Under the pieces are notes generated by a model that saw only the letters and a program-made list of their open reading frames with translations, made no database searches and was not told the origin of the DNA. A stretch of 64,000 bases of DNA from Moniliella sp. 'wahieum'. Lineage: Eukaryota. The DNA lies in NCBI GenBank assembly GCA_003971905.1, contig RSEE01000031.1:434001-498000 (forward strand), given 5' to 3'. Positions 1-64,000 of this stretch are shown piece after piece (position 1 is the stretch's first letter; every line of letters starts with the position of its first letter). Both the position numbers and the translations under genes were made by a program.

Positions 1-1680
1 CGGTACTGGAAGAAACGAGGGGGGGAGGGAGGCGACCGAGTTGAAGGTGCGGAACTGTTCGGGGACGGACTCGGGCGTGCGGAGGCCGTGGTAGACCTCC
101 CACCAGGCCAAGGTGGACAGGTACAAGTCCGAAGTAAGAATCTCGGTCATATGAGCCTCGATTTGCTCGGCCGGGCCGAAATCGAAGCCAGTCATGCCCT
201 GGATCACAGTGGGATCCAAGTCGGCGACCCGAAGCGGTTGGCGCTTGGGCATGTAGAGTTCCGGGGCGCTCGTACCCTTTGTTGATCCAGGGATGGTTGA
301 GAAGCTCGGTCATGGTTGCGCGTTGTTGCGGGCTGACAACAAGCATGCGCGATAGCAGCTGCTTGCATTCGGCCGAGAGCCATTGCGGATACTCACCACA
401 CCCTTTTTGATCTTGGCGTGAAGCGCGGGCATGGACTGATCGTCAAATGGCACCTTGCCACACACGAGCACATACAGCACCACCCCAAACGACCACACAT
501 CTACCTCGGGACCGGTGTAGAGCTTGGCATTGAGCAGCTCGGGCGATGCAAAGTACAAGGAGCCGCAAAAGGTGGTGAGGTTGCCTTGGGGCGAGTAGAG
601 GTTGAGAGGCCAAAGTCGATGATCTTGATGTTGCCCGACTTGGAGATGAGAATGTTTTCAATTTTGAGATCTGTGTGACCAAAGAAAGCGTCAGAGTGTG
701 CGCACAGACAAGCCAGAGTGGGCTCCAGCGGGGAAGGCAGGGCAAGGGGGCAGGTACGCCTGTACCCCCCCCCCCCCCTACCCCACCTGACCCCAAGACG
801 CTGCGCCAGACGTACCACGGTGGATGACCGAGTTGCGATGGCAGTATTCGAGAGCGGAAGCGATCTGGCGGGCAAACTTGCGCGCCGCACGCTCGCTCAG
901 GCGACCATGGGCGATGATGTAGTCGAGCAGCTGGCCGCCATTGACGTATTCGCACACCATGTAGTAGTGGTTGGGTTGGATCATCATTTCGCGCATCCCG
1001 CACACATAGGGGTGATGGAGCAAGAGTTGCAACGAACCTTCGCGCGTCGTGCGCACCTCCTTGGACTCGTCCTTGGCACGCGCCTTGCGCATGTACGAGG
1101 GCGAGGGCGCCGTGTACGGCCGGCCATGGGAGTCAAGGTAGGGAGTGCCATCCGAGTGACGGGCGGCGGCCTTGGCGGCCACCTGTTCTGCGGCCGCAAC
1201 GAAGTGTGGCGAGGCACAATCTTGATCGCCACACGTTCGCCGGTGGCCATCTTGACCGCCAGCTTGACCTTACCCATGGAGCCGGCACCCAAGGTCTTGC
1301 CCAGGACATAGTCGCCAATGGAGCGGCGGCCGCGGCGCTCGCGCTCCTTGCTGCTGAGAGCGGTGGCGGCGGCGGCGGCGGGGTCGGGGGCATGTGCTGG
1401 GGGTGTCGCTGGGGGGGGCGGGGGCGGTAGCGGTGCGGGTGGGAGGGGGGGGGCACGCGAGTCGCGCTGGCGATCTAGGCCGCCGTCGCGCTGGCGTCGG
1501 CAGGCTCGGGGGGGGGTTGGGCGGGGGCGCAGGGCCATCGGGGTCGAGGGCGCAGGGCCGGTGAAGGGGACGCCCTGGGCGGCGGGGGGACGGTGACGCT
1601 GATGCTGTGCAGGTGGTCGGCCGCGGGGGCTGGTCCAGCGCGGGGTTGGCGAGGGTGGGGTCGGAGGCGGCGGGGCGCAT
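1..1680 (-). CDS. KIN1: Kin1/Par-1/MARK-family Ser/Thr protein kinase, N-terminal part (3' end lies outside the window)
   Basis: Motifs across frames: [124 protein letters not shown] intron at 671-815 splits HRD. The start ATG at 1680 is tentative, and there are several indels. Confidence 0.9.
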
Positions 1681-2597
1681 GGGCAGCACGAGCACGGGGG
1701 GGGGCAGAGCAGAGCAGAGCAGAGCAGCAGAGCAGAGGCGTGCCGACAGCCGAGCCAGCACGCGCGGCAGAGGCAGGGGAGAGCAGAGGGCGGCCGGGGG
1801 GAGGCGGGCGGGAGGAGCGGCGGGAGGTGCTACGGCGTGCGGCTGCCAGGGCCACGGCATCTACGCTGCTGCGACTTCTCTCCTGCGGCCCAGACGGCAT
1901 GCTGCATGCACTCCCTGCAGCCGGCGCGGACGCTGCTGGCCACACGCGCGCCGTGCCGCACGCGCTGCCGGTCCAGGTGGCTTGCTTGCATCCGCCGTCG
2001 CAGCGCGCCAGTGTGCCGCGCTGACCCGTGCACGGCCAGTGTGCTCTGCCTCGCCTCCGTGCCGCCCCAGGCCGCACCCGGCCACACTGCTGCTGTGCGG
2101 GGCCGGGGCGGCGGTGTGGAGAGGGATGCTCGATGCAGGCTGGCCGGTGGGTGAGCGGTGAGCGGTGCCACTCTGGGACAGGCGCGGCGATCTGGGCTGG
2201 GACAAGCCATGGGCGGCCACAGATGGGCTCATGCGCTCATGCCATGCATGCCATGCATGCCTGAGCATGGCCAGCCTGTCTCGATCGAGGCCCCCTGCGT
2301 TCGTTCTCCCAGCGCCCGCTCTCCTCTTCCGCCGCCCCACGTGCTCTTTCCGCCCTTGCACTCCGCCTGCCCAGCGCCAACGCTCAGTAGTTCAAGACGC
2401 ATTCAACGCTCAATTCAACCGAGGCCCTCAGCACCGCCTCAGCACCTCAGCCTGAGCCCTCAGCCTCAGCGCACCATCCACGCCACGCGGCGTATTAGCT
2501 AAGCACATGTCACATCCCTCCCACATCACGTGCACCCGCAACAGCGTTCCCTGGGACTGGCTACTGGCAGTGAAGCGTGAAGCTTGAAGGCTGATGA

Positions 2598-5500
2598 TTA
2601 GGCCACACGCCGGCTGGCTTTCTGAAACACATACAGCACCTCCCCCCCCTCCCTCTGCCCACGCGCCCCTCCCGCGCCCCCGCCCACACAGCCCAAGCGC
2701 TGCTGCTCGCCCACGATCGACTCCAGCACGCTGTCCTGCAGCGCCTCCCGCGCCTGCGCGCGCCTGCAGTCAATGTGTCCCCACGAGAAGAGCGCCGCCA
2801 GCTTGGCCCGTCGGTCCCCCCCGGCTTTTCGCACCACCAAGGAAAGAAACAAAGAACAGGATCCAACAGCAGGTTAGTGGCTCTGCTCTTCGCAAGCAGC
2901 ACCATTCCAGTACCACGCGGGGCAAGGATGCGGGGGGCAGGGGGGACGTACTCGCTCGGTCCCCTCGAGGGACGCTGGCTCGCAGGGACAAACCCAGCCG
3001 GACTCGCTTGAAAAATGTCTTCTTCCTCGTCCTCGTCATCCTCCTCCTCCAGGTCGAGCGGGCGGCATACCACCCCATCCCCAGCACAGTCGCACTGCAG
3101 GTGCTCGTGGGTAATACAGGCGGTAGCGAGATGGAGGGTAAAGATATCTTTGAGCTCCTCGGGAGTAAATGTATCCGACGTTTTGGCCGACGTGGTGGAA
3201 GCAGCGAGCAAGGCATCGCTCAGTCCCATCTTGGACAACTGCCGTTGGTATATCTTTTCATCCAACGTGCCCGCCAACAGGAATCGGTAGACAAAGCACG
3301 GTTTTTTCTGTCCGTCGCGGTGAATCCGCGCCATGGCCTGCTTGTCCGTTGAAGGGTTCCAGTCGCTGTCCAGCAAGACCAGTCGATTGGCCCCAATCAA
3401 GTTGAGTCCCGTGCCTCCCGACTTGGCGCTGAGCAAAAAAATAAACGAGTGCTTCGAGCGAGGCGAACGGTTGAACTGGTTCACTACGTTCTGTCGCTCT
3501 TCTTGCTTGGTCTTGCCGTCGAGCCGGACATGGGGGTAGATGCCCGTAATCATATCTTCCACCACATCCAGCGCACTGGTAAAGTTGGACACGATCACCA
3601 CCTTGTCCTCCGTGTCGGACCAGACGCGTTGCAACAGCGTCTGCAACGCTTTCAATTTCCCGCCCGTCTGCGCCGCTACCACTTTGGGTGCCATCAGTTC
3701 TCGCGCTCGGTCCGTGATGAACACCGCACTGGCTTCCCCCTCGGTTTGGGCCAAGAGACGAGTCGAGTCACACAACTTGCGCAGCAGACCAATCAACACC
3801 AACGCATTCGTCAACCCTACCGTGCCCACTCGTGCCACCTGGGTGGTACCACCATGGACGCGTACACGTCCGACTGCACGGGCGTAGGTGCACAAAACAC
3901 CACCAGATCCGTCCGAGGCGGCAGGTAGCTCGCCAACAGATCCGCCGATCGATGAAGAATGATCTCGACCGTCGCCCGTCGTAGCATCTCGCTCCGTTCG
4001 CGCCTTCTTGCCGCTGGCGCGGCGTACAGCCCTGCACCCGGCTGCGCATGATATGGTCTTCAAACACTTTTTTGAACTGGCCATAGTCGCCCAACAGGCC
4101 CGGCGCGACAAAGTCCACCATGGCGTAAAATTCCGTAAGGTCATTTTGGATGGGCGTGCCGGAGAGAATGATTCGGCGCGGGGTCGACAGGGCTTCAAAC
4201 ATCTTGGTCGTCTTGGCGTCGCGGGATTTGAGACGATGGCCTTCGTCGCAGACGATCAAGTCGACAGGCGGACGAGCTTGCTTCAACTGGTCCATGCAGC
4301 TCCGCAGTTTTTTCGTACCCAATCACCATCACGTCGTACCGTTTGGTACGGGCAAAGGTTTTACCCCGGCTTCTTCTTGTTTGCTGCCATCGACACAGAG
4401 AACGCGAAGCCCACCGCTGGGCAGCCACTTGGTAAATTCCCGTTTCCAATTCTTGACCAGCGTCAAGGGACACACCACAATCGCCTTTTGAATCTCGGTT
4501 GCGATCGGGGTCCAATACGGCGACTGCTTCAACAAGGTATGCAGCAAGGCAATCGTCTGCACTGTCTTGCCCAACCCCATCTCATCGGCCAAAATCGCAC
4601 CTTGGATCATCGTGCCATCGTCGTGCATGCCCATCACGCACTTGTACAGAAACACTGCACCCCTTCCACTTGGTGCGGCCGCAACAACCGCCCCACCACC
4701 GGATCCACCACCACATCCACCACGGGCAACCGGCGCGGATTGAACCGCCGTTGATGCTCCTTGTCCGGACGCGGCATCACCACTGCCCCAGGCGCATGGG
4801 GATCGTGCCGGGGAGCAGGTGTGCACGCTGAGCGCGTTGGGCGCAGGAGGGGGGTGGTTAGAAGGTATAACGTGCAGCACGCCAGGGCTGCGGGTACGAG
4901 AGGTCGGGGGGGGCAGGCGCAACGGCAGGTGGGGATGCAGGGGCAGGGGCAGGGGCAGCGGGTGGCAAAGGAATAGGCCGGTGCGGAGAAGGGTAGAGCG
5001 GTTTCCGCCTTGCCGCAGCAGGGGTGCGGATGGACGGTGTAGTAAGGCGGGCAGGAGAGACGAAATGGTTCGCGGTCCGTCGCACCACGCTAGCGGCGGG
5101 CGAATGAAGATCGGATTTGGCTGGGCTCTGTTTGGACCGACTAAATTCGAGGTAAGTGGAGGTGGCAGTAACTTGGACCTGGACCAGCAATTGGGTTAGT
5201 CCCACGCTCGTACCAAATTACGGGGATGACAACCGACGTACCTCCACCCCACCAAACATGAACTCTGCATCCACCTCCACGTGCCGAGAAAAGGTAGAGG
5301 AAGAAGTAATGCTGTCCAAGCAAGGTCAGTACTCTGCAATGGAACCCCCCCCCTCGATAGCTAGAGCGCATGTACCACAAGAGATGTTTCTGCTTGGGAC
5401 GCGGTACTCACACATGACCCGATCCACTTCGTGCATCCGCGCCGACTTGATCCGCCGATCAATCAAGAGGAACGCATCGCCATCCCAGGTCTGTGTTTGC

Positions 5501-5971
5501 GATGTTGGGGCTTGCGCCAAGTGACCACGTACACCTCCAGTCCGTACCCCGGACCCTCATACGGCTGGCTCGCAAGCTCGCCCTCCACGGTAGGTGAGGG
5601 AGGGTTGTGTAGACCGTAGACTCGTCGGCTGCCTCAATAGGCAGAGACAGGGGCTGGGATGGGGGCTGAGAGGGGTGTGCTGCGACGCAGGCAGAGAGAG
5701 GCTGAGATGGAGTCGCAGGATGGGAGGGGTGGGACGGAGAAGGGGAAGAAGACGGAGGCAGCAGACGCGAACGCTTGCTGGCCCCTGTTGCGCATGCGAG
5801 GGGTAGACGAGTAAAAATGCCGGTGCGCTTACGTGGAGGGGGGGCGCGCGGCGGTGGCGCAGACAAGAGGTTGGCCGAGCGGTTGATGATTGTTGGTGGC
5901 TTGAACGGGTTGAGGAGCGGGTTGGCGTACGCTCGCTCGCCGGGCACGCCGGCGTCCTGCTGGTTGGCCAT
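2598..5971 (-). CDS. RDH54: SNF2-family DNA translocase RAD54B/RDH54
   Basis: N-terminal TWDGDAFL motif; GAILADEMGLGKTVQTIALLHTLLKQSP; DLIVCDEGHRLKS; RRIILSGTPIQNDLTEFY; GLNLIGANRLVLLDSDWNPSTDKQAMARIHRDGQKKPCFVYR; C-terminal CITHEHLQCDC. Probable intron near 2818-2951; multiple indels. Confidence 0.88.
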
Positions 5972-6330
5972 GGACTACGCACGCGACACGATGGGGAGGT
6001 GGGCGCAGGACGCCAGAACGTGGGCCGGACGCACGAGGCAGACAAGGCAGACACGGGGACCTGCGCCTGCCAGCGGTGGGTTGGTGTGGTTGGTTCGTTA
6101 ATGACCGCTGGACGCCCGACGCGACGCGCTGCTTACGCAAGCCCCTGGCCTGCGGCGTCGTCGATCGACGCCCCTTGCGCGGTTGAACGTTTCAGCGACG
6201 GGAGAAGCACGGCTGGCTGACATAAGCTCGCTCGGCCAACGCGACCGGGCAGCGGCGGGGCGGGGGAACGGCTGGACGCGTCGGCGGGAGGCTGCGTGCT
6301 TCCACCATCTGCTCGTCTGGCGCTGGCAGG

Positions 6331-6526
6331 ATGAACGCCAACGGCATGCCCCAGGGGGCGCTCCCCCCGCAGATGATGCAGCTCCTGATGCAGGCCCAGG
6401 CCCAGGCCCAGGCCCAGCAGCAGGCCCAGCAGCAGCAACAGCAGCAGCAGCAGCCGCCGCAGCCGCAGCAGCCCATGGCGATGGACCCACAGCAGATGCT
6501 GCTCCAAGCCCAGCGCATCCACCTCC

Positions 6527-6562
<36 letters not shown>

Positions 6563-6885
6563 TCGGCCAGCAGCAGCTCGGCCAGCTCGGCCAGCAGCCA
6601 CAGATGATGGCCATGCCGCAACGCTGGCCCAACATGGCCACGCCCATGGGCATGGCCATGCAGGGCATGCCGTCCCAAGCCCAGGTTCTGCCGCCGCAAA
6701 CCATCATGCCGCAGCAGATGAACGATCCGACGCTGCAGCAGCAGCAATTGCTTGCCATGCAACGAGCCATTCAAGCTCAGCAACAACAACAGCAGCAACA
6801 ACAGCAACCGCAGCAGCAGCAGCAGCAACCGCAGCAGCAGCAGCAACCACAGCAGCAACAGCAGCAACCACAGCAACAGCAGCAA

Positions 6886-6916
<31 letters not shown>

Positions 6917-6918
6917 CG

Positions 6919-6952
<34 letters not shown>

Positions 6953-7598
6953 CTTCCCAACAGGAACAGCCGCAACTGCAGTCAGAACAGCAGCAGCAGT
7001 CACAACAGCAGCAGCAGCAACAGTCACAACAATCATCCTCCTCAGGTATCGCTCCAGCCATGATGAACCAGCTCTCCACGCCCCAAGGGGCAGCTCAAGC
7101 GTTAGCTTTCATCGCTGCCAAGATGGTTTCCTTTCAAGCGCAGTACCAAGCTGTTCAAGCCAATCCGGATGTTGCCGTACGTCAGCAGCAGCTTGCTCAG
7201 TTGACCCACGCTCTTCGTCAGCTGAGTGCCAACAGGCACGCCATCAACGAAGCGTTCAGTCGACATGGTGTGCCCTCGGAACGCGTGGAACAGCTTTGGA
7301 CCCAGCATGCGTTGCAGGCGGTACAGAGCCGTCAGCAGCAACAAGCTCAACAGCAGCAGCAAGCTCAACAACAACAGCAACCGCAGCAGCAGCAGCAGCA
7401 ACAGCAGCAACAGCAACAGCAACAACAACTACAACTTCAACAGCAATTGCAACAGCAAATGCAACAGCAAATGCAAATGCAACAACAATTGCAGCCGCAA
7501 CAGCAACAGCAACAGCAACCGCAGACGCAACCGCAACAGCAACAGCAGCAACCGCAGCAGCAGCCACAGCAGCAGCAGCAACAGCTATTGCAACAGCA

Positions 7599-7629
<31 letters not shown>

Positions 7630-10600
7630 TCTTCACCAAGCATTGCCCAGCACCAAGGACCCTTGGCCTCTCAGGCCAGTGCCATTCAGCCCAATGTTCC
7701 GCCCTCTTCATCGAACGGAGGTGTTCCACAAGGCCAGCCGCTCGATACGCTCAACTTTATGCGACAACAGCAGCTGCGATCCTCGCAATCGGGCACCCCC
7801 CAGCTGAACCCCGGCTCACCCGCCGCGGGTAGCCCAGCTTTGGGGACCGCAGCCCAGATGACAGGAACGCCAGTGCTGAGCGGTAGTCCTGCACCTCGTC
7901 CATCGTCTACCTCAGGACCGGTACCTGTACCTACTTCGGCATCCACCCCGGCTGCCCCAGCTGCTACCCAGGCCTCACCTGCCGCCACGGCCGCCACGAT
8001 GCAATTCAGTCAGGCTCTGACGGAGTATTGGGCTGCGCGGGGGGTTCAACTGGCCGGTCGGACACCGGATCCGTTCCACTTCACAGGTCCTTCTGCCTCG
8101 GTCGCACCGCCTCTCAATCCTGGGCAGCCTGTGTCACCTGCACAAACCCCGGGCATGCCCCGTACCGTCCATGCACAGCAAGTCTTTATGGTGGTCGTTC
8201 AACTAGGTGGTTCGGAAGGGATTGCGACGCTATCGAGAGGCAAGCAACTTGACGGCTGGACACTTGTCGCGTTCCGTCTAGGTTTCCTTGTTCCGCTGTT
8301 ACGGGGCGACATGCAAACGGCCGTGCAGGCGGGGACCATTCCTCCCCCGGCCAACCCAGCCCGACGGGAGCAGTGCAGCCACAGGAGGTGACAGAGCGGC
8401 TCAAGACGTGGTACCATGAGCTGGTTGCAGGGTTTGAAGAGCACTGGTTGGAGCGTTCCGGTGGGGCCAAGCAGCAGATCCTATCCAATGCCCAAAACAG
8501 TTGGGCCACGGCACTGGCCCAGCTCAAGGCGGTGATCCAGCACCAGCAACAGCAAGCTATGGCCGCAGCAACAACAACAACCCCCTGCCACCCCGGTTAG
8601 CGCCGCTTCTCCCCTCGGTCCTGGATTGGACGCTGCTGCTGCCACGCCTCATGCGCTTCCACCCGCTACGTCCATGCCCGCCTCGGCGGCACCCGCTTCG
8701 GCCGCCATGGCCCCATCGCAGCCGGACCTCAATACCATGGTAAGCCAGCTGAGCCCAACCGACCAAGCGCGCTTGCAGCAGATGCAACAGCAACTCATGT
8801 TGGCCATCCGTGCTGGTCAGACGACGCAGGACGATGCTCGGCAAATGTTTTTCCGTGCAGTGCGTACTTTGTACCAGGCCACCCAGACCGCCGGTACCGC
8901 CTCCGTTGCCAGTCCGCCCGCTGGTCCCGACGCCAGTTCGCCCACGGGCCCTGTCACCGCGGTTGCATCGCCAGGTGGTGCTGCTACCGTGCCCTCCGCA
9001 CCTTCTGCGGCGGCAGGCGTAGGACCGCGTGGGGTACCACCTGGTCCCACCGGCGCACCCACCGCCTCCCCGCGATGCAGACCACCCCGACCGCCGGTCC
9101 AGGCCAGTCTGTACGCCCACAATCCCGTACCGGCTCCACCGGTCCCACATCTCAAGCTGGTGCCTCGCCGCCCCTGCGGCAACGGCGTAAACGCAAAGGT
9201 ACGTCTTATTTTCTTATTTTCTTTTCTTTTCACGATGGTGCCCCGATGTACTGACATTGTCCCTATTTGCCCAGGTGCGGGAGGCAATGCCCGCGGAACG
9301 AAAAGGGCCAAGGCCGAAGAAAGCAAGCCTGCTCCGGAGGCGGATCGGCCTAGCACGGCAGGAAATGAGCCCGGGCCTGCGCAAGCGGTGGCCGAGGAGG
9401 TCTGGCCCCAAACGTCCGAGGGGAAGCCAGCTGAGGTACACAAGATCGAGTACCATCCTCTGATTCGAACGCTGGAAACGGTGGGCGGGGTGGATCTGGG
9501 GCTGTTGGACAAGGCCTTGGAGCCAGTCACGACGGGTGTGGGCGTCCGCGCACGATCAACCCAGGAGCTAGGCACGGTGGATGTGACCGACTTGATTTTA
9601 AGTTTGCGCTCGCGGCTTCAAGTCGAGGTGGGGTATGCGTTGAGCCTGTTGCAGATCCTGAGTCTAGGCGACCAGGCTCTAGGTGGGTTGCAGCTCGCGC
9701 CGTGTGAAGACTTGCTGGACGAACTTTTGTCGGTACTGGAAGACGCGGTCTTTGGGTCGCTGCCTGCCACGCCAATCGCGCCAGGCGCTGGGGCTGACAG
9801 CCCCACCCCTCCCACCCCGCCCCTCGAAACGGTAACGGTGACGAAACTACCGGTCTTGTCGGAAACCATTCCACCTACACCAGCCAAGTCCAAATCACAC
9901 TTGACCTTGGTGCGGGAAGCCAAGATGGACGAGCTGGACATCCGCCCCTTCCGTCGTATGGATGGAAAGCAGGCACGCTGTGGGACCTGTCTGATGCAGA
10001 GCGGCGCGCTGAACAGGACGCGATGACCGCTCTGACTATCCTCAACATCTTACGCAACTGCGTCCAAGTCCGCTCAAATGTGGCCTACTGTAATGCCCAG
10101 GCGCGCCTGTGGCCCCTTCTGGTCCGGCTGGCGCAGGTGGTGCAGTACTTTGCCTCGCCAGGATTTATGGGAGGTCGGGTCGGAGGGGATGAGGAAGAAG
10201 GGGATAACGTAGGAGCGTTGCCCTTCCACCTACGCGGTGGCAGCGACGGATCGTCCTTCCGCACTTTGCCTCCTGGTGCCAAGTTGCCATTTACCTATGC
10301 CGAGGCCGTACGGGTACGGAAGGACGTGATGGTGATTGTGACTGCGCTTGCTGGGGAGCACACCGACTTGGAGCGGATGGCACCGACAACGATCGAAGGT
10401 CTGTGGGAGTTGCTGACCAGTTTCCTGTTTGACCTCGAAGCGGGGCAGGAAATTGATGGCCGCCTGGGCACGATCCCTACCGGGTTCCGAATTCCGTACT
10501 ATGCCGACCTCGCGCTCGAAGGTCTGGCGCGACTGACGCTGCCCGATCGAAACCGGCGCATGATCCGGCGGTTGGTGGAGCCCAAAGCGTTGGTGGCACT

Positions 10601-11078
10601 GGGCATGAACTTGATTCACCGTCTGCCCGTGGAGATGGTGGATTTCCAAGTCATGCTCCAGACCGAGTTCAAGATTGCGTACTTGGAACGGGTCACGCTG
10701 TGCTGGTTCAACCTCGTCTCCCTGGCTCCGGCAACGGTACGAACGCAATTGGCTCAACCGGGGGTGAAGATGGTGCTGCTGCATGCGATCCATACGCTCG
10801 TGAGCCACGGGACCGAGTTTAGCCGGAACCCATTTGGTGTGTTGGCTGCCCGGCTGGCTTCGGGGCTCAAGGTGTTGCTCGTACGGGATGCAGAGGAGGG
10901 AGGGGACGATGAAACGGAGGCTGAGGCCGAGGCGAATATGTTGCCCTTCTCTGGACCGGCAGCTCATGCACAGACGTCCACCTCGCCTTTGGCCGACCAA
11001 ACAGCGACCGTACTCAAGATCTTGCTCGTGCCGGGCCTGGATGCGGACATGGCAGCGGATTTGCAGGCGTTGATTTGA
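6331..11078 (+). CDS. SWI1: SWI/SNF chromatin-remodelling subunit, Swi1/Sol1 (ARID1-like), with a very long Q-rich N-terminus
   Basis: Q-rich N-terminus; degenerate ARID-like segment (QQVFMVVVQLGGSE...WTLVAFRLGF...RLKTWYHELVAGFEEHW); Swi1 C-terminal block KIEYHPLIRTLETVGGVDL...ELGTVDVTDLILSLRSRLQVEVGYALSLL; LTILNILRN; LEGLARLTLPDRNR. Intron 9199-9274 (GTACGT..CTGAC..CAG). Confidence 0.72.
6391..7629 (+). repeat. CAG/CAA trinucleotide (polyglutamine) tracts within SWI1
   Basis: Long CAG/CAA runs seen directly, mainly at about 6415-6600, 6775-7030 and 7333-7629. Confidence 0.97.
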
Positions 11079-11637
11079 TACGGGCACTTTGGCCTTTTTT
11101 GTAACCAGTCTCACTTGAATCGAATTCTACGGGCAGGTGTGGTGGCGCATGGAGAGGATTAGGCGGTTATTGTCATGGTTCAGGTCTGTGAGAGGGGAAG
11201 GGCCTGAGGAGACGCATATGCAGTGTTCTCTTGTACCGGATACGGGTACGAGATGGAACAGGAAATGGAGATGGGGAGAGGATGGGATCATATTCATCGA
11301 GTGGAAAGAGAGCGAGGTATATATGCCTCGGAGAAGAAGAGAACATGCGAGCTAGTAGTGACGCAAGAGACTGCTAGAAGAGAGGACCATTGTTCTACTT
11401 GGGGCAGGATAAATTAAGTGAACGAGCGCGAGCTGGCCGATAAACACCCCATGGCTTGCCCCCGACTGATGAGGGGCACCGACCGGGTAAACGACGTCCT
11501 GAGGCGCAGTTGGGGAGGGGAAGGGGGTGGGGAAATGAGCGACTGCTGGAGCTGGCAGCATCCGCGGCGCGGGATATACTTTCCGGAATAGCGAGTTGTC
11601 CGACTACTTGTATGCATTGCTCATGTGAACATGAGCA

Positions 11638-11744
11638 ACAGGCATAGCCTAGTGGTCTATGGCATCGTATTCAAGTCATTAAGCGCTTCCGCTTAAGAGT
11701 GGATGGAACTGCGACATTCGTGGGTTCGAGTCCCACTGCCTTCA
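11638..11744 (+). tRNA. tRNA with CAA anticodon (Leu by anticodon), 33-nt intron at 37/38; atypical or possibly a pseudogene
   Basis: A box TAGCCTAGTGG; D arm GCCT/TGGC; anticodon stem TCGTA(11665-69)/TGCGA(11710-14) with loop TT-CAA-G|C; intron 11676-11708; T arm GTGGG-TTCGAGT-CCCAC; acceptor AGGCA/TGCCT with pairs 1-72 and 2-71 mismatched; discriminator A; T8 Pol III terminator at 11745-11752. Confidence 0.8.
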
Positions 11745-12073
11745 TTTTTTTTGTTCAGTTGGCCCATTGTTTTGGGAGCAGGAGAGGCCCGGGAAGACCT
11801 CCGCCCGCCCTCCGCGCCAATGATATCGATGGTCGATGACCATGGCCTCGATTCGAGCAAGTGGTGGCGCCGAAACCCATCGGATGGCCACCGGTCACGT
11901 ACTGTGTGGCTGCGCACGGGCCATGCCCGCGGAAACGTTGCTGCGGCGGCTTGCTTGCTGTATGACAAAAGGTGCCGACTGACAGAACCAAAACACCCTG
12001 CGTACTCACAGCCGGCGTGCCTGACCCCACCGCATCCAGCTCCGTCCATCCATCAGCACACCACCCCCACAGA

Positions 12074-13245
12074 ATGCCCTCACTCTCGGCCCTTCTGGGG
12101 TACGACGCGCTTCCAGGGGGGCGCGGCGCCCCTGAGCACGCCTATCCTATCGGCGCCCATGGCCGGTAGCGCAGGTGGTGCCCTTGCCGCCGCTGTCACC
12201 CGTGCCGGTGGCCTCGGCTTTTGCGGGGCTGCGATGTACGATACTGGCAAACTGGCCGAGGAAGTCAACTTGGCCCAGGCCAGCTTAGGCTTCTCTTCTC
12301 CTTCGTCTGCCGATCGATCGCAAGGGCAACGGATCCCGATTGGAGCCGGGGTTCTCGTCTGGTACCTTTCCCAACTGTACGGAGGCAAGGTCCCTGAGCC
12401 CCACCAGGGCCCTGAGACAAGTGCGGCTCATGCCCTGGTTTATGCCCTGGCTCGCACCCGGTTGGCAGCCATTTGGCTTTCTTTTGGCTCCTTGAATGAG
12501 ACAGAAGCTTGGGTGCAGTACCTGCGGTATTGGGATGCCTACTTTGCCCACAAAGAACAGGATGAGCCTGTACGGGTCATCTTGGGTGTGGGTACGGTGC
12601 AAGAAGCTGAACAGGTGCTGCATCTTCGTCCCAACGCACTCGCTGTGACAGGAAACGAAGGCGGAGGCCACGGGGTGTCGGCCTCCCCCCCAGTGAGCGA
12701 CTTGCTGGCCCAGATCAAAACTCTCGTGCGTCCCCTCGGATCGGAAGGGCCTCTGTTGTTTTGCCGCTGGGGGATTGGCGACGGGGCACGATGCTGGGCA
12801 GCTGTTGAATCAAGGTGCCGATGGTGTGATTTTTGGCACACGATACCTGCTTACCCCCGAGGCGAATTACACCCCTGTTCAAAAAGATCTCCTACTCCAG
12901 GCAGGATCGAGTTCCAAGGCGGCGACCGTCCAGGGGTATGGGACTGGGGGGCCCACAGTACGTTCTTATGCTTTTGATTATGCGCGTCAAACCACCGCTT
13001 GGCCCGCTGGGGTAGATGGGCGTGGGTTGCGTAGCCGGACTGTGGATGAGTTCGATCCGGCTCGCCCAGAAGAGGCAAGCAAGACGTACGATGGAACCGA
13101 TCCCAACCGTGTGATCGTTTGGGCAGGAACGGGGGTGGATCGCATGCACGATATTCTACTACCAGCTAGCCAGCTGACTGCCCGTCTGGCCAGCGAGATC
13201 GCTACAGTTCAAGTGGGATCGGCAACTGCAGTACCTAATAACTAG
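12074..13245 (+). CDS. Nitronate monooxygenase / 2-nitropropane dioxygenase family (FMN TIM barrel)
   Basis: PILSAPMAGSAGGALAAAVTRAGGLGF, VGTVQEAEQV, TGNEGGGHG, GADGVIFGTRYLLTPEA, TVRSYAFD, WPAGVDGRGLR, VWAGTGV. Indels near 12120 and 12760. Confidence 0.88.
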
Positions 13246-13549
13246 TAACAACTGCCCTCACTGCCCGTTTATCATGATGTGTTACGTTTCCGGCTCGACG
13301 GTATGGACGATTGGACTGATGTGGTCCTGCGCATGATCGTTTGATATCCAAAATAGAGAAAACGAGAGATATCAAGTACGGCCAAACAATGGACCCTCCC
13401 TTGCGCGCTCTGCATTCTGTAGTATAGTAGTCGGCTGTATTAGGCATCTCACCTGCTCTGGAGACCTTACCCGACCGTCCACCGCCACGGGTGTTCCTTT
13501 TTCAAACAGTCGTGATAACCGTTAGGTATATTTGATGGGTCCGAATAGG

Positions 13550-14385
13550 TGTCATGGAGGGAGACCCAAGAGGGACCCACCCTTGTGTGGTGTAGGGATA
13601 CAAACCCTTGGACAGCCAATCGGATATGTCCAGTCTCAAATCCCGGTCGAACAGAGCGGGGGCCGAGGCGAGGGAGTGACCCTCTAGCTTAGGTGGCTGC
13701 CTGCGTGCAAAGGCCGCAGCCCAGACCCTCATCGAGGTAGGAGTAGCGTACGTAGGTCGTCAGACCAGTCGAGGGGGTCCAGAAACTCCGGGGTAACGCG
13801 TAACGGGGGTTAACTGGGGCGTTATCACACTCGACCCTCTGTAATAGGCGGAATCACAGAAGACGGACTCCTAACGAAGAGCAAGCGCTACTGAGAATGA
13901 GACCGCTGCTTGCAGTGTAGCCGACGTGAGTCGTAAATTCGTAAGGGTGTTAGTCGCTGGAACAGGGTGAACAGAAGGGACAGGGACAGGATGGTCGATA
14001 AGGACCACAGAGCTACCAAGCCTTAGACAGGGCTGTTTATATACAGAAAAGGACTGAACCAGGCCTCAAGCTTAAAGCCTCAAGTGTCTCAAGGCAGGTA
14101 TAAACAGAATGCGCGAAACTTTCCCGAGATAATACTTAGCCCACGCACTCAAAGGCCCTGATGTTCGGCATTCGGGCCCAGCAGGTAAAGGGTTCTGCCA
14201 AAACTGTTAAACGCGATGGTCATCAAGCATCGTACATGGTGCGCCGCAGATCATATCCAGCATGGATAAGGTGTCCGCTGGCTCTCGCTCGTTAGTCTAA
14301 ACGGACCGACGCGTATTTTGATGAGATGTCTATGACATAATGCGGGGCTCTGCGCCCGAAGGTAACCACAGGGGCCCCCGTTACA
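13550..14385 (-). mobile_element. Solo LTR (836 bp) of an LTR retrotransposon, family unassigned
   Basis: Termini TGTCA (13550) and TTACA (14385), i.e. TG..CA, flanked by the direct repeat ATAGG at 13545-13549 and 14386-14390 (TSD). Minus-strand TATATAAA at 14043-14036 suggests the orientation. Non-coding and less GC-rich than the genes. Confidence 0.7.
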
Positions 14386-15568
14386 ATAGGCGAATATATA
14401 TACAACCGATCGCAGGAAGAGCAGAGGGGCAAGCGGACTGGTTTAGTGTTAGGCTTGGTTTTAGCTTGGTATGGTGGATCTCACTGCGCCTGCGCCTGTG
14501 CCTGCGCCTGTGCACCATACGGTATGAAGTGCTAGGGGGGCATTGGATTGAGATATGCACCAAAAGTAGTAGCCCCGCATATGCCCTATAGTTTGGCTGA
14601 TCTCGCTCATCCCATTTCCAATTTCGTCGTCCCGAGCTTCTCACTCCTTCCATGTTTCTTCCACTTCGCACCATGTCCTCTGCTCTTGCTTCTTCCCCAA
14701 GAGAACGATTACTACACCCCTTGGCCTAGTCCCGACTCTGGTCTTCCTCGCCTTAGCCCCGACTGTGACACACCGTACGTAGAGAGAAAAAAAAGAGGCA
14801 CATGGGCGGGCGAGATATGGTTGTGGCACGGCGGAAGAGGTGAACGCACTTAGGGTCAAATAATGCTAAAAAGCGGGCATTTCTTCCGAAACAACCAGGT
14901 ATATAGGTAGGCCACAAGCATAGCTGGCTAAGAGGTATATAGAAGGGTATAGATATAGGCAGTATAATAGGCGGGGGGGGGATGTGGATCTCGGTATCGA
15001 TATGTGGCCTCCCGAGTAGAGAGAACTTTGTCTGTGTCGGAGTCGAGAAGAGGCCTTCCCCCCTCCCAAATCTTTGAAAAGGGATCTAAGGCGCAGGACA
15101 GAAACAGGGGCTTCTTGTGTTAGAAGTGTCGTTTGACCAGCTTCACCGGAGGAATTCCTTTATGAAAAGCAGAATTTCGATTCAGCTGCAGATCCCATGG
15201 TTGGGCTTCACCTCGATGAGCATCAAAGCCTCTTTGGCTCAATGGTAAGGCGTCGCACTCGTAATGCGAAGATTAGTCGTTCGATTCGGCTAGGAGGCAA
15301 TTTTTTATTTGGGTTTGCAGTGCTCACTTTTGAAGAAACCAACCGACGTTACTACTGTGTGTTTACTGATCAGATGGGATCAATGATGCTTACACACCCT
15401 TATCACGTTCGACTTCTCTGTATAATACTGATCAGATGGAATATCAATGACTCACTCTCAACGGGGCCCACAACAGTCTATAGCCATGGGGGTTGAGCCA
15501 GTATCTTTTTCACTTCAATGTTTGGCCTCTCTCTCCTATGAAGCTGCTTCAGCTCTTGGATATGAATA

Positions 15569-15719
15569 GTTGCTCGTGTGGGCGAGGGCGGTCTTCACTG
15601 GGGGAGCAACTAGGCCATAGTATACCATCTCACAAAACCATGAATGTGGTGGTCGACGGTATGCCCTCAGGCCTGTTCGGAGCTGTGATCGATGCACAAA
15701 ACACAAGAACGCTTTTTGA
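15569..15719 (+). pseudogene. Possible decayed integrase zinc-binding (H2C2) fragment
   Basis: Joining two frames gives GLHWGSN*AIVYHLTKP*MWWSTV...VRSCDRCTKHK, resembling GHxG...WWP...VRSCxxC. Contains stops and a frameshift. Confidence 0.3.
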
Positions 15720-16107
15720 GACCATAATGCCCTGATGGGAGAGGCCGAGCCTATATATAGAGAGATAGATATGGAAATAGAGAATTATGCTTTCGAGATG
15801 CCTTTGACTTCTTTGAATTGATGGGCGCGAGTTGCCGCAAAACACTGGAGGAGCGAGCGCGTGAGGTGGGTCTCATTGTATGCGTTTCTTGTGTGTTCTC
15901 CCTTTATTATTTTTGGGAAAATTCGCTGTAGATGAGGTGACATTCTATGGAATAAAGGAACGGAGCGGCACGACCGGACATAAGGACAAGCTCGGCCGAA
16001 CAGGCGTAGGTATGTGGCCCTGAGATCCTGAGATCCTGAGATCTGAGGCCGAACTAGCGTGTCAGCATGCCTCAGGCCCCAGGGGACTATTAGACGCGCT
16101 AGTAGAC

Positions 16108-16217
16108 ACGCGTCGCAGGCACGCGGCAGATGGAACGCGTCGGGAAGCGCGTCACGCGTCGCGCAGGCCAACACACTGGAGACGCCCATTAACCAAAGCG
16201 CGTGACGCGGGACGCGT
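16108..16217. promoter_or_regulatory. Cluster of MCB (MluI cell-cycle box, ACGCGT) elements upstream of RNR1
   Basis: Perfect ACGCGT at 16108, 16135, 16154 and 16212, plus several CGCG variants, 390-500 bp upstream of the RNR1 ATG. RNR1/cdc22 is a classic MBF target in yeasts. Confidence 0.75.
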
Positions 16218-16606
16218 CGGTGGGCTGTCGATTGTGCTGTGGGCTGGCAGTGCAGCACAGTGCTGGGACGCGCCATATCAGATGGCTGCCGCACGCACGC
16301 ACTGCCGCAGTCAGTGGACGCGGGCGCTCGGCTACACACTGGCGCCGCCCCACTCGGTGTGGCCCGCCGCTGTGGGACGGTGGGACGCACGCAGCCGCAC
16401 GCGCGCACACTGGCCTTCTGCCCGCACCACTCGCATTGGCGCTGCCTCAGCATGCCGCACAGGTTTTAAGGCGCGTCGCGTGGGCGCGTTTTCTCTCCTT
16501 GCCACCATCCACCACTCCTCGGCCCACCAACCCCCTTGCTAGCCGCCCGGCCACCTCTTCTCTTCCGCGCCCTTCCCTGGCCTCCGCCTGTCTGCCCCTA
16601 CACACG

Positions 16607-19300
16607 ATGCTTTACGTGTATAAACGCGGTGCGTGTTCCTCCCCTCCCCCCTCCCATTTCGGCAGCGACGCGCTTCACGTCGTGCCCCGTGCTGACTCGT
16701 TTTGTCCTCCTCCAGACGGCCGCAAGGAGTCGGTCAAGTTTGACAAGGTTACTGCCCGCATCAGCAAGCTCTGCTATGGCCTCGACTCCAATTATGTTGA
16801 TCCCATCGAGATCACCCGGCGCGTCATTGAGGGCATCTACGATGGTGTAACCACTGTGGAGCTTGACAACCTGGCTGCCGAGACCGCTGCCTACAAGACC
16901 ACCACCCACCCCGACTACGCTGTCTTGGCTGCTCGCATTGCGATCTCCAACCTTCACAAGGAGACCAAAAAGCAGTTCAGCCAGGTCATCCAAGATCTCT
17001 ATGACTACATCAATCCCAAGAACGGCAAGCCCTCGCCCATGATCTCTGAAGAGACATACCAAGCTGTTATGGCCAACAAGGACCAACTCGATGGCGCCAT
17101 CATTTTTGAGCGCGACTTTCACTACAACTTCTTTGGTTTTAAGACGCTCGAGCGCTCCTATCTCCTCCGCATCAACGGCAAGGTCGCCGAGCGTCCTCAA
17201 CACATGCTGATGCGTGTTGCCGTTGGTATTCACGGCCATGACGTTGATGCGGCGATCGAGACATACAACCTCATGTCGCAGCGCTACTTTACCCATGCTT
17301 CCCCTACTCTCTTCAACGCCGGCACACCCCACCCGCAGATGGCCTCCTGCTTCCTCGTGGCAATGAAGGACGATTCGATTGAGGGTATCTACGACACGCT
17401 CAAGACGTGCGCCATGATTTCCAAGACTGCCGGCGGGATTGGGCTGCACATCCACAACATCCGCGGTACTGGCTCCTACATTGCCGGTACCAACGGTGTC
17501 AGCAATGGGATCGTGCCTATGCTTCGTGTCTTTAACAACACTGCCCGTTACGTTGATCAAGGTGGTAACAAGCGCCCGGGTGCATTTGCCATCTACGCCG
17601 AGCCTTGGCATTCGGACATCTTTGAGTTTGTTGAGCTGCGCAAGACGCATGGCAAGGAAGATTTCCGTGCGCGTGAGCTCTTTTACGCGCTCTGGATCCC
17701 CGACTTATTCATGAAGCGTGTTCAGGCCAACGGGGAATGGTCGCTGATGTGCCCGAACGAGTGCCCCGGATTGTCAGACGTGTATGGGGATGAGTTTGAA
17801 GAACTGTACCAACGCTACGAACGCGAAGGCCGGGCCAAGCGTACGGTTAAGGCGCAGAAGCTATGGTATGCTATCCTCGAGGCACAGACAGAAACTGGTA
17901 ACCCCTTCATGCTCTACAAGGACGCTGCAAACCGCAAGTCCAACCAGAAGAACCTGGGCACGATCAAGAGTTCCAACCTCCACTCTGCACCGAAATTATG
18001 GAGTACAGCGCCCCCGACGAGGTGGCTGTGTGCAACCTGGCTTCCATTGCTCTCCCCACGTTCATCGATCAAGAGACCAAAACGTATGACTTTGCCAAGT
18101 TGCACGAAGTCTCCAAGGTGCTTACCTCCAACCTCAACAAAATCATCGATGGCAACTACTACCCTGTTGAGGAGGCCAGGCGGTCCAACATGCGCCACCG
18201 CCCGATCGGCATTGGTCCAAGGTCTTGCCGATGCGTTCCAGATTTTGGGCATGCCGTTCGACAGCCCCGAGGCGCGCAAGTTGAACGTCGACATCTTTGA
18301 GACGATCTATCATGCCGCCTTGGAGCGTTCGAGTGAGATTGCCGCCAAGTTGGGCCCGTACGAGACCTACGCTGGCTCCCCTGTCTCGCAGGGCGAACTG
18401 CAGTACGACATGTGGGGGGTCACCCCGTCCAAGCGCTGGGACTGGGCTGGTCTCAAGGCCAAGATTGCGCAACACGGTGTGCGCAACTCGCTCCTGCTTG
18501 CCCCCATGCCCACCGCCTCTACTTCTCAAATTCTCGGGTTCAACGAGTGCTTTGAGCCGTACACATCCAACATTTACTCGCGTCGTGTTTTGGCGGGCGA
18601 CTTCCAGGTGGTCAACCCCTGGTTGCTACGGGACCTGGTCGAGGCCGGGCTGTGGGACGAGACGATGAAGAACCGGATCATTGCGCATGGCGCTCGATTC
18701 AAGGTGTGGATGGCATCCCTGCGCACATCAAGGCGCTGTACAAGACGGTCTGGGAGATTTCGCAGAAGGCGATCATTGACATGGCGGCGGACCGCGGTGC
18801 GTTTATCTGCCAGTCGCAGAGCATGAACCTGCACCTCCAGGCCCCCACATTGGCCAACTCACTTCGATGCACTTTTACGCTTGGAAGAAGGGGCTGAAGA
18901 CGGGTGCTTATTACCTCCGCACTCGTCCGGCCGCCAACGCGATCCAGTTCACTGTGAGCCAGGAAGAGCAGAATTTGGCCAAGGCCAAGGCGAAGGAGGA
19001 GCGTGCTACCCAGAAGGCCAAGCAGGCTGCACAGAAGAACACCCTTCTTGTGCCTGGGGCCGCGGATGTGCCCAAGCTCAGCGATGACGGGAATGTGACC
19101 ACCGACGGCCCTGGCCGCTCGCCCGTGGCTGCGTCCGACGGCACCACAGCTTCGTCTTCGACCAAGCCGGCAACCGAGGATCCAAGCCAGGACCCGGGTT
19201 CCTCGCGGCGCTCGCGCGGCAGGAGCAGCGTCAACTCGAAGCGGACAAATTGGCTTGCAGTCTGGAAAACCCGGGTGCGTGCACGATGTGCTCGGGCTAA
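16607..19300 (+). CDS. RNR1: Ribonucleoside-diphosphate reductase large subunit (class Ia)
   Basis: ATP cone [23 protein letters not shown] (intron 16629-16715); [58 protein letters not shown]-terminal [14 protein letters not shown] then TAA at 19298-19300. Indels in the 3' half. Confidence 0.97.
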
Positions 19301-19735
19301 ATTTGCTTTTCTTCACAGAGAGGCCTCAGTGTGGACGTCAGGCCTGTGAGCCCGAGGCCTCATTGATCATCGCCCACTCTCTCTCCTCTTTCTTCGCTCT
19401 CCTACTCTTCTTGCTGCCGCTCCCTTGTATTGCTGCCCCGTTATACAGCTCGTGCTTCGTTGTATTTGATTCGATGGTTCTTTATTGTTCGGTGTGGTGT
19501 GGTTTATATACGTGGTGGCCCGAGTAGCCCCATCCACCGGCGATGGCAATACATCCACAGAAGACGAAGGCCTGGGCCCCGCGAGTGTCACGTGACCAGG
19601 CAACGGGGGTGGATCCTTTGAAAGTATCACGCGTGCTTGGCGCTCCAACGGACGCACAACGCGAGAAGAGCTAAATTTGCAACTCCATCTACCTCCATCT
19701 CGCCCTCTGCCCCTCCTCCGCGCGCCAGCTAGCCG

Positions 19736-22700
19736 ATGGCAGATGCGTATGATCTGGCACACACCGCTTGAGCGCCGCGCGAGCTTGCCATCTACAGCCG
19801 CCTCGTCACCCGCACCCTCCGTCGTTGCGCGCCCAGGCCACAGCCGATCCCGATGCCTGATCCACCTCTTCTGCCACGACAGCCTCTTTGGCCAATACGA
19901 CCCCTTCTGCCTCTCTGTCTTGCGACGTAGCCAGCTCTACTGACGGAAGGAACATACCACCTTACGCTGTCATCCAGTCCGCCATGCTCCGCATCTTCTC
20001 GTTCAAGGATAGGAGGAGGCGCGCGAGTGGATCCGCCTGCTGTGGCGCTATCTTTGCCTGTTCGCATTGTTACCGCGGCTATTTATCCGGACGCAGTTTA
20101 CTCTCTAGCTAGGGCGTACTTGGCGCGCTCTTCTCTTCTTACCGATGCTGTTGTGCTGACATCCGATCCCAGGCTGTCCAAGTCCTACCCTCCCAAGAAC
20201 ATTGACCAACTCATCAACTTCATCGATCGCTCCGAACAGGTCGCCGTTCTACTGTCTTGTGGCGGACGGAGTCTTGGAGTCGGTGGTCGATGCTGAGAGG
20301 AACAGACAAGCCTCAGTGCAGAGTCAACCTCTACCGTCCCCGTAAGGAACCTCCACCTACGCCCTTGGGCCAAGCATCGGCACCTCCGAGGCGTTTGTTC
20401 TTTGCCAAATGCTGGGTGTTCCTGAGAGGATGACCTTCGCCATGCTCTTGCTCTCTTGCTCGAAGAAGATCCCGATACTCATTTGCCCCACCATCGCATT
20501 GTAGTGTGCGCCCCTGGCCTGGTTGCGCTCCTTGCCGATTCCAATCTCGGCTTCGGCAGTGGGGCCGAACGATGCTGAAACAGCTCCCTCCCCTTCAAGC
20601 CCAGCTCATACCCCAACCACCCCCAGTGCACCCTACAGCAGACGACCCAGATGCTTGGCAGCATGGTGGTGATGCGCATCGTTGGGAACAAATCTTTCGT
20701 CCTTGGTCCGAGACCCTTTCGGACCCCGCGACGTTGGTGGAACACAAGGTGGCGCTGTGGCAGAACCTTACTCTTACCCTCTCTCGTGCGCCAGCAGATG
20801 TGGTACGATTGCAGCCACTTTCTTTTTCCCGGTCACTCTACAATGCTTGGGGAACTCGGCGCCTTACTTTGCGATGTGCTTCAGACCTACACACTAATCC
20901 TCCACCAACTCGGCCCCGTATCTGGTCCGACACAAGTGACGATGCCGAGTACCCGTCTGTCATTCTTTCCTCTGTCCTGGAAAACGTCAACTTCGGTCCT
21001 TGCTCCAACATTCAGGGAATGAACCGTGGACATGGGCGTGGGCGTCGGCACACTACGCTCCCTTCCTCCTGGCCAGACACAATTCTCTTCCACGGTCAAG
21101 ACGCTGGCCCACTGGGTCTTCATAACGATGCAGTTCCCCTCTGTATCGGACGAACTCAAGACCTGGGCAATCGAGCATGGCGTGGCTATGTTTTTGACCT
21201 TGCTCGGCCTTCCTCCCCTCCGCTTATCCCACCCCCTCCAATCTCCTGCTACAATACCAAAGCGGTTCAGGACGAATCGGCCATAGCAGCTCAGGCTTTG
21301 ACCCCCTACGCCTCCACCTTGGTCTCGGTCGCTTTGTATGACCTTCTTCCCAACGCCACGCTCCGCCTTTCCTTGGACAGCTCAGTGGGTCAGTCTTGCC
21401 GCGAACTCTTGTCCCGCCTTTTGCTCTTCGATGCGTGCAAAGTACGGACGCCGTTTTGGGGACTTGGCCAATATGCTGCAAGCCCACCTGAACGCGTGGA
21501 AGCGGCGACCCAAGCTCACCTTCACCTCGGCCCAAGTGGACGCCTCGGGCAAGGTGACCAAGCGGGCGGAGGAGATGTCGCCGAAGCAGCGAAGGCAATA
21601 GTACGTGCTGCGGCACAGCAAACCTACCCCCCCCCGCACGCCACGAGAGGTGTATGGGAGGCGTGCTACGCGGCGGTGCGCACGCCTTCCTCTGCCAGGG
21701 CCGCTTTTGCTCTGTGGCCCCACCCCTCTGTGTGGTATCTGCCATCATGGAGCCCACACCCGACCTGCTCGACTTCACCCAAGGCGATGCTGCTTTTGCC
21801 CCCGCCGAGTTCCATGCCTACAAAGCCGTCGTTACCGCTCGATCGTGCCATTAGCCAGGCATTGGACGATATGCGGACCAACGCAAGAGTTGCTACAAGA
21901 GCTCGCCACCGGTTTCAGAGTCGGACCTGAACCTGCTTTGTACCCAGCACGCAGGCGCATTGGTTCAGCTCAACCTCAGCCCAGAGACCTCGACTCACAT
22001 TGGGGCGCAGAACATGGTGCGGGCGGCATTTGATGATGTGGCAGAGCGAAGTGATTTTTCGTGCTCTCATCGTGTTGAGCCCAAACGACGCGTTGAGCGG
22101 TCTGGAAACGTTCCTCTTGTCTTTTGTTGATGTGGCAGATCGTTCGATGGAGGCCAATAAGCTGGCCGAATGGACAGTGCGCAGTTTAGCCGACATCCTT
22201 GACGTTTTGACCAACACCCGCGACGGACTCTTACGGCCAGGGACGCCCCACTCGTTCTTGTCTGATCAGCAGACCAGGGCGATCGTGTCGCGTCGCCTGG
22301 CACAGACGTGGGCCTGATGGCCCGCTCGCTCGCCATCATCTTTGACCGCACAACACTTTGGTCCCAACTGCTCAACCGGGACGCAATGGTCACCTGGTTC
22401 CGTGATGTGAACCTTTTTGCCAGCGAGATGGTGGAGCAGCTTCAGACAATCCAAGATGCCGGTGCGCTCGCCCAACCTGCCTTATCCGCCGCCCAATTCA
22501 CTCTGGCAATGGTTTCGCCTCTACAAAAGGCAATCCAGTGGCTTCGACTCAACGACAGCGAGATTATGCAGGAGACGCTCTCTTTTGTGCAGCAAGCGCT
22601 ACTCATCTTTTCACCCGACCTTCCCTTACCGGCTTCTGCCAAGGCTGGCATGCTTCATTGGGTCGATAGCCAAATGGCCATCAAGGATGCTAGCAAGCGC

Positions 22701-25700
22701 CTTACTCTGCTCACGATCGACCAGCTCGCTGCGCTCAAGTACCTTATCGAAGTGGGCCGTGTCTTGAGCAAGTCGACCGTGAGGATGAAAACGAGGATGG
22801 AAATGAGGGTGGGAAGGGGCTGGAGACAGAGGAGGATGGATGGCAGCTCATTCGCACTTCTGGGCAGGAAGGGAAACGCGTAGGTGCGTCCTCTTCCGAG
22901 AAGAGTAACACACCAACCTCCAGTCCCCCTAAAGACTTCCAGTTGGTGGGACATGGCTGTGAGCACAGTCAAAGCTGGCCCCGCTTTCTCCCCCCTCTTC
23001 CTCCCCTTCTCCCTCTCTCTCCCTCTCCCCCCCCTCTCCCACTTCTTTCCTCTCTCGCCTCGCCCTCCCCTCGCCATTACCCTCTTCCTCAACCTCTTCC
23101 TCCTCCTCCCTTCCCTCTCTCTCCCCACCTCTTCCCTATCACCCGCACCAGAACCTCATCTGTTATCGCCGACAACCAAATCTGCTAACAGAAAACAACC
23201 GCTTAATGTTCCCTATTTCCGACCCGTTATCCAAAACTACGAAGGTGGCTAAGACTGCGAAGGTGGCCAAGCCTGCGAAGGTGGCCAAGCCTGCGAAGGT
23301 GGCCAAGGCTGCAAAAGTGGCCAAGACTACGAAGGTGGCCAAGACTACGAAGGTGGCCAAGACTACGAAGGTGGACAAGACTACGAAGCTGGACAAGACT
23401 ACGAAGCTGGACAAGGCTGCAAAAGTGGCAAAGACTGCCAAGGCAGTTAAGACTACGAAGGTGAGCCCTAACCTCACTCGACCCCCAGTGACGGGGCCTT
23501 CGGTAGCCGCGGGGAAGTCATCGGGGAAGGCGCAACATGCGCGCCAGCAAGTTCGGGCTCCAGATACCCAGCTCCTCCCTAGGCCGACACGACCCGTCGC
23601 GCCGGCGCAACAGGGCCCAGCGTGGGAGGTGCCCGAGAAAGCACCTATTGCTACTCCTCCGGCATCTCTGTTACCACCTTCCTTGAGTGCACTTCGTGCC
23701 CCTACTCAAATGGTGGATAAAAGTCTTAGTGGCGGCAGCCACGCTGCGTTGGGTGACGAATCTGACCGAGCAGGGGAGGCACAGGGGGCGACCACCGTGC
23801 TCAATGGAGACGAAATTGGGAAACAAGCTCCTGTGGCAGCGTCCACGATCAAGATGATCAACGACGAGGAGGATGCGCGACGAAAAGAGCAGGAGAAGTT
23901 GGAGCGGAGGCGTCACCTACGCGCTCCGCCTGACCTTACCTTGCTTCATCGGGCCATCCTCAGCTGGGAGTTGTCGTCCGAGGCCGATACACCTCCTCTT
24001 AAGAAGCGCCCAATGAGGGTACCTCGACGGTTCGACTCTCCGAAAGAGTATATCGGGGTGTTTAGCCCTCTCCTGCTAATGGAGTGCTGGGCACAACTTC
24101 AGCAAAGCAAGGAGTTGTATGACGAGCGCCGTACGGTCACCGTCGAAGTCACGTCACGGTCGGTAGTGGATGGGTTTGTGGACGTGAATACAATCTACAC
24201 GGTCGAATCCCAGAAGTCTGAAATCCACCTGTACGACTCGGATTTGGTCTTCTTCCGTTCGGAGGTGGATCCAACGCGGGCGGTACTTGCGAAGGTTCAT
24301 TCTTACCGTCGTCATCAGCGGGGAACACAGGTTGTGTTCCGACTCTTCCTCCGCAACCCCGGCCGTGTCAATGCGCGCGAGTTCAACACTTCCATTGCTC
24401 CTCGCACTCGCTGGCAAGCAGGCACCCTTTTTTCCCTGTCCACCGTGCATCGTGAGACAATGGCCTTGTTGGTCAGCCAGTACCTCGATTTGCGCGATGC
24501 AATCTACTCGGGTACTGTCGCTCCGCGTGCCAAGGTGCCTGCGATTGACTTGGAACGCGCTCAACAAGCCTACCAGCTGAACGAGCCGCAGTCGCAGGCT
24601 GTGCTAGGTTCGCTCTCTACCAAAGGGTTCTCTCTCATCCAAGGCCCGCCGGGTACGGGCAAGACTAAAACGATCATCGCTCTTGTCGCCTCCTTCCTAT
24701 CCTCCCGTCCTCCCCAGCCTAATGGGGTCAAGGAGGGAGGCAAACCCTCGCCGTCACGAGCCAAGATCCTGCTGTGTGCCCCCTCAAATGCTGCTATTGA
24801 CGAGATTGTCCGCCGTATCAAGGATGGTGTACCAGGTGGAGACGGAAAGGTGACACATCCTGTCGTCATCCGTTTAGGACGCGAGGAGAATATCAACTCC
24901 GAGGTGAAAGACGTCTCATTGGAGGTGCTGGTCGAGCGTGCTCTTTCCACTGGCCCAGATGTGCAGGGCGACCTGGCGGCGCTTCGAGAGGAACTCAGGC
25001 AACTCCAACAGCAGCGTCAACTCCTGCAAGCCGAGATCACCACAAGCAATCAAGCTGGGGACAAAACAAAGGCCACCGCGGCTCAGACCAAATTGCGTTC
25101 GGTGATGGCCAAGCGGATGAAAATCATGTCCAAGCTGGACGATACCCGGGACGCACAACGCACTCAAATGCGAAAGCGGGATGCTGAGCGCCGTCGTCTG
25201 CGCACCCAAATGATTCTGGGAGCCGATATTGTTTGCTCTACCTTGTCGGGCGCCGGACAGGGGGCGATTGCCTCACTCGACATTGACTTTGAGACTGTGG
25301 TAGTTGACGAAGCGGCCCAAGCTGTGGAACTGTCAACGTTGATCCCACTTCGATACGGGTGCAAACAATGTATTCTTGTTGGCGACCCTCACCAACTTCC
25401 TCCAACCGTCCTCTCCATGCCTGCTCAAACGGCTGGCTATTCACAGTCCTTATTTGTGCGGCTCTTCAACCCATCCAACGTATACCTACTTTCGTGCGTA
25501 TCCCCCCTCGCGCGCGCCTTCACTTGTCTCGTTGGGTTCATACTGATGACATATTTCTTTCTCTCCATCTCAGAATCCAATACCGCATGCATCCTTCAAT
25601 AAGCAAATTTCCTTCTGCATCTTCTACCAGGGGCTCCTCAAAGATGGACCCGACATGGCAGCCAAAACCAAGCGTGAATGGCATGGAGATACAGCGACCC

Positions 25701-27019
25701 CGACCTTTTTCTTCTTCGATGTCCTCGGTCTGAGGCCGCCGGCCGATCGCACTCGTTCATCAACCGAGAAGAGGCCCAGGTGGCAGTCGCATTATATGAG
25801 CGACTTCTTCATTTTTTCCCCACCCAGGACTTTACCCACCGAATCGGCGTTGTGACCTCGTACAAGGATCAAGTTGATGAGCTTCGGAAGGCGTTCGCGG
25901 CCAGGTATGGCTGGGACATTACCACCACTGTCGACTTTGGGACGGTTGACGGTTTCCAAGGCCAGGAAAAAGATTATCATACTTTCGCTTGTTCGCTCCT
26001 CTAGCATCGGCTTCTTGGCGGATATGCGTCGCATGAACGTCGCCCTGACTCGGGCCCGGGCAAGTCTGTTCGTACTGGGACATGTGCCCAACTTGCGTAA
26101 GAATCCAACCTGGAGTGCGTTGATTGATGCAGCCAAGTCGGCGGGCTTGGTCAAGTCGGTCACTGCCGACACAATCCGCAGGATGCCCATCCAGCGACCT
26201 AAGGCGGAGGCCAAGCCCGCCACATTGGCAGCCCGACTTTCTGTCGATGTGGCCAAAATCAACCCCATTGGCGCACAAAACGGACCGGATTCCCAAGGAA
26301 ACGGCAACGACCGCCAAATTCCAAAGGCATGGCTGCTACGCCCCCCCAAGGACCTTTTCCCCGTCAAGAAGCGTATCGTCAGTATTCCTGATGAGTTGGG
26401 AAAGGCTCAGCCCCAGTGCAAGAGCGTGGCTCTACCTTCCTACAATTCACCCTCGTCGAAAAACCCTGTCCCACAGGGTCAGTCCAAGGCTCCACCCACT
26501 CTTCCCATACACAAGCCCGCGCCCAAGCCCAATCTTTTCATGCCTAAGCAGAAGCCCAAGTCCAAGCCCAAGCACAAGTCTACGCTCAATACCACCGTTG
26601 GGCCCACGCCCAAGTCTCCGCCCACTCCCAAGCCCGCACCCAAGCCCGCACCCAAGCCCGCACCCAAGCCCGCCCGCCCAAGCCCGCACCCAAGCCCGCA
26701 CCCAAGCCGCACCCAAGCCCGCACCCAAGCCCGCACCCAAGCCCGTGCCCAAGCCCGCCCCAAGCCCAAGGCCACGCTCGACCCAGCACCTTCCATATCC
26801 AAGCACACTAAGCCTCCGCCTCCGCCTGTGCTTCCCAAACCACCCCCGTCCAAGGGGATCGTGATGTTGAATGATCACGAGGTGCCGACGCTGAAAAAAC
26901 GCAAGAGAGGTGCCGGTTCGACCGGCCAGGCGGCTCCTTTCGTACCTGTGCGGAACGCCGCGGCCGTGGGCAGGGGAGTACGGATGTGGCGGCGACTGGA
27001 CCTCTGCTCGCCGGCCTAG
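19736..27019 (+). CDS. SEN1: Sen1/senataxin SF1 RNA/DNA helicase
   Basis: Sen1 N-terminal traces (IHLFC, LRIFSF, CSHCYRGY); VPRRFDSPKEYIGVFSPLLLMECWAQL; LIQGPPGTGKT; ILLCAPSNAAIDEI; VDEAAQAVE; ILVGDPHQLPPTV; QYRMHP; TVDGFQGQEKD; IGFLADMRRMNVALTRAR. Introns near 22884-23190 and 25494-25573. Both ends are approximate because of indels. Confidence 0.9.
23233..23463 (+). repeat. 18-bp coding minisatellite, about 12.5 copies, encoding (KTTKVA)-like hexapeptides in SEN1
   Basis: Unit consensus AAGACTACGAAGGTGGCC; translation KTTKVA KTAKVA KPAKVA KPAKVA KAAKVA KTTKVA KTTKVA KTTKVD KTTKLD KTTKLD KAAKVA KTAKAV KTTKV. Confidence 0.95.
26627..26770 (+). repeat. 12-bp tandem repeat CCCAAGCCCGCA, encoding (PKPA)n in the SEN1 C-terminal tail
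   Basis: About 11-12 near-perfect copies seen directly; single-base losses in two units shift the frame. Confidence 0.93.
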
Positions 27020-27544
27020 TGGAGCAGGGGGCATGCGGTCCAAGTCCTCGGTCTCCAAGGCCCCGCGGGCTGCGGCCTTTGCCCCCCGCCGTCATTAGCG
27101 TCTGTGTACTTTGCCCTTGGCTACTTACTCCGCCCGGCTGTCAGTACTTGAATTGGCGTGTGTGCACGGTGTTGTGTTTCCCTGGCTTCACCGACGGTCA
27201 GTCCTGACCGGCCTCGCTCCACTGCATATTTGTCCCATACATGGCGCTTACTTGCGCTCTGTTCCAACACACCCCACCCCCACCATCCCCATTTTTATCT
27301 CTCTGCAATGACCCCCCATGCATAAGCACCAACCCATCCGTTGCATCTGTGACCCTTAGGCTGGGCTATTAGCACAGGTAGATTGGCATCAGACCGGGTC
27401 GCAGTGCATTTTGACAACAGGCCGTACTATCACATCGCTCCCGCTCTGGCGGCGAGCACATGGGAGCGGACCAGCTCCTGGTCCGCCTGGGCTGATCGGC
27501 GTCTTCGGTGGCTCCTACGCCATTGGAATCCGCATCCGAAGGCA

Positions 27545-30500
27545 TCAAGCGCGCATCGATGGGGCGGGGGTTCTTGTTGCCTCCTCCCCCTCTTCGGAGG
27601 GCGTGAGGGAAAGCTTGCGCAGCGAGAGGGTCGGGGTGGTAGGTTCGCGGGGCGTAGGGGTCTGCGTATCGTCAAGGGACTCTTGTTGAGGCTTTTGGCC
27701 CAGCTCGTCTTGCGGCTCTTCCGACTCAGGTGGCGAGGGGGGCAGAAACTTGGCGTCGCGCACGACGCGGGCGGCGAGCTGAGGGTCCTCCGGTCGCAGT
27801 GTAGCCAGGAACCGGAGCACCTCCAGAGCCCGGGCAAATTCGCCCCGTCAACCGAGGTGAACGAGGGCGGTCGCGGCCGACTCGGCCTGGTCCGGACTGA
27901 GGCCAAAGACAACGAGCAAGAAGGCGACAGCGGTTTGGGTATCGCCTTGGTCCAATGCCTTGCCCAGTAACGTGTGGGGAGGACCCGCCGCGGCAAATAG
28001 CGTTGGCCAGCGCGACGCTTCGGTTTTGCGTGCACAGTTGGCAATCACGCTCAAGGCATGTGGGAAGCAACGGACCAAACCGATAGCCCGGCGCAGCTCC
28101 TCTGCGCCCCAAGCAGCTTGGCCGGCTTGGTGCGCCTTGCGTGCCTCTGCGCGCAGCACGGCCATTCGACCTATCAGAGCCATCAGAATCGTTCAGCGCC
28201 ATGGGCTGAAGCAGAGTGGGTGTGCCGGGCCGGAAGACGAAGGCGGGGTGCTGGTTGCGGCCGAGGTGGCAGGAGATGGCCCTCCATCCGCAGCATCCTC
28301 CAAGACTGCATATAAGAGGATTTCCAACGCATGGGAAAAGTACCCGAGGGATGCATACGGTGCGGCCAACTCCGCCGCCGAAGCAATCGCGTCGGACGTA
28401 AATGAGTGCTCTGTGAAGCTCAGAGTATGCCGCAAAAGACCCGGAAGGAAAAGGTGGGTAGCAGTCCGGTGCGCCACATGCCAAAGTCCAGACTCTTGCG
28501 GAGGACCAAGCTAGCGTCCATGCCAACCACCACGCCGCGACTAGCAAGGAGGCAGAGCGGGTAAAAGTCGAGTGGCAACACGGTTCCTTGGTCGGAATAT
28601 CCAACCCACTTCCCCATCCTTCGCCCCATTCGCAGCTGCATCTTTGCTCACCAACGACGAGCTGGAGGAGCTTAAGCCCGTCTCACCCGTCCCAGTCGAG
28701 ACGGAAGTCAAGCCATGATGCGCTCCGATTCTTGTCCGGCCTCTTTCCATACTCGAAGCCCATGTCCATCCATAAGCCCACAGTGTGTTATCTAGTGCCT
28801 TGGCGCACCGATCAGCGAGGTGGTCGTCCACACCAACTCGACCTTGTCTGCCAACACGTGCGCATCGTATGCTATTTGCGTTTGCGAGGCAGGTCGCGAA
28901 GTCGCCGAGCCCGAGATGGAACGGGCCAGAGGGTTGGGGGAAGACACTGTGCCTGTGACCAATTGTGGGGTGGAGGCAGAACTTGGTACTAGGGGACGAC
29001 ATGGAAAGTGTTGGGGTTCCCGATGATGTCAAATCCGGGACCGAGGAAGCCGGGCCAACGCCATTGAGGGGCGACGTAGGTGGGTCGGACGCTGGTCCAG
29101 GGCAGGAGGGTCGGCAGGATCGATTGATCCGTTTCTGATTCTGAGGACTTCTCCTTCTTTCACAAGGCTAGCCTCGCTGGGCGAGGAAGGTTTCGGGGTA
29201 GTAGCTGCGGAACCGTTGGGCGAGGGCGGTCCGGCCGAGGGGGAACGAAAGCCCGAGGACGGAGAAGGACAAGGCGACCATTGACAGGAAAACTAAGGTG
29301 GCCTTGTTGAGTACATCCTTAGCTCGATTGATGGCTAAGAGGGGGGCACAAGCCAATCGATAGCCCTCACCCTCGTAGGCTCCGGCACGACCGATGAGAG
29401 CGACAGGTTTCCCATCATCTTGAGCGAAAGAGGGGTCGAGTAGGAACCGCCTGTCGACGCACCCGGGTCACCCATCATGAGCGAGGCGTGGCGCACTACT
29501 CTCCCCTGGGTAGAAAGGCGGACGTGGTATAGGCTGTTGGTCGCAGTGTACAACAGGATGCTCGCCCCGACCCCGTTGCTTGCAGTGACAGGAGGTGGAT
29601 CAGGATAGATGCGCATAAGCACAATGGGGGCCGGTACGCGTTCCATCGCGAGCAAACGCGCATTGTTCAGCGGCGCAGTTGCGTCGTACGCTCGCAACTG
29701 CGCCTCTCCGCCGAGTCGGCTGCCACCAGCACAAAGTGGCCGACCCAGCCAATCCCACCACGAACCGAAAAGCCCTGTTCTTGGTTGATGTGCGCCAGCT
29801 CAAACATGCGCCACTGGCCCACCCCAGCTCATCGGGGCCAGCAACCGATGCGGGGGAGGAAGAAGCGTATGCCAAGCATGCGCCGTCGGGGTCAAACACG
29901 ACACAGCAAACCCCCTTCGCCCAGCAATTGCAACCCAGCCGCCATCTTGGCTGAGCGCAGCAAAGCGAACGGGCCAGTTGAACGCCAGGTAGCGTGGAGG
30001 GAGACGGATGTGTTGCCAGGCTTGGCCTTGGCCTGCACCTTCGCCACCTGAGCGCCCAGAGCTGTTGGGTGCCGGGCGCAAGCTGGAAGGTGCGGCAGCC
30101 GCATCGGGGGCGATGACTTGCCATTCGCTCAGTTCGCGCCCACGGTACAGAATGAGTTTGTCGCCAGCATGCAGCAGGCCATACCCTGCGGCTGCTGCAC
30201 TAGCCGCCCCACCACAGAGTGTGGCCTGGGACGAACGAAGGAAAGGCAGAGCGTACAATTGGGAGTTGGGGTCAATGACTTGGGTTCGGTCCCGGGAGGA
30301 GACGCATCCGGTCGAGCCAACAACACAACCTCGTTATTGCCCATGGACCAGAAGAGACGAGTCGCACCAAACAGATGATCATCTTTGAATCGCCGGTGAA
30401 TTCCACTCCATGAGTCACGGTGGGAGCTAGCAGGAGTCGGCCATAGGTGCTAAACACGGCCCATCCACGAGCATAGCCTACCGCCAAGGCATAACCATCT

Positions 30501-32175
30501 GATGTCCACGCCAGCGAAGTCACCTTACCCAGTTGCGCACCTCCACTTTTAGGCAGACGAATGTGTGCGACGGGGAGGCGTCGCTGTCGCAGTGTACGTG
30601 TATACCTCAACAATGCCACTGCGTGTGCCAATGGCGAGCAGGGAAAAGGGCATTGACCGCACTTGAGGTGGCTTGGCGACCTTGAGCCATCGGACCGGGG
30701 TCCGCCCCGTTTTCTTGTCCTGCCCGATGCTTCCCTTGCTGCTTAGGGGGGCGCAGGTGTTGGGCGTGTTCCCTCGCTAGTGAGAGGGGGGAGGCGCCAT
30801 GGAAGTCTGCCCTGCCCAGGCAAGCATTTGGGGATCCTGAACCAAGCGGGCCGTGTGGGCACGGCCGTCCGAGGTAATCCATATGTACATTGCCATCGAC
30901 GAGCTGTACTCGATGGCCGTCACATGAGCAAGCGTAGCATCATCAACTGCCAACCCATTCGGCAGGATATACCCGTTGGAAACGGGACACCGCTGGCATG
31001 CCCATTGGGAGCCGTGGGCTTAGGCTTGTCACCCAGGGGGGGTGAATCTGCAGCCAAGGCAGGCGACGGAGCAAGGTGGTGTGCGTCTTTTGGCTTGCCC
31101 ATCGGCGTTTGTGTCCGAGGGCCAGGGAATGACTTGGATCGCGGGGGGGTCGGAGGTGGCGACGACAACATGAGTCTCGGTGGCAGTGCAGCTAGCCAAG
31201 TCCGCACGAAAGTCAATAGCTAGACCAACAAAAAAAGGAAAGACGGATCAACGCACCCACTCAGACCAGCGTCCATCTGCATAGCCAACGTAAATTCGAT
31301 CTCAACCAAGTCTGTATTGGAGCTGCCGGCGCGGGCGGCGCCATTCTGCTCGTCAAGCGCTTGGGTGATCTGTTTTGGTAAAGGCGGGGCGCAGCGGGGC
31401 TCCAAAAATCAGAATGGGGATGTGGGAGCTCTCCTGACGTGCGGGAGAAGACATTGTTCATAGCCTGTGGCGCAGGCGCGTACCGTTCGCCCGACTCGGA
31501 CACGAGAGGCGCACGTGGCCCGGTGAGACCCGAAAGAGAGATGGAGCGAGTGTGCGAGTGGACACGGCGCGGACCGGGGGGCAAAGAGGGCGAGTCGGGC
31601 AGGACGGGGACGTAAGCGTAGATGCTTTCGCGGGGCTCGAGCACGCGATAGAGAAGCAAGACATTTGATCGGTCTGGAGGGCGATGCGGCGGGGCTAACT
31701 GCCATCGGGGGTGGGCGAGGCCCAAAAGACGCGCACGCAGTGGCCGTGCTCGGAACACTGGCGCGGTGCGACGGATGGCCGCAACAGCTTGGGTGGGGCG
31801 GTGGTCCAAACAGAGAGCGTGTGGGCGCTAAGACAGGCAAAGTAGACGCCGTCAGGGCTGCGTGCCAGATCAATGAGCTGCTTCGCTCGGCAGCCTCGAC
31901 GGCAGCCGCCACGTCGGCAGCAAGGGAAGAAGGAGGGGCGTCGGGATGGGAATGGCTGCCGGGGCGGCCGAGACGGGCCGTGGGAGGCCGGGGCGCTGGC
32001 AGCTCCACCGACTCGCGGTGCGTGCTCGGCGTCGGCAGCTGCCGCCGCCCGCCGCAGCGACGGCGGCAGCGTGGCGTTCGTGGGCGGCAGCGCCTCCGCG
32101 GGGGAGGGTGGTGGAGCGCATGCAGCCCAGCGGGCCCGAGATGGAGGCGGCGGCAGTGGCCGTGGGCCAGTACAT
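27545..32175 (-). CDS. RIC1: RIC1, subunit of the Ric1-Rgp1 GEF for Ypt6/Rab6
   Basis: Start MYWP; LARSPDGVYFACLSAHTLSVW; DAGLSG/CTATETHVVVAT (intron about 31192-31256); LAWTSDGYALAVG...WAVFSTYGRLL; WQHIRLPPRYLAFNWPVRFAALSQDGGWVAIAGRRG; LPLDFYPL; YFSHALEILLYAVLED; VIANCARKTE...WPTLF; LRFL near the C-terminus. Confidence 0.88.
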
Positions 32176-32405
32176 GCGCGGGGGGGGGCGGGGGGCGGTG
32201 CGCGGGGGCGGGCAGGAGCAGCAGCACCCGTCTGGGTCTCGCTCTGGTCGGTCCAGAGCACCGCTCCACACGCCGCGGAACCAGCCGGGCGGAATGGGCC
32301 ACAGCCAGCACCCGCATCAGCGCGGCCCCCGCCGGCGACCCAGCACAGCACCCGCTGCCCGCCACCCGCCAGCGCCGCATCTTTTTTTTTCAGCCGCCCA
32401 CCGCC

Positions 32406-33877
32406 ATGTCCAACCGTTCCTTCGGCGTCCCCTTCCCCGACCGCGCCGTCGCCGGCAGCCCATCCCCCTCGGCTTTGGCTTTGGCCTGGCTATGCCGTTG
32501 GCAGCCCCGCTCGCCCCGGCTTTGGCGCAGCGCCGCGCTGCCTTCAGCGCTGCCTTCAGCGCTGCCTCCAGCCCCCCGCCGCTACCGACCGCTCGGTTGC
32601 TCCTCCTTTAGCCACGCCCTCCTGGGGCCGCACTCAGCTGCCGACCCACCCGCACTCGGCCCAGCCCAGCCGCAAACGCCGCCTCAGCTTCGGCTCCTCC
32701 GACATGGACTCCGACACCGACGCCCCCACTGCGCCGGCGGTGCTGGAACCTCCAGCGTCGAGCCGCCGTTGCTGCCCAAACGCATGCGCACCGGCTTTGC
32801 GCCCGCTACCACCCTGGTTGACGACCTTCGGTCCAGCCTGCCTTCCCCCTGTCCTTCGGGTCGTACCCCACGCATGACACCAGCCATGCCCCCTGGCGCC
32901 AACCTGTTTGCCACCCGCAGCAGCAGCAGTGGCAACGCCGGTGCCACTGCTGCTTCGGCCACTGCTGCTGCTGCTGCCTCGCCATCTTCGTCGTCTCTTG
33001 CGCTTGCGCAGTCGCATGCCGATGAGCTCGATGTTGGTCTTCTGCTCCCCAGCCTGGACAAGGGCACCCTCGTCTCGCTCGTGCACCGGCTCCTGGTCCA
33101 TGCCGACCCGCACGTTCGCCGAGCCACCCGGTCCGTCATTCCACCACCGACATTGGAGGTAGCCCTGCGCGCGCTGCACGAGGCCCCCAGCACGTCCTCT
33201 CCGTCTTGCCCGACAACCCGTCCACGGCCCGGCCCGAGTACATTTGGTCTCGTGCGCGTGCGCGCGTGGCCGAATTTGCCTCGACAGCCCGAGGGTTGCT
33301 TTCCTACTTCCGCTTGTCGGCCTCCTTGTCCCAGCAGCGGACCAGCTGCACCCGGCCACTGCGTTCCGCTACCTTGCCGCAGCGTGCGAACGTGCCATGG
33401 CGCTCGAAACCACCTTGCCTCCCGTGCCGGCCGCGTGGGCCGCGTTCCCCTCGGCCCCAGGTCCTGTCCCGAGCCGTACAGCCCGCACCAATTCCCACAC
33501 GGCCTCGCCCCCGGACCCGATTGCTACGGCTCTCATTCCTGCGCTGGTCGATGCGGTGCGGGCGTGGGCTGCGATGCTCGCTACGGCCATGGCGCAGGGT
33601 AGGGTTTTGGTGCGGATGCGTGGCCGAGTGGATCACGCGGCTAGCCGAGGTGGCCGACCAGCATGCATCCGCAAACCACGAAGCGGTCCAGTTGTTGGCT
33701 AGCACACTTCGTTCGGTCCGTGCCCAGCTGATCAACTTGTACCGACCTGCGTTGCCGGCCCATGTATTGTCCCCTGCAGGTGCTGAGCTGTCGCCGTCCT
33801 TCTCTGGCTTGCCTGGCGCGGCCGGCTCCCACCACCCTGGCCTCGTCTTACCGCCCAAGGAAGACGAGGAACTGTGA
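32406..33877 (+). CDS. STS1: Nuclear proteasome tethering factor Sts1/Cut8
   Basis: ELDVGLLLPSLDKGTLVSLVHRLL...VIPPPTLEVALRAL, RPEYIWSRARARVAEFA...LLSYF and HPATAFRYL resemble the basidiomycete Cut8 domain as I recall it; basic NLS-like RKRR near the N-terminus. Divergent from RIC1, with about 230 bp between ATGs. Confidence 0.72.
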
Positions 33878-34491
33878 TCAACCAACTATATGCCATGCCG
33901 CTCTGTCTCTTCTCCCTCGTTTGTTCTTTCCGCTTCAATTGGGAACACCATGTCGGACACCCCTTCCCGTGTTTATCACCCATCCCCCTCTCCACTCCGC
34001 CACGCATGCCACCCACTATGCGTATGTCTTCACCGGCTCCATTGTTCTTCCCCCCCCCTCGCCCCACTTTTTTAGCACCACATACCGCTCTCCTTCACAT
34101 TGACTTTATCCGCCGCGTCATGGCGCTCCTTCCTTCGCCCCACCCCACTTTGTGGTTTCCTTATGGCTTGGTCCCTCGTGCCAACTTAATACCGAAGCGG
34201 TACCGAGGGCTCCTTTTCTCCTCTTTTCTTTTCCTGCTCATACTGTTCGTGACGCCTTCTGGGTTCAGCTAGCCGTCCTCCTTGGCAATATCAGCACGTT
34301 TTTTTAGTCTGGCAGTAGGGCTATCTACGAATCAAGATAAGCGGTGGTATGATGCAGTAGGTAGGTAGGTAGGGAGGGAGGCAGGAGGCACGCGTGCACG
34401 CATCCGGAGTAGGAGGGAGTACAGCCGGGTGAGAAAAGGACAGGAAAGGGAAAAGGGAGAAGGGTGTCCTTCGTTTGGGTTCTCCCACCGA

Positions 34492-35430
34492 CTAGTGGCC
34501 AGCCGCCTTGGCGCTCGATTCCTTGAGGGCGAGAAGCTGTTTGGTGCGGAACGATTCGTAGTGAATCTGCGCCGTGGTTTCGATCAAGTCCTGGAGGTGG
34601 GTGCGAGTGAGGAAGTTGCGCAGGTAGACAAACTCGCAGTGGTTTTCATTTTCCACTTGCACCACCCCGTAGCGGGACTTGCGGCCGATCACCGTCTTGC
34701 CATCCACCACCACGCTCCGTTCGGAACCGACAATGGCGAGCGGGATCAGGTCGCGGATGCGTTCGTTGAGCTCGCGCTCCTCTTCGTCCAGATCGGCATC
34801 GTCAAAGGGGTAGAGCGGATCTCGTTGAAGGCAAGTTCGGCGCGGATGCGCTGCTTAAACACCTCCCGCTCCTCCAGCGTCAGCCCGTCCGACTTGGCAA
34901 TCACCGGCACCACATTTACCACCTCGGCCAGCTTCTTCATCACGATCAGGTCGATGGGCCGGAGAGAGTGGCCGGGGGTTGATGAAGAAAGGCAGCAGTG
35001 AATGCGGGTGTCGGTGATGTACCGGTCACGAAGGGCAGTGAGCTCCTTGCGGAGGTAGGCGCTGTGCTGGTCCTTGATGTACTTGACAATGGGTGTCCCA
35101 GCTGCCTTCGTTTTGACCTGGTCACCGTAGCCGGGCGTGTCGACAATGTTGAGGCGGAGCTTGACGCCGTTCTCGACAATCACATGGCTCACCGGGTGGA
35201 TCTCGGTGGTGGAGCGCGGCAGGACATCGGCCTCAAAGCGGCCCTTGGTCGATCAGATGGCTGGCAAAGAGCGTGTTGACGAGCGTGCTCTTGCCGAGGC
35301 CGGTCTGGCCGACGACCATGACGTTGAATTGGAAGCCGCGCTTGAGGAGCTTGCTCTCGATCTGGCGGGTGATGGAGTCGAAGCCAACGTAGCCCTGGAG
35401 AGGCGTGACCTCGTCGACGGTAGCGGCCAT
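34492..35430 (-). CDS. CDC10: Septin, Cdc10/Spn2/AspD group
   Basis: [104 protein letters not shown]...HYE; no C-terminal coiled coil. Confidence 0.95.
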
Positions 35431-36099
35431 GGTGGGTACGAGGGGCAGAGGAGGTGGTGGGGGGCGGGTGTGGCGCGGCGAGCGAAGGGCGGGGCGGCGG
35501 GCAGGCATGCTGGCCACCTGCCACGACGAGACGGGCGCCGTGCGGGGTGGCCTGGGCCAGACACAGCGCTGGGCTTCGGTCGCTGCTTCTGCCGCGGCGC
35601 GCTGTGGGAGGCCGCCTGCCTGTGCCCGCCTGCCTGCGCCGACGCGCGCCACTCGCCCCGGGCACGCGGCCAGTGTCGTCCGCCCGACGCGCCACTCCCG
35701 CAGCGCCTGCCGCCGGCGCCGCGCCAGTGTCTCGTGCCAGCCCCTCTCATGCGCCCCTGTGCCCCCCCTGCCTGCCGCTGTTCCAGCAAGGCAGTGCACG
35801 TGACCTCCTCCAAGTTTCAAGCACACTGCCACGCTGGCATGTCGCCTCGTCCGCTCAGGCACACAACGTGCGCCGGTAAGCTTTGCCCTCTGCCCCCACC
35901 CATCCATTCTCCTCCCCCCCCACCCCCATCCCCAGCCCACCGACCCCCCCAACCTGCTGTGCCATCCGTAGGACAGGGGGTGAAGCCCATCTGAGCTGGG
36001 GAGCAGCATCAAAAGCCCTGAATCCAGCGGCCCAAACGGACTTGGTGAATGATGTCTGCGTGCACTAAGGGAAAACAGCTGCGCCGGGAGGAGTTCTGT

Positions 36100-36660
36100 G
36101 CAATGCGCTGGGACTAAGGTGTGGTATGGCTTTGGGTCCCGCCGGATGGGCCCTCCTAACGCCCAGGCCTTAGCCTCGGCCTCAGGTGAGGGCCGCAGGG
36201 CCCGGCCTACACCTAACCACCAAGGCGTACCGTGAGGGGACCTACAACCATGCGGCCTGAGGCGCAAAGAGTCTATTAGGCTATCGCCACAGCGGTATTG
36301 GCGGGATTGCCAGCTATCTATATTGTGTGGATGCATGAAGTGCCTGAGGTGTCTTGATCCAGGCATTGATTGCGTCAGGGTGGGTCAAGTGTAGGTATAC
36401 GCCCAAGGTATTTGAAGACAATGGTATCTTTTTGTCGCCGCCGCCTGGTGTCTCTGCCCCGCACTGAACACACGCCGCCCTTTTTCCCCGCCGAAATAGG
36501 TCCAATCCCCGCACGCTCCCCCAAAAATCAGTAAGGTACTCGATATCTTTAACGCCGTGTCCGCCTCGGTACCGCCGCGTTCTCAGTACGCCCGTAAGCT
36601 GACAGGCCGTGACTGTCACATCTGTGCACAGCCAAGAAGGGCGGGGCGACAGCGACAGCG
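36100..36660 (-). pseudogene. Probable decayed non-LTR (LINE) reverse transcriptase fragment
   Basis: In order on the minus strand: WLCTDVTV (YADD-like), FWGSVRGLDLFRRGK (W..GL.F...K-like), and FKYLG/VYL across a 1-nt shift near 36400, followed by stops. Boundaries are uncertain. Confidence 0.4.
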
Positions 36661-36928
36661 GCGACGGCGGCGCTACCATCGGCCATCCCCATATCCGGTT
36701 GGTCCGTCCCGTCTGCCCGACGGTATTATACCCCAGCTTCCCAGCACTCGCACGCACTAGCGGGCACTCGCCCTTTAAACATTTCATCTGCCATTCAATA
36801 TTCACCCCGGCTTGGCGCCTTGGGGCGTCGCGTCAAGCCTCAAGCTTCCACTGGGAGGAGCGTGCAATGTGCTTGGGAGCACCCCCTCCGCCCCCCACCC
36901 GCCACGCTCCACGCTCCATCCTCCCCCC

Positions 36929-39900
36929 ATGTCGTCCACCCCGTCGCCAATGTACCCACGCAACCCATCCTCCCCCTGGACGCCCTGGGCCTCGGTCCAG
37001 CCCGACTTGAGCGCCGCCGCCGCCGCCATTCCATCCGCCCACCCCGAGTTCGCATCCGCCGCCCGCCCCGCGCCCCCCAGCACCACTGCCTCGGATGACG
37101 ACGAGAGCGAAAGCGACGCAACCAACTCGGATGTCTTCCCCGACCCCGAACCGCACACCGCCCCGATCAACAGCTGCACCAGCGCAATCAGCACAACTCT
37201 CGCCCCAGTAAAAGCCCCGCCCGCTCCTTCCGCGACGACGACCGCGCCACGTCGGGCGCCAGTGCCGACCAGAATTCCCCCTCGGCCATCGCACTTGGCA
37301 CGTCCGCCTCCCCACCCGCCCCTCACAAGGCAAGCGCCGCCGAGGCGCAGTCGCGTGCACCGCCTGTCGCCGCCTCAAAATGCGCTGCACAGGCATCGAC
37401 AAGGGCCCTCCCTGTGCGCGATGCAAGACGTCGGGAACCGAGTGTGTGTTTGAGATCCCTGTCCGGGTCCGCAAGGGCTCCAAGGCCAAGAAGATCGAAC
37501 TCATGGCCGCCTCGCTGGAGAAGATGGAACAAACGTTGGCGGTGGTGCTTCGGAACATCCATCCCAAGCCGGGGCCAGCCGGACCAACCCCTAACCCTGC
37601 CTCCACCTCCACTGCTGACCCTTTGGCTTCCAACCAAATCACCCACACCGCGCCTTCCGAGTCCGCTGATGTACCGGCTCGCCGGCGGAGCTTGCCAGTA
37701 GGATCTACCCTTGCCCCCCACTGGCAGCCTGCGGTTGTCTTGTCCACCTCGCAACCCGGTTCCGCTCGAGTCCAACAGCCCAGGGCGAGCGATTCTGATC
37801 GCTCCGTATCAGACCATCGGACCGACCAGCCAGAGGCCACCTCGGCTTCTCGCCATGCCAGCATGAGAGTGGAAGATCCAACACTAGCCTCACCGGTTCG
37901 TCGGGGCAGCCAAAGATGGGCACAAACGAGGATTTTCCTGATTCGCCTGTCATTACCCAACAGCCGTGTCCAGGTTAGGATTGCATCGCATGCCGGGCCA
38001 TGGGTTGAATCCGCTGGGTCTGTTGGCCGAGGCTAGCTTGGGCACCTTATCCAGGCCCGCTGATCGTCCCTCTACCCTCCGCCTCCGCATGGGATGCCGA
38101 TCCGGGTATGCACCCCTCCCTCCCGAGGACCAAGTTCCTTTCATGGACCCCGACCGAGGATGCAAGCAGCCGGGCCCGTTAGGTGTAGCCAATCGCAATT
38201 ACTTTCGTCCTGGATTTATCGAGCAGCTTTGTGCGCAAGGTTTATCGAACGGGAGCTGCCGCCGACGCTGCTAGACGATGGATGGGTTACCCTCGATGAA
38301 CTGACCGACTTGTTCCGTATTTTCGCCACGTGCAACCATTTTGCCGCTGTCCTGGATCCCAGCTTGCACACACCTAACTTGGTCCGTTCCCGTTCGCCCT
38401 TTTTGTTCGCAGTGATTACCATGATTGCCTCCAAGTTTACATGCAGCGCCCCGACCTGCACAGTAAGGCACTTGAGTATGTGAAGCGGTGCAGCACTATG
38501 ATCTTGGAGAATGGGTGGAAGAGCATGGAGATCTCCCAAGGCTATCTTCTTCTCTCTCTATGGGGTCGTCGCCGAGCTTTGAGCAGGACAAAACTTGGTT
38601 CTACTCGGGCTTGGGCATCCGTATGGCGACCGACATCAACCTCGATCGCCCTTTGCCCCCGGGAACCCGCTTTTCCCCCTCCTTGGACACGTTGACCAAC
38701 AGCGGGACGTGCTGAATCGCGAACGGACGTGGATCCTGCTTTATTGTGGACCGGATGATGGCGTCGCACATGGCAAGTCGTCCACTGTACAGGAGGACAA
38801 GATTATTGGTTCGGTTCGGACGTGGTGCATGCAGCACCTCTCTCAACCATGGGACGTGGGGGTAGCCGGGCTGACAGAGCTGCATCGCATCCAATCCAAG
38901 CAGATGGACTTTCTGCACACATCCATGCCCTCGCTTGCGTGTGAGGCTGACTTTGCTTCTGTCATCCGCATGTTCAATCACCAGCTCGACGAGTGGCGCC
39001 AATTGTGGCATTTTGAAGATCTGCTACGTCAGTACCAGTCCCAACAGCCCGAGGGGCAAGCCGAAAAGCAGACCATGTACACTGCCGATGGCTTCCAAGA
39101 CCTTCCCCCCAGCCCGCTGGGAGGCCCCGGCGTAAACGATACGCCCCGCCTCTTTTCCCTCGAAGGACAAAGCGGCTCGCGAGGAAGCGTCCGCCATCTC
39201 CAAATTCTCAGTCAAGGCACGAACGACACCAGCTTCACCCTCGGCACCCCACCCCCCGAAAGCCAAATGGTTGCCCGAGCGCTCTACTTTTTGGTCCGTG
39301 TCGGGCCGTTGCGGTACCACTACGGAGTGCTGTTGCTCAACTCGTTTGGCTGCAACGGTTCTTGGACCAGCCCTCGACAACAGAGGTGGAGAAGCCAATG
39401 TGTACGTTGATCTGTTCTGTGAGGAGCTGACCTGTTGGCTAACTAGTTTGTGTCTGTCTCTCCTCCTTGGTGGTACCGGAACCTAGACTATTATCTGTGC
39501 AAAAACGCTGCCTTGTCTATCATCAAGTGTGCTGCCAGCTTGGGACCCGAACTACGTACGCGCCCGACTCGCAGTTCCTCATGATTGCGTACGCGGCGGT
39601 CTTCTTGATAAAGGTACGTCTTTTTCCAGAGAGTGTCTGTACTCTGTTGGATAGCAGTTGACCTGTTGCTCTGCTGCACCTTCTGGTCCATCCCCTTCCT
39701 TCTTTTTTTTCAGTTGGCGCGCCCCGTCTTTGCCGGGTACAGCAACCCGGTGATCTGCTGCCTTGGTCATGCGTCTGCAAACTTTTTTGCCACGATCGCA
39801 GTTAGCGAATCGCACACGCCTTACCTCTACGCCACTTTTCTCAAGACTGTGCTCGCGGCTCATGATGGTCGTACCGATTCGCCGCAACGCAGGTGCCCAG

Positions 39901-40371
39901 CAGCGTGCCTCCCCTCGCTCACCTCTTTAGCCTCCCTCCCTCAACCGCTGAGTCTTCAACTCGGGCGAACCAGGCACCGTGGCGCCCGCCCCGGCTGAGG
40001 CGACCGATGTACCTACCGCTACCGCTCGCTGCTGACCCCGCCCGAAACAGTTTGTGGCCCCCGACCAACCCCTCGAGTCCTCGACTGGGGCACGCAGCCT
40101 CGGCGCAGTTCTTGATGGGTCTGCCGCGCATGCCAGGAGGAAGGGACGATGGCTTGTTGGCTGCCAATTTGCTGCCTCGCACCCAATGGCCGTCCAACCG
40201 CCCGTCCAAGTCAACCCCGATGAACTGATGGACGACGATTTTTGGTCTTCCCTGTTACCCCCGGGCTTTGGCGCTCTGCCCACACTGTCCTCCCCGGGTG
40301 GCACCCCACTTGTGTCTACCCCTTCTGCTCGGGCTGCCGAAGCGGGACCGGGTTCGTCGCTACCGGGATGA
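36929..40371 (+). CDS. Zn(II)2Cys6 fungal transcription factor, PriB-like
   Basis: RGAVACTACRRLKMRCTG...PCARCKTSGTEC; PriB-type LNPLGLLAEASL and GVANRNYFRPG; middle homology region (RSRSPFLFAVI, KTWFYSGLGIRMATDINL, LNRERTWILLY, YAPDSQFLMIAYAAVFLIK). Intron at about 39614-39713. The 3' end is approximate. Confidence 0.85.
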
Positions 40372-41057
40372 CGACTTGGCAACCAGCCACCTCTTCGGAC
40401 TCTTCGACTCCGGTGCGTGCGGGTGCGGGGCCGGGGGCAGGGCCGGTCCGCGTCGGATCGTCGACTCAGATGCCGGCTGCTCGGCACTGGCGCGGCGCCG
40501 CAGCCACCACGGCGTACGGCACCCCGCAGAGTTGGTTCTCCTTCCCGCCCTTTGCCACCTATGGAGGAGGGGGCTGAAGCAGCAGACGGTGGGGCTGGTG
40601 AGCAATAATGCATGAATGTAAAGCCATCGACGCAATCGGCGTGGCAGCGCTTGTTGCGCCCGCTGCCCGCGTGGCGCGCCGCCACACACAGCGGGGTAAA
40701 TCTCTTGGGTCCCCGAGGCGTGCGGGCGGAATGCGTGCCATCCGTTCCGCCCGGCGGAGGGCTGGCGCACTGGGCAGGCACAAAAAAAAAAAAAGCAGCT
40801 TGTCAGACAGCAGCCCGGCGCGCTGGCGGGGCACGGCGGGGCCAATGTGTGCTTGGAGCCAACACCTGCCGCTGCGTTCCTCACGCCTATTCTGCTGCCC
40901 CCCCATGGCCAGCCCCTCCCCCCGCACCCCCGCGCGCGCCGCCGCGCCGCCCAGGCCACGCAGTCCCCTCCGTCCCTCTGCTGCCGCCCACGCTCCCGCC
41001 CCCTCGTCCGGCTTGGCCGCCTCCTCCTTCTCCTCTTCTCTGCCCCGCCCCCCAGCG

Positions 41058-42870
41058 ATGGTACGTGCTGTCCCCCTCTTGCGCATCTGTCTGTGGCGGC
41101 CCACTGATCTGCCGTCTGCTTAGCCCTCGGCCTCTGGTCCGCCCGCTGCTCCGCCACCGCCGCTCCCCTTTGCGTCGGTCCAGTGGCACCCCGCCTTCCG
41201 CCGCCTGTGCCTCAGGTCGCATCCAGCTTTGCCTCCTTGGTCAGCCTCATCCCCACCCGCTACTACCTTCCCCGCGCCGACCCCACCTCCACCGCCTCCA
41301 CTGCCTCCACTGCCTCCGCCGCCTCCGCCGCCTCCTCTTGCTCCACCGCCACAGCCATCCCTCCCCCCATTTCCCTCGCCCTCCCCTCGCCCCCCCCAGT
41401 GCCAGTGCCAGTGCCAGTGCCCCCTCAGCGCAAGTGGCCACCCCCGACTGGCCCCCACCCCCGCGCCCCGCTGCCACAAATAATAAGCAGCCCAGCTGTC
41501 CAAATTGGAGCGGACTCACAAGCTGGTGCCGCCACTGCCAATGGCTGCGACGCGGGGGGTAGCCCCTGCTGCTACGCCTTGGCCACCGTACCGGCACAGT
41601 GCAGCTGCGCTGCTCGATTCCCAGATGGGGGGACAGGGAAGAGGAAGGGGAAGAAGAGAGCGAAAATGAGTCTCTCCCTTTTGTTGTGGACGAGGAGGAG
41701 GAGGTGAGGATGCACAATGGGGACGACTGTTTTGTGCGCAAACGGAAACGCAGTGCCGACGATGACGCATCGACCGCGGCGACGGAAACGGAACCGACGG
41801 AGCGGGTCGAGGGAGGGCCAAGTGGATCAGGTGCGAGCACGGGGGATCTACGTGCTCGTCTGCAGGCGCGCATTGCGGCGTTGCGCGCTACGCGAAAAGG
41901 GCGTGGGGAGGAGCGGACAGCAGGCCTGGAGCAGGCGCCAACTGGCAGTGTGGCCGACTTGTTGGCCCAACGCAGGCGGCGGGGCGAGATGCGGGATCGG
42001 CGACGAAGGGAACGGAAAGAAGCTCGTCGTGCAGCGGCAGTCACCGCGGCCGCCGCCGCGGCAGCCGCTGCCTCGGCGCCCGCTTCAAGTCCGTGCGCTT
42101 CCTTGGTCTCGTGCGCTTCGCCTGCCTTCTCTGCTCCGTCCGCTCGCTCGCCCATGGTCGAGTTCAGTTTCAAGCACCCTCTTCTCTGGGTTCCAGAACC
42201 TGTTGTCCCTGATTCCCACGCCGCGTCAGAACCAGCTGCGGAGACAAACCAGCATCCCAGTCACGACATGGAGAAGAAACAGGAACCTTCTGTGGCCGAG
42301 GTGGACGCCAGAGAAGAACGCCATGCGGTAGCTGACCCCCCTCCTGCCACACAACCGGGTTTTCTGTCGGAACGTGCAAGTACCTTGCCCGTTGTTCCTT
42401 CTCGCAAGCCCAAGGCGGAGCGCAAGGCGGGCAAACGAGGTGGGGCAGGACCGGGGACAAGCAAGGAGACGGGGGACAAAGAATCATGCCTGCAGGGCGA
42501 AGTGCCTGGGCGGGATCTACAGCCCAGCGCCCACAAAGATCGGTCCAAGGGCAAAGCCAACCCGCCGATCGGGGCTGAACGCAACCAGGTGGGTGCCGAG
42601 GGCGCTCAGTCACACGCAGAACATACGCAACCAGCGCAACACACACCCCAAGCGCCACCTACCCAACCCGGACAACCCACGCACCCATCACGATCAGCCA
42701 AGCAAACCACTAAGCATGGACCCAAGTCGCTGCCCAACCGAAAAGTTTCTTCCTCTTCCTCCCGCCCCCTCGTGACCAAGGCCAAGACCAAAGCTGCTCG
42801 ACCTGGCTTTGAGGGAAGGGCATCGGCCTTTCGCGCTCGAGCAGTGGCCCGCAAAAAGGGACACAAGTAA
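41058..42870 (+). CDS. RRP14: Rrp14/SURF6-like nucleolar ribosome biogenesis protein
   Basis: FASLVSLIPTRYY (Rrp14 N-terminal motif), LRARLQARIAALRATRK, LLAQRRRRGEMRDRRRRERKE, C-terminal RPGFEGR. The ATG is probably followed directly by an intron at 41061-41123. Confidence 0.72.
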
Positions 42871-44094
42871 AGCATATGGGAGGGCTACCGCTTCCCCCCA
42901 CCCTACCTTCCTTACCCTCACCCTCCCCCCCCCCCCACGCCTCAACCTCACGCCGTCCTCTCAGATCTCATGCGTTTCCCAATATTCCTAGTACTGCTTG
43001 CATCATGGTCTATTCAGAACAATCATCTACCGCATTAAGGGGGTCGCTGTTGTACACGAAAAGGGTCGGTTGTGCTGTTGGAGTACAGGTTGCAGGTTAG
43101 GAACGACGTGGTGAACGGCAAGGAGCACCGACAATGGATTGCGGTGGCGATGGAGGAGGATGAAGGTGTGGAGGGTGCGAGAGGAACGAGGACGAAGTGG
43201 GAAAAGAAAGAGCGAGGTGTTTGATGCCAGGCGGCGGTGTAGCTTGGCTTGGCTGTTTGCAGACTGAGCACTGAGCCGTTTGGTGGGGGGGGTGCGAACT
43301 CGCGCACGACTTGCCAGGGACACCCGGGCCATTCCAACCCTCCAAAACGGGGCACTGTGCCCAGCTGATTCGGGCAGCGCCCGCCCCTGCCATCTTGACC
43401 CAAGATCTTGTCGTCAGACTACTAGTAGCACGTTATTGGTAAGCGACAACGGGACCCTGCAATTGCGCAACAGGACCTCCAACTTATTGCCCGTCACCTG
43501 GGCAACTCCAGCTACGTCTTTACCTTGCCCTCCCAATTGGACAAATGACCCATGGCAATCACATCCGGCCGGCGCTGCTTGAGGCGGTCAAATCGGCCCG
43601 CCTGCTGCCCCCTCCCCGAATGGGCTTCCAGATTGTGACCCGCAACGCCGCAAAGTAGCGGTCGTACCCCCAATCCGAATCGGTGCTCCTTGCCACCGAC
43701 GGCCCTAGTGTCCAGCTCCAAGTCTGCAAGCATGGCGGTCGCAGGCACCGTTAGGATGCCCTCTTCTGCCTCTTGATTCAGCGTTTGCGTCGGCGGGGGG
43801 CATTGGTATGGAGGCCATGCTGATCCAATCCGTGCGTCTGCCGGCCGACCGAGACGTAGTGGGGAGGCTGGTGTCGTTAAAACTGAGCTTGTTCGGTCGA
43901 TAGTCGATAACCTCGATGACCGGTGACCGATCAGATAGATGATCGATGATCGATGACCATCATTAATCATTGATCGAATTGATTGCTATTCTCCAGTGAT
44001 GAGGAGTGATGTCTGCCCTGCCATCCGCCATCTGCCCCCAGCCACTGCTACCCCACCTGGCTGGCGCCGCCCCCCTTGGCCTCGACGAGCCGCG

Positions 44095-47000
44095 ATGGAT
44101 GCTGAGGCCGGGTCTCGCCATGGGCCTGGCCAGGACTTGCTCGAGCGCCTCGAGATTGAGGAGATGCTCGGTACCTTCCCGCCTTGCGTCCCGCCGTGCA
44201 TGAGGATGCGCCCGCCGCCCCCTCAGCAGGTCTGCCGAGGTATTAGTGCGTGAGCGCATTCTACCCTCGACTCCGCCTGGCCCGCCACCAGCCGATGAGC
44301 ACCAGCATTGGATCGAGGCGCCTTCCACTCCTGTCGAAAGCCACACGGACGATGAAGACGGGGACGAACCCCGTTGCCGCGTATGTCTGACTGGCAACGA
44401 CCCCTTTGCCGACGATGGGGCTGGTGGCGTGCTGGGCCCCCTGATTGCGCCCTGTCTCTGCAGTGGCTCGGTGGCCTGGATCCACGTTGGATGCCTGAAC
44501 CGTTGGCGACACTCCTCTACCAGCTCTACGGCTTCCGCTGCGTGTCCCCAATGTAGTATGCGCTATCGCTTTTCTCCCCCTCGCGGGGGCTCGGCAGCCG
44601 TTTGGGCGATTTACTGCAAGCCGCTACGGCTGTTGCCGCGGCATTGCTGCCTTGGGGCTGTCTTTATGCCTAGGTCTGGTGGCTGTCTCGGCTATTCCAC
44701 TTTTGGGACACTGGGCACCCACCACCTCTGCCCTCCAAACGTTGGCCTCCCCGCCCCAGCTCACGTACAGCATTCATCTCGCCGACACCCGGCCGTTGAT
44801 CACCATCACCCACTATGGCCCCGGCCGTCCTGGCGACTCGCTCAATTGGCGTCGCGAACCAACCGGCTCGCTTGCTCGCTCAAGCTTGGACGCGATCCGG
44901 CGTGTGTTCGAGTCGAAGCGGAGGGACCCTGTATGGGTGGAGCTGCCTGAGCCCTGGAGGTTGCAAGATACCTCCGACCCGCTGCTTGTCCAGCTTGTAC
45001 CTCGGAGCCGAGTCCTTCGCCATCAACGAAGTTCTCCCCAGTTTCCTTTTTCCTATCGCTTTTCCCTTCGCGCCTGAAGGCCACCAACGTGCCCCCGCAA
45101 TCTCCTCGCTGAACCCTTTATCCAAAGAGCAAGACTACTTGGCGTTGCCCCTGTTCCACGTTACGGAAGAAGATGCGCAGGACGACCTTTCGTTTTGGGG
45201 GGGGACCCGCGCCCTGTACGGTATCCAGCCGACCTGGATATTGATAGTCTGATCGAAGCTAGCACCGCCCCACCGACTGCTCCTCCGACCAGCTGTCCGT
45301 TCTGGCGCAGCCCAGCGAGATACCGTGCCTTACCTTCGTCAGGTCACCATTCGCATATCTACACGGCCACCTTTAACACGCATCCGGAACGGTCGATGCG
45401 TGCTGATCATGGGAAAACCGCATGGGTTGCCGGTGCACGACGAAAGCTGGTCGCGAGAACCGGATGCGTCTGAGTGCCGGACCGCATGGATCGCTTCCTC
45501 GGCCTCGCGCTGGGGGCGTGGGTGCTCAGGCTTGGGCTTCAGGTCGCGGGGGTATTTTTGTCCGAAGGAGGCAGGGCGTTGGTGGATGGCTTGGCCCGCT
45601 CGGGGCCGGCATGCTCGCTATGTTTGATGCCCATCACTTACAATGGGACGGGTTGTTCCTACTAGCCCGGATCGCACTGCTAGGCTTGATGGCTCTCTTG
45701 TGCCAACAGTTTCAAGCTGCCGCACCACTCCCGCGCATCGTGCCTGGGCCCACGTGCCTGTCCGGTCGCGACAAAGAGTGGTGGCAGGATGGGTAGTGCA
45801 AGTGATTCTTGCGGCTGGGTCCGCCTTGCTGGGGCCCTACTGGGCCGACTGGTGGGGGGGCTACCCTTTGCTCGTGTACGGCCGGTCGGGTGTGGGACAA
45901 GAACTGCTCTTCACCCAGATCTTGGCCGGTTCACCGGGCCTGCCCATCATAGCTGATTCCCTGCTGACTCCGCTCGCGCGGGCAAGCACGACCGTCGCGC
46001 GGGTTCGGGCCGCCACTACATCCCGCTGGACCTCGGCGCCCTGGGCAGTGCCCAACGATACGGCAGCCGAGGTGTACGGCGCTTGGTGCGGGCTCTGTTG
46101 GACCGGCAGGACAGCTTGGCACAACGGACGCCTCTCGACGTCTACCGCGACTTGACGTGCACGACCACGTTGCCCGCAGGGCACATCAAGCCGTGGGATG
46201 CCGTGTCGGGGTAGCCCAGACGCAAGCAACGGACGCGTTGCCCTCCTTGCCCGTTTGCAAGCTGCAGCCACGCTGGGAGCCCCCCTGGTGGTGGCATTCG
46301 CATTGCTGCGCACTATGGTTTGGCTTGGTCATTCGCACCTCTGGATCTTTTGGGACCAAATCGTTCTCTCGTCCCGTCGCCTCGTTCGTGAGGGGACACA
46401 CGTCTTTTTGCTCGCATGTCCAGCACGCAAGCTCGTCCGCTGGCTTCCCTCCCATCTGCGCGTTTGGATGGGCTGTGGTGCCCCCACCCTCCCCAGGGTG
46501 CTGGCAGAGGGGGACCATGTCGGGGGGGCGATGCGACCCAACCCGTCGCGTGGCGTCGCGAACCGCCGACCGGCGCGACCGACCAAGGCAAGCCGACATT
46601 CACCTTCCATGGGCGCATTTGAGCTGGTATTGCAACTCGGGCCTCGCGCTCGGGCCGAAGAAGGGGCAGGGGGGGGTGGGGGGAGAAGGTGCAGAGGGAG
46701 CAGCAGGAATGATGGCGGATGGTCCGGTCGAGGTGGAGGAATTGGCAGAACAGTTGGCCGAGGTGGCACTCCAAGCGGACTGGTTGGCCGAAGCCCACAA
46801 CCTGCCCGTGTGGCAGATGGAATTGCGGAGCCTGGACGTGCGCGAGCGACGGCAGCTATGGTGCGAGCGGCCACTGTGGCCGGCTGCCTCTCCCTTGCCA
46901 TCTTCGCCGACGAACCACGGAGGTGCTCAGTGATCTGGTCAACCTGTATGGCTCGTTGGAGATCATCCTCAACCACGTCCGCGTCGCAGCTGTGTTGGGC

Positions 47001-47110
47001 CCCTTCTTGCCCCTCGCTCTCTTTTATACCCAGCTGCGCTCGGTCGAGACCAAACTGGTTCTGCACGCGAGGTCCTGGACCTTGCCACCCAGCGCCGCGC
47101 TAGGCGCTAG
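44095..47110 (+). CDS. RING-CH (RINGv/MARCH-type) membrane E3 ubiquitin ligase
   Basis: C4HC3 finger CRVCL...LIAPCLCSGSVAWIHVGCLNRWR...CPQC at about 44374-44555, followed by several hydrophobic segments. The C-terminal extent is uncertain because of many indels. Confidence 0.7.
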
Positions 47111-47651
47111 CTCTTGACGCTTGAAACTTGTCCCCGCTGTCTTCTTCTGTGTATTAGTGTGCGCTCGTGGGCCACGGACGTTGGACGATCGAGCAGCCTG
47201 ATGATTTTGTTTCGTCTGTGTGTACTGCTGCATATCCATTGTCGCCCTATCTCTTTCCAGTGTGTCTATGCAGTTTGTCCTCCGTTAGCCACTCTGGGTC
47301 CGGGGGGCCTGGCCCATCCCAGTCAGGCCGGGTGTGCTCTTCTCCCGACGGACCCCGCAGTGGGTGGCGAAAAGACGACCAAGTCCAACCAAGGACAATG
47401 GGGTAGGGTTATGGGGCGAGTTGCGCAGGCGGCTAATCCAGGTGGCGCCATTGCTGCAGCGCAGCCAGCCGGCTAAACCCGATCACACAGTTTAACCCAG
47501 CACGCGCACGGCGCCTGTGTGGCCCATGGCCGCCTGCGCTGAGTGCCCAGACTGTACTGTCCAAACCAAGCACGCTGGCCGGGGTGCTCCCGGTGCTCCC
47601 CGCCGTTGGCCATCCGCCTGACAGAACATAAAGCCTGCCCGACGGCTGCGG

Positions 47652-49571
47652 ATGGCCTTTGCCTTCCGCCTCCACCGCCCCTCGGCCTCGCTTGTGCCTG
47701 CCATGCTTGTCCGCCTGCCTGTGCGCCCCCGCTCTGCGCCGCTGGCTCTGCCCGCGGCACGCGCCTGCCCCCCCGCCCCGCGGTGGCCCGTGCGCTGCAC
47801 ACCTCCAAACCCTTGACGACCGGCCAGCTGGTGCGCGCCGGCGTGCTGGGCACGCTCGTGCTCGGCGCCGTTGCTTCCTGGCTCCTGCCCACCACGCCCC
47901 ACTCGCACAAGGACGCGTTCCACACCGAGCTCGATGCCAAGCCCCCGCCCGGGACTGGCGCGCCGCCGGTGCACGACCTGCCCGCGGCGCTGCGGGAGAT
48001 TGAGGCGGCGTTGGAACCGAGCCAGATTACGCTCAAAAATGGAAACCGATGCCCATGGCTCGTCGCCTTGGTCCACCTTTCTACCCGCCGCATGCGGCCA
48101 TTGTGTTCCCCCGCTCGACGGAGGACGTGGTGGCGGTGGTGCAGGCGTGTTCGAAGTACAATGTGCCCATTGTGCCCTATGGCGGTGGCACCTCCCTCGA
48201 GGGCCACACGTCCGGCCCCGACCCCAAGTTGGATGGACGGGGCAGCATTTGCTCGACTTTGTGCAGATGAAGTCCATCCTTCGTCTCTCCGAGGTCGATG
48301 GGGACGTGACGGTGCAACCGGGGATTGGATGGGAGGAGCTCAACGAGGAGCTGGCACGGCGTGGCACGGGCCTCTTTTTCCCCATTGACCCTGGGCCAAC
48401 CAGCATTGGGGGCATGGCGGCCACCGGATGCAGTGGCACGAACGCGGTGCGGTACGGGACGATGAAGGGGGACCATGTGCTGAGTGTGACGGTGGTGTTG
48501 CCCACGGGGGAGGTGGTGACGACGCGCTCGCGCGCACGCAAGTCTTCCGTTGGTCCGACCTGACCAAACTCTTCCTCGGCTCCGAGGCGACACTGGGGGT
48601 GATTGTGGCGCTACGCTGCGCCTGGAACCAGTGCTTCCGAAAGCAGTCGTCGTAGCTACCTTCCCCACCGTCGAAGCGCCGTGGCGGCATCCGGTGCGAT
48701 CCTCAAGTCGGGCATGCAGCCCCAATGTGTCGAGCTGATGGATGCCGCCATGGTAGGCGCCGTCAACCGCGCTGCCGCCGACGACCCCGACGCGCCCCAT
48801 TTGCCGGGGGGAGAGAAACCAACAATCTTTGTCAAACTTCAAGGTCCTACCCCAAGCACATTGCCGCCGATTGGGAATTGGCCGAGCAACTGCTCCAGCA
48901 CATGGCCCGGCCACATCCAGTACGGCGATGATCAGCAGCAAATCGATCGTCTCTGGCGCGCGCGCAAGGTCGGCCTCTGGTCCGCCATGTCGTACCCCAA
49001 GCCCGTGGAACCCGAGGCAGAGGATGCCGAGGACCGCTTCGGCCCTGGCGCGCTGGGTGACGGATGTGTGTGCCAGTGGGCCAGCTGCCCGAACTGATCC
49101 AGCGCGTGTCGAACGACATTGAGGAGCAGAAGTTGTATGGCCCGGTCCTGGGCCACGTTGGCGATGGCAACTTTGTACGTCCCCCCTCCCCCCCCAACCC
49201 GCGCGCGGTTTTCTCGTATATGGCGTATTGGGCAATTGGGAATCCGAGCCCGAGTGGGCAGGATAAACTGACTGACTGACTCGGCTCTGCACAGCACTCG
49301 CTCCTGATCTATCGCGAGCGGGACGCGGCAACGTTGGCCAGGGTGAAGGAGGTGGTGCAGGATGGTCCGGCACGCGCAAGATCTCGATGGTACGGCCACG
49401 GGCGAACATGGGGTGGGGATTGGCAAAAAGGAGTTCCTTGAGCACGAGCTGGGCAAGGGTACCCTCACCCTGTACCGAACCATCATGAACCAGATCGACC
49501 CGCTCAACATTATGAACCCGGGCAAACTCGTCGATGCCGACCCAGCGCTGCAAAACGTCGAGTTGAACTAA
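47652..49571 (+). CDS. DLD1: Mitochondrial D-lactate dehydrogenase (cytochrome), FAD-linked oxidase family
   Basis: Presequence-like N-terminus; IVFPRSTEDVV...IVPYGGGTSLEGH; FFPIDPGP.SIGGMAATGCSGTNAVRYGTMK; GHVGDGNF/H (intron 49175-49294); GTATGEHGVGIGKK; DPLNIMNPGK. Confidence 0.92.
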
Positions 49572-50006
49572 GGCAAGCCAAGTGAACAGATTGGTTTCCT
49601 CGGTAGGTGTCGGACCAGGACCCAGAACCGAGGACCGAGCACCGAGCATCAGGGGGATGGCCCTGCCCGCCGCGCGCGTGGCGTAGTGGCGTAGTAGCGT
49701 AGTAGCGTGCATGCACCTACCTTGCCAGCCGCTTGCCCTCAAAATGACACTGTACTATCTCATGCTGGAGATGGGAACCCAACTATAATGCACCGATATG
49801 CACCCAATGCACCCAATGCATCTGCCTCTTTCTTGTCCCTTCTCCCATGGCATATCATGTGTCCTCCGCGATCCATCTTTCTTGTCCTCCCAGCATCCCA
49901 GGACCCACCCTTCGGTCCCAGCCAGCCGTAGCGTTTTACTTTCCCCCCCACACACAGGGGCGCGGACCCTCGCGCTGGAAACAGATACGACGTAGATGAT
50001 TGATAA

Positions 50007-50166
50007 TGTCGGCCTCGCTACTACCACAGAATGTGAGCACTGAACGTCGTATTGGACTAAGAAGCTTCTGCGACTGACTCGTCCAGAAGACTGGTGCGAG
50101 CTCGGAAGGAATGAAAGCTGACTCACGTGACTCAGGGTCCGCGCGGTCCTAGGACGGATGTCAACA
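50007..50166 (-). repeat. 3' LTR of the copia element (160 bp)
   Basis: Minus strand TGTTGACA...CCGACA; matches 54910-55068 except for one extra C. Confidence 0.96.
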
Positions 50167-53100
50167 CCCCCGCTGACCGGAGGGCCCAGTCATGTGGACT
50201 GGATCCATCTCCTCGACGCGGAGTTGAGCAAGATGGCTTGTCAGGGCGGGACGGCCGAGAGGCTTGGTGAGGACGTCCGCTGGGTTCCTTTCGCCGGGGA
50301 TGTGTACAAGTATGGCCTCGCCCGAGTCCACGTGTTGCCGTACATTGTGGTACCGGATCTTCAGCTCTCGGAGCTTGCCGGTGCTGCCAAATTTGTGGGC
50401 GAGATCGACGACAGACTTATTGTCGCAATACCAATGAATGGGTGTACCCTCGCCGATGGCCCCAAGCTCGATCATGATGTTCTTGACATAGTTGGCGTCA
50501 ACCAGTCCATCATATCCTGCCGTATATTCGGCGGCGGCGGTACTGGTAACGCTCTTCGGCTGAAGAATGGATCGCCACGACACCGGCACACCGTACACCA
50601 TCAGTAGGCATCCAGATGTGGAGCGTGCCTGGATGGGATCTCCCGCCAAGTCGGAATCTGTATACAGCGCAATGGCCGGTGCATCTGATGTTGGGGTCAA
50701 CCTCAGGCCCTTTCCTCGAGTATGGTACAGGTAGCGAAGGAAGTCATCGACTGCTTGATGATGCTGCTGCGATGGGTCGGCAGCGGCTCTGCTGAGGGCC
50801 GTGATAGCGAAGAGGGAGTCAGGCCGGCCCATTCGTGCAGCCCACAGTCCCGATCCGATCTTCCCCTGATATGCCTTGCGCAAGGCTGGGAGGGATGGGG
50901 GTTCAGGGTCGGCACGGGGCGGTATCATCCGTACGGGATGTGGGAGAGTCCGGATCCACGGGGCTTTGATGTGGTGCTTTGCCACCACTTCCTCGATGAA
51001 CTTTGGTTGGCTCAGGTACAGCTCCCCACCGATCCGATCGTATTGGCATCCCAGGTGGTAGTGAAGGGGACCGTTACCACGAACATCAATGTGTGTGTTT
51101 ATCTCGGCCATAAACTCCTCGTACTTTTGGTGTGACTTGCATGCGAGGAGCAGATCGTCGGTGTGGACCGCCAGGAGGATCTGCTCACCCGGTGGTGCAG
51201 CGCGCACGAACAAGCAGGGCTCGGTCAAGCTTTGCGTGAAGCCGAGCTTGTCACGCAGCAGGTTCCGGATGTATCGTGCCCAGTTTGCTCCGCTCTGATG
51301 TAGCCCGTATAGACTCTTCTTGAGACGCCACACGCGACCACCCGCTTCGGGGAAGTAGGGGGGTGGGCGGATGTAGACTGCTTCTTCGAGGGGGGCGTTC
51401 AGGTACGCTGCATTGACGTCCGCCGAGAAGAGGCCAAACTTATACTTCTCGGCCAGCACGACGAGGGTCAGGATGGCAGGTGTGCGCACCGATGGTGCGA
51501 ACGTCTGGCCCCAAGTCTCGGCCGATTGTTGGTGTCCGCCCGCGACAAAGCGCGCGCGGTGGCGCAGGAACCGGCCCTCGGCGTCCGTCTTTGTGTGTGA
51601 TGCGCCATAGTCCTATGAGGATTTGTGCACCCGGTGGTGGGTACGTAGCCTCGTAGGTGCCGTATCGCGCGAGTGTGGCCACCTCGTCGGCCATAGCCTG
51701 CTTGACCATGGCAAAGGAGGGGTGAGTCTCGAGACCCTTGAGCGTCTTGGGAGCGAGGGGTACGCCATCCTTGGTGAGCTGAACCGTGTCCGGGTGGATG
51801 GGTGCGCTGAGAGCAGTCATGGCGGCGTATTCGGGAGGTTGAACTGTGTCGGCAAACGGGGGGGCGGATGTGTCAGGTAGGGGGCGGGCGATGCCGATCT
51901 CTGGTGCGGCGCAGTGGGGCGTGGCGGCTGCAGCACGAGCATGGTAGGTCGTGTCGGTGGGGTCGTCAGCGATTGGGAGTGTGTGCAGGTCGAGGGAGGT
52001 GCGGGTGGTGCGCTGGCGGAGGGGGTAGCGGCGCGGAGGGGGGGGGTGGTGGTGGGAGCGGGTGTCTGGGGTGTGGCGGCGGTTCGGGGCATGGGTGCTG
52101 CCGCGGCTGGCGGAGTAGGGTTAGCGTCTTTTTCACTGTCGATTTTAATTTGAGGTGATTTGGAGATGTCGGGTGGGAAGTGGTCGGGGTGGAGATGGGG
52201 GTAGATGGCGTTGCCCCATTTGTACGGTTTCGACCAGCGGTAGGTGAAGGTACCCAGGGATGGTTGGTATGTGGCGAAGAGCCATCCCTTTGATCCGCGC
52301 TGATGGTGGTATCCTACCAGCATACCTTCCTCTGCCCGCGCGCTGAGCTTGTGCTCGCGGCGTGACTCGGGCAGATGGAGGTATGCAACGCGGCCAAAGG
52401 GTTGCATCGGTAACGAGTATGCGTGGCCTTTGTATCGCTCAAATCGCGATTTGTTGTCTTCCCCGGATGTTTTGAGTGGCATTTGGTTTTGGGTGAAGCA
52501 CGCAGCGTGGAGGCTGTGTTCCCACCAGTCCGACGTCGGAAGACCTGTACCCAAGAGCAACTGCCTTGCACGAGTCGTTATGGTTCGGATGGCACGCTCA
52601 GCCACACCGTTGCTAGCACTCTGCCCCGGGATTGTCCGTTCTGACGTGATGCCTTGCTCGTCCAGAAAAGGTTGCAGTGCGCTTGTCAATTCGGGGGCGT
52701 TGTCCGTGCGCAAAGTCCGCAGCAGTCTGTCCGGGCCGTAGCGTTGCTCCCGCAATATGAGGTTCCGCAGTTCCTTCGTTGCAGCGCCCTTTGTCGGGAT
52801 CGCTGTGGTGAAGACGTACCGCGTGAAGTCATCAACGGCGACGAGGGCGTATCCGTGCCCCATGCCGGTTACCCGGGGGAGGTCTACTACGTCGACGTGG
52901 AGGACCTCGAAAGGTCTTTTGGATCGGAGGCGGTCCCGGCTCGGATGGGGCGATGCTGTCGCTAGTGCCACCGCGCATGTTGGGCAATCCCACTCTGAAC
53001 GACAGAGGGAGATATGCTTGGCTGTGACGCGGAGGCCTGCGGTTTCCGATCGTGTAAGCCAGGGGAGGAGGTCGATGGCTGCGTGGTTCCAGCGTTTGTG

Positions 53101-53607
53101 GGCTTTAGAGACGTGGTCCAGGGCCAGGGATGCTGCGAGGGAGTTTGGGGTTGAGGGTGGGTCGGCCGGTTTGATCGGTTTGGTCGCCATGGCCCGCAGG
53201 GGTGTGGGTGGCGTTCGCGGGTTGTGTAAGATCGTGAATTGATAGTCACTGCCGGTTACTTTTCGTAGGGTGGATCCTGGGTTACCAAGCCAGATACCCT
53301 TCTGGTGTGGGGCGAAGTATGATGCGATTCCGGTGTTCGACAGGTGTGCTACACTGACGAGATTTCGGCTGAAACGGGGCATGTATAGGCTGTTGGGGAG
53401 TTTTATCTCCATTTGGTGTCCTCCTAAGCATCGGATACGGATTGTGGCCGTGCCTCGTCCTTCCGCCTTTACATGTGTCCCGTTAGCAACCTCTATCTCG
53501 TCGTCGCAAGGGGTCATGGATGTGAAGACGGATTTGTCTTTCCAAATGGATGGGAATGCCCCACTGTCATATAATGCCCGGATGATTCGCATTTCGCCCC
53601 CGAGTTC
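50161..53607 (-). CDS. pol: Copia Pol: protease, integrase, reverse transcriptase, RNase H
   Basis: PR LYDSGA; IN HKRWNH..CPTC, LHVDV, LRTDNAPEL, NGVAERAIRT; RT ADVNAAYLNA, LKKSLYGLHQSG, AVHTDDLL; RH YTDSDLAGD, CDNKS, NPADVLTKPL. Apparent frameshifts near 51820 and 51570. Confidence 0.93.
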
Positions 53608-54855
53608 CTAGTAGTCAGCTGTGCCCGCATCAACGTCAATCACTTCAGACTCGGGAGAGCTCGCTCTCTGAGCGACGTGAGCGTTGGCTCGGCCTGGGTT
53701 GCGCGGAGGGACAACAGGTTTATTAGACGTCGCGCTGCGCCAGGGTTGGTTGGTGCGGTCTTGCCCCTTGGTCTTTGTGTCCGCGAGGTTGTCGTCGCCG
53801 GCTTTGCCCCCGCTGGAGTTTTTTCCCCCGCTGGTGGGTCGTCCCCCGCTGTCGGGTCGAGTCCAAGGCGTTCCTCCGTTGACCGGCTTGCCTCCGTTTC
53901 TCTTCCTTTCTCCACCGGGATACGTGGCGGCTGGTATGTCCATCACGGCCTGCCGTAACTTGTCTAGACTCGAGCGCTCTTCACGCTGGCGAATGCTCAT
54001 GTCGCGTAAGCCGAGTAGGATCCCAGTGCGTTCCTGCTCTTCCGTAAGTGGGATGCCCGCTCGCGTCAGGCTTGCACTGATCTCTTCCATGTAGTCGAGG
54101 TAGTCTCGACCCGATCGGTTTCCTTGGTCGGCCGAAAAGTAGCGAATGAGTAGAGGCCCTCTGTTTGCGGTAGGCGTATATCCATACCGCTGACGCAGCA
54201 TGTTCAGCGTGTCCTGGGTGCATGATATTTCGTGGTGGGTGCGGATCGTCCGGAAGAGGGTTGACGGCATGGCTTCCCTAAGAAGGTTGTGCAAGCGTCT
54301 GTCGAGGTCCTCGGTGAAGTAGCGGGAGCTGCGACCATTCTGGACGACGTCGCTTGCGTGGGGGTGGGCATCTGTTATCGCGAAGAGAAATTCGTCTTCC
54401 CAAGCGCTGTAGGCGGACGGGTCTTTGTTCAGATCAGGCCACTTGATATTCTTGGTGGGAGACTCGCGTAGTGATCTGTAAAGGTCGTACTCGGGTCGCG
54501 AGGCTGCGCCTGTAGGTGCCCCCAAAGTTGCGTTGGGTTGAGTTTCCATTTGGTGGATGTTTTGCACCACAAAATTCGTAGCCCGTCGAACCCAGTTTGT
54601 CGTGATAGACGTAGGTTCGTCCTTCCATCCAAGCCACTCGGCTCTGTCGTGTATAGCTCTGTTGATCTTCTCTTTAACGACATCGATGTCGTTCGTCTTC
54701 TTGAACCACAGGTGCGCTTCGGCGCAAAGCATCATGAGTTCCTCGTTGTCGGTGCCAATCGGTGGCGGATCGCGACCGGTTGGTGTCCAGTAATCGCGCT
54801 TGTTCACCATTGTGGTGTCGCTGACCGAGAGATCGGTGTTAGCGTTGGCGCCCAT
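53608..54855 (-). CDS. gag: Copia Gag
   Basis: ORF of about 415 codons starting at the ATG at 54855, just inside the 5' LTR; gag-like core (YSAWEDEFL, DYLDYMEEISASLTRAGIPLTEEQERTGILLGL); ends at TAG 53610-53608, in frame with pol. Confidence 0.85.
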   Translation of the reverse strand: MGANANTDLSVSDTTMVNKRDYWTPTGRDPPPIGTDNEELMMLCAEAHLWFKKTNDIDVVKEKINRAIHDRAEWLGWKDEPTSITTNWVRRATNFVVQNIHQMETQPNATLGAPTGAASRPEYDLYRSLRESPTKNIKWPDLNKDPSAYSAWEDEFLFAITDAHPHASDVVQNGRSSRYFTEDLDRRLHNLLREAMPSTLFRTIRTHHEISCTQDTLNMLRQRYGYTPTANRGPLLIRYFSADQGNRSGRDYLDYMEEISASLTRAGIPLTEEQERTGILLGLRDMSIRQREERSSLDKLRQAVMDIPAATYPGGERKRNGGKPVNGGTPWTRPDSGGRPTSGGKNSSGGKAGDDNLADTKTKGQDRTNQPWRSATSNKPVVPPRNPGRANAHVAQRASSPESEVIDVDAGTADY

Positions 54856-54909
54856 GGTTGTGGGTGTAGTTTTGGCCAGCTCAGGGATGAGCAGATAAGG
54901 ATGTAACTC

Positions 54910-55068
54910 TGTCGGCCTCGCTACTACCACAGAATGTGAGCACTGAACGTCGTATTGGACTAAGAAGCTTCTGCGACTGACTCGTCCAGAAGACTGGTGC
55001 GAGCTCGGAAGGAATGAAAGCTGACTCACGTGACTCAGGGTCGCGCGGTCCTAGGACGGATGTCAACA
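54910..55068 (-). repeat. 5' LTR of the copia element (159 bp)
   Basis: Direct repeat of 50007-50166. Confidence 0.96.
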
Positions 55069-55972
55069 GATAACGACGATTTCGCTGTCGTTAGTCTCCC
55101 AACACCACCTTATGCGGACGCGCCGTCGGTCCCTTACCCATTGCAGTCGGGAATCGGAAACCGAGAATCGGAAGGCGGGCGTTAGGACCCAACTCCATTA
55201 TGGACATGGGCAGGACGCGGCGCGGGAACCCCGTCCCATCCGTCTTGGCGTGGCATGCGATGCCTCAGTCGGTTAGGGCGTAGGATGCAGTGTGTATATG
55301 CCCTGTGTTCGGCCACTGCTGCCATCACATGTCACAGCCGCTTGCTACACTTTCTCTTTCTTCCGCCCCTGGGTGGCGGCGCATCCCATTGCTTCACTCA
55401 TTCCCTGGCCAAGTCCCTTCAACGAGGCAAGCACTGCACGTACATTCCATTGACCAAAGTATTGGCCTTGCTTGCTCCCCCCATGCGCGTTCCTGCCTCC
55501 CCGCATTCGCGTCTTACCTTCCCATGTATCGCCAACCAGGCACCACATATGCGCCCTCGCACCACCGCGCGATGTGCGACGTGCGACGTGGGAGTTCTAG
55601 CGTGCCAAACCCCACCTATCGCGACCTGCGATCCTATCCATCGGCTGGCGCCTGGAGCCATCGAGCTGAAACGAGGATGAGAGCGTAGAATAGATCGTTA
55701 TTGCACAAAGGGCCCAGCGAGACTGGGCGAGAGCTGGCCTGGGCGAGCGGGGGGGGAAAGGAGGGGAGGATCAAGCGGGTTTGCATAGTAGCAGCGTGGC
55801 AGTTGGGGCGAGCACCATACCGCACCGTGGCAGAGGGCCAAGATGGGAAGGGTAAGTTTACAAGAGGATCGAGGCGAGGAAGCCTCGGCGGGGACGCTCA
55901 GGTGGGCGCGACGAGTGACATGGGCAGCGCGTGCCTCGCGCTCGATCGCTGGGACACTGGGGTGACATGGGT

Positions 55973-57710
55973 TCAGCGGCCAATGTAGCGTCGCTCGAGC
56001 CAGCGGGCTGGGATGTAGCCAATGGCAGTAAAGAAGAAGGAGAGCAGCCAGCCGACGTCACCTCCTTCTCCGCCAAACTTGGCAGCGATCGGGCCGACGT
56101 ACCACGTCTCGCTCATGCACCCCACCGCGCCGGCAATCCCGCACGCAAACGCAAACAGTGCGCCGAGGCCGATGGGCAGGCGCGAAGGATCGTTCCAGAT
56201 GGTCCAGTCGTAGCCGCGGTAGTTGCGGCGAAACAAAGTGTTCCATCATGATCACGCCAATAAAGATGCAGGACCAGTAGCCCATGATGCCCAAGAAGCT
56301 CTGCAACACTTGTTGCAGTGCCGAGCGCCCGGCAATGGCCAGCACCGCCACCACCACCTCAGTCGCCAGCGTCCATACGATCCGCGGAACGTACTGCAGC
56401 GGGCGGGCAAATTGCAAGATGGAAAGAGTTACCGAGTAGGTACTGATGACCAGCACGCCGAGCGAACTGAGCATGCCCATGGCCAAGGCGAATTTAGCCC
56501 AGGGCAAGGGGTGGAGCGCCTGTAGGATCAGCCCACCGACTTGGAGGTTACTGTCGTACGCGGCTTGCCACGAGGGGATGCGACCCATAATGTCCGAGTA
56601 GCAGCAGCCCAGGACCATGCCAAACGCCGTGGGGACCGAGATGCCAAACAAGTTGAACGCAAACACGAGCGGTTTCGACGTCTTGACCGGGTACACGGCA
56701 AAGTAGTCACTCGCGATCGAACTCCAACTGACGCTCGAGCCAAAGACAATGGCCCAAAGCGTCAATGAGTTGCCGGTCAACTCGAGCCCCGTCGCTGTCG
56801 ACGGACCCAGCTCTGCCTTGCCCGCATTTTGAATGTACATGGCCAAAAACACGCCAAACATGATGACCCACGCCACGGACGAGTAGTTGATCACCCCATT
56901 CACCCCAAACACGGAAAAGAAGAAGGAGATGCAGACCAAGACGATGGTGCCGGCAGCGACCGACAGGCTGTGGCCCACCGCGGCGGCCAACGCCTGCGCG
57001 CCCGAGATGCACGCCACGACGCACCAGCCGCCATTGACAATCACGTTCAAAAACGCGACGATGCGAGAAAACCAGAGCCCCGAGTAGCGCGAGATGGATA
57101 CTTGGCGCAGCCCGCTTTCCGGTCCAAACGTCGCGCACCACGCCACCGGCATCGAGCCCAGCAGCGTCGCACCACACGTCAAGCCAATCGACCGGCCTAG
57201 GCTCATGTCCATCGTAGGACCAATCAGGCCAGTGCTAAAGCAGGACAGGTTCTGTGGGGCGAGGAGAGCGGGACAGAGAGAGGGTGTTAGTACGGTGCCA
57301 ATAAGGCGAATGCGAGCGCCCAGAATGAGTCTGTAAACCGTCCCCAATGAGCCAGTGGAAAGGGCAAGGGCAAAAGCAAGGGCAAGGGCAAGGGCAAGGC
57401 CGGGGGACTAAGGACGGACCATGGTGCAACTGGCCCAAAAGACCGACATGAGCATGAGTTGGCGTCGTGTACCCGTCCGGTTTTCCGGCAGGATGCGTTC
57501 GATCGCATTGGACTCGACGCCGAGTTTTTGGTCGAGGAGGCCTTCCCAGTAGAGCATGCGCTGGAAAAAGTTGCCGTCGCGACGGCCGAGCGGCGCATGG
57601 GCAGCCGCATCGTCGGGCGCTGGTGGGATCGGCATAGTGCTCGCCAGGGACGAGACCAGCTCGACGTCCTTCTCGTTGAGGTCTTTCTTGGACAGGGCGC
57701 CGTCGGACAT
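55973..57710 (-). CDS. Purine-cytosine permease family (NCS1; Fcy2/Tpn1-like) transporter
   Basis: LGVESNAIERI, FGPESGLRQVSISRYS, multiple TM segments, SWSSIASDY, NCS1-type FLGIMGYW...MEHF, WYVGPIA, YIPARWLE. Intron about 57252-57419 with a TACTAAC branch point. Confidence 0.9.
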
Positions 57711-60027
57711 GGTGGGCGCGGCGACGAGCGAGGAGCAGGAGCAGCAAGGCGAAAAAGAAGAGGAGGGGGGAGGGAAAGAGGAGGCGGTGAAAATTTAAGC
57801 CAGCCGGCGCGTGGTGCGATAGGCGCTAGGCGCAGGATGCTTTTTTTCTGCGGGGCGTTCGCCGTCACTCACTGGTCCTCGGCCGCGGCCCCCGTTCCTG
57901 TTGGCTCGGCCAGCGCCCGGCTCTCCTGCGATGCGCTCGCTGCGTCGCACAAACCAGGCTGGTCTGTCGGCCTCGTCACTAGTCAGCGCTCACCCGTCCC
58001 TGGCCACAGCGCGGCCCACTGCCCCCCTGCCGCAGGTGCGCATGCCCGATGGATGATGCATGGGGGTGCATGCAGCATGCAAGACGGCGTGGCTGGGCAC
58101 ACTGGCGTGGTGGACAGCGGGCACGGGGCCTGGGCCGGCCGAGGCTGGGGGCGTGGGCGGCGCCGTGCCTGGGCGTCTGGGCGGGGAGCACACACACGCC
58201 AAGGGGCTGCGGGCGGAGACAGGCAGGCGGGCCGTGGCAGCCGCGAAGCATGCTGTCTGGCCGATAAGCGCATCGGCGCATCGCATTGCATCGATCGCAT
58301 TGCATTGCATCGCATTCGCCTCGCGTTGCATTTCGCACCGCCTCGTCCGATTGGTCAGCCGGCACCGCGCGCGTCTGCGCCCACCGCACCACACGCCCCG
58401 CGGCCACGCTGGCGGCGGAGCATGCGGTTCCTAATCGCGCTATTTGCCCGCCCACCCAGGCCCAGCGCCGCTCTGGTCGCACGACACACACGCACCGCAT
58501 GGCCCCTGCCTATCGACTATCGGCCGACCAGCGATACGCGATACTCGAAACCCTATCGAAACTCACTACCTAGTCACTAGTCACTCTAGTCACGCGTCAC
58601 GCGTCACGAGCCACTAGTCACGAAGCGGTGCCTGCGACAGGCACCGTCTCTCGCCCTCCCCTGTCTGCCCAGCCTCTCAGATCTCAATCTCAATCTCACC
58701 CCTGCCAGACGCAGATGCGTGATGCTCCACGCGCTCTGCCCTGCCCTGCCCTGCGCTTCTCTGTGCAAACATATGGCCTGCTTCCTTCCTCCCTGCTCGC
58801 CCCCACCAGCCCACCTGCTCTGCGCTGTCGCCATGGCAGCCATGCCCACCGCAGCATGCTCCCCCTAGAGCCTCGCTCCTCGCCTGCATGGGTTCGCACA
58901 GCAGAGAGGAGAGGGGGGTACCATGCTGCTTCCCCTCCCCCCCGCCGACGAACCCGAGCCAGCGCGAGCCCCTCGCCGGTTCAGTGCGTGGCATGGAAAC
59001 GTGATCGAAGTGCTCGGTCCTGTGCGTGGGGCATCGCCTCGCCCCGTAGGCTTTCCTAAAGCCGACGATTCTCGATTAAACAGATAGGCTCGGTAAGAGC
59101 GACGGGGCGGGAGAGGATGCATTTTTGTACCCAGGTGCCCCGCCCCAGCCGCACACTGGTACCTCCACCTCTCGCTGGGGAGGCAATCGTGCGGAATACA
59201 TGTCCGACGAAGCTTGAAGCTTGAAGCTTGAAGCTTGAAGCATTGAATAGATGTTGAAAACAAAAAGGACCACGAGCTAGCTATGGATGGATCTAGTTCC
59301 CGCTGTGCAGCGGTGATGGCAAAACTCGGTTGACCTGCCCTCTTCTGAACCCCTTCCTTTTGCCCTTCGGTCTCACTTCGCACCGGAGAGAACGTTGGAA
59401 CGGGGCTGCATACCAGTTGAAGCCGGAGGATTGCTGGGCGGCGGTACAGTACGGTACGGTGAGGATCGGTTTCTTCATTCTCAAGATGTGATACCACCAC
59501 GTGAAGACTATAGGTCGAATCGGTTCCTGCCATCGTTATGTATTCTGCCCGAACTCGGTGCGGCCTGACCTGAAGCCTGAGGCCTACACCCCGGGCAGGA
59601 TGGATATTGGGTAGAGAAGGAATAGGATTTGCTGCATGGTCGGAACGCAGACTGCCGCGTAATCCCGATAATACGCGCTGTTTTCACGGCGGAACAGCGC
59701 GCGAGGACGAGAAGGAGCAGAGAGAAGAAACGCACCGTCCAGGTCTCCCAAGTATACCGGCCAAGGAAAGTGAGACCCTAGGAACGCCGCCGCGACTAAC
59801 CTCTCCTTCAATCAGTTTCCGGCGCTGGGCAAACGGGTAAGGCGGGGGTAAGGCAGCTGGCAGAGGAGAGGGCCTGTCCCATCCATCTCAGTACTGCTCA
59901 TCACAACAGGTGACAGCGGGGCGGAGGGGCAGGGTAGGCGCGTAGTTTCACGTCGGTGGATGCGGTTGACAGATTGTTGATTGCTGAATTGTTGATTGAC
60001 CGTTCTTCGTTGTTCGTTGTTCGTTAG

Positions 60028-61583
60028 CTATTTGCTTTGGCGACGGGCGCCTCCGAGCAGCACGCGGGGGGGGCGCGACAGAGTAGGGTGGGCGACGTGC
60101 GCGGTAAGGCGGTCGTCGAGGTCGAGGGACGTACGACGGGGAGCGCGCGCCCGAGCGGAGGCGTCTGGGACTGGGACCCAGGGGATGGGTCGGTGCCAAG
60201 GCGAAAGCGAAGGCGAAGGACAAGACGGATGGGGCGACTCAACGGTGGCGCCGGTATCGGGTGAGGTGGAGGAGAGGAGGTCGGGGTCCGTGGCAAGAGT
60301 GGCGCGCCCGAGGGGAGGAGGAGGAGACGATGGGTCGTCGGCTGGGGCGAAGGAGCGAGTGGGCCGGTGCCCCCACTGCGATCGCGATCGCGATCGCGCC
60401 CAGGCGCTGGGCCCCCCTGCCAGGCACCAGTCGAGCAAGACGGGAGGCGGGCGCGAGGCGCGCGAAGGTAAGCGCGTGTACCGTAGGCCACCCCCTCGGT
60501 GGGCAGGCGGCGGCAGCGGCCAAGCCAGGAAAAGGTGGGGGATCCAAGCTGTCTGATGCCCGTGGGTCTGGGTCCAGGTCTACGCCCCGTACCCACTGCC
60601 GGACGTCTCGCCTGCCCCGCATGCCAGGCAGAAGAGCTTCCAAGTGCGACTCGGGCTGGGGGGTGGGCGAAGGCCGACGGAGGCCTGCTTGGGCGGCACC
60701 GTCGTAGTCAGCTAGTCCAACGTGCGTGCATGGGGGACGCAGCCGGCGACCGAGTCGGACACCGAGACGGACCCTGCCTCCCCCCACCTCCGGCTCGGCA
60801 CGAGGGGAGGAAGAGAAGTACATTTGCGGTGCCAAGTGACGGAGACGGGTGTGGAAGCAGGCTTGTGCGCCCAAGGCGGGACGCGCAGTACGGGTGCCAG
60901 CACGCGCATCCGCATCCCCCGCCGCTCTCCGGCCCCCACCCCCGCCCAAGTCCTGGCGCGGCAGACCGAGGAACAGTACAGCTGCCGCCCCGCCGCCGGC
61001 TTGGCACACATCGCACACACATTATCTTCGAGCCAGTCCAGGTCCGCTTGCGCTGCCATCAGCTCGTCGTGCAGTTCCTGCCGCGACTTGAGCGGTTTGC
61101 GCGGCCGACCTGATGCTGCGTTTGCGTTTGTGCTTGTGCTTTTGCTTGCGGTTGCGGTTGCGTTTGCGTTTGCGCTTCCCTTCTTTTCAATAGGTGAGGA
61201 CACGGATGAGGGGGGTGAGCTGCCAGGTAGGTTACTTTGCGGGTTGCCTTGGCTAGGCAACTCACCAGGGACGTGGGAGGATCGAGATCGAGAGCCTGCT
61301 TCGTTCCATCAGGGGTAGGACCCGGACCGTGCATGCGGGAACGGGGCGCGTCCGAGCTGGGTTCCGATCTGGCATCTCGCTGGGCGCGAGCAGCAGAGGT
61401 GCATGGCGCCTCGTGCGCTGTGGTGCGACGGTGGGACGGGCGTTGCAGAGAAGGGTCGGTGAAGGGCTTGAGATTGTTGTTGTTGCTGGTGATGGTGTTG
61501 GTAGGAGCCATCCAGCTGCGCTTACGGCGCTCGGGCGTGGCGGTCACCTGCGGCATGGGTGGAGGTAGGACAGAAGGAGGCAT
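60028..61583 (-). CDS. Low-complexity Ser/Pro-rich protein with an Ecl1-like C4 zinc motif
   Basis: WLEDNVCAMCAKPAAGRQLYCSSVCR resembles the CxxC...YCSxxCR motif of the Ecl1/2/3 family. The rest is disordered, and the frame path is uncertain. Confidence 0.5.
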
Positions 61584-63088
61584 GAGCCAGAAGAAACACA
61601 GTGGGTGGGAGGGAGGAGAGGGAGCTAGGACTGGTGGTATGCCAGGGAAAGGAGTGGGGGGGGGGGGGGGTTAGGAATTTTTACTTGCATGAGCACTGAG
61701 TTATCCAGAGAGGAAAGCTGGTGCGGGCGCGGGGAAGGAACGTACAATGAGACCGGGGGCCATTGACTCGTGGGGAGACACCACAATGCCAAAAACACAA
61801 TGCAAAACGTCAAAGGCAAGAGAGGACGGTGAGATGAGAGGTGACGGTGGGCAAGTGGAGGGTGGGAACGAGAGAAGATAAGTGAGCCACGGTAGGGGAA
61901 AACGAAGTTGGACGGATGAAAACACACGTCCCATATCAGTGGCTCTGTCGAGAAACCAGCAAAGGGAACAAGGCAAGGGTTGCCTTTGGCGCACGGACCT
62001 AGTGCCTGAGGCCTGACTGTCGGTGGGGGGGGGCGTACCTCCACTGCCCATGGGGCGTCTGAAAGCCCACGGCGCTAGCGCGTCCGACCCTCAGATGTCC
62101 CAGAGATATCAGACGGATATCATGTGAAGCTGAAGCTTGAAGCTTGAAGTGAGAAGCTGCTAGCGCGTATCAGTGTTGTGTGGACGCTGTGGAGTCCGCT
62201 CCACCCGCTTGCTGCGCTGGGCCGGAGCGCACAAGACCCCTAAAGCTTAAAGCCTCCTAAAAGGCCTGCGGCCTAAGGCCTACAACGCCTACGACCGACC
62301 CCCCTAAGCTCTAAGCCTAGATCTAACGCCCCCGCAAGCGCAAGCGCTAAGCGCTAAGCGCTGGACAGGCTAAGCGCCAAGCGGGAACATGGTAGGGGAA
62401 CATGTAGCAAGAGTGGTACGTACTCAGCGTGGCTGTAGCTACATACTCCACACACCTGTTTTGTCCGGGGCAGCGTGGGTGCTATATTAGACACCATCGG
62501 TGCCCGCACGGCGCCAGCCTGCGTCTGCCCCTCCTTCCCCCTTTTTTCACCATCTCCGTAGGTATAGACTGGTCGGGACGGATGGGGGGATCGGGGCCGC
62601 TGAGCGCTGCATGGGCTGGGCCTTGTGGATGGCAGGCAGGCCATGGTTCGGACAGATAGGCAGCAAAGCGACCATGGATGGAGGATGCAGATGGGGATGA
62701 TCAATTCGATGATCGATGACGAGAGTACGTTCGCTTTCAAGGAACTCAGCGTGCGTTGAACATCGATGAGGCTCATCGACATGTTCATCGGAATCGGACC
62801 GGGATGCACATAAGTTGAACGTTGAACGTTTGCATGATACAAGGTGTGCTTACGTACTCTGCCACCCCCTGGCAGCTTCAGCCTGCGGTCCAAGCAGCGG
62901 TGGCCAGCACAGGGGCGGAAGAGCGCGGAACAAGCTCTCTCGCCGGCCTTCGCGTGGCGCAGCCGCAGCAACTCAGCCAAAAAGATGGGCTTGGTTGGGG
63001 CCCAGTCGGGGCCGTCCCTCTTCTTGTACACTCGGGCCCGAGTGACTGCGTTGGCCGTTCCCCCCGAGCGCGGCTAGGAGCGCCCACC

Positions 63089-63545
63089 ATGCCCGCCCTT
63101 ACGCCCCAGCAGCACCGCACCCTCCTTTCTCTCTACCGCCGTGCGCTCAAGCAGGGCCAAGTCAGCTTTGCGGGCGACCCCAGTGCGCTCGCCGGATGGT
63201 TCCGCCACGTGCGCGCCCAGTTCCAACAGCCTCTGCCCCCGGCACGGGAGGGCGAGGATGCGGTGGCGGCCAAGGTGCAGGAATGGGAGGAAGGGCTGCG
63301 CTATCTCCGCCACAACATCGTCCAAGGCGTACGGCAAGAAGCGACGGGCGCGTACCGTACGTGGCGCCTCACCCTTCCCGCCGTGTTGTGCGACAACTGC
63401 TTCGAGTTTGAGTACTGACTGTTTTGGTGCGGGTCGTCGGGTTGGCAGGACTGAGGATCACCCCGACACGGAGTGGGCAACAATGAAGATATCAAGAAGG
63501 CCAGTAAGAAGCTCGCTAGCTCGGGAGTGGGGTGCTGCGGGGGAG
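63089..63545 (+). CDS. MZM1: Mzm1/LYRM7 LYR-motif complex III (Rieske) assembly chaperone; N-terminal module of a probable fusion ORF
   Basis: LLSLYRRALK...SFAGD, YLRHNIVQG, Y/RLRITPDTE.GNNEDIK. Intron 63357-63448 (GTACGT..TACTGAC..CAG). Two 1-nt losses at about 63464 and 63473 must be assumed. No stop follows the domain. Confidence 0.85.
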
Positions 63546-63673
63546 CAGGCGGTGCGGGCGTGTCGAACGCCCGTCCTTTTTCCACCCTGGCTCGGCGGCC
63601 TCAGCGTAGTCCCAGCACCAGCACCAGCACTGGCTTGGCCCTGGCGCGTAGCTTTGCCACGTCTGCACCGACG

Positions 63674-64000
63674 ATGGGCAGGCCAACCAAGTTGCATACG
63701 CCTGGCCCGTGTCCAAGTTCCCAATGACGATCGTGTTGAACGATGGATCGTCGATTGACGTGTTTACCTCCTCCTCCTCGTGCGGCGATGCGGTTGACCA
63801 GGGACCCAACGAACCACCCGCTGTGGAACCCGTTGGCAGAGCGGTCCAATGCGTTGGGTGTCGCGGTCGATATGGAAGGTCAACTGGGCCGCTTCCAAAA
63901 AAAGTTCTCCCAAGACGACTTTGCGTTTGCCGAGGAGGACTTGGACTGGATGTCGGGCGGGCAAGAGGCGACGCGGGGTGCGACGGTCGTCAAGACTTCC
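63674..64000 (+). CDS. MRPL36: Mitochondrial ribosomal protein bL31m (Mrpl36-like); C-terminal module of a probable fusion ORF, truncated by the window end
   Basis: KFPMTIVLNDGSSIDVFTSS then PRAAMRLTRDPTNHPLWNP...EGQLGRFQKKF, the fungal bL31m signature. Compensating indels near 63710 and 63770. Confidence 0.78.

Follow-up and report, generated by a model that had tools for sequence, protein, structure and literature searches.

The end of the window (the whole stretch of DNA analysed, 64 000 nt of contig RSEE01000031.1 from Moniliella sp. ‘wahieum’) raises the question of whether two mitochondrial proteins are encoded here as a single polypeptide, and how such a polypeptide would give rise to its products. 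One partner is Mzm1 (LYRM7), the LYR-motif chaperone of the Rieske protein in complex III; the other is bL31m, a structural protein of the mitoribosome. A first-pass annotation had proposed one gene comprising Mzm1, a linker derived from a presequence and bL31m. The proposal agrees with what is found in relatives, namely 61 full-length fused proteins, a motif conserved in their linkers and a match of this motif to the presequence of stand-alone bL31m. Judged by sequence comparison, the locus is a genuine gene with two exons, kept across the subphylum Ustilaginomycotina. Its product is probably a composite precursor (Mzm1, spacer, bL31m) that would be imported, cut by MPP and trimmed by Icp55. 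The frame breaks in the assembled copy are most likely assembly errors.

Layout of the fused gene

The fused Mzm1–bL31m gene occupies positions 63089–64000 on the plus strand, as do all its features given below, and starts at ATG 63089. Exon 1 (63089..63356) encodes the N-terminal part of an Mzm1/LYRM7-type LYR domain (MPALTPQQHRTLLSLYRRALK...GAY), holds the LYR tripeptide and ends in phase 1. It can be aligned to the N-terminal halves of fused relatives and is 46% identical (blastp) to fused P0079, the closest full-length relative. The intron that follows (63357..63448; 92 nt, GTACGT...(TACTGAC)...CAG) is supported by a 240-nt intron-less contig of the X2 set, which joins 63357 straight to exon-2 sequence. 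At the same codon as the intron, three proteins that are ORF calls on unspliced DNA of relatives (P0085, P0002 and P0006) read through. Exon 2 starts with the C-terminal part of Mzm1 (63449..63544; RLRITPDTE-GNNEDIKK...GVGCCGG) and continues into a Ser/Thr/Ala/Arg-rich linker (63545..63655) with two R-x-F-[S/A]-T motifs, and then into the bL31m part (63656..64000; ATSAPTMGRPTKLH...TIVLNDGSSIDVFTS...RLTRDPTNHPLWNP...DLDWMSGGQEA...). The 3′ end of the gene lies beyond the window, with ∼8 codons before the stop missing, judged by P0088. The intron, the running of the gene off the window and two bases missing from exon 2 had been overlooked in the first-pass annotation.

Other elements of that annotation stand. 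The frame 63455–63727, which reads ...GNNEDIKKASKKLASSGVGCCGGAGGAGVSNARPFSTLARRPQRSPSTSTSTGLALARSFATSAPTMGRPTKLH..., is free of stops from GNNEDIKK through the linker to 63727. The linker contains no Asp or Glu behind CCGG and carries the two R-x-F motifs, R-P-F-S-T at 63572–63586 and R-S-F-A-T at 63647–63661. The sole in-frame Met of the linker frame, ATG 63674, lies past the linker and downstream of the second motif, and the bL31m block RLTRDPTNHPLWNP...GRFQKKF is in the frame of the linker (both at position mod 3 = 2).

Open frames are common in this DNA (61% G+C, where the 64 kb hold 290 stretches that run for 110 codons or more without a stop), so that a 90-codon open frame is unremarkable in itself. 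It is the fused arrangement kept in relatives, not the length of the frame, that lifts the finding above chance.

Frame breaks in the assembled copy

As assembled, the gene carries four single-base indels, two in exon 2 and one compensating pair. The two exon-2 sites each lack a base, one in the C run 63461–63464 (four C, versus five in the X2 contig) and one at 63473/63474, where the X2 contig has one more C before TGGGC. The exon-1 frame consequently stops at 63484–63486, before GNNEDIKK. The intron-less X2 contig has both bases and reads YRLRITPDTELGNNEDIKK onward to 63617. The compensating pair encloses a wrong-frame block (63704..63773; PVSKFPMTIVLNDGSSIDVFTS), where 63703/63704 lacks a base and the (CCT)n run at ∼63773 has one too many; the linker frame as assembled stops at 63725–63727. 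Compared with the window, an X1 contig (95–99% alike) has an additional C after 63703 and lacks a base at 63773, and P0088, which is 95% identical over the last 73 codons of the window, reads the block as GRPTKLHTPRPVSKFPTTIVLNDGSSIDAFTSSPRAAMRLTRDPTNHPLW in a single frame. This bears out the earlier suggestion that TIVLNDGS is offset by a compensating indel pair. All four indel sites are thus in frame in X1 and X2 contigs of close relatives and in P0088, X1 and X2 being small-share contig sets of uncertain or guessed kind that cover only parts of the stretch.

Intron-less frame switches are also present in two unrelated genes of the window. An NMO-family gene has one at 12747–12761, and a SNF2/Rad54-like gene on the minus strand has a compensating pair at ∼4308 and ∼4359, 51 nt apart. 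Because relatives are in frame at all four places and two unrelated genes show frame switches, the four breaks are most likely single-base assembly errors.

If the four frameshifts were instead real, the window would hold a dead copy, with a working one elsewhere. Such a reading accords with the two in-frame stops, at 63484–63486 in the exon-1 frame and at 63725–63727 in the linker frame, and with the ribonucleotide reductase large-subunit ORF of the window, which is intact over 2.6 kb (877 codons). From this intact ORF it follows that indel errors are not uniformly dense and that four within 320 nt form a cluster. Against a dead copy, the frame segments are each still 91–95% identical in protein to P0088, and the window differs from X1 by two indels and only four substitutions in 260 nt, a ratio that is error-like rather than decay-like. 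The two other genes with single-base frame switches are of housekeeping type, and one of them has its switches as a compensating pair. A dead copy is therefore very unlikely.

The Mzm1/LYRM7 half

The LYR region of the window reads ...SLYRRALKQGQVSFAGD, with the LYR tripeptide and the downstream conserved Phe. This residue (F26) and the T-E-L-G motif are invariant in all 61 fused relatives. Scored against Pfam Complex1_LYR (PF05347), the raw piece of window exon 1 stays below threshold (13.7 bits, E = 0.06), but relatives exceed the gathering cut-off of 24.8 bits (P0017, 33.0; P0012, 36.0; P0033, 29.7). In the AlphaFold2 model of P0079, helices span residues 5–25, 30–52 and 55–74 (pLDDT 77–95). 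A structural search with the N-terminal domain only (model residues 2–91) matches LYR-protein entries with Z 9.7–8.1, the neighbours belonging to complex I, NFS1–ISD11–ACP and mitoribosome assembly intermediates (7aoi_XM, 6yxy_EJ and 7o9k_v). A search of PDB chains with the family profile, taken to E = 0.01, gave no structure of Mzm1 or LYRM7.

The assignment to Mzm1 comes from several directions. Automatic names of fused relatives include ‘related to MZM1’, ‘Mitochondrial zinc maintenance protein 1’ and ‘complex III assembly factor LYRM7’. The family profile also matches stand-alone proteins of 105–135 aa that share the TELGxN..IK motif and a Cys-rich end; one of them, P0189, groups with Atlas clusters that bear the name Mzm1 and is structurally similar to a LYRM7 cluster (TM 0.74/0.77), these cluster names being automatic as well. 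A Cys-rich tail of the GCCGG type likewise forms the end of stand-alone Mzm1 proteins, and in the fused proteins the linker begins right behind it. By these likenesses, the N-terminal half is an Mzm1/LYRM7-type LYR protein, complete to its ancestral Cys-rich C-terminus.

Fusions of a LYR domain to an RF-1 domain (mtRF-R-like) occur in other Basidiomycota. In an arthropod cluster, a LYR domain that is not assigned to a subfamily has such a partner as well.

The bL31m half

The last 74 codons of the window match fused proteins with E = 8.6e-12, and a profile of six fused relatives matches the bL31m chains of the Neurospora (6yw5_V, E = 8.9e-14) and yeast (3j6b_V, E = 7e-12) mitoribosomes. The hallmark of bL31m is its DGS...RDxTNHPLWNP core. 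Against Pfam bL31_N (PF21492), the window piece reaches 14.5 bits, the domain being split over two frames by the assembly. Relatives score above the cut-off of 27 (P0079, 30.1; P0012, 30.8; P0033, 28.4; P0088, 29.1 bits), with P0017 below it (22.0 bits). The domain check suggested earlier leaves the window pieces sub-threshold for both families, whereas the relatives P0012 and P0033 score above both cut-offs. On these matches, the C-terminal half is identified as mitoribosomal bL31m.

One protein, P0080 (195 aa), was considered as a stand-alone bL31m of the clade. Its start (...LRPLGQCARAMHTT) resembles the Mzm1 tail plus the motif, and it is probably a truncated call of a fused gene.

Conservation across Ustilaginomycotina

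Both domain motifs are found in fused order in 75 of 214 collected proteins, 61 of them with a full N-terminus. The fused proteins have 255–390 residues, and their database labels name one half only, either ‘Mzm1’ or ‘ribosomal protein L31’. With the bL31m piece as query, eight of 88 candidates are found; six are full Mzm1–bL31m fusions, and both Pfam families are annotated in three. The family profile finds 78 proteins, 31 of which carry an organism name. Thirty of these are fused, and they represent 16 genera of Ustilaginomycotina, i.e. all named fusions; the remaining one is a stand-alone bL31m of 184 aa from the rust Melampsora (Pucciniomycotina). According to a lineage look-up, the fused relatives span three classes of Ustilaginomycotina. 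When 1.84 billion cluster representatives were scanned exhaustively, the best 150 matches comprised eight that cover the profile from end to end, five calls of exon 2 alone and, for the rest, matches to one half only.

Relatives had been proposed as the place to look for the same fusion and a conserved linker. The fusion is present in the 61 full-length proteins and the linker is conserved only at its motif. No published description of the pairing was found, and a list of LYRM fusions (PMC11293456) or Leonard & Richards 2012 may mention it. The pairing is undescribed rather than unseen, since the gene models are already public and labelled by one half.

This conservation bears on the view that there is no functional fusion and that gene callers merged two neighbours, bL31m having its own transcript and a start codon within the linker. 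The in-frame ATG at 63674 would suit such an arrangement, and one ORF caller began P0088 there. Opposed to it are 75 proteins, predicted by different callers or taken from raw ORFs, whose frame stays open across linkers of 27–110 residues, with no stop behind the Mzm1 tail in any of them. The ATG of the window lies past the motif, so that a product started there would be without a presequence, and the intron-less X2 contig spans Mzm1 exon 1 into the linker. An internal start codon was also rejected as a general route to bL31m: the linker is without Met in 45 of the 75 fused-order proteins, and in the 30 with any Met none is aligned. Linkers thus have no conserved Met, and bL31m is therefore without a start codon of its own. 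Merging by callers is highly improbable, and a single gene for both halves is retained.

The linker and its conserved motif

In relatives, linkers have a median length of 61 residues and contain 3.9% D+E, versus 11% in the whole proteins. The linker of P0079 is disordered in its AlphaFold2 model (pLDDT 44–51). An alignment of the 61 full-length fused proteins reveals a single conserved island in the linker, R-x-[F/Y]-[S/A/H]-[T/S], with R in 55/61, F/Y in 61/61, S in 55/61 and T in 55/61, the flanking columns staying below 40%. The window motif R-S-F-A-T (63647..63661) aligns with this island and is the predicted processing site. The first copy, R-P-F-S-T (63572..63586), is not conserved and aligns with an extra RSFSS of the Microstromatales-type proteins P0007, P0028 and P0042. 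A looser form of the pattern has no match in 8 of the 75 fused-order proteins. The Arg is absent in 6 of the 61 proteins, among them four from Tilletia (AAFST twice, ASFST and HAFST) and P0079 at the aligned position.

In other basidiomycetes, the N-terminal presequence of stand-alone bL31m closes with this same motif, as in Melampsora (MKRLNLITQSIRSF-TST) and in about ten other stand-alone proteins (...TRSVSSSPYGRTHVWKRR). The island is, by this resemblance, of MPP/Icp55 type and a homologue of the segment that closes the stand-alone bL31m presequence. It follows the MPP recognition pattern of an Arg at −2/−3, an aromatic residue and Ser/Ala.

The stretch in front of the motif is less uniform. 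By a crude count, the 30 residues before it have a net charge of at least +2 in 50 of the 61 proteins and lack acidic residues in only 8. In many species they are rich in Ser and poor in basic residues, some Ustilago-type proteins having 0–2 K+R. In species with few basic residues, this stretch is, from its composition, not a classical amphipathic presequence. Many species, e.g. those with the short-linker Malassezia forms, keep the cleavage motif but not a whole presequence-like helix. The motif could instead be conserved as part of mature bL31m, not as a cleavage site.

These features have to be weighed against a fusion that is real but uncut, or only partly cut, leaving a bifunctional protein with its LYR domain tethered to bL31m on the mitoribosome. 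The long linker, disordered in the model, would let both domains fold and act while joined, and the motif Arg is missing in the six proteins mentioned. Moreover, LYR proteins sit on mitoribosome assembly intermediates (those matched by the P0079 domain), and LYR-type domains are joined to an RF-1 domain protein of mitochondrial translation in other lineages. Tethering is harder to reconcile with the only conserved island of the linker, a textbook MPP/Icp55-type motif homologous to the end of the stand-alone bL31m presequence, and with the precedents, every composite precursor in the list of PMC8734313 carrying an MPP motif at its junction. In addition, the Rieske protein that Mzm1 has to meet is in the matrix, and fixation to the ribosome would presumably make this encounter harder. 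An uncut fusion is thus unlikely, if less so than a dead copy. Cleavage at the conserved motif is preferred.

A broader and likewise doubtful idea is that LYRM7-type LYR domains are recurrent N-terminal partners of mitochondrial-translation proteins (bL31m throughout Ustilaginomycotina, an RF-1-domain protein elsewhere) through a functional and not accidental link, with part of Mzm1–bL31m remaining uncut and placing an acyl-ACP-sensing LYR module on the mitoribosome. If this were true, complex III assembly or acetyl-CoA status would be tied to mitochondrial translation.

Comparison with known composite precursors

The composite precursors listed in PMC8734313 are Arg5,6, Atp25, Etp1, Rsm22–Cox11, SPAC22A12.08c and rice RPS14. 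In those of the Arg5,6 and Atp25 type, according to the same list, MPP cuts at internal R-2 sites and Icp55 trims the products.

Among the nearest known systems is Arg5,6, found in Saccharomyces cerevisiae and other fungi. It too has two matrix proteins in one ORF, clade-wide fungal conservation and, inside the chain at the junction, an R-2-type MPP site followed by trimming through Icp55 (PMC8734313), the site being a predicted one in Mzm1–bL31m. The halves of Arg5,6 are consecutive enzymes of one pathway, whereas here complex III assembly is paired with the mitoribosome. Arg5,6 also has a cleavable N-terminal presequence, unlike the small LYR protein, in which none is obvious. For Arg5,6, cleavage has been demonstrated; for Mzm1–bL31m it is predicted.

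Atp25 of S. cerevisiae, likewise cut by MPP, yields one product that binds the mitoribosome and another that serves an OXPHOS complex (PMC5063612). It combines a ribosome-silencing factor (Rsf) with a stabiliser of ATP synthase mRNA, and differs in its domains and their order, in being cut three times, and in that it is a factor, rather than a structural protein, that binds the ribosome.

Rsm22–Cox11 of Schizosaccharomyces pombe joins a mitoribosome-associated protein to a respiratory-complex assembly factor, with an MPP motif at the junction (as listed in PMC8734313). Its ribosomal part comes first, however, and the partners are the small-subunit protein Rsm22 and the complex IV factor Cox11. 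Rsm22–Cox11 is known from a narrow lineage.

Compared with their stand-alone counterparts, the fused N-terminal half has the LYR motif, the TELGxN..IK motif and the Cys-rich tail in common with Mzm1/LYRM7, and the C-terminal half has the DGS...RDxTNHPLWNP core in common with yeast Mrpl36 and Neurospora bL31m. The difference is that elsewhere the two are separate genes, of ∼110–135 codons (Mzm1) and ∼120–200 codons (bL31m).

Proposed processing and significance

For the composite precursor, we infer import as one chain followed by cleavage. The disordered Ser/Ala-rich spacer would derive from a former bL31m presequence, and the whole precursor would be imported via N-terminal targeting information borne by Mzm1. 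In the matrix, MPP would cut at the conserved R-x-[F/Y]-S-T motif, in the window after R-S of RSFAT, and an Icp55-type aminopeptidase would then remove the F/Y. Both Mzm1 and bL31m would be set free in this way.

Few composite mitochondrial precursors are known from nature, and Mzm1–bL31m would be a new example of this class, joining an assembly factor of complex III to a structural protein of the mitoribosome. If confirmed, it adds a composite precursor fixed across a whole subphylum, including Ustilago maydis, a genetic model, and Malassezia, the human skin yeasts. Labelling by one half has a practical consequence: in proteomes that list the gene as Mzm1, bL31m seems to be absent. The family would offer a natural system for how MPP recognizes internal sites when the targeting helix has decayed, for why fusions persist, and for whether bc1 assembly and mitochondrial translation are linked.

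Gene structure and frame breaks

The gene that places Mzm1, a LYR-type complex III assembly factor, ahead of the mitoribosomal protein bL31m opens with an ATG at 63089. Exon 1 (63089-63356, +), reading MPALTPQQHRTLLSLYRRALK...NIVQGVRQEATGAY with the LYR tripeptide inside, is followed by a 92-nt intron (63357-63448, +) with a 5' GTACGT, a branch-like TACTGAC site and a 3' CAG, and then by exon 2 (63449-64000, +), which continues past the window end at 64000. Frame 63455-63727 translates as GNNEDIKKASKKLASSGVGCCGGAGGAGVSNARPFSTLARRPQRSPSTSTSTGLALARSFATSAPTMGRPTKLH. Past CCGG it is free of acidic residues; it carries two R-x-F-[S/A]-T motifs (63572-63586 and 63647-63661, +) and contains a single Met, at 63674, all as read in the first-pass annotation. 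The block RLTRDPTNHPLWNP...GRFQKKF...DLDWMSGGQEA shares this frame, and PVSKFPMTIVLNDGSSIDVFTS (63706-63771) sits out of it. At 61% G+C, the window DNA contains 290 stretches of 110 codons or more without a stop. An open frame of 90 codons is unremarkable in such DNA, and the weight of the finding is carried by comparisons with relatives.

Public contigs from two sequencing runs, X1 and X2, hold close relatives of the gene. The X1 contig (268 nt) spans 63581-63840 with 95-99% likeness; relative to the window it gains a C after 63703 and loses one base at 63773, exactly the compensating indel pair postulated in the first-pass annotation. With these bases, one frame gives ...GRPTKLHTPRPVSKFP.TIVLNDGSSID.FTSSPRAAMRLTRDPTNHPLWNP. 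The homologous protein P0088 (115 aa) carries the text of the TIVLNDGSSID region in a single frame, is 95% identical to the last 73 codons of the window and supplies the missing C-terminus of about 8 codons. Two further gaps upstream, at 63461-63464 and 63474, had been overlooked: the exon-1 frame as assembled ends in a stop at 63484-63486. In the X2 contig (240 nt), which may derive from cDNA or from an allele lacking the intron, 63357 connects straight to exon 2. The contig also has two bases absent in the window: one makes the C run 63461-63464 five long, and the other is a C ahead of TGGGC at 63474. Once both are included, exon 1 extends as YRLRITPDTELGNNEDIKK, gap-free to 63617 within the linker.

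For the four indels, assembly error is favoured over a dead gene. Single-base frame switches in two other conserved genes of the window point to indel errors in the assembly. In an NMO-family gene, the frame changes in the space of about 10 nt (12747-12761, +), where ...GSEGPLLF meets FAAGGLATGHDAG... of the next frame with no space for an intron. A SNF2/Rad54-like gene on the minus strand carries its own compensating pair of switches, at about 4359 and about 4308, 51 nt apart, and reads ...SKQEEAGVK, then TFARTKRYDVMVIGYEK, then LRSCMDQL... across them. Over 260 nt, the window differs from X1 by 2 indels and only 4 substitutions. All three observations favour assembly error. The intact 877-codon ORF of the ribonucleotide reductase large subunit (16193-18823, +) counts against a uniformly poor assembly. 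A real pseudogene is judged improbable. Among the neighbours, a Sen1-type helicase (22266-27016, +) and a purine/cytosine permease (56061-57407, -) are ordinary genes, and a Ty1/copia-type retrotransposon (50164-55050, -) has RVT_2, integrase core, Pol beta-barrel and SH3-like domains on consecutive ORFs.

Conservation of the fusion in Ustilaginomycotina

The fusion gene is almost certainly conserved. Queried with the last 74 codons, longer proteins yielded 8 matches from 88 candidates, namely six full fusions of an LYR domain with bL31m and two N-terminally truncated calls. A profile built from the six fusions matched 78 proteins, 31 of them with an organism name. Thirty of these 31 come from 16 genera of Ustilaginomycotina: Ustilago, Sporisorium, Kalmanozyma, Pseudozyma, Melanopsichium, Testicularia, Violaceomyces, Thecaphora, Exobasidium, Meira, Ceraceosorus, Microstroma, Sympodiomycopsis, Parajaminaea, Tilletia and Malassezia. 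Lineage look-up for four genera returned Malasseziomycetes, Exobasidiomycetes (twice) and Ustilaginomycetes; the other genera belong to Ustilaginomycotina as well. The sole named match from elsewhere, a protein of 184 aa from the rust Melampsora (Pucciniomycotina), consists of stand-alone bL31m. When HMMER was run exhaustively against 1.84 billion cluster representatives, 1301 matched at E <= 0.001; among the best 150, eight cover the whole profile, five are exon-2-only calls and the others contain the Mzm1 half only or the bL31m half only. Judged by motif, both halves occur in fused order in 75 of the 214 stored proteins (61 with a complete N-terminus).

The closest full-length relative, P0079, is only 46% identical in exon 1, which makes the window's organism rather isolated in the clade. 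In three further relatives (P0085, P0002 and P0006), ORF calls continue into or through an unspliced intron after ...AY; these run-on calls indicate an intron position in the Mzm1 part that is common to the window's lineage and to Ustilago-type and Malassezia-type genes.

Both halves are recognizable in the family. Searched against solved mitoribosomes, its profile finds the bL31m chains of Neurospora (E=8.9e-14) and yeast (E=7e-12), and Pfam bL31_N exceeds its cut-off in P0079, P0012, P0033 and P0088. For the first half, Pfam Complex1_LYR exceeds its cut-off in P0017, P0012 and P0033, and database names of fused relatives are MZM1 or LYRM7. In the AlphaFold2 model of P0079 (mean pLDDT 66.8, pTM 0.37), residues 1-118 form a helical bundle predicted with confidence; its nearest structures are entries with LYR proteins at Z 9.7-8.1, a modest level for a helical bundle. 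The same profile search of solved structures returned no Mzm1 or LYRM7 chain at E <= 0.01. In the Atlas, the stand-alone homologue P0189 is surrounded by clusters with the name Mzm1, and by structure it matches a LYRM7 cluster.

The junction and its proposed processing

Stand-alone Mzm1 of other fungi ends a few residues past a Cys-rich tail (...GCCGGH, ...GCCGSK, ...GCCGGAAKQAH). GVGCCGG of the window (last base 63544) is this tail, and the fusion therefore retains a complete Mzm1. Such tails are rich in Cys-Cys or Cys-x-x-Cys (GCCGG, CGSPSCC, GGCCGG; window counterpart at 63533-63538), and one tail Cys is retained in 75% of the 61 fused sequences. This is intriguing, as Mzm1 was first named for mitochondrial zinc maintenance.

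Beyond the tail lies a spacer of 27-110 residues (median 61), poor in Asp+Glu (3.9% versus 11% in whole proteins), with abundant Ser (26%) and Ala (18%), and disordered in the P0079 model (residues 121-180, pLDDT 44-51). In the Malassezia proteins with a short linker, the conserved motif lies almost immediately behind the Mzm1 helix. The alignment of 61 proteins contains one island: R (55/61), any residue, F or Y (61/61), S (55/61; A in 4, H in 2) and T (55/61; S in 6), with adjoining columns below 40% conservation. Of the two linker motifs singled out in the first-pass annotation, RSFAT aligns to this island, and the upstream RPFST matches an extra copy in Microstromatales-type proteins. The presequence of stand-alone bL31m closes with the same motif, as in Melampsora (MKRLNLITQSIRSF-TST), and about ten others have ...TRSVSSSPYGRTHVWKRR... 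about 20 residues ahead of the core; the pattern occurs in 19 of 34 non-fused entries, a set that includes a few truncated fused calls. These comparisons identify the junction with the probable former processing site of bL31m; the targeting segment ahead of the motif has largely decayed into the Ser-rich spacer.

R-x-[F/Y]-[S/A] represents the R-3 variant of the motif of the mitochondrial processing peptidase (MPP), which cuts after R-x, whereupon the aminopeptidase Icp55 takes off the aromatic residue. An internal MPP/Icp55 site has been demonstrated in Arg5,6, according to PMC8734313. A processed composite precursor is the best reading of the sequences, with cleavage probable, because bL31m lacks a conserved start codon that it could call its own (the linker is free of Met in 45 of 75 proteins), because the frame stays open across a spacer of variable length and because the motif is the sole constraint in that spacer. 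The main alternative is an uncut, bifunctional Mzm1-bL31m protein tethered to the ribosome. This reading is unlikely, though three points leave room for it: the motif Arg is absent in 6 of 61 fused proteins, the stretch ahead of the motif is often unlike a presequence, and the motif could be kept as part of mature bL31m. In the proposed precursor of the window, the predicted MPP cut within RSFAT separates the S from the F (63650-63655), and mature bL31m would begin at ATSAPT...

Relation to described composite precursors

Full-text literature searches found no description of an Mzm1 and bL31m pairing, and nothing on Mzm1 together with Ustilago. Broader searches (LYRM7, MRPL36, gene fusion, Ustilaginomycotina, Malassezia, polyprotein, composite precursor) likewise returned no such pairing. 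The known composite precursors listed in PMC8734313 do not include Mzm1, nor does its name occur in that paper. PMC11293456 counts Lyrm7 as one of the LYRM subfamilies richest in fusions and places the details in a supplementary table. Public gene models are named by one half ('Mitochondrial zinc maintenance protein 1', 'ribosomal protein L31', 'complex III assembly factor LYRM7'). As far as searched, the pairing is undescribed in the literature and its gene models are already public.

The same profile search brought up other LYR fusions. P0110, P0146 and P0208 have a Mzm1-type LYR domain N-terminal to an RF-1 domain (GGQ, mtRF-R/Pth4-like; Pfam RF-1 62-85 bits, cut-off 35), with an R/K-x-x-[F/Y]-[S/T] stretch in between; the truncated P0142 probably belongs with them. 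The corresponding Atlas clusters (58 and 93 members) are mostly from Basidiomycota, where these fusions are thus common and broadly distributed; in an arthropod cluster of 67 members, RF-1 is present in 100% and Complex1_LYR in 91%. LYR-RF-1 is a second, independent LYR pairing with a mitochondrial-translation protein. In P0187 (706 aa) and P0207 (700 aa), a Mzm1-type N-terminus with TELGSN..VK and Cys leads through an R-S-Y-S-T junction (...ARSYST / ...TRSYST) into a protein of some 570 residues, helical and with no Pfam family found; after the bL31m and RF-1 pairings, these two may be a third kind of composite precursor that begins with Mzm1. In such fusions, LYRM7 thus appears to recur as the N-terminal partner, twice with mitochondrial-translation proteins.
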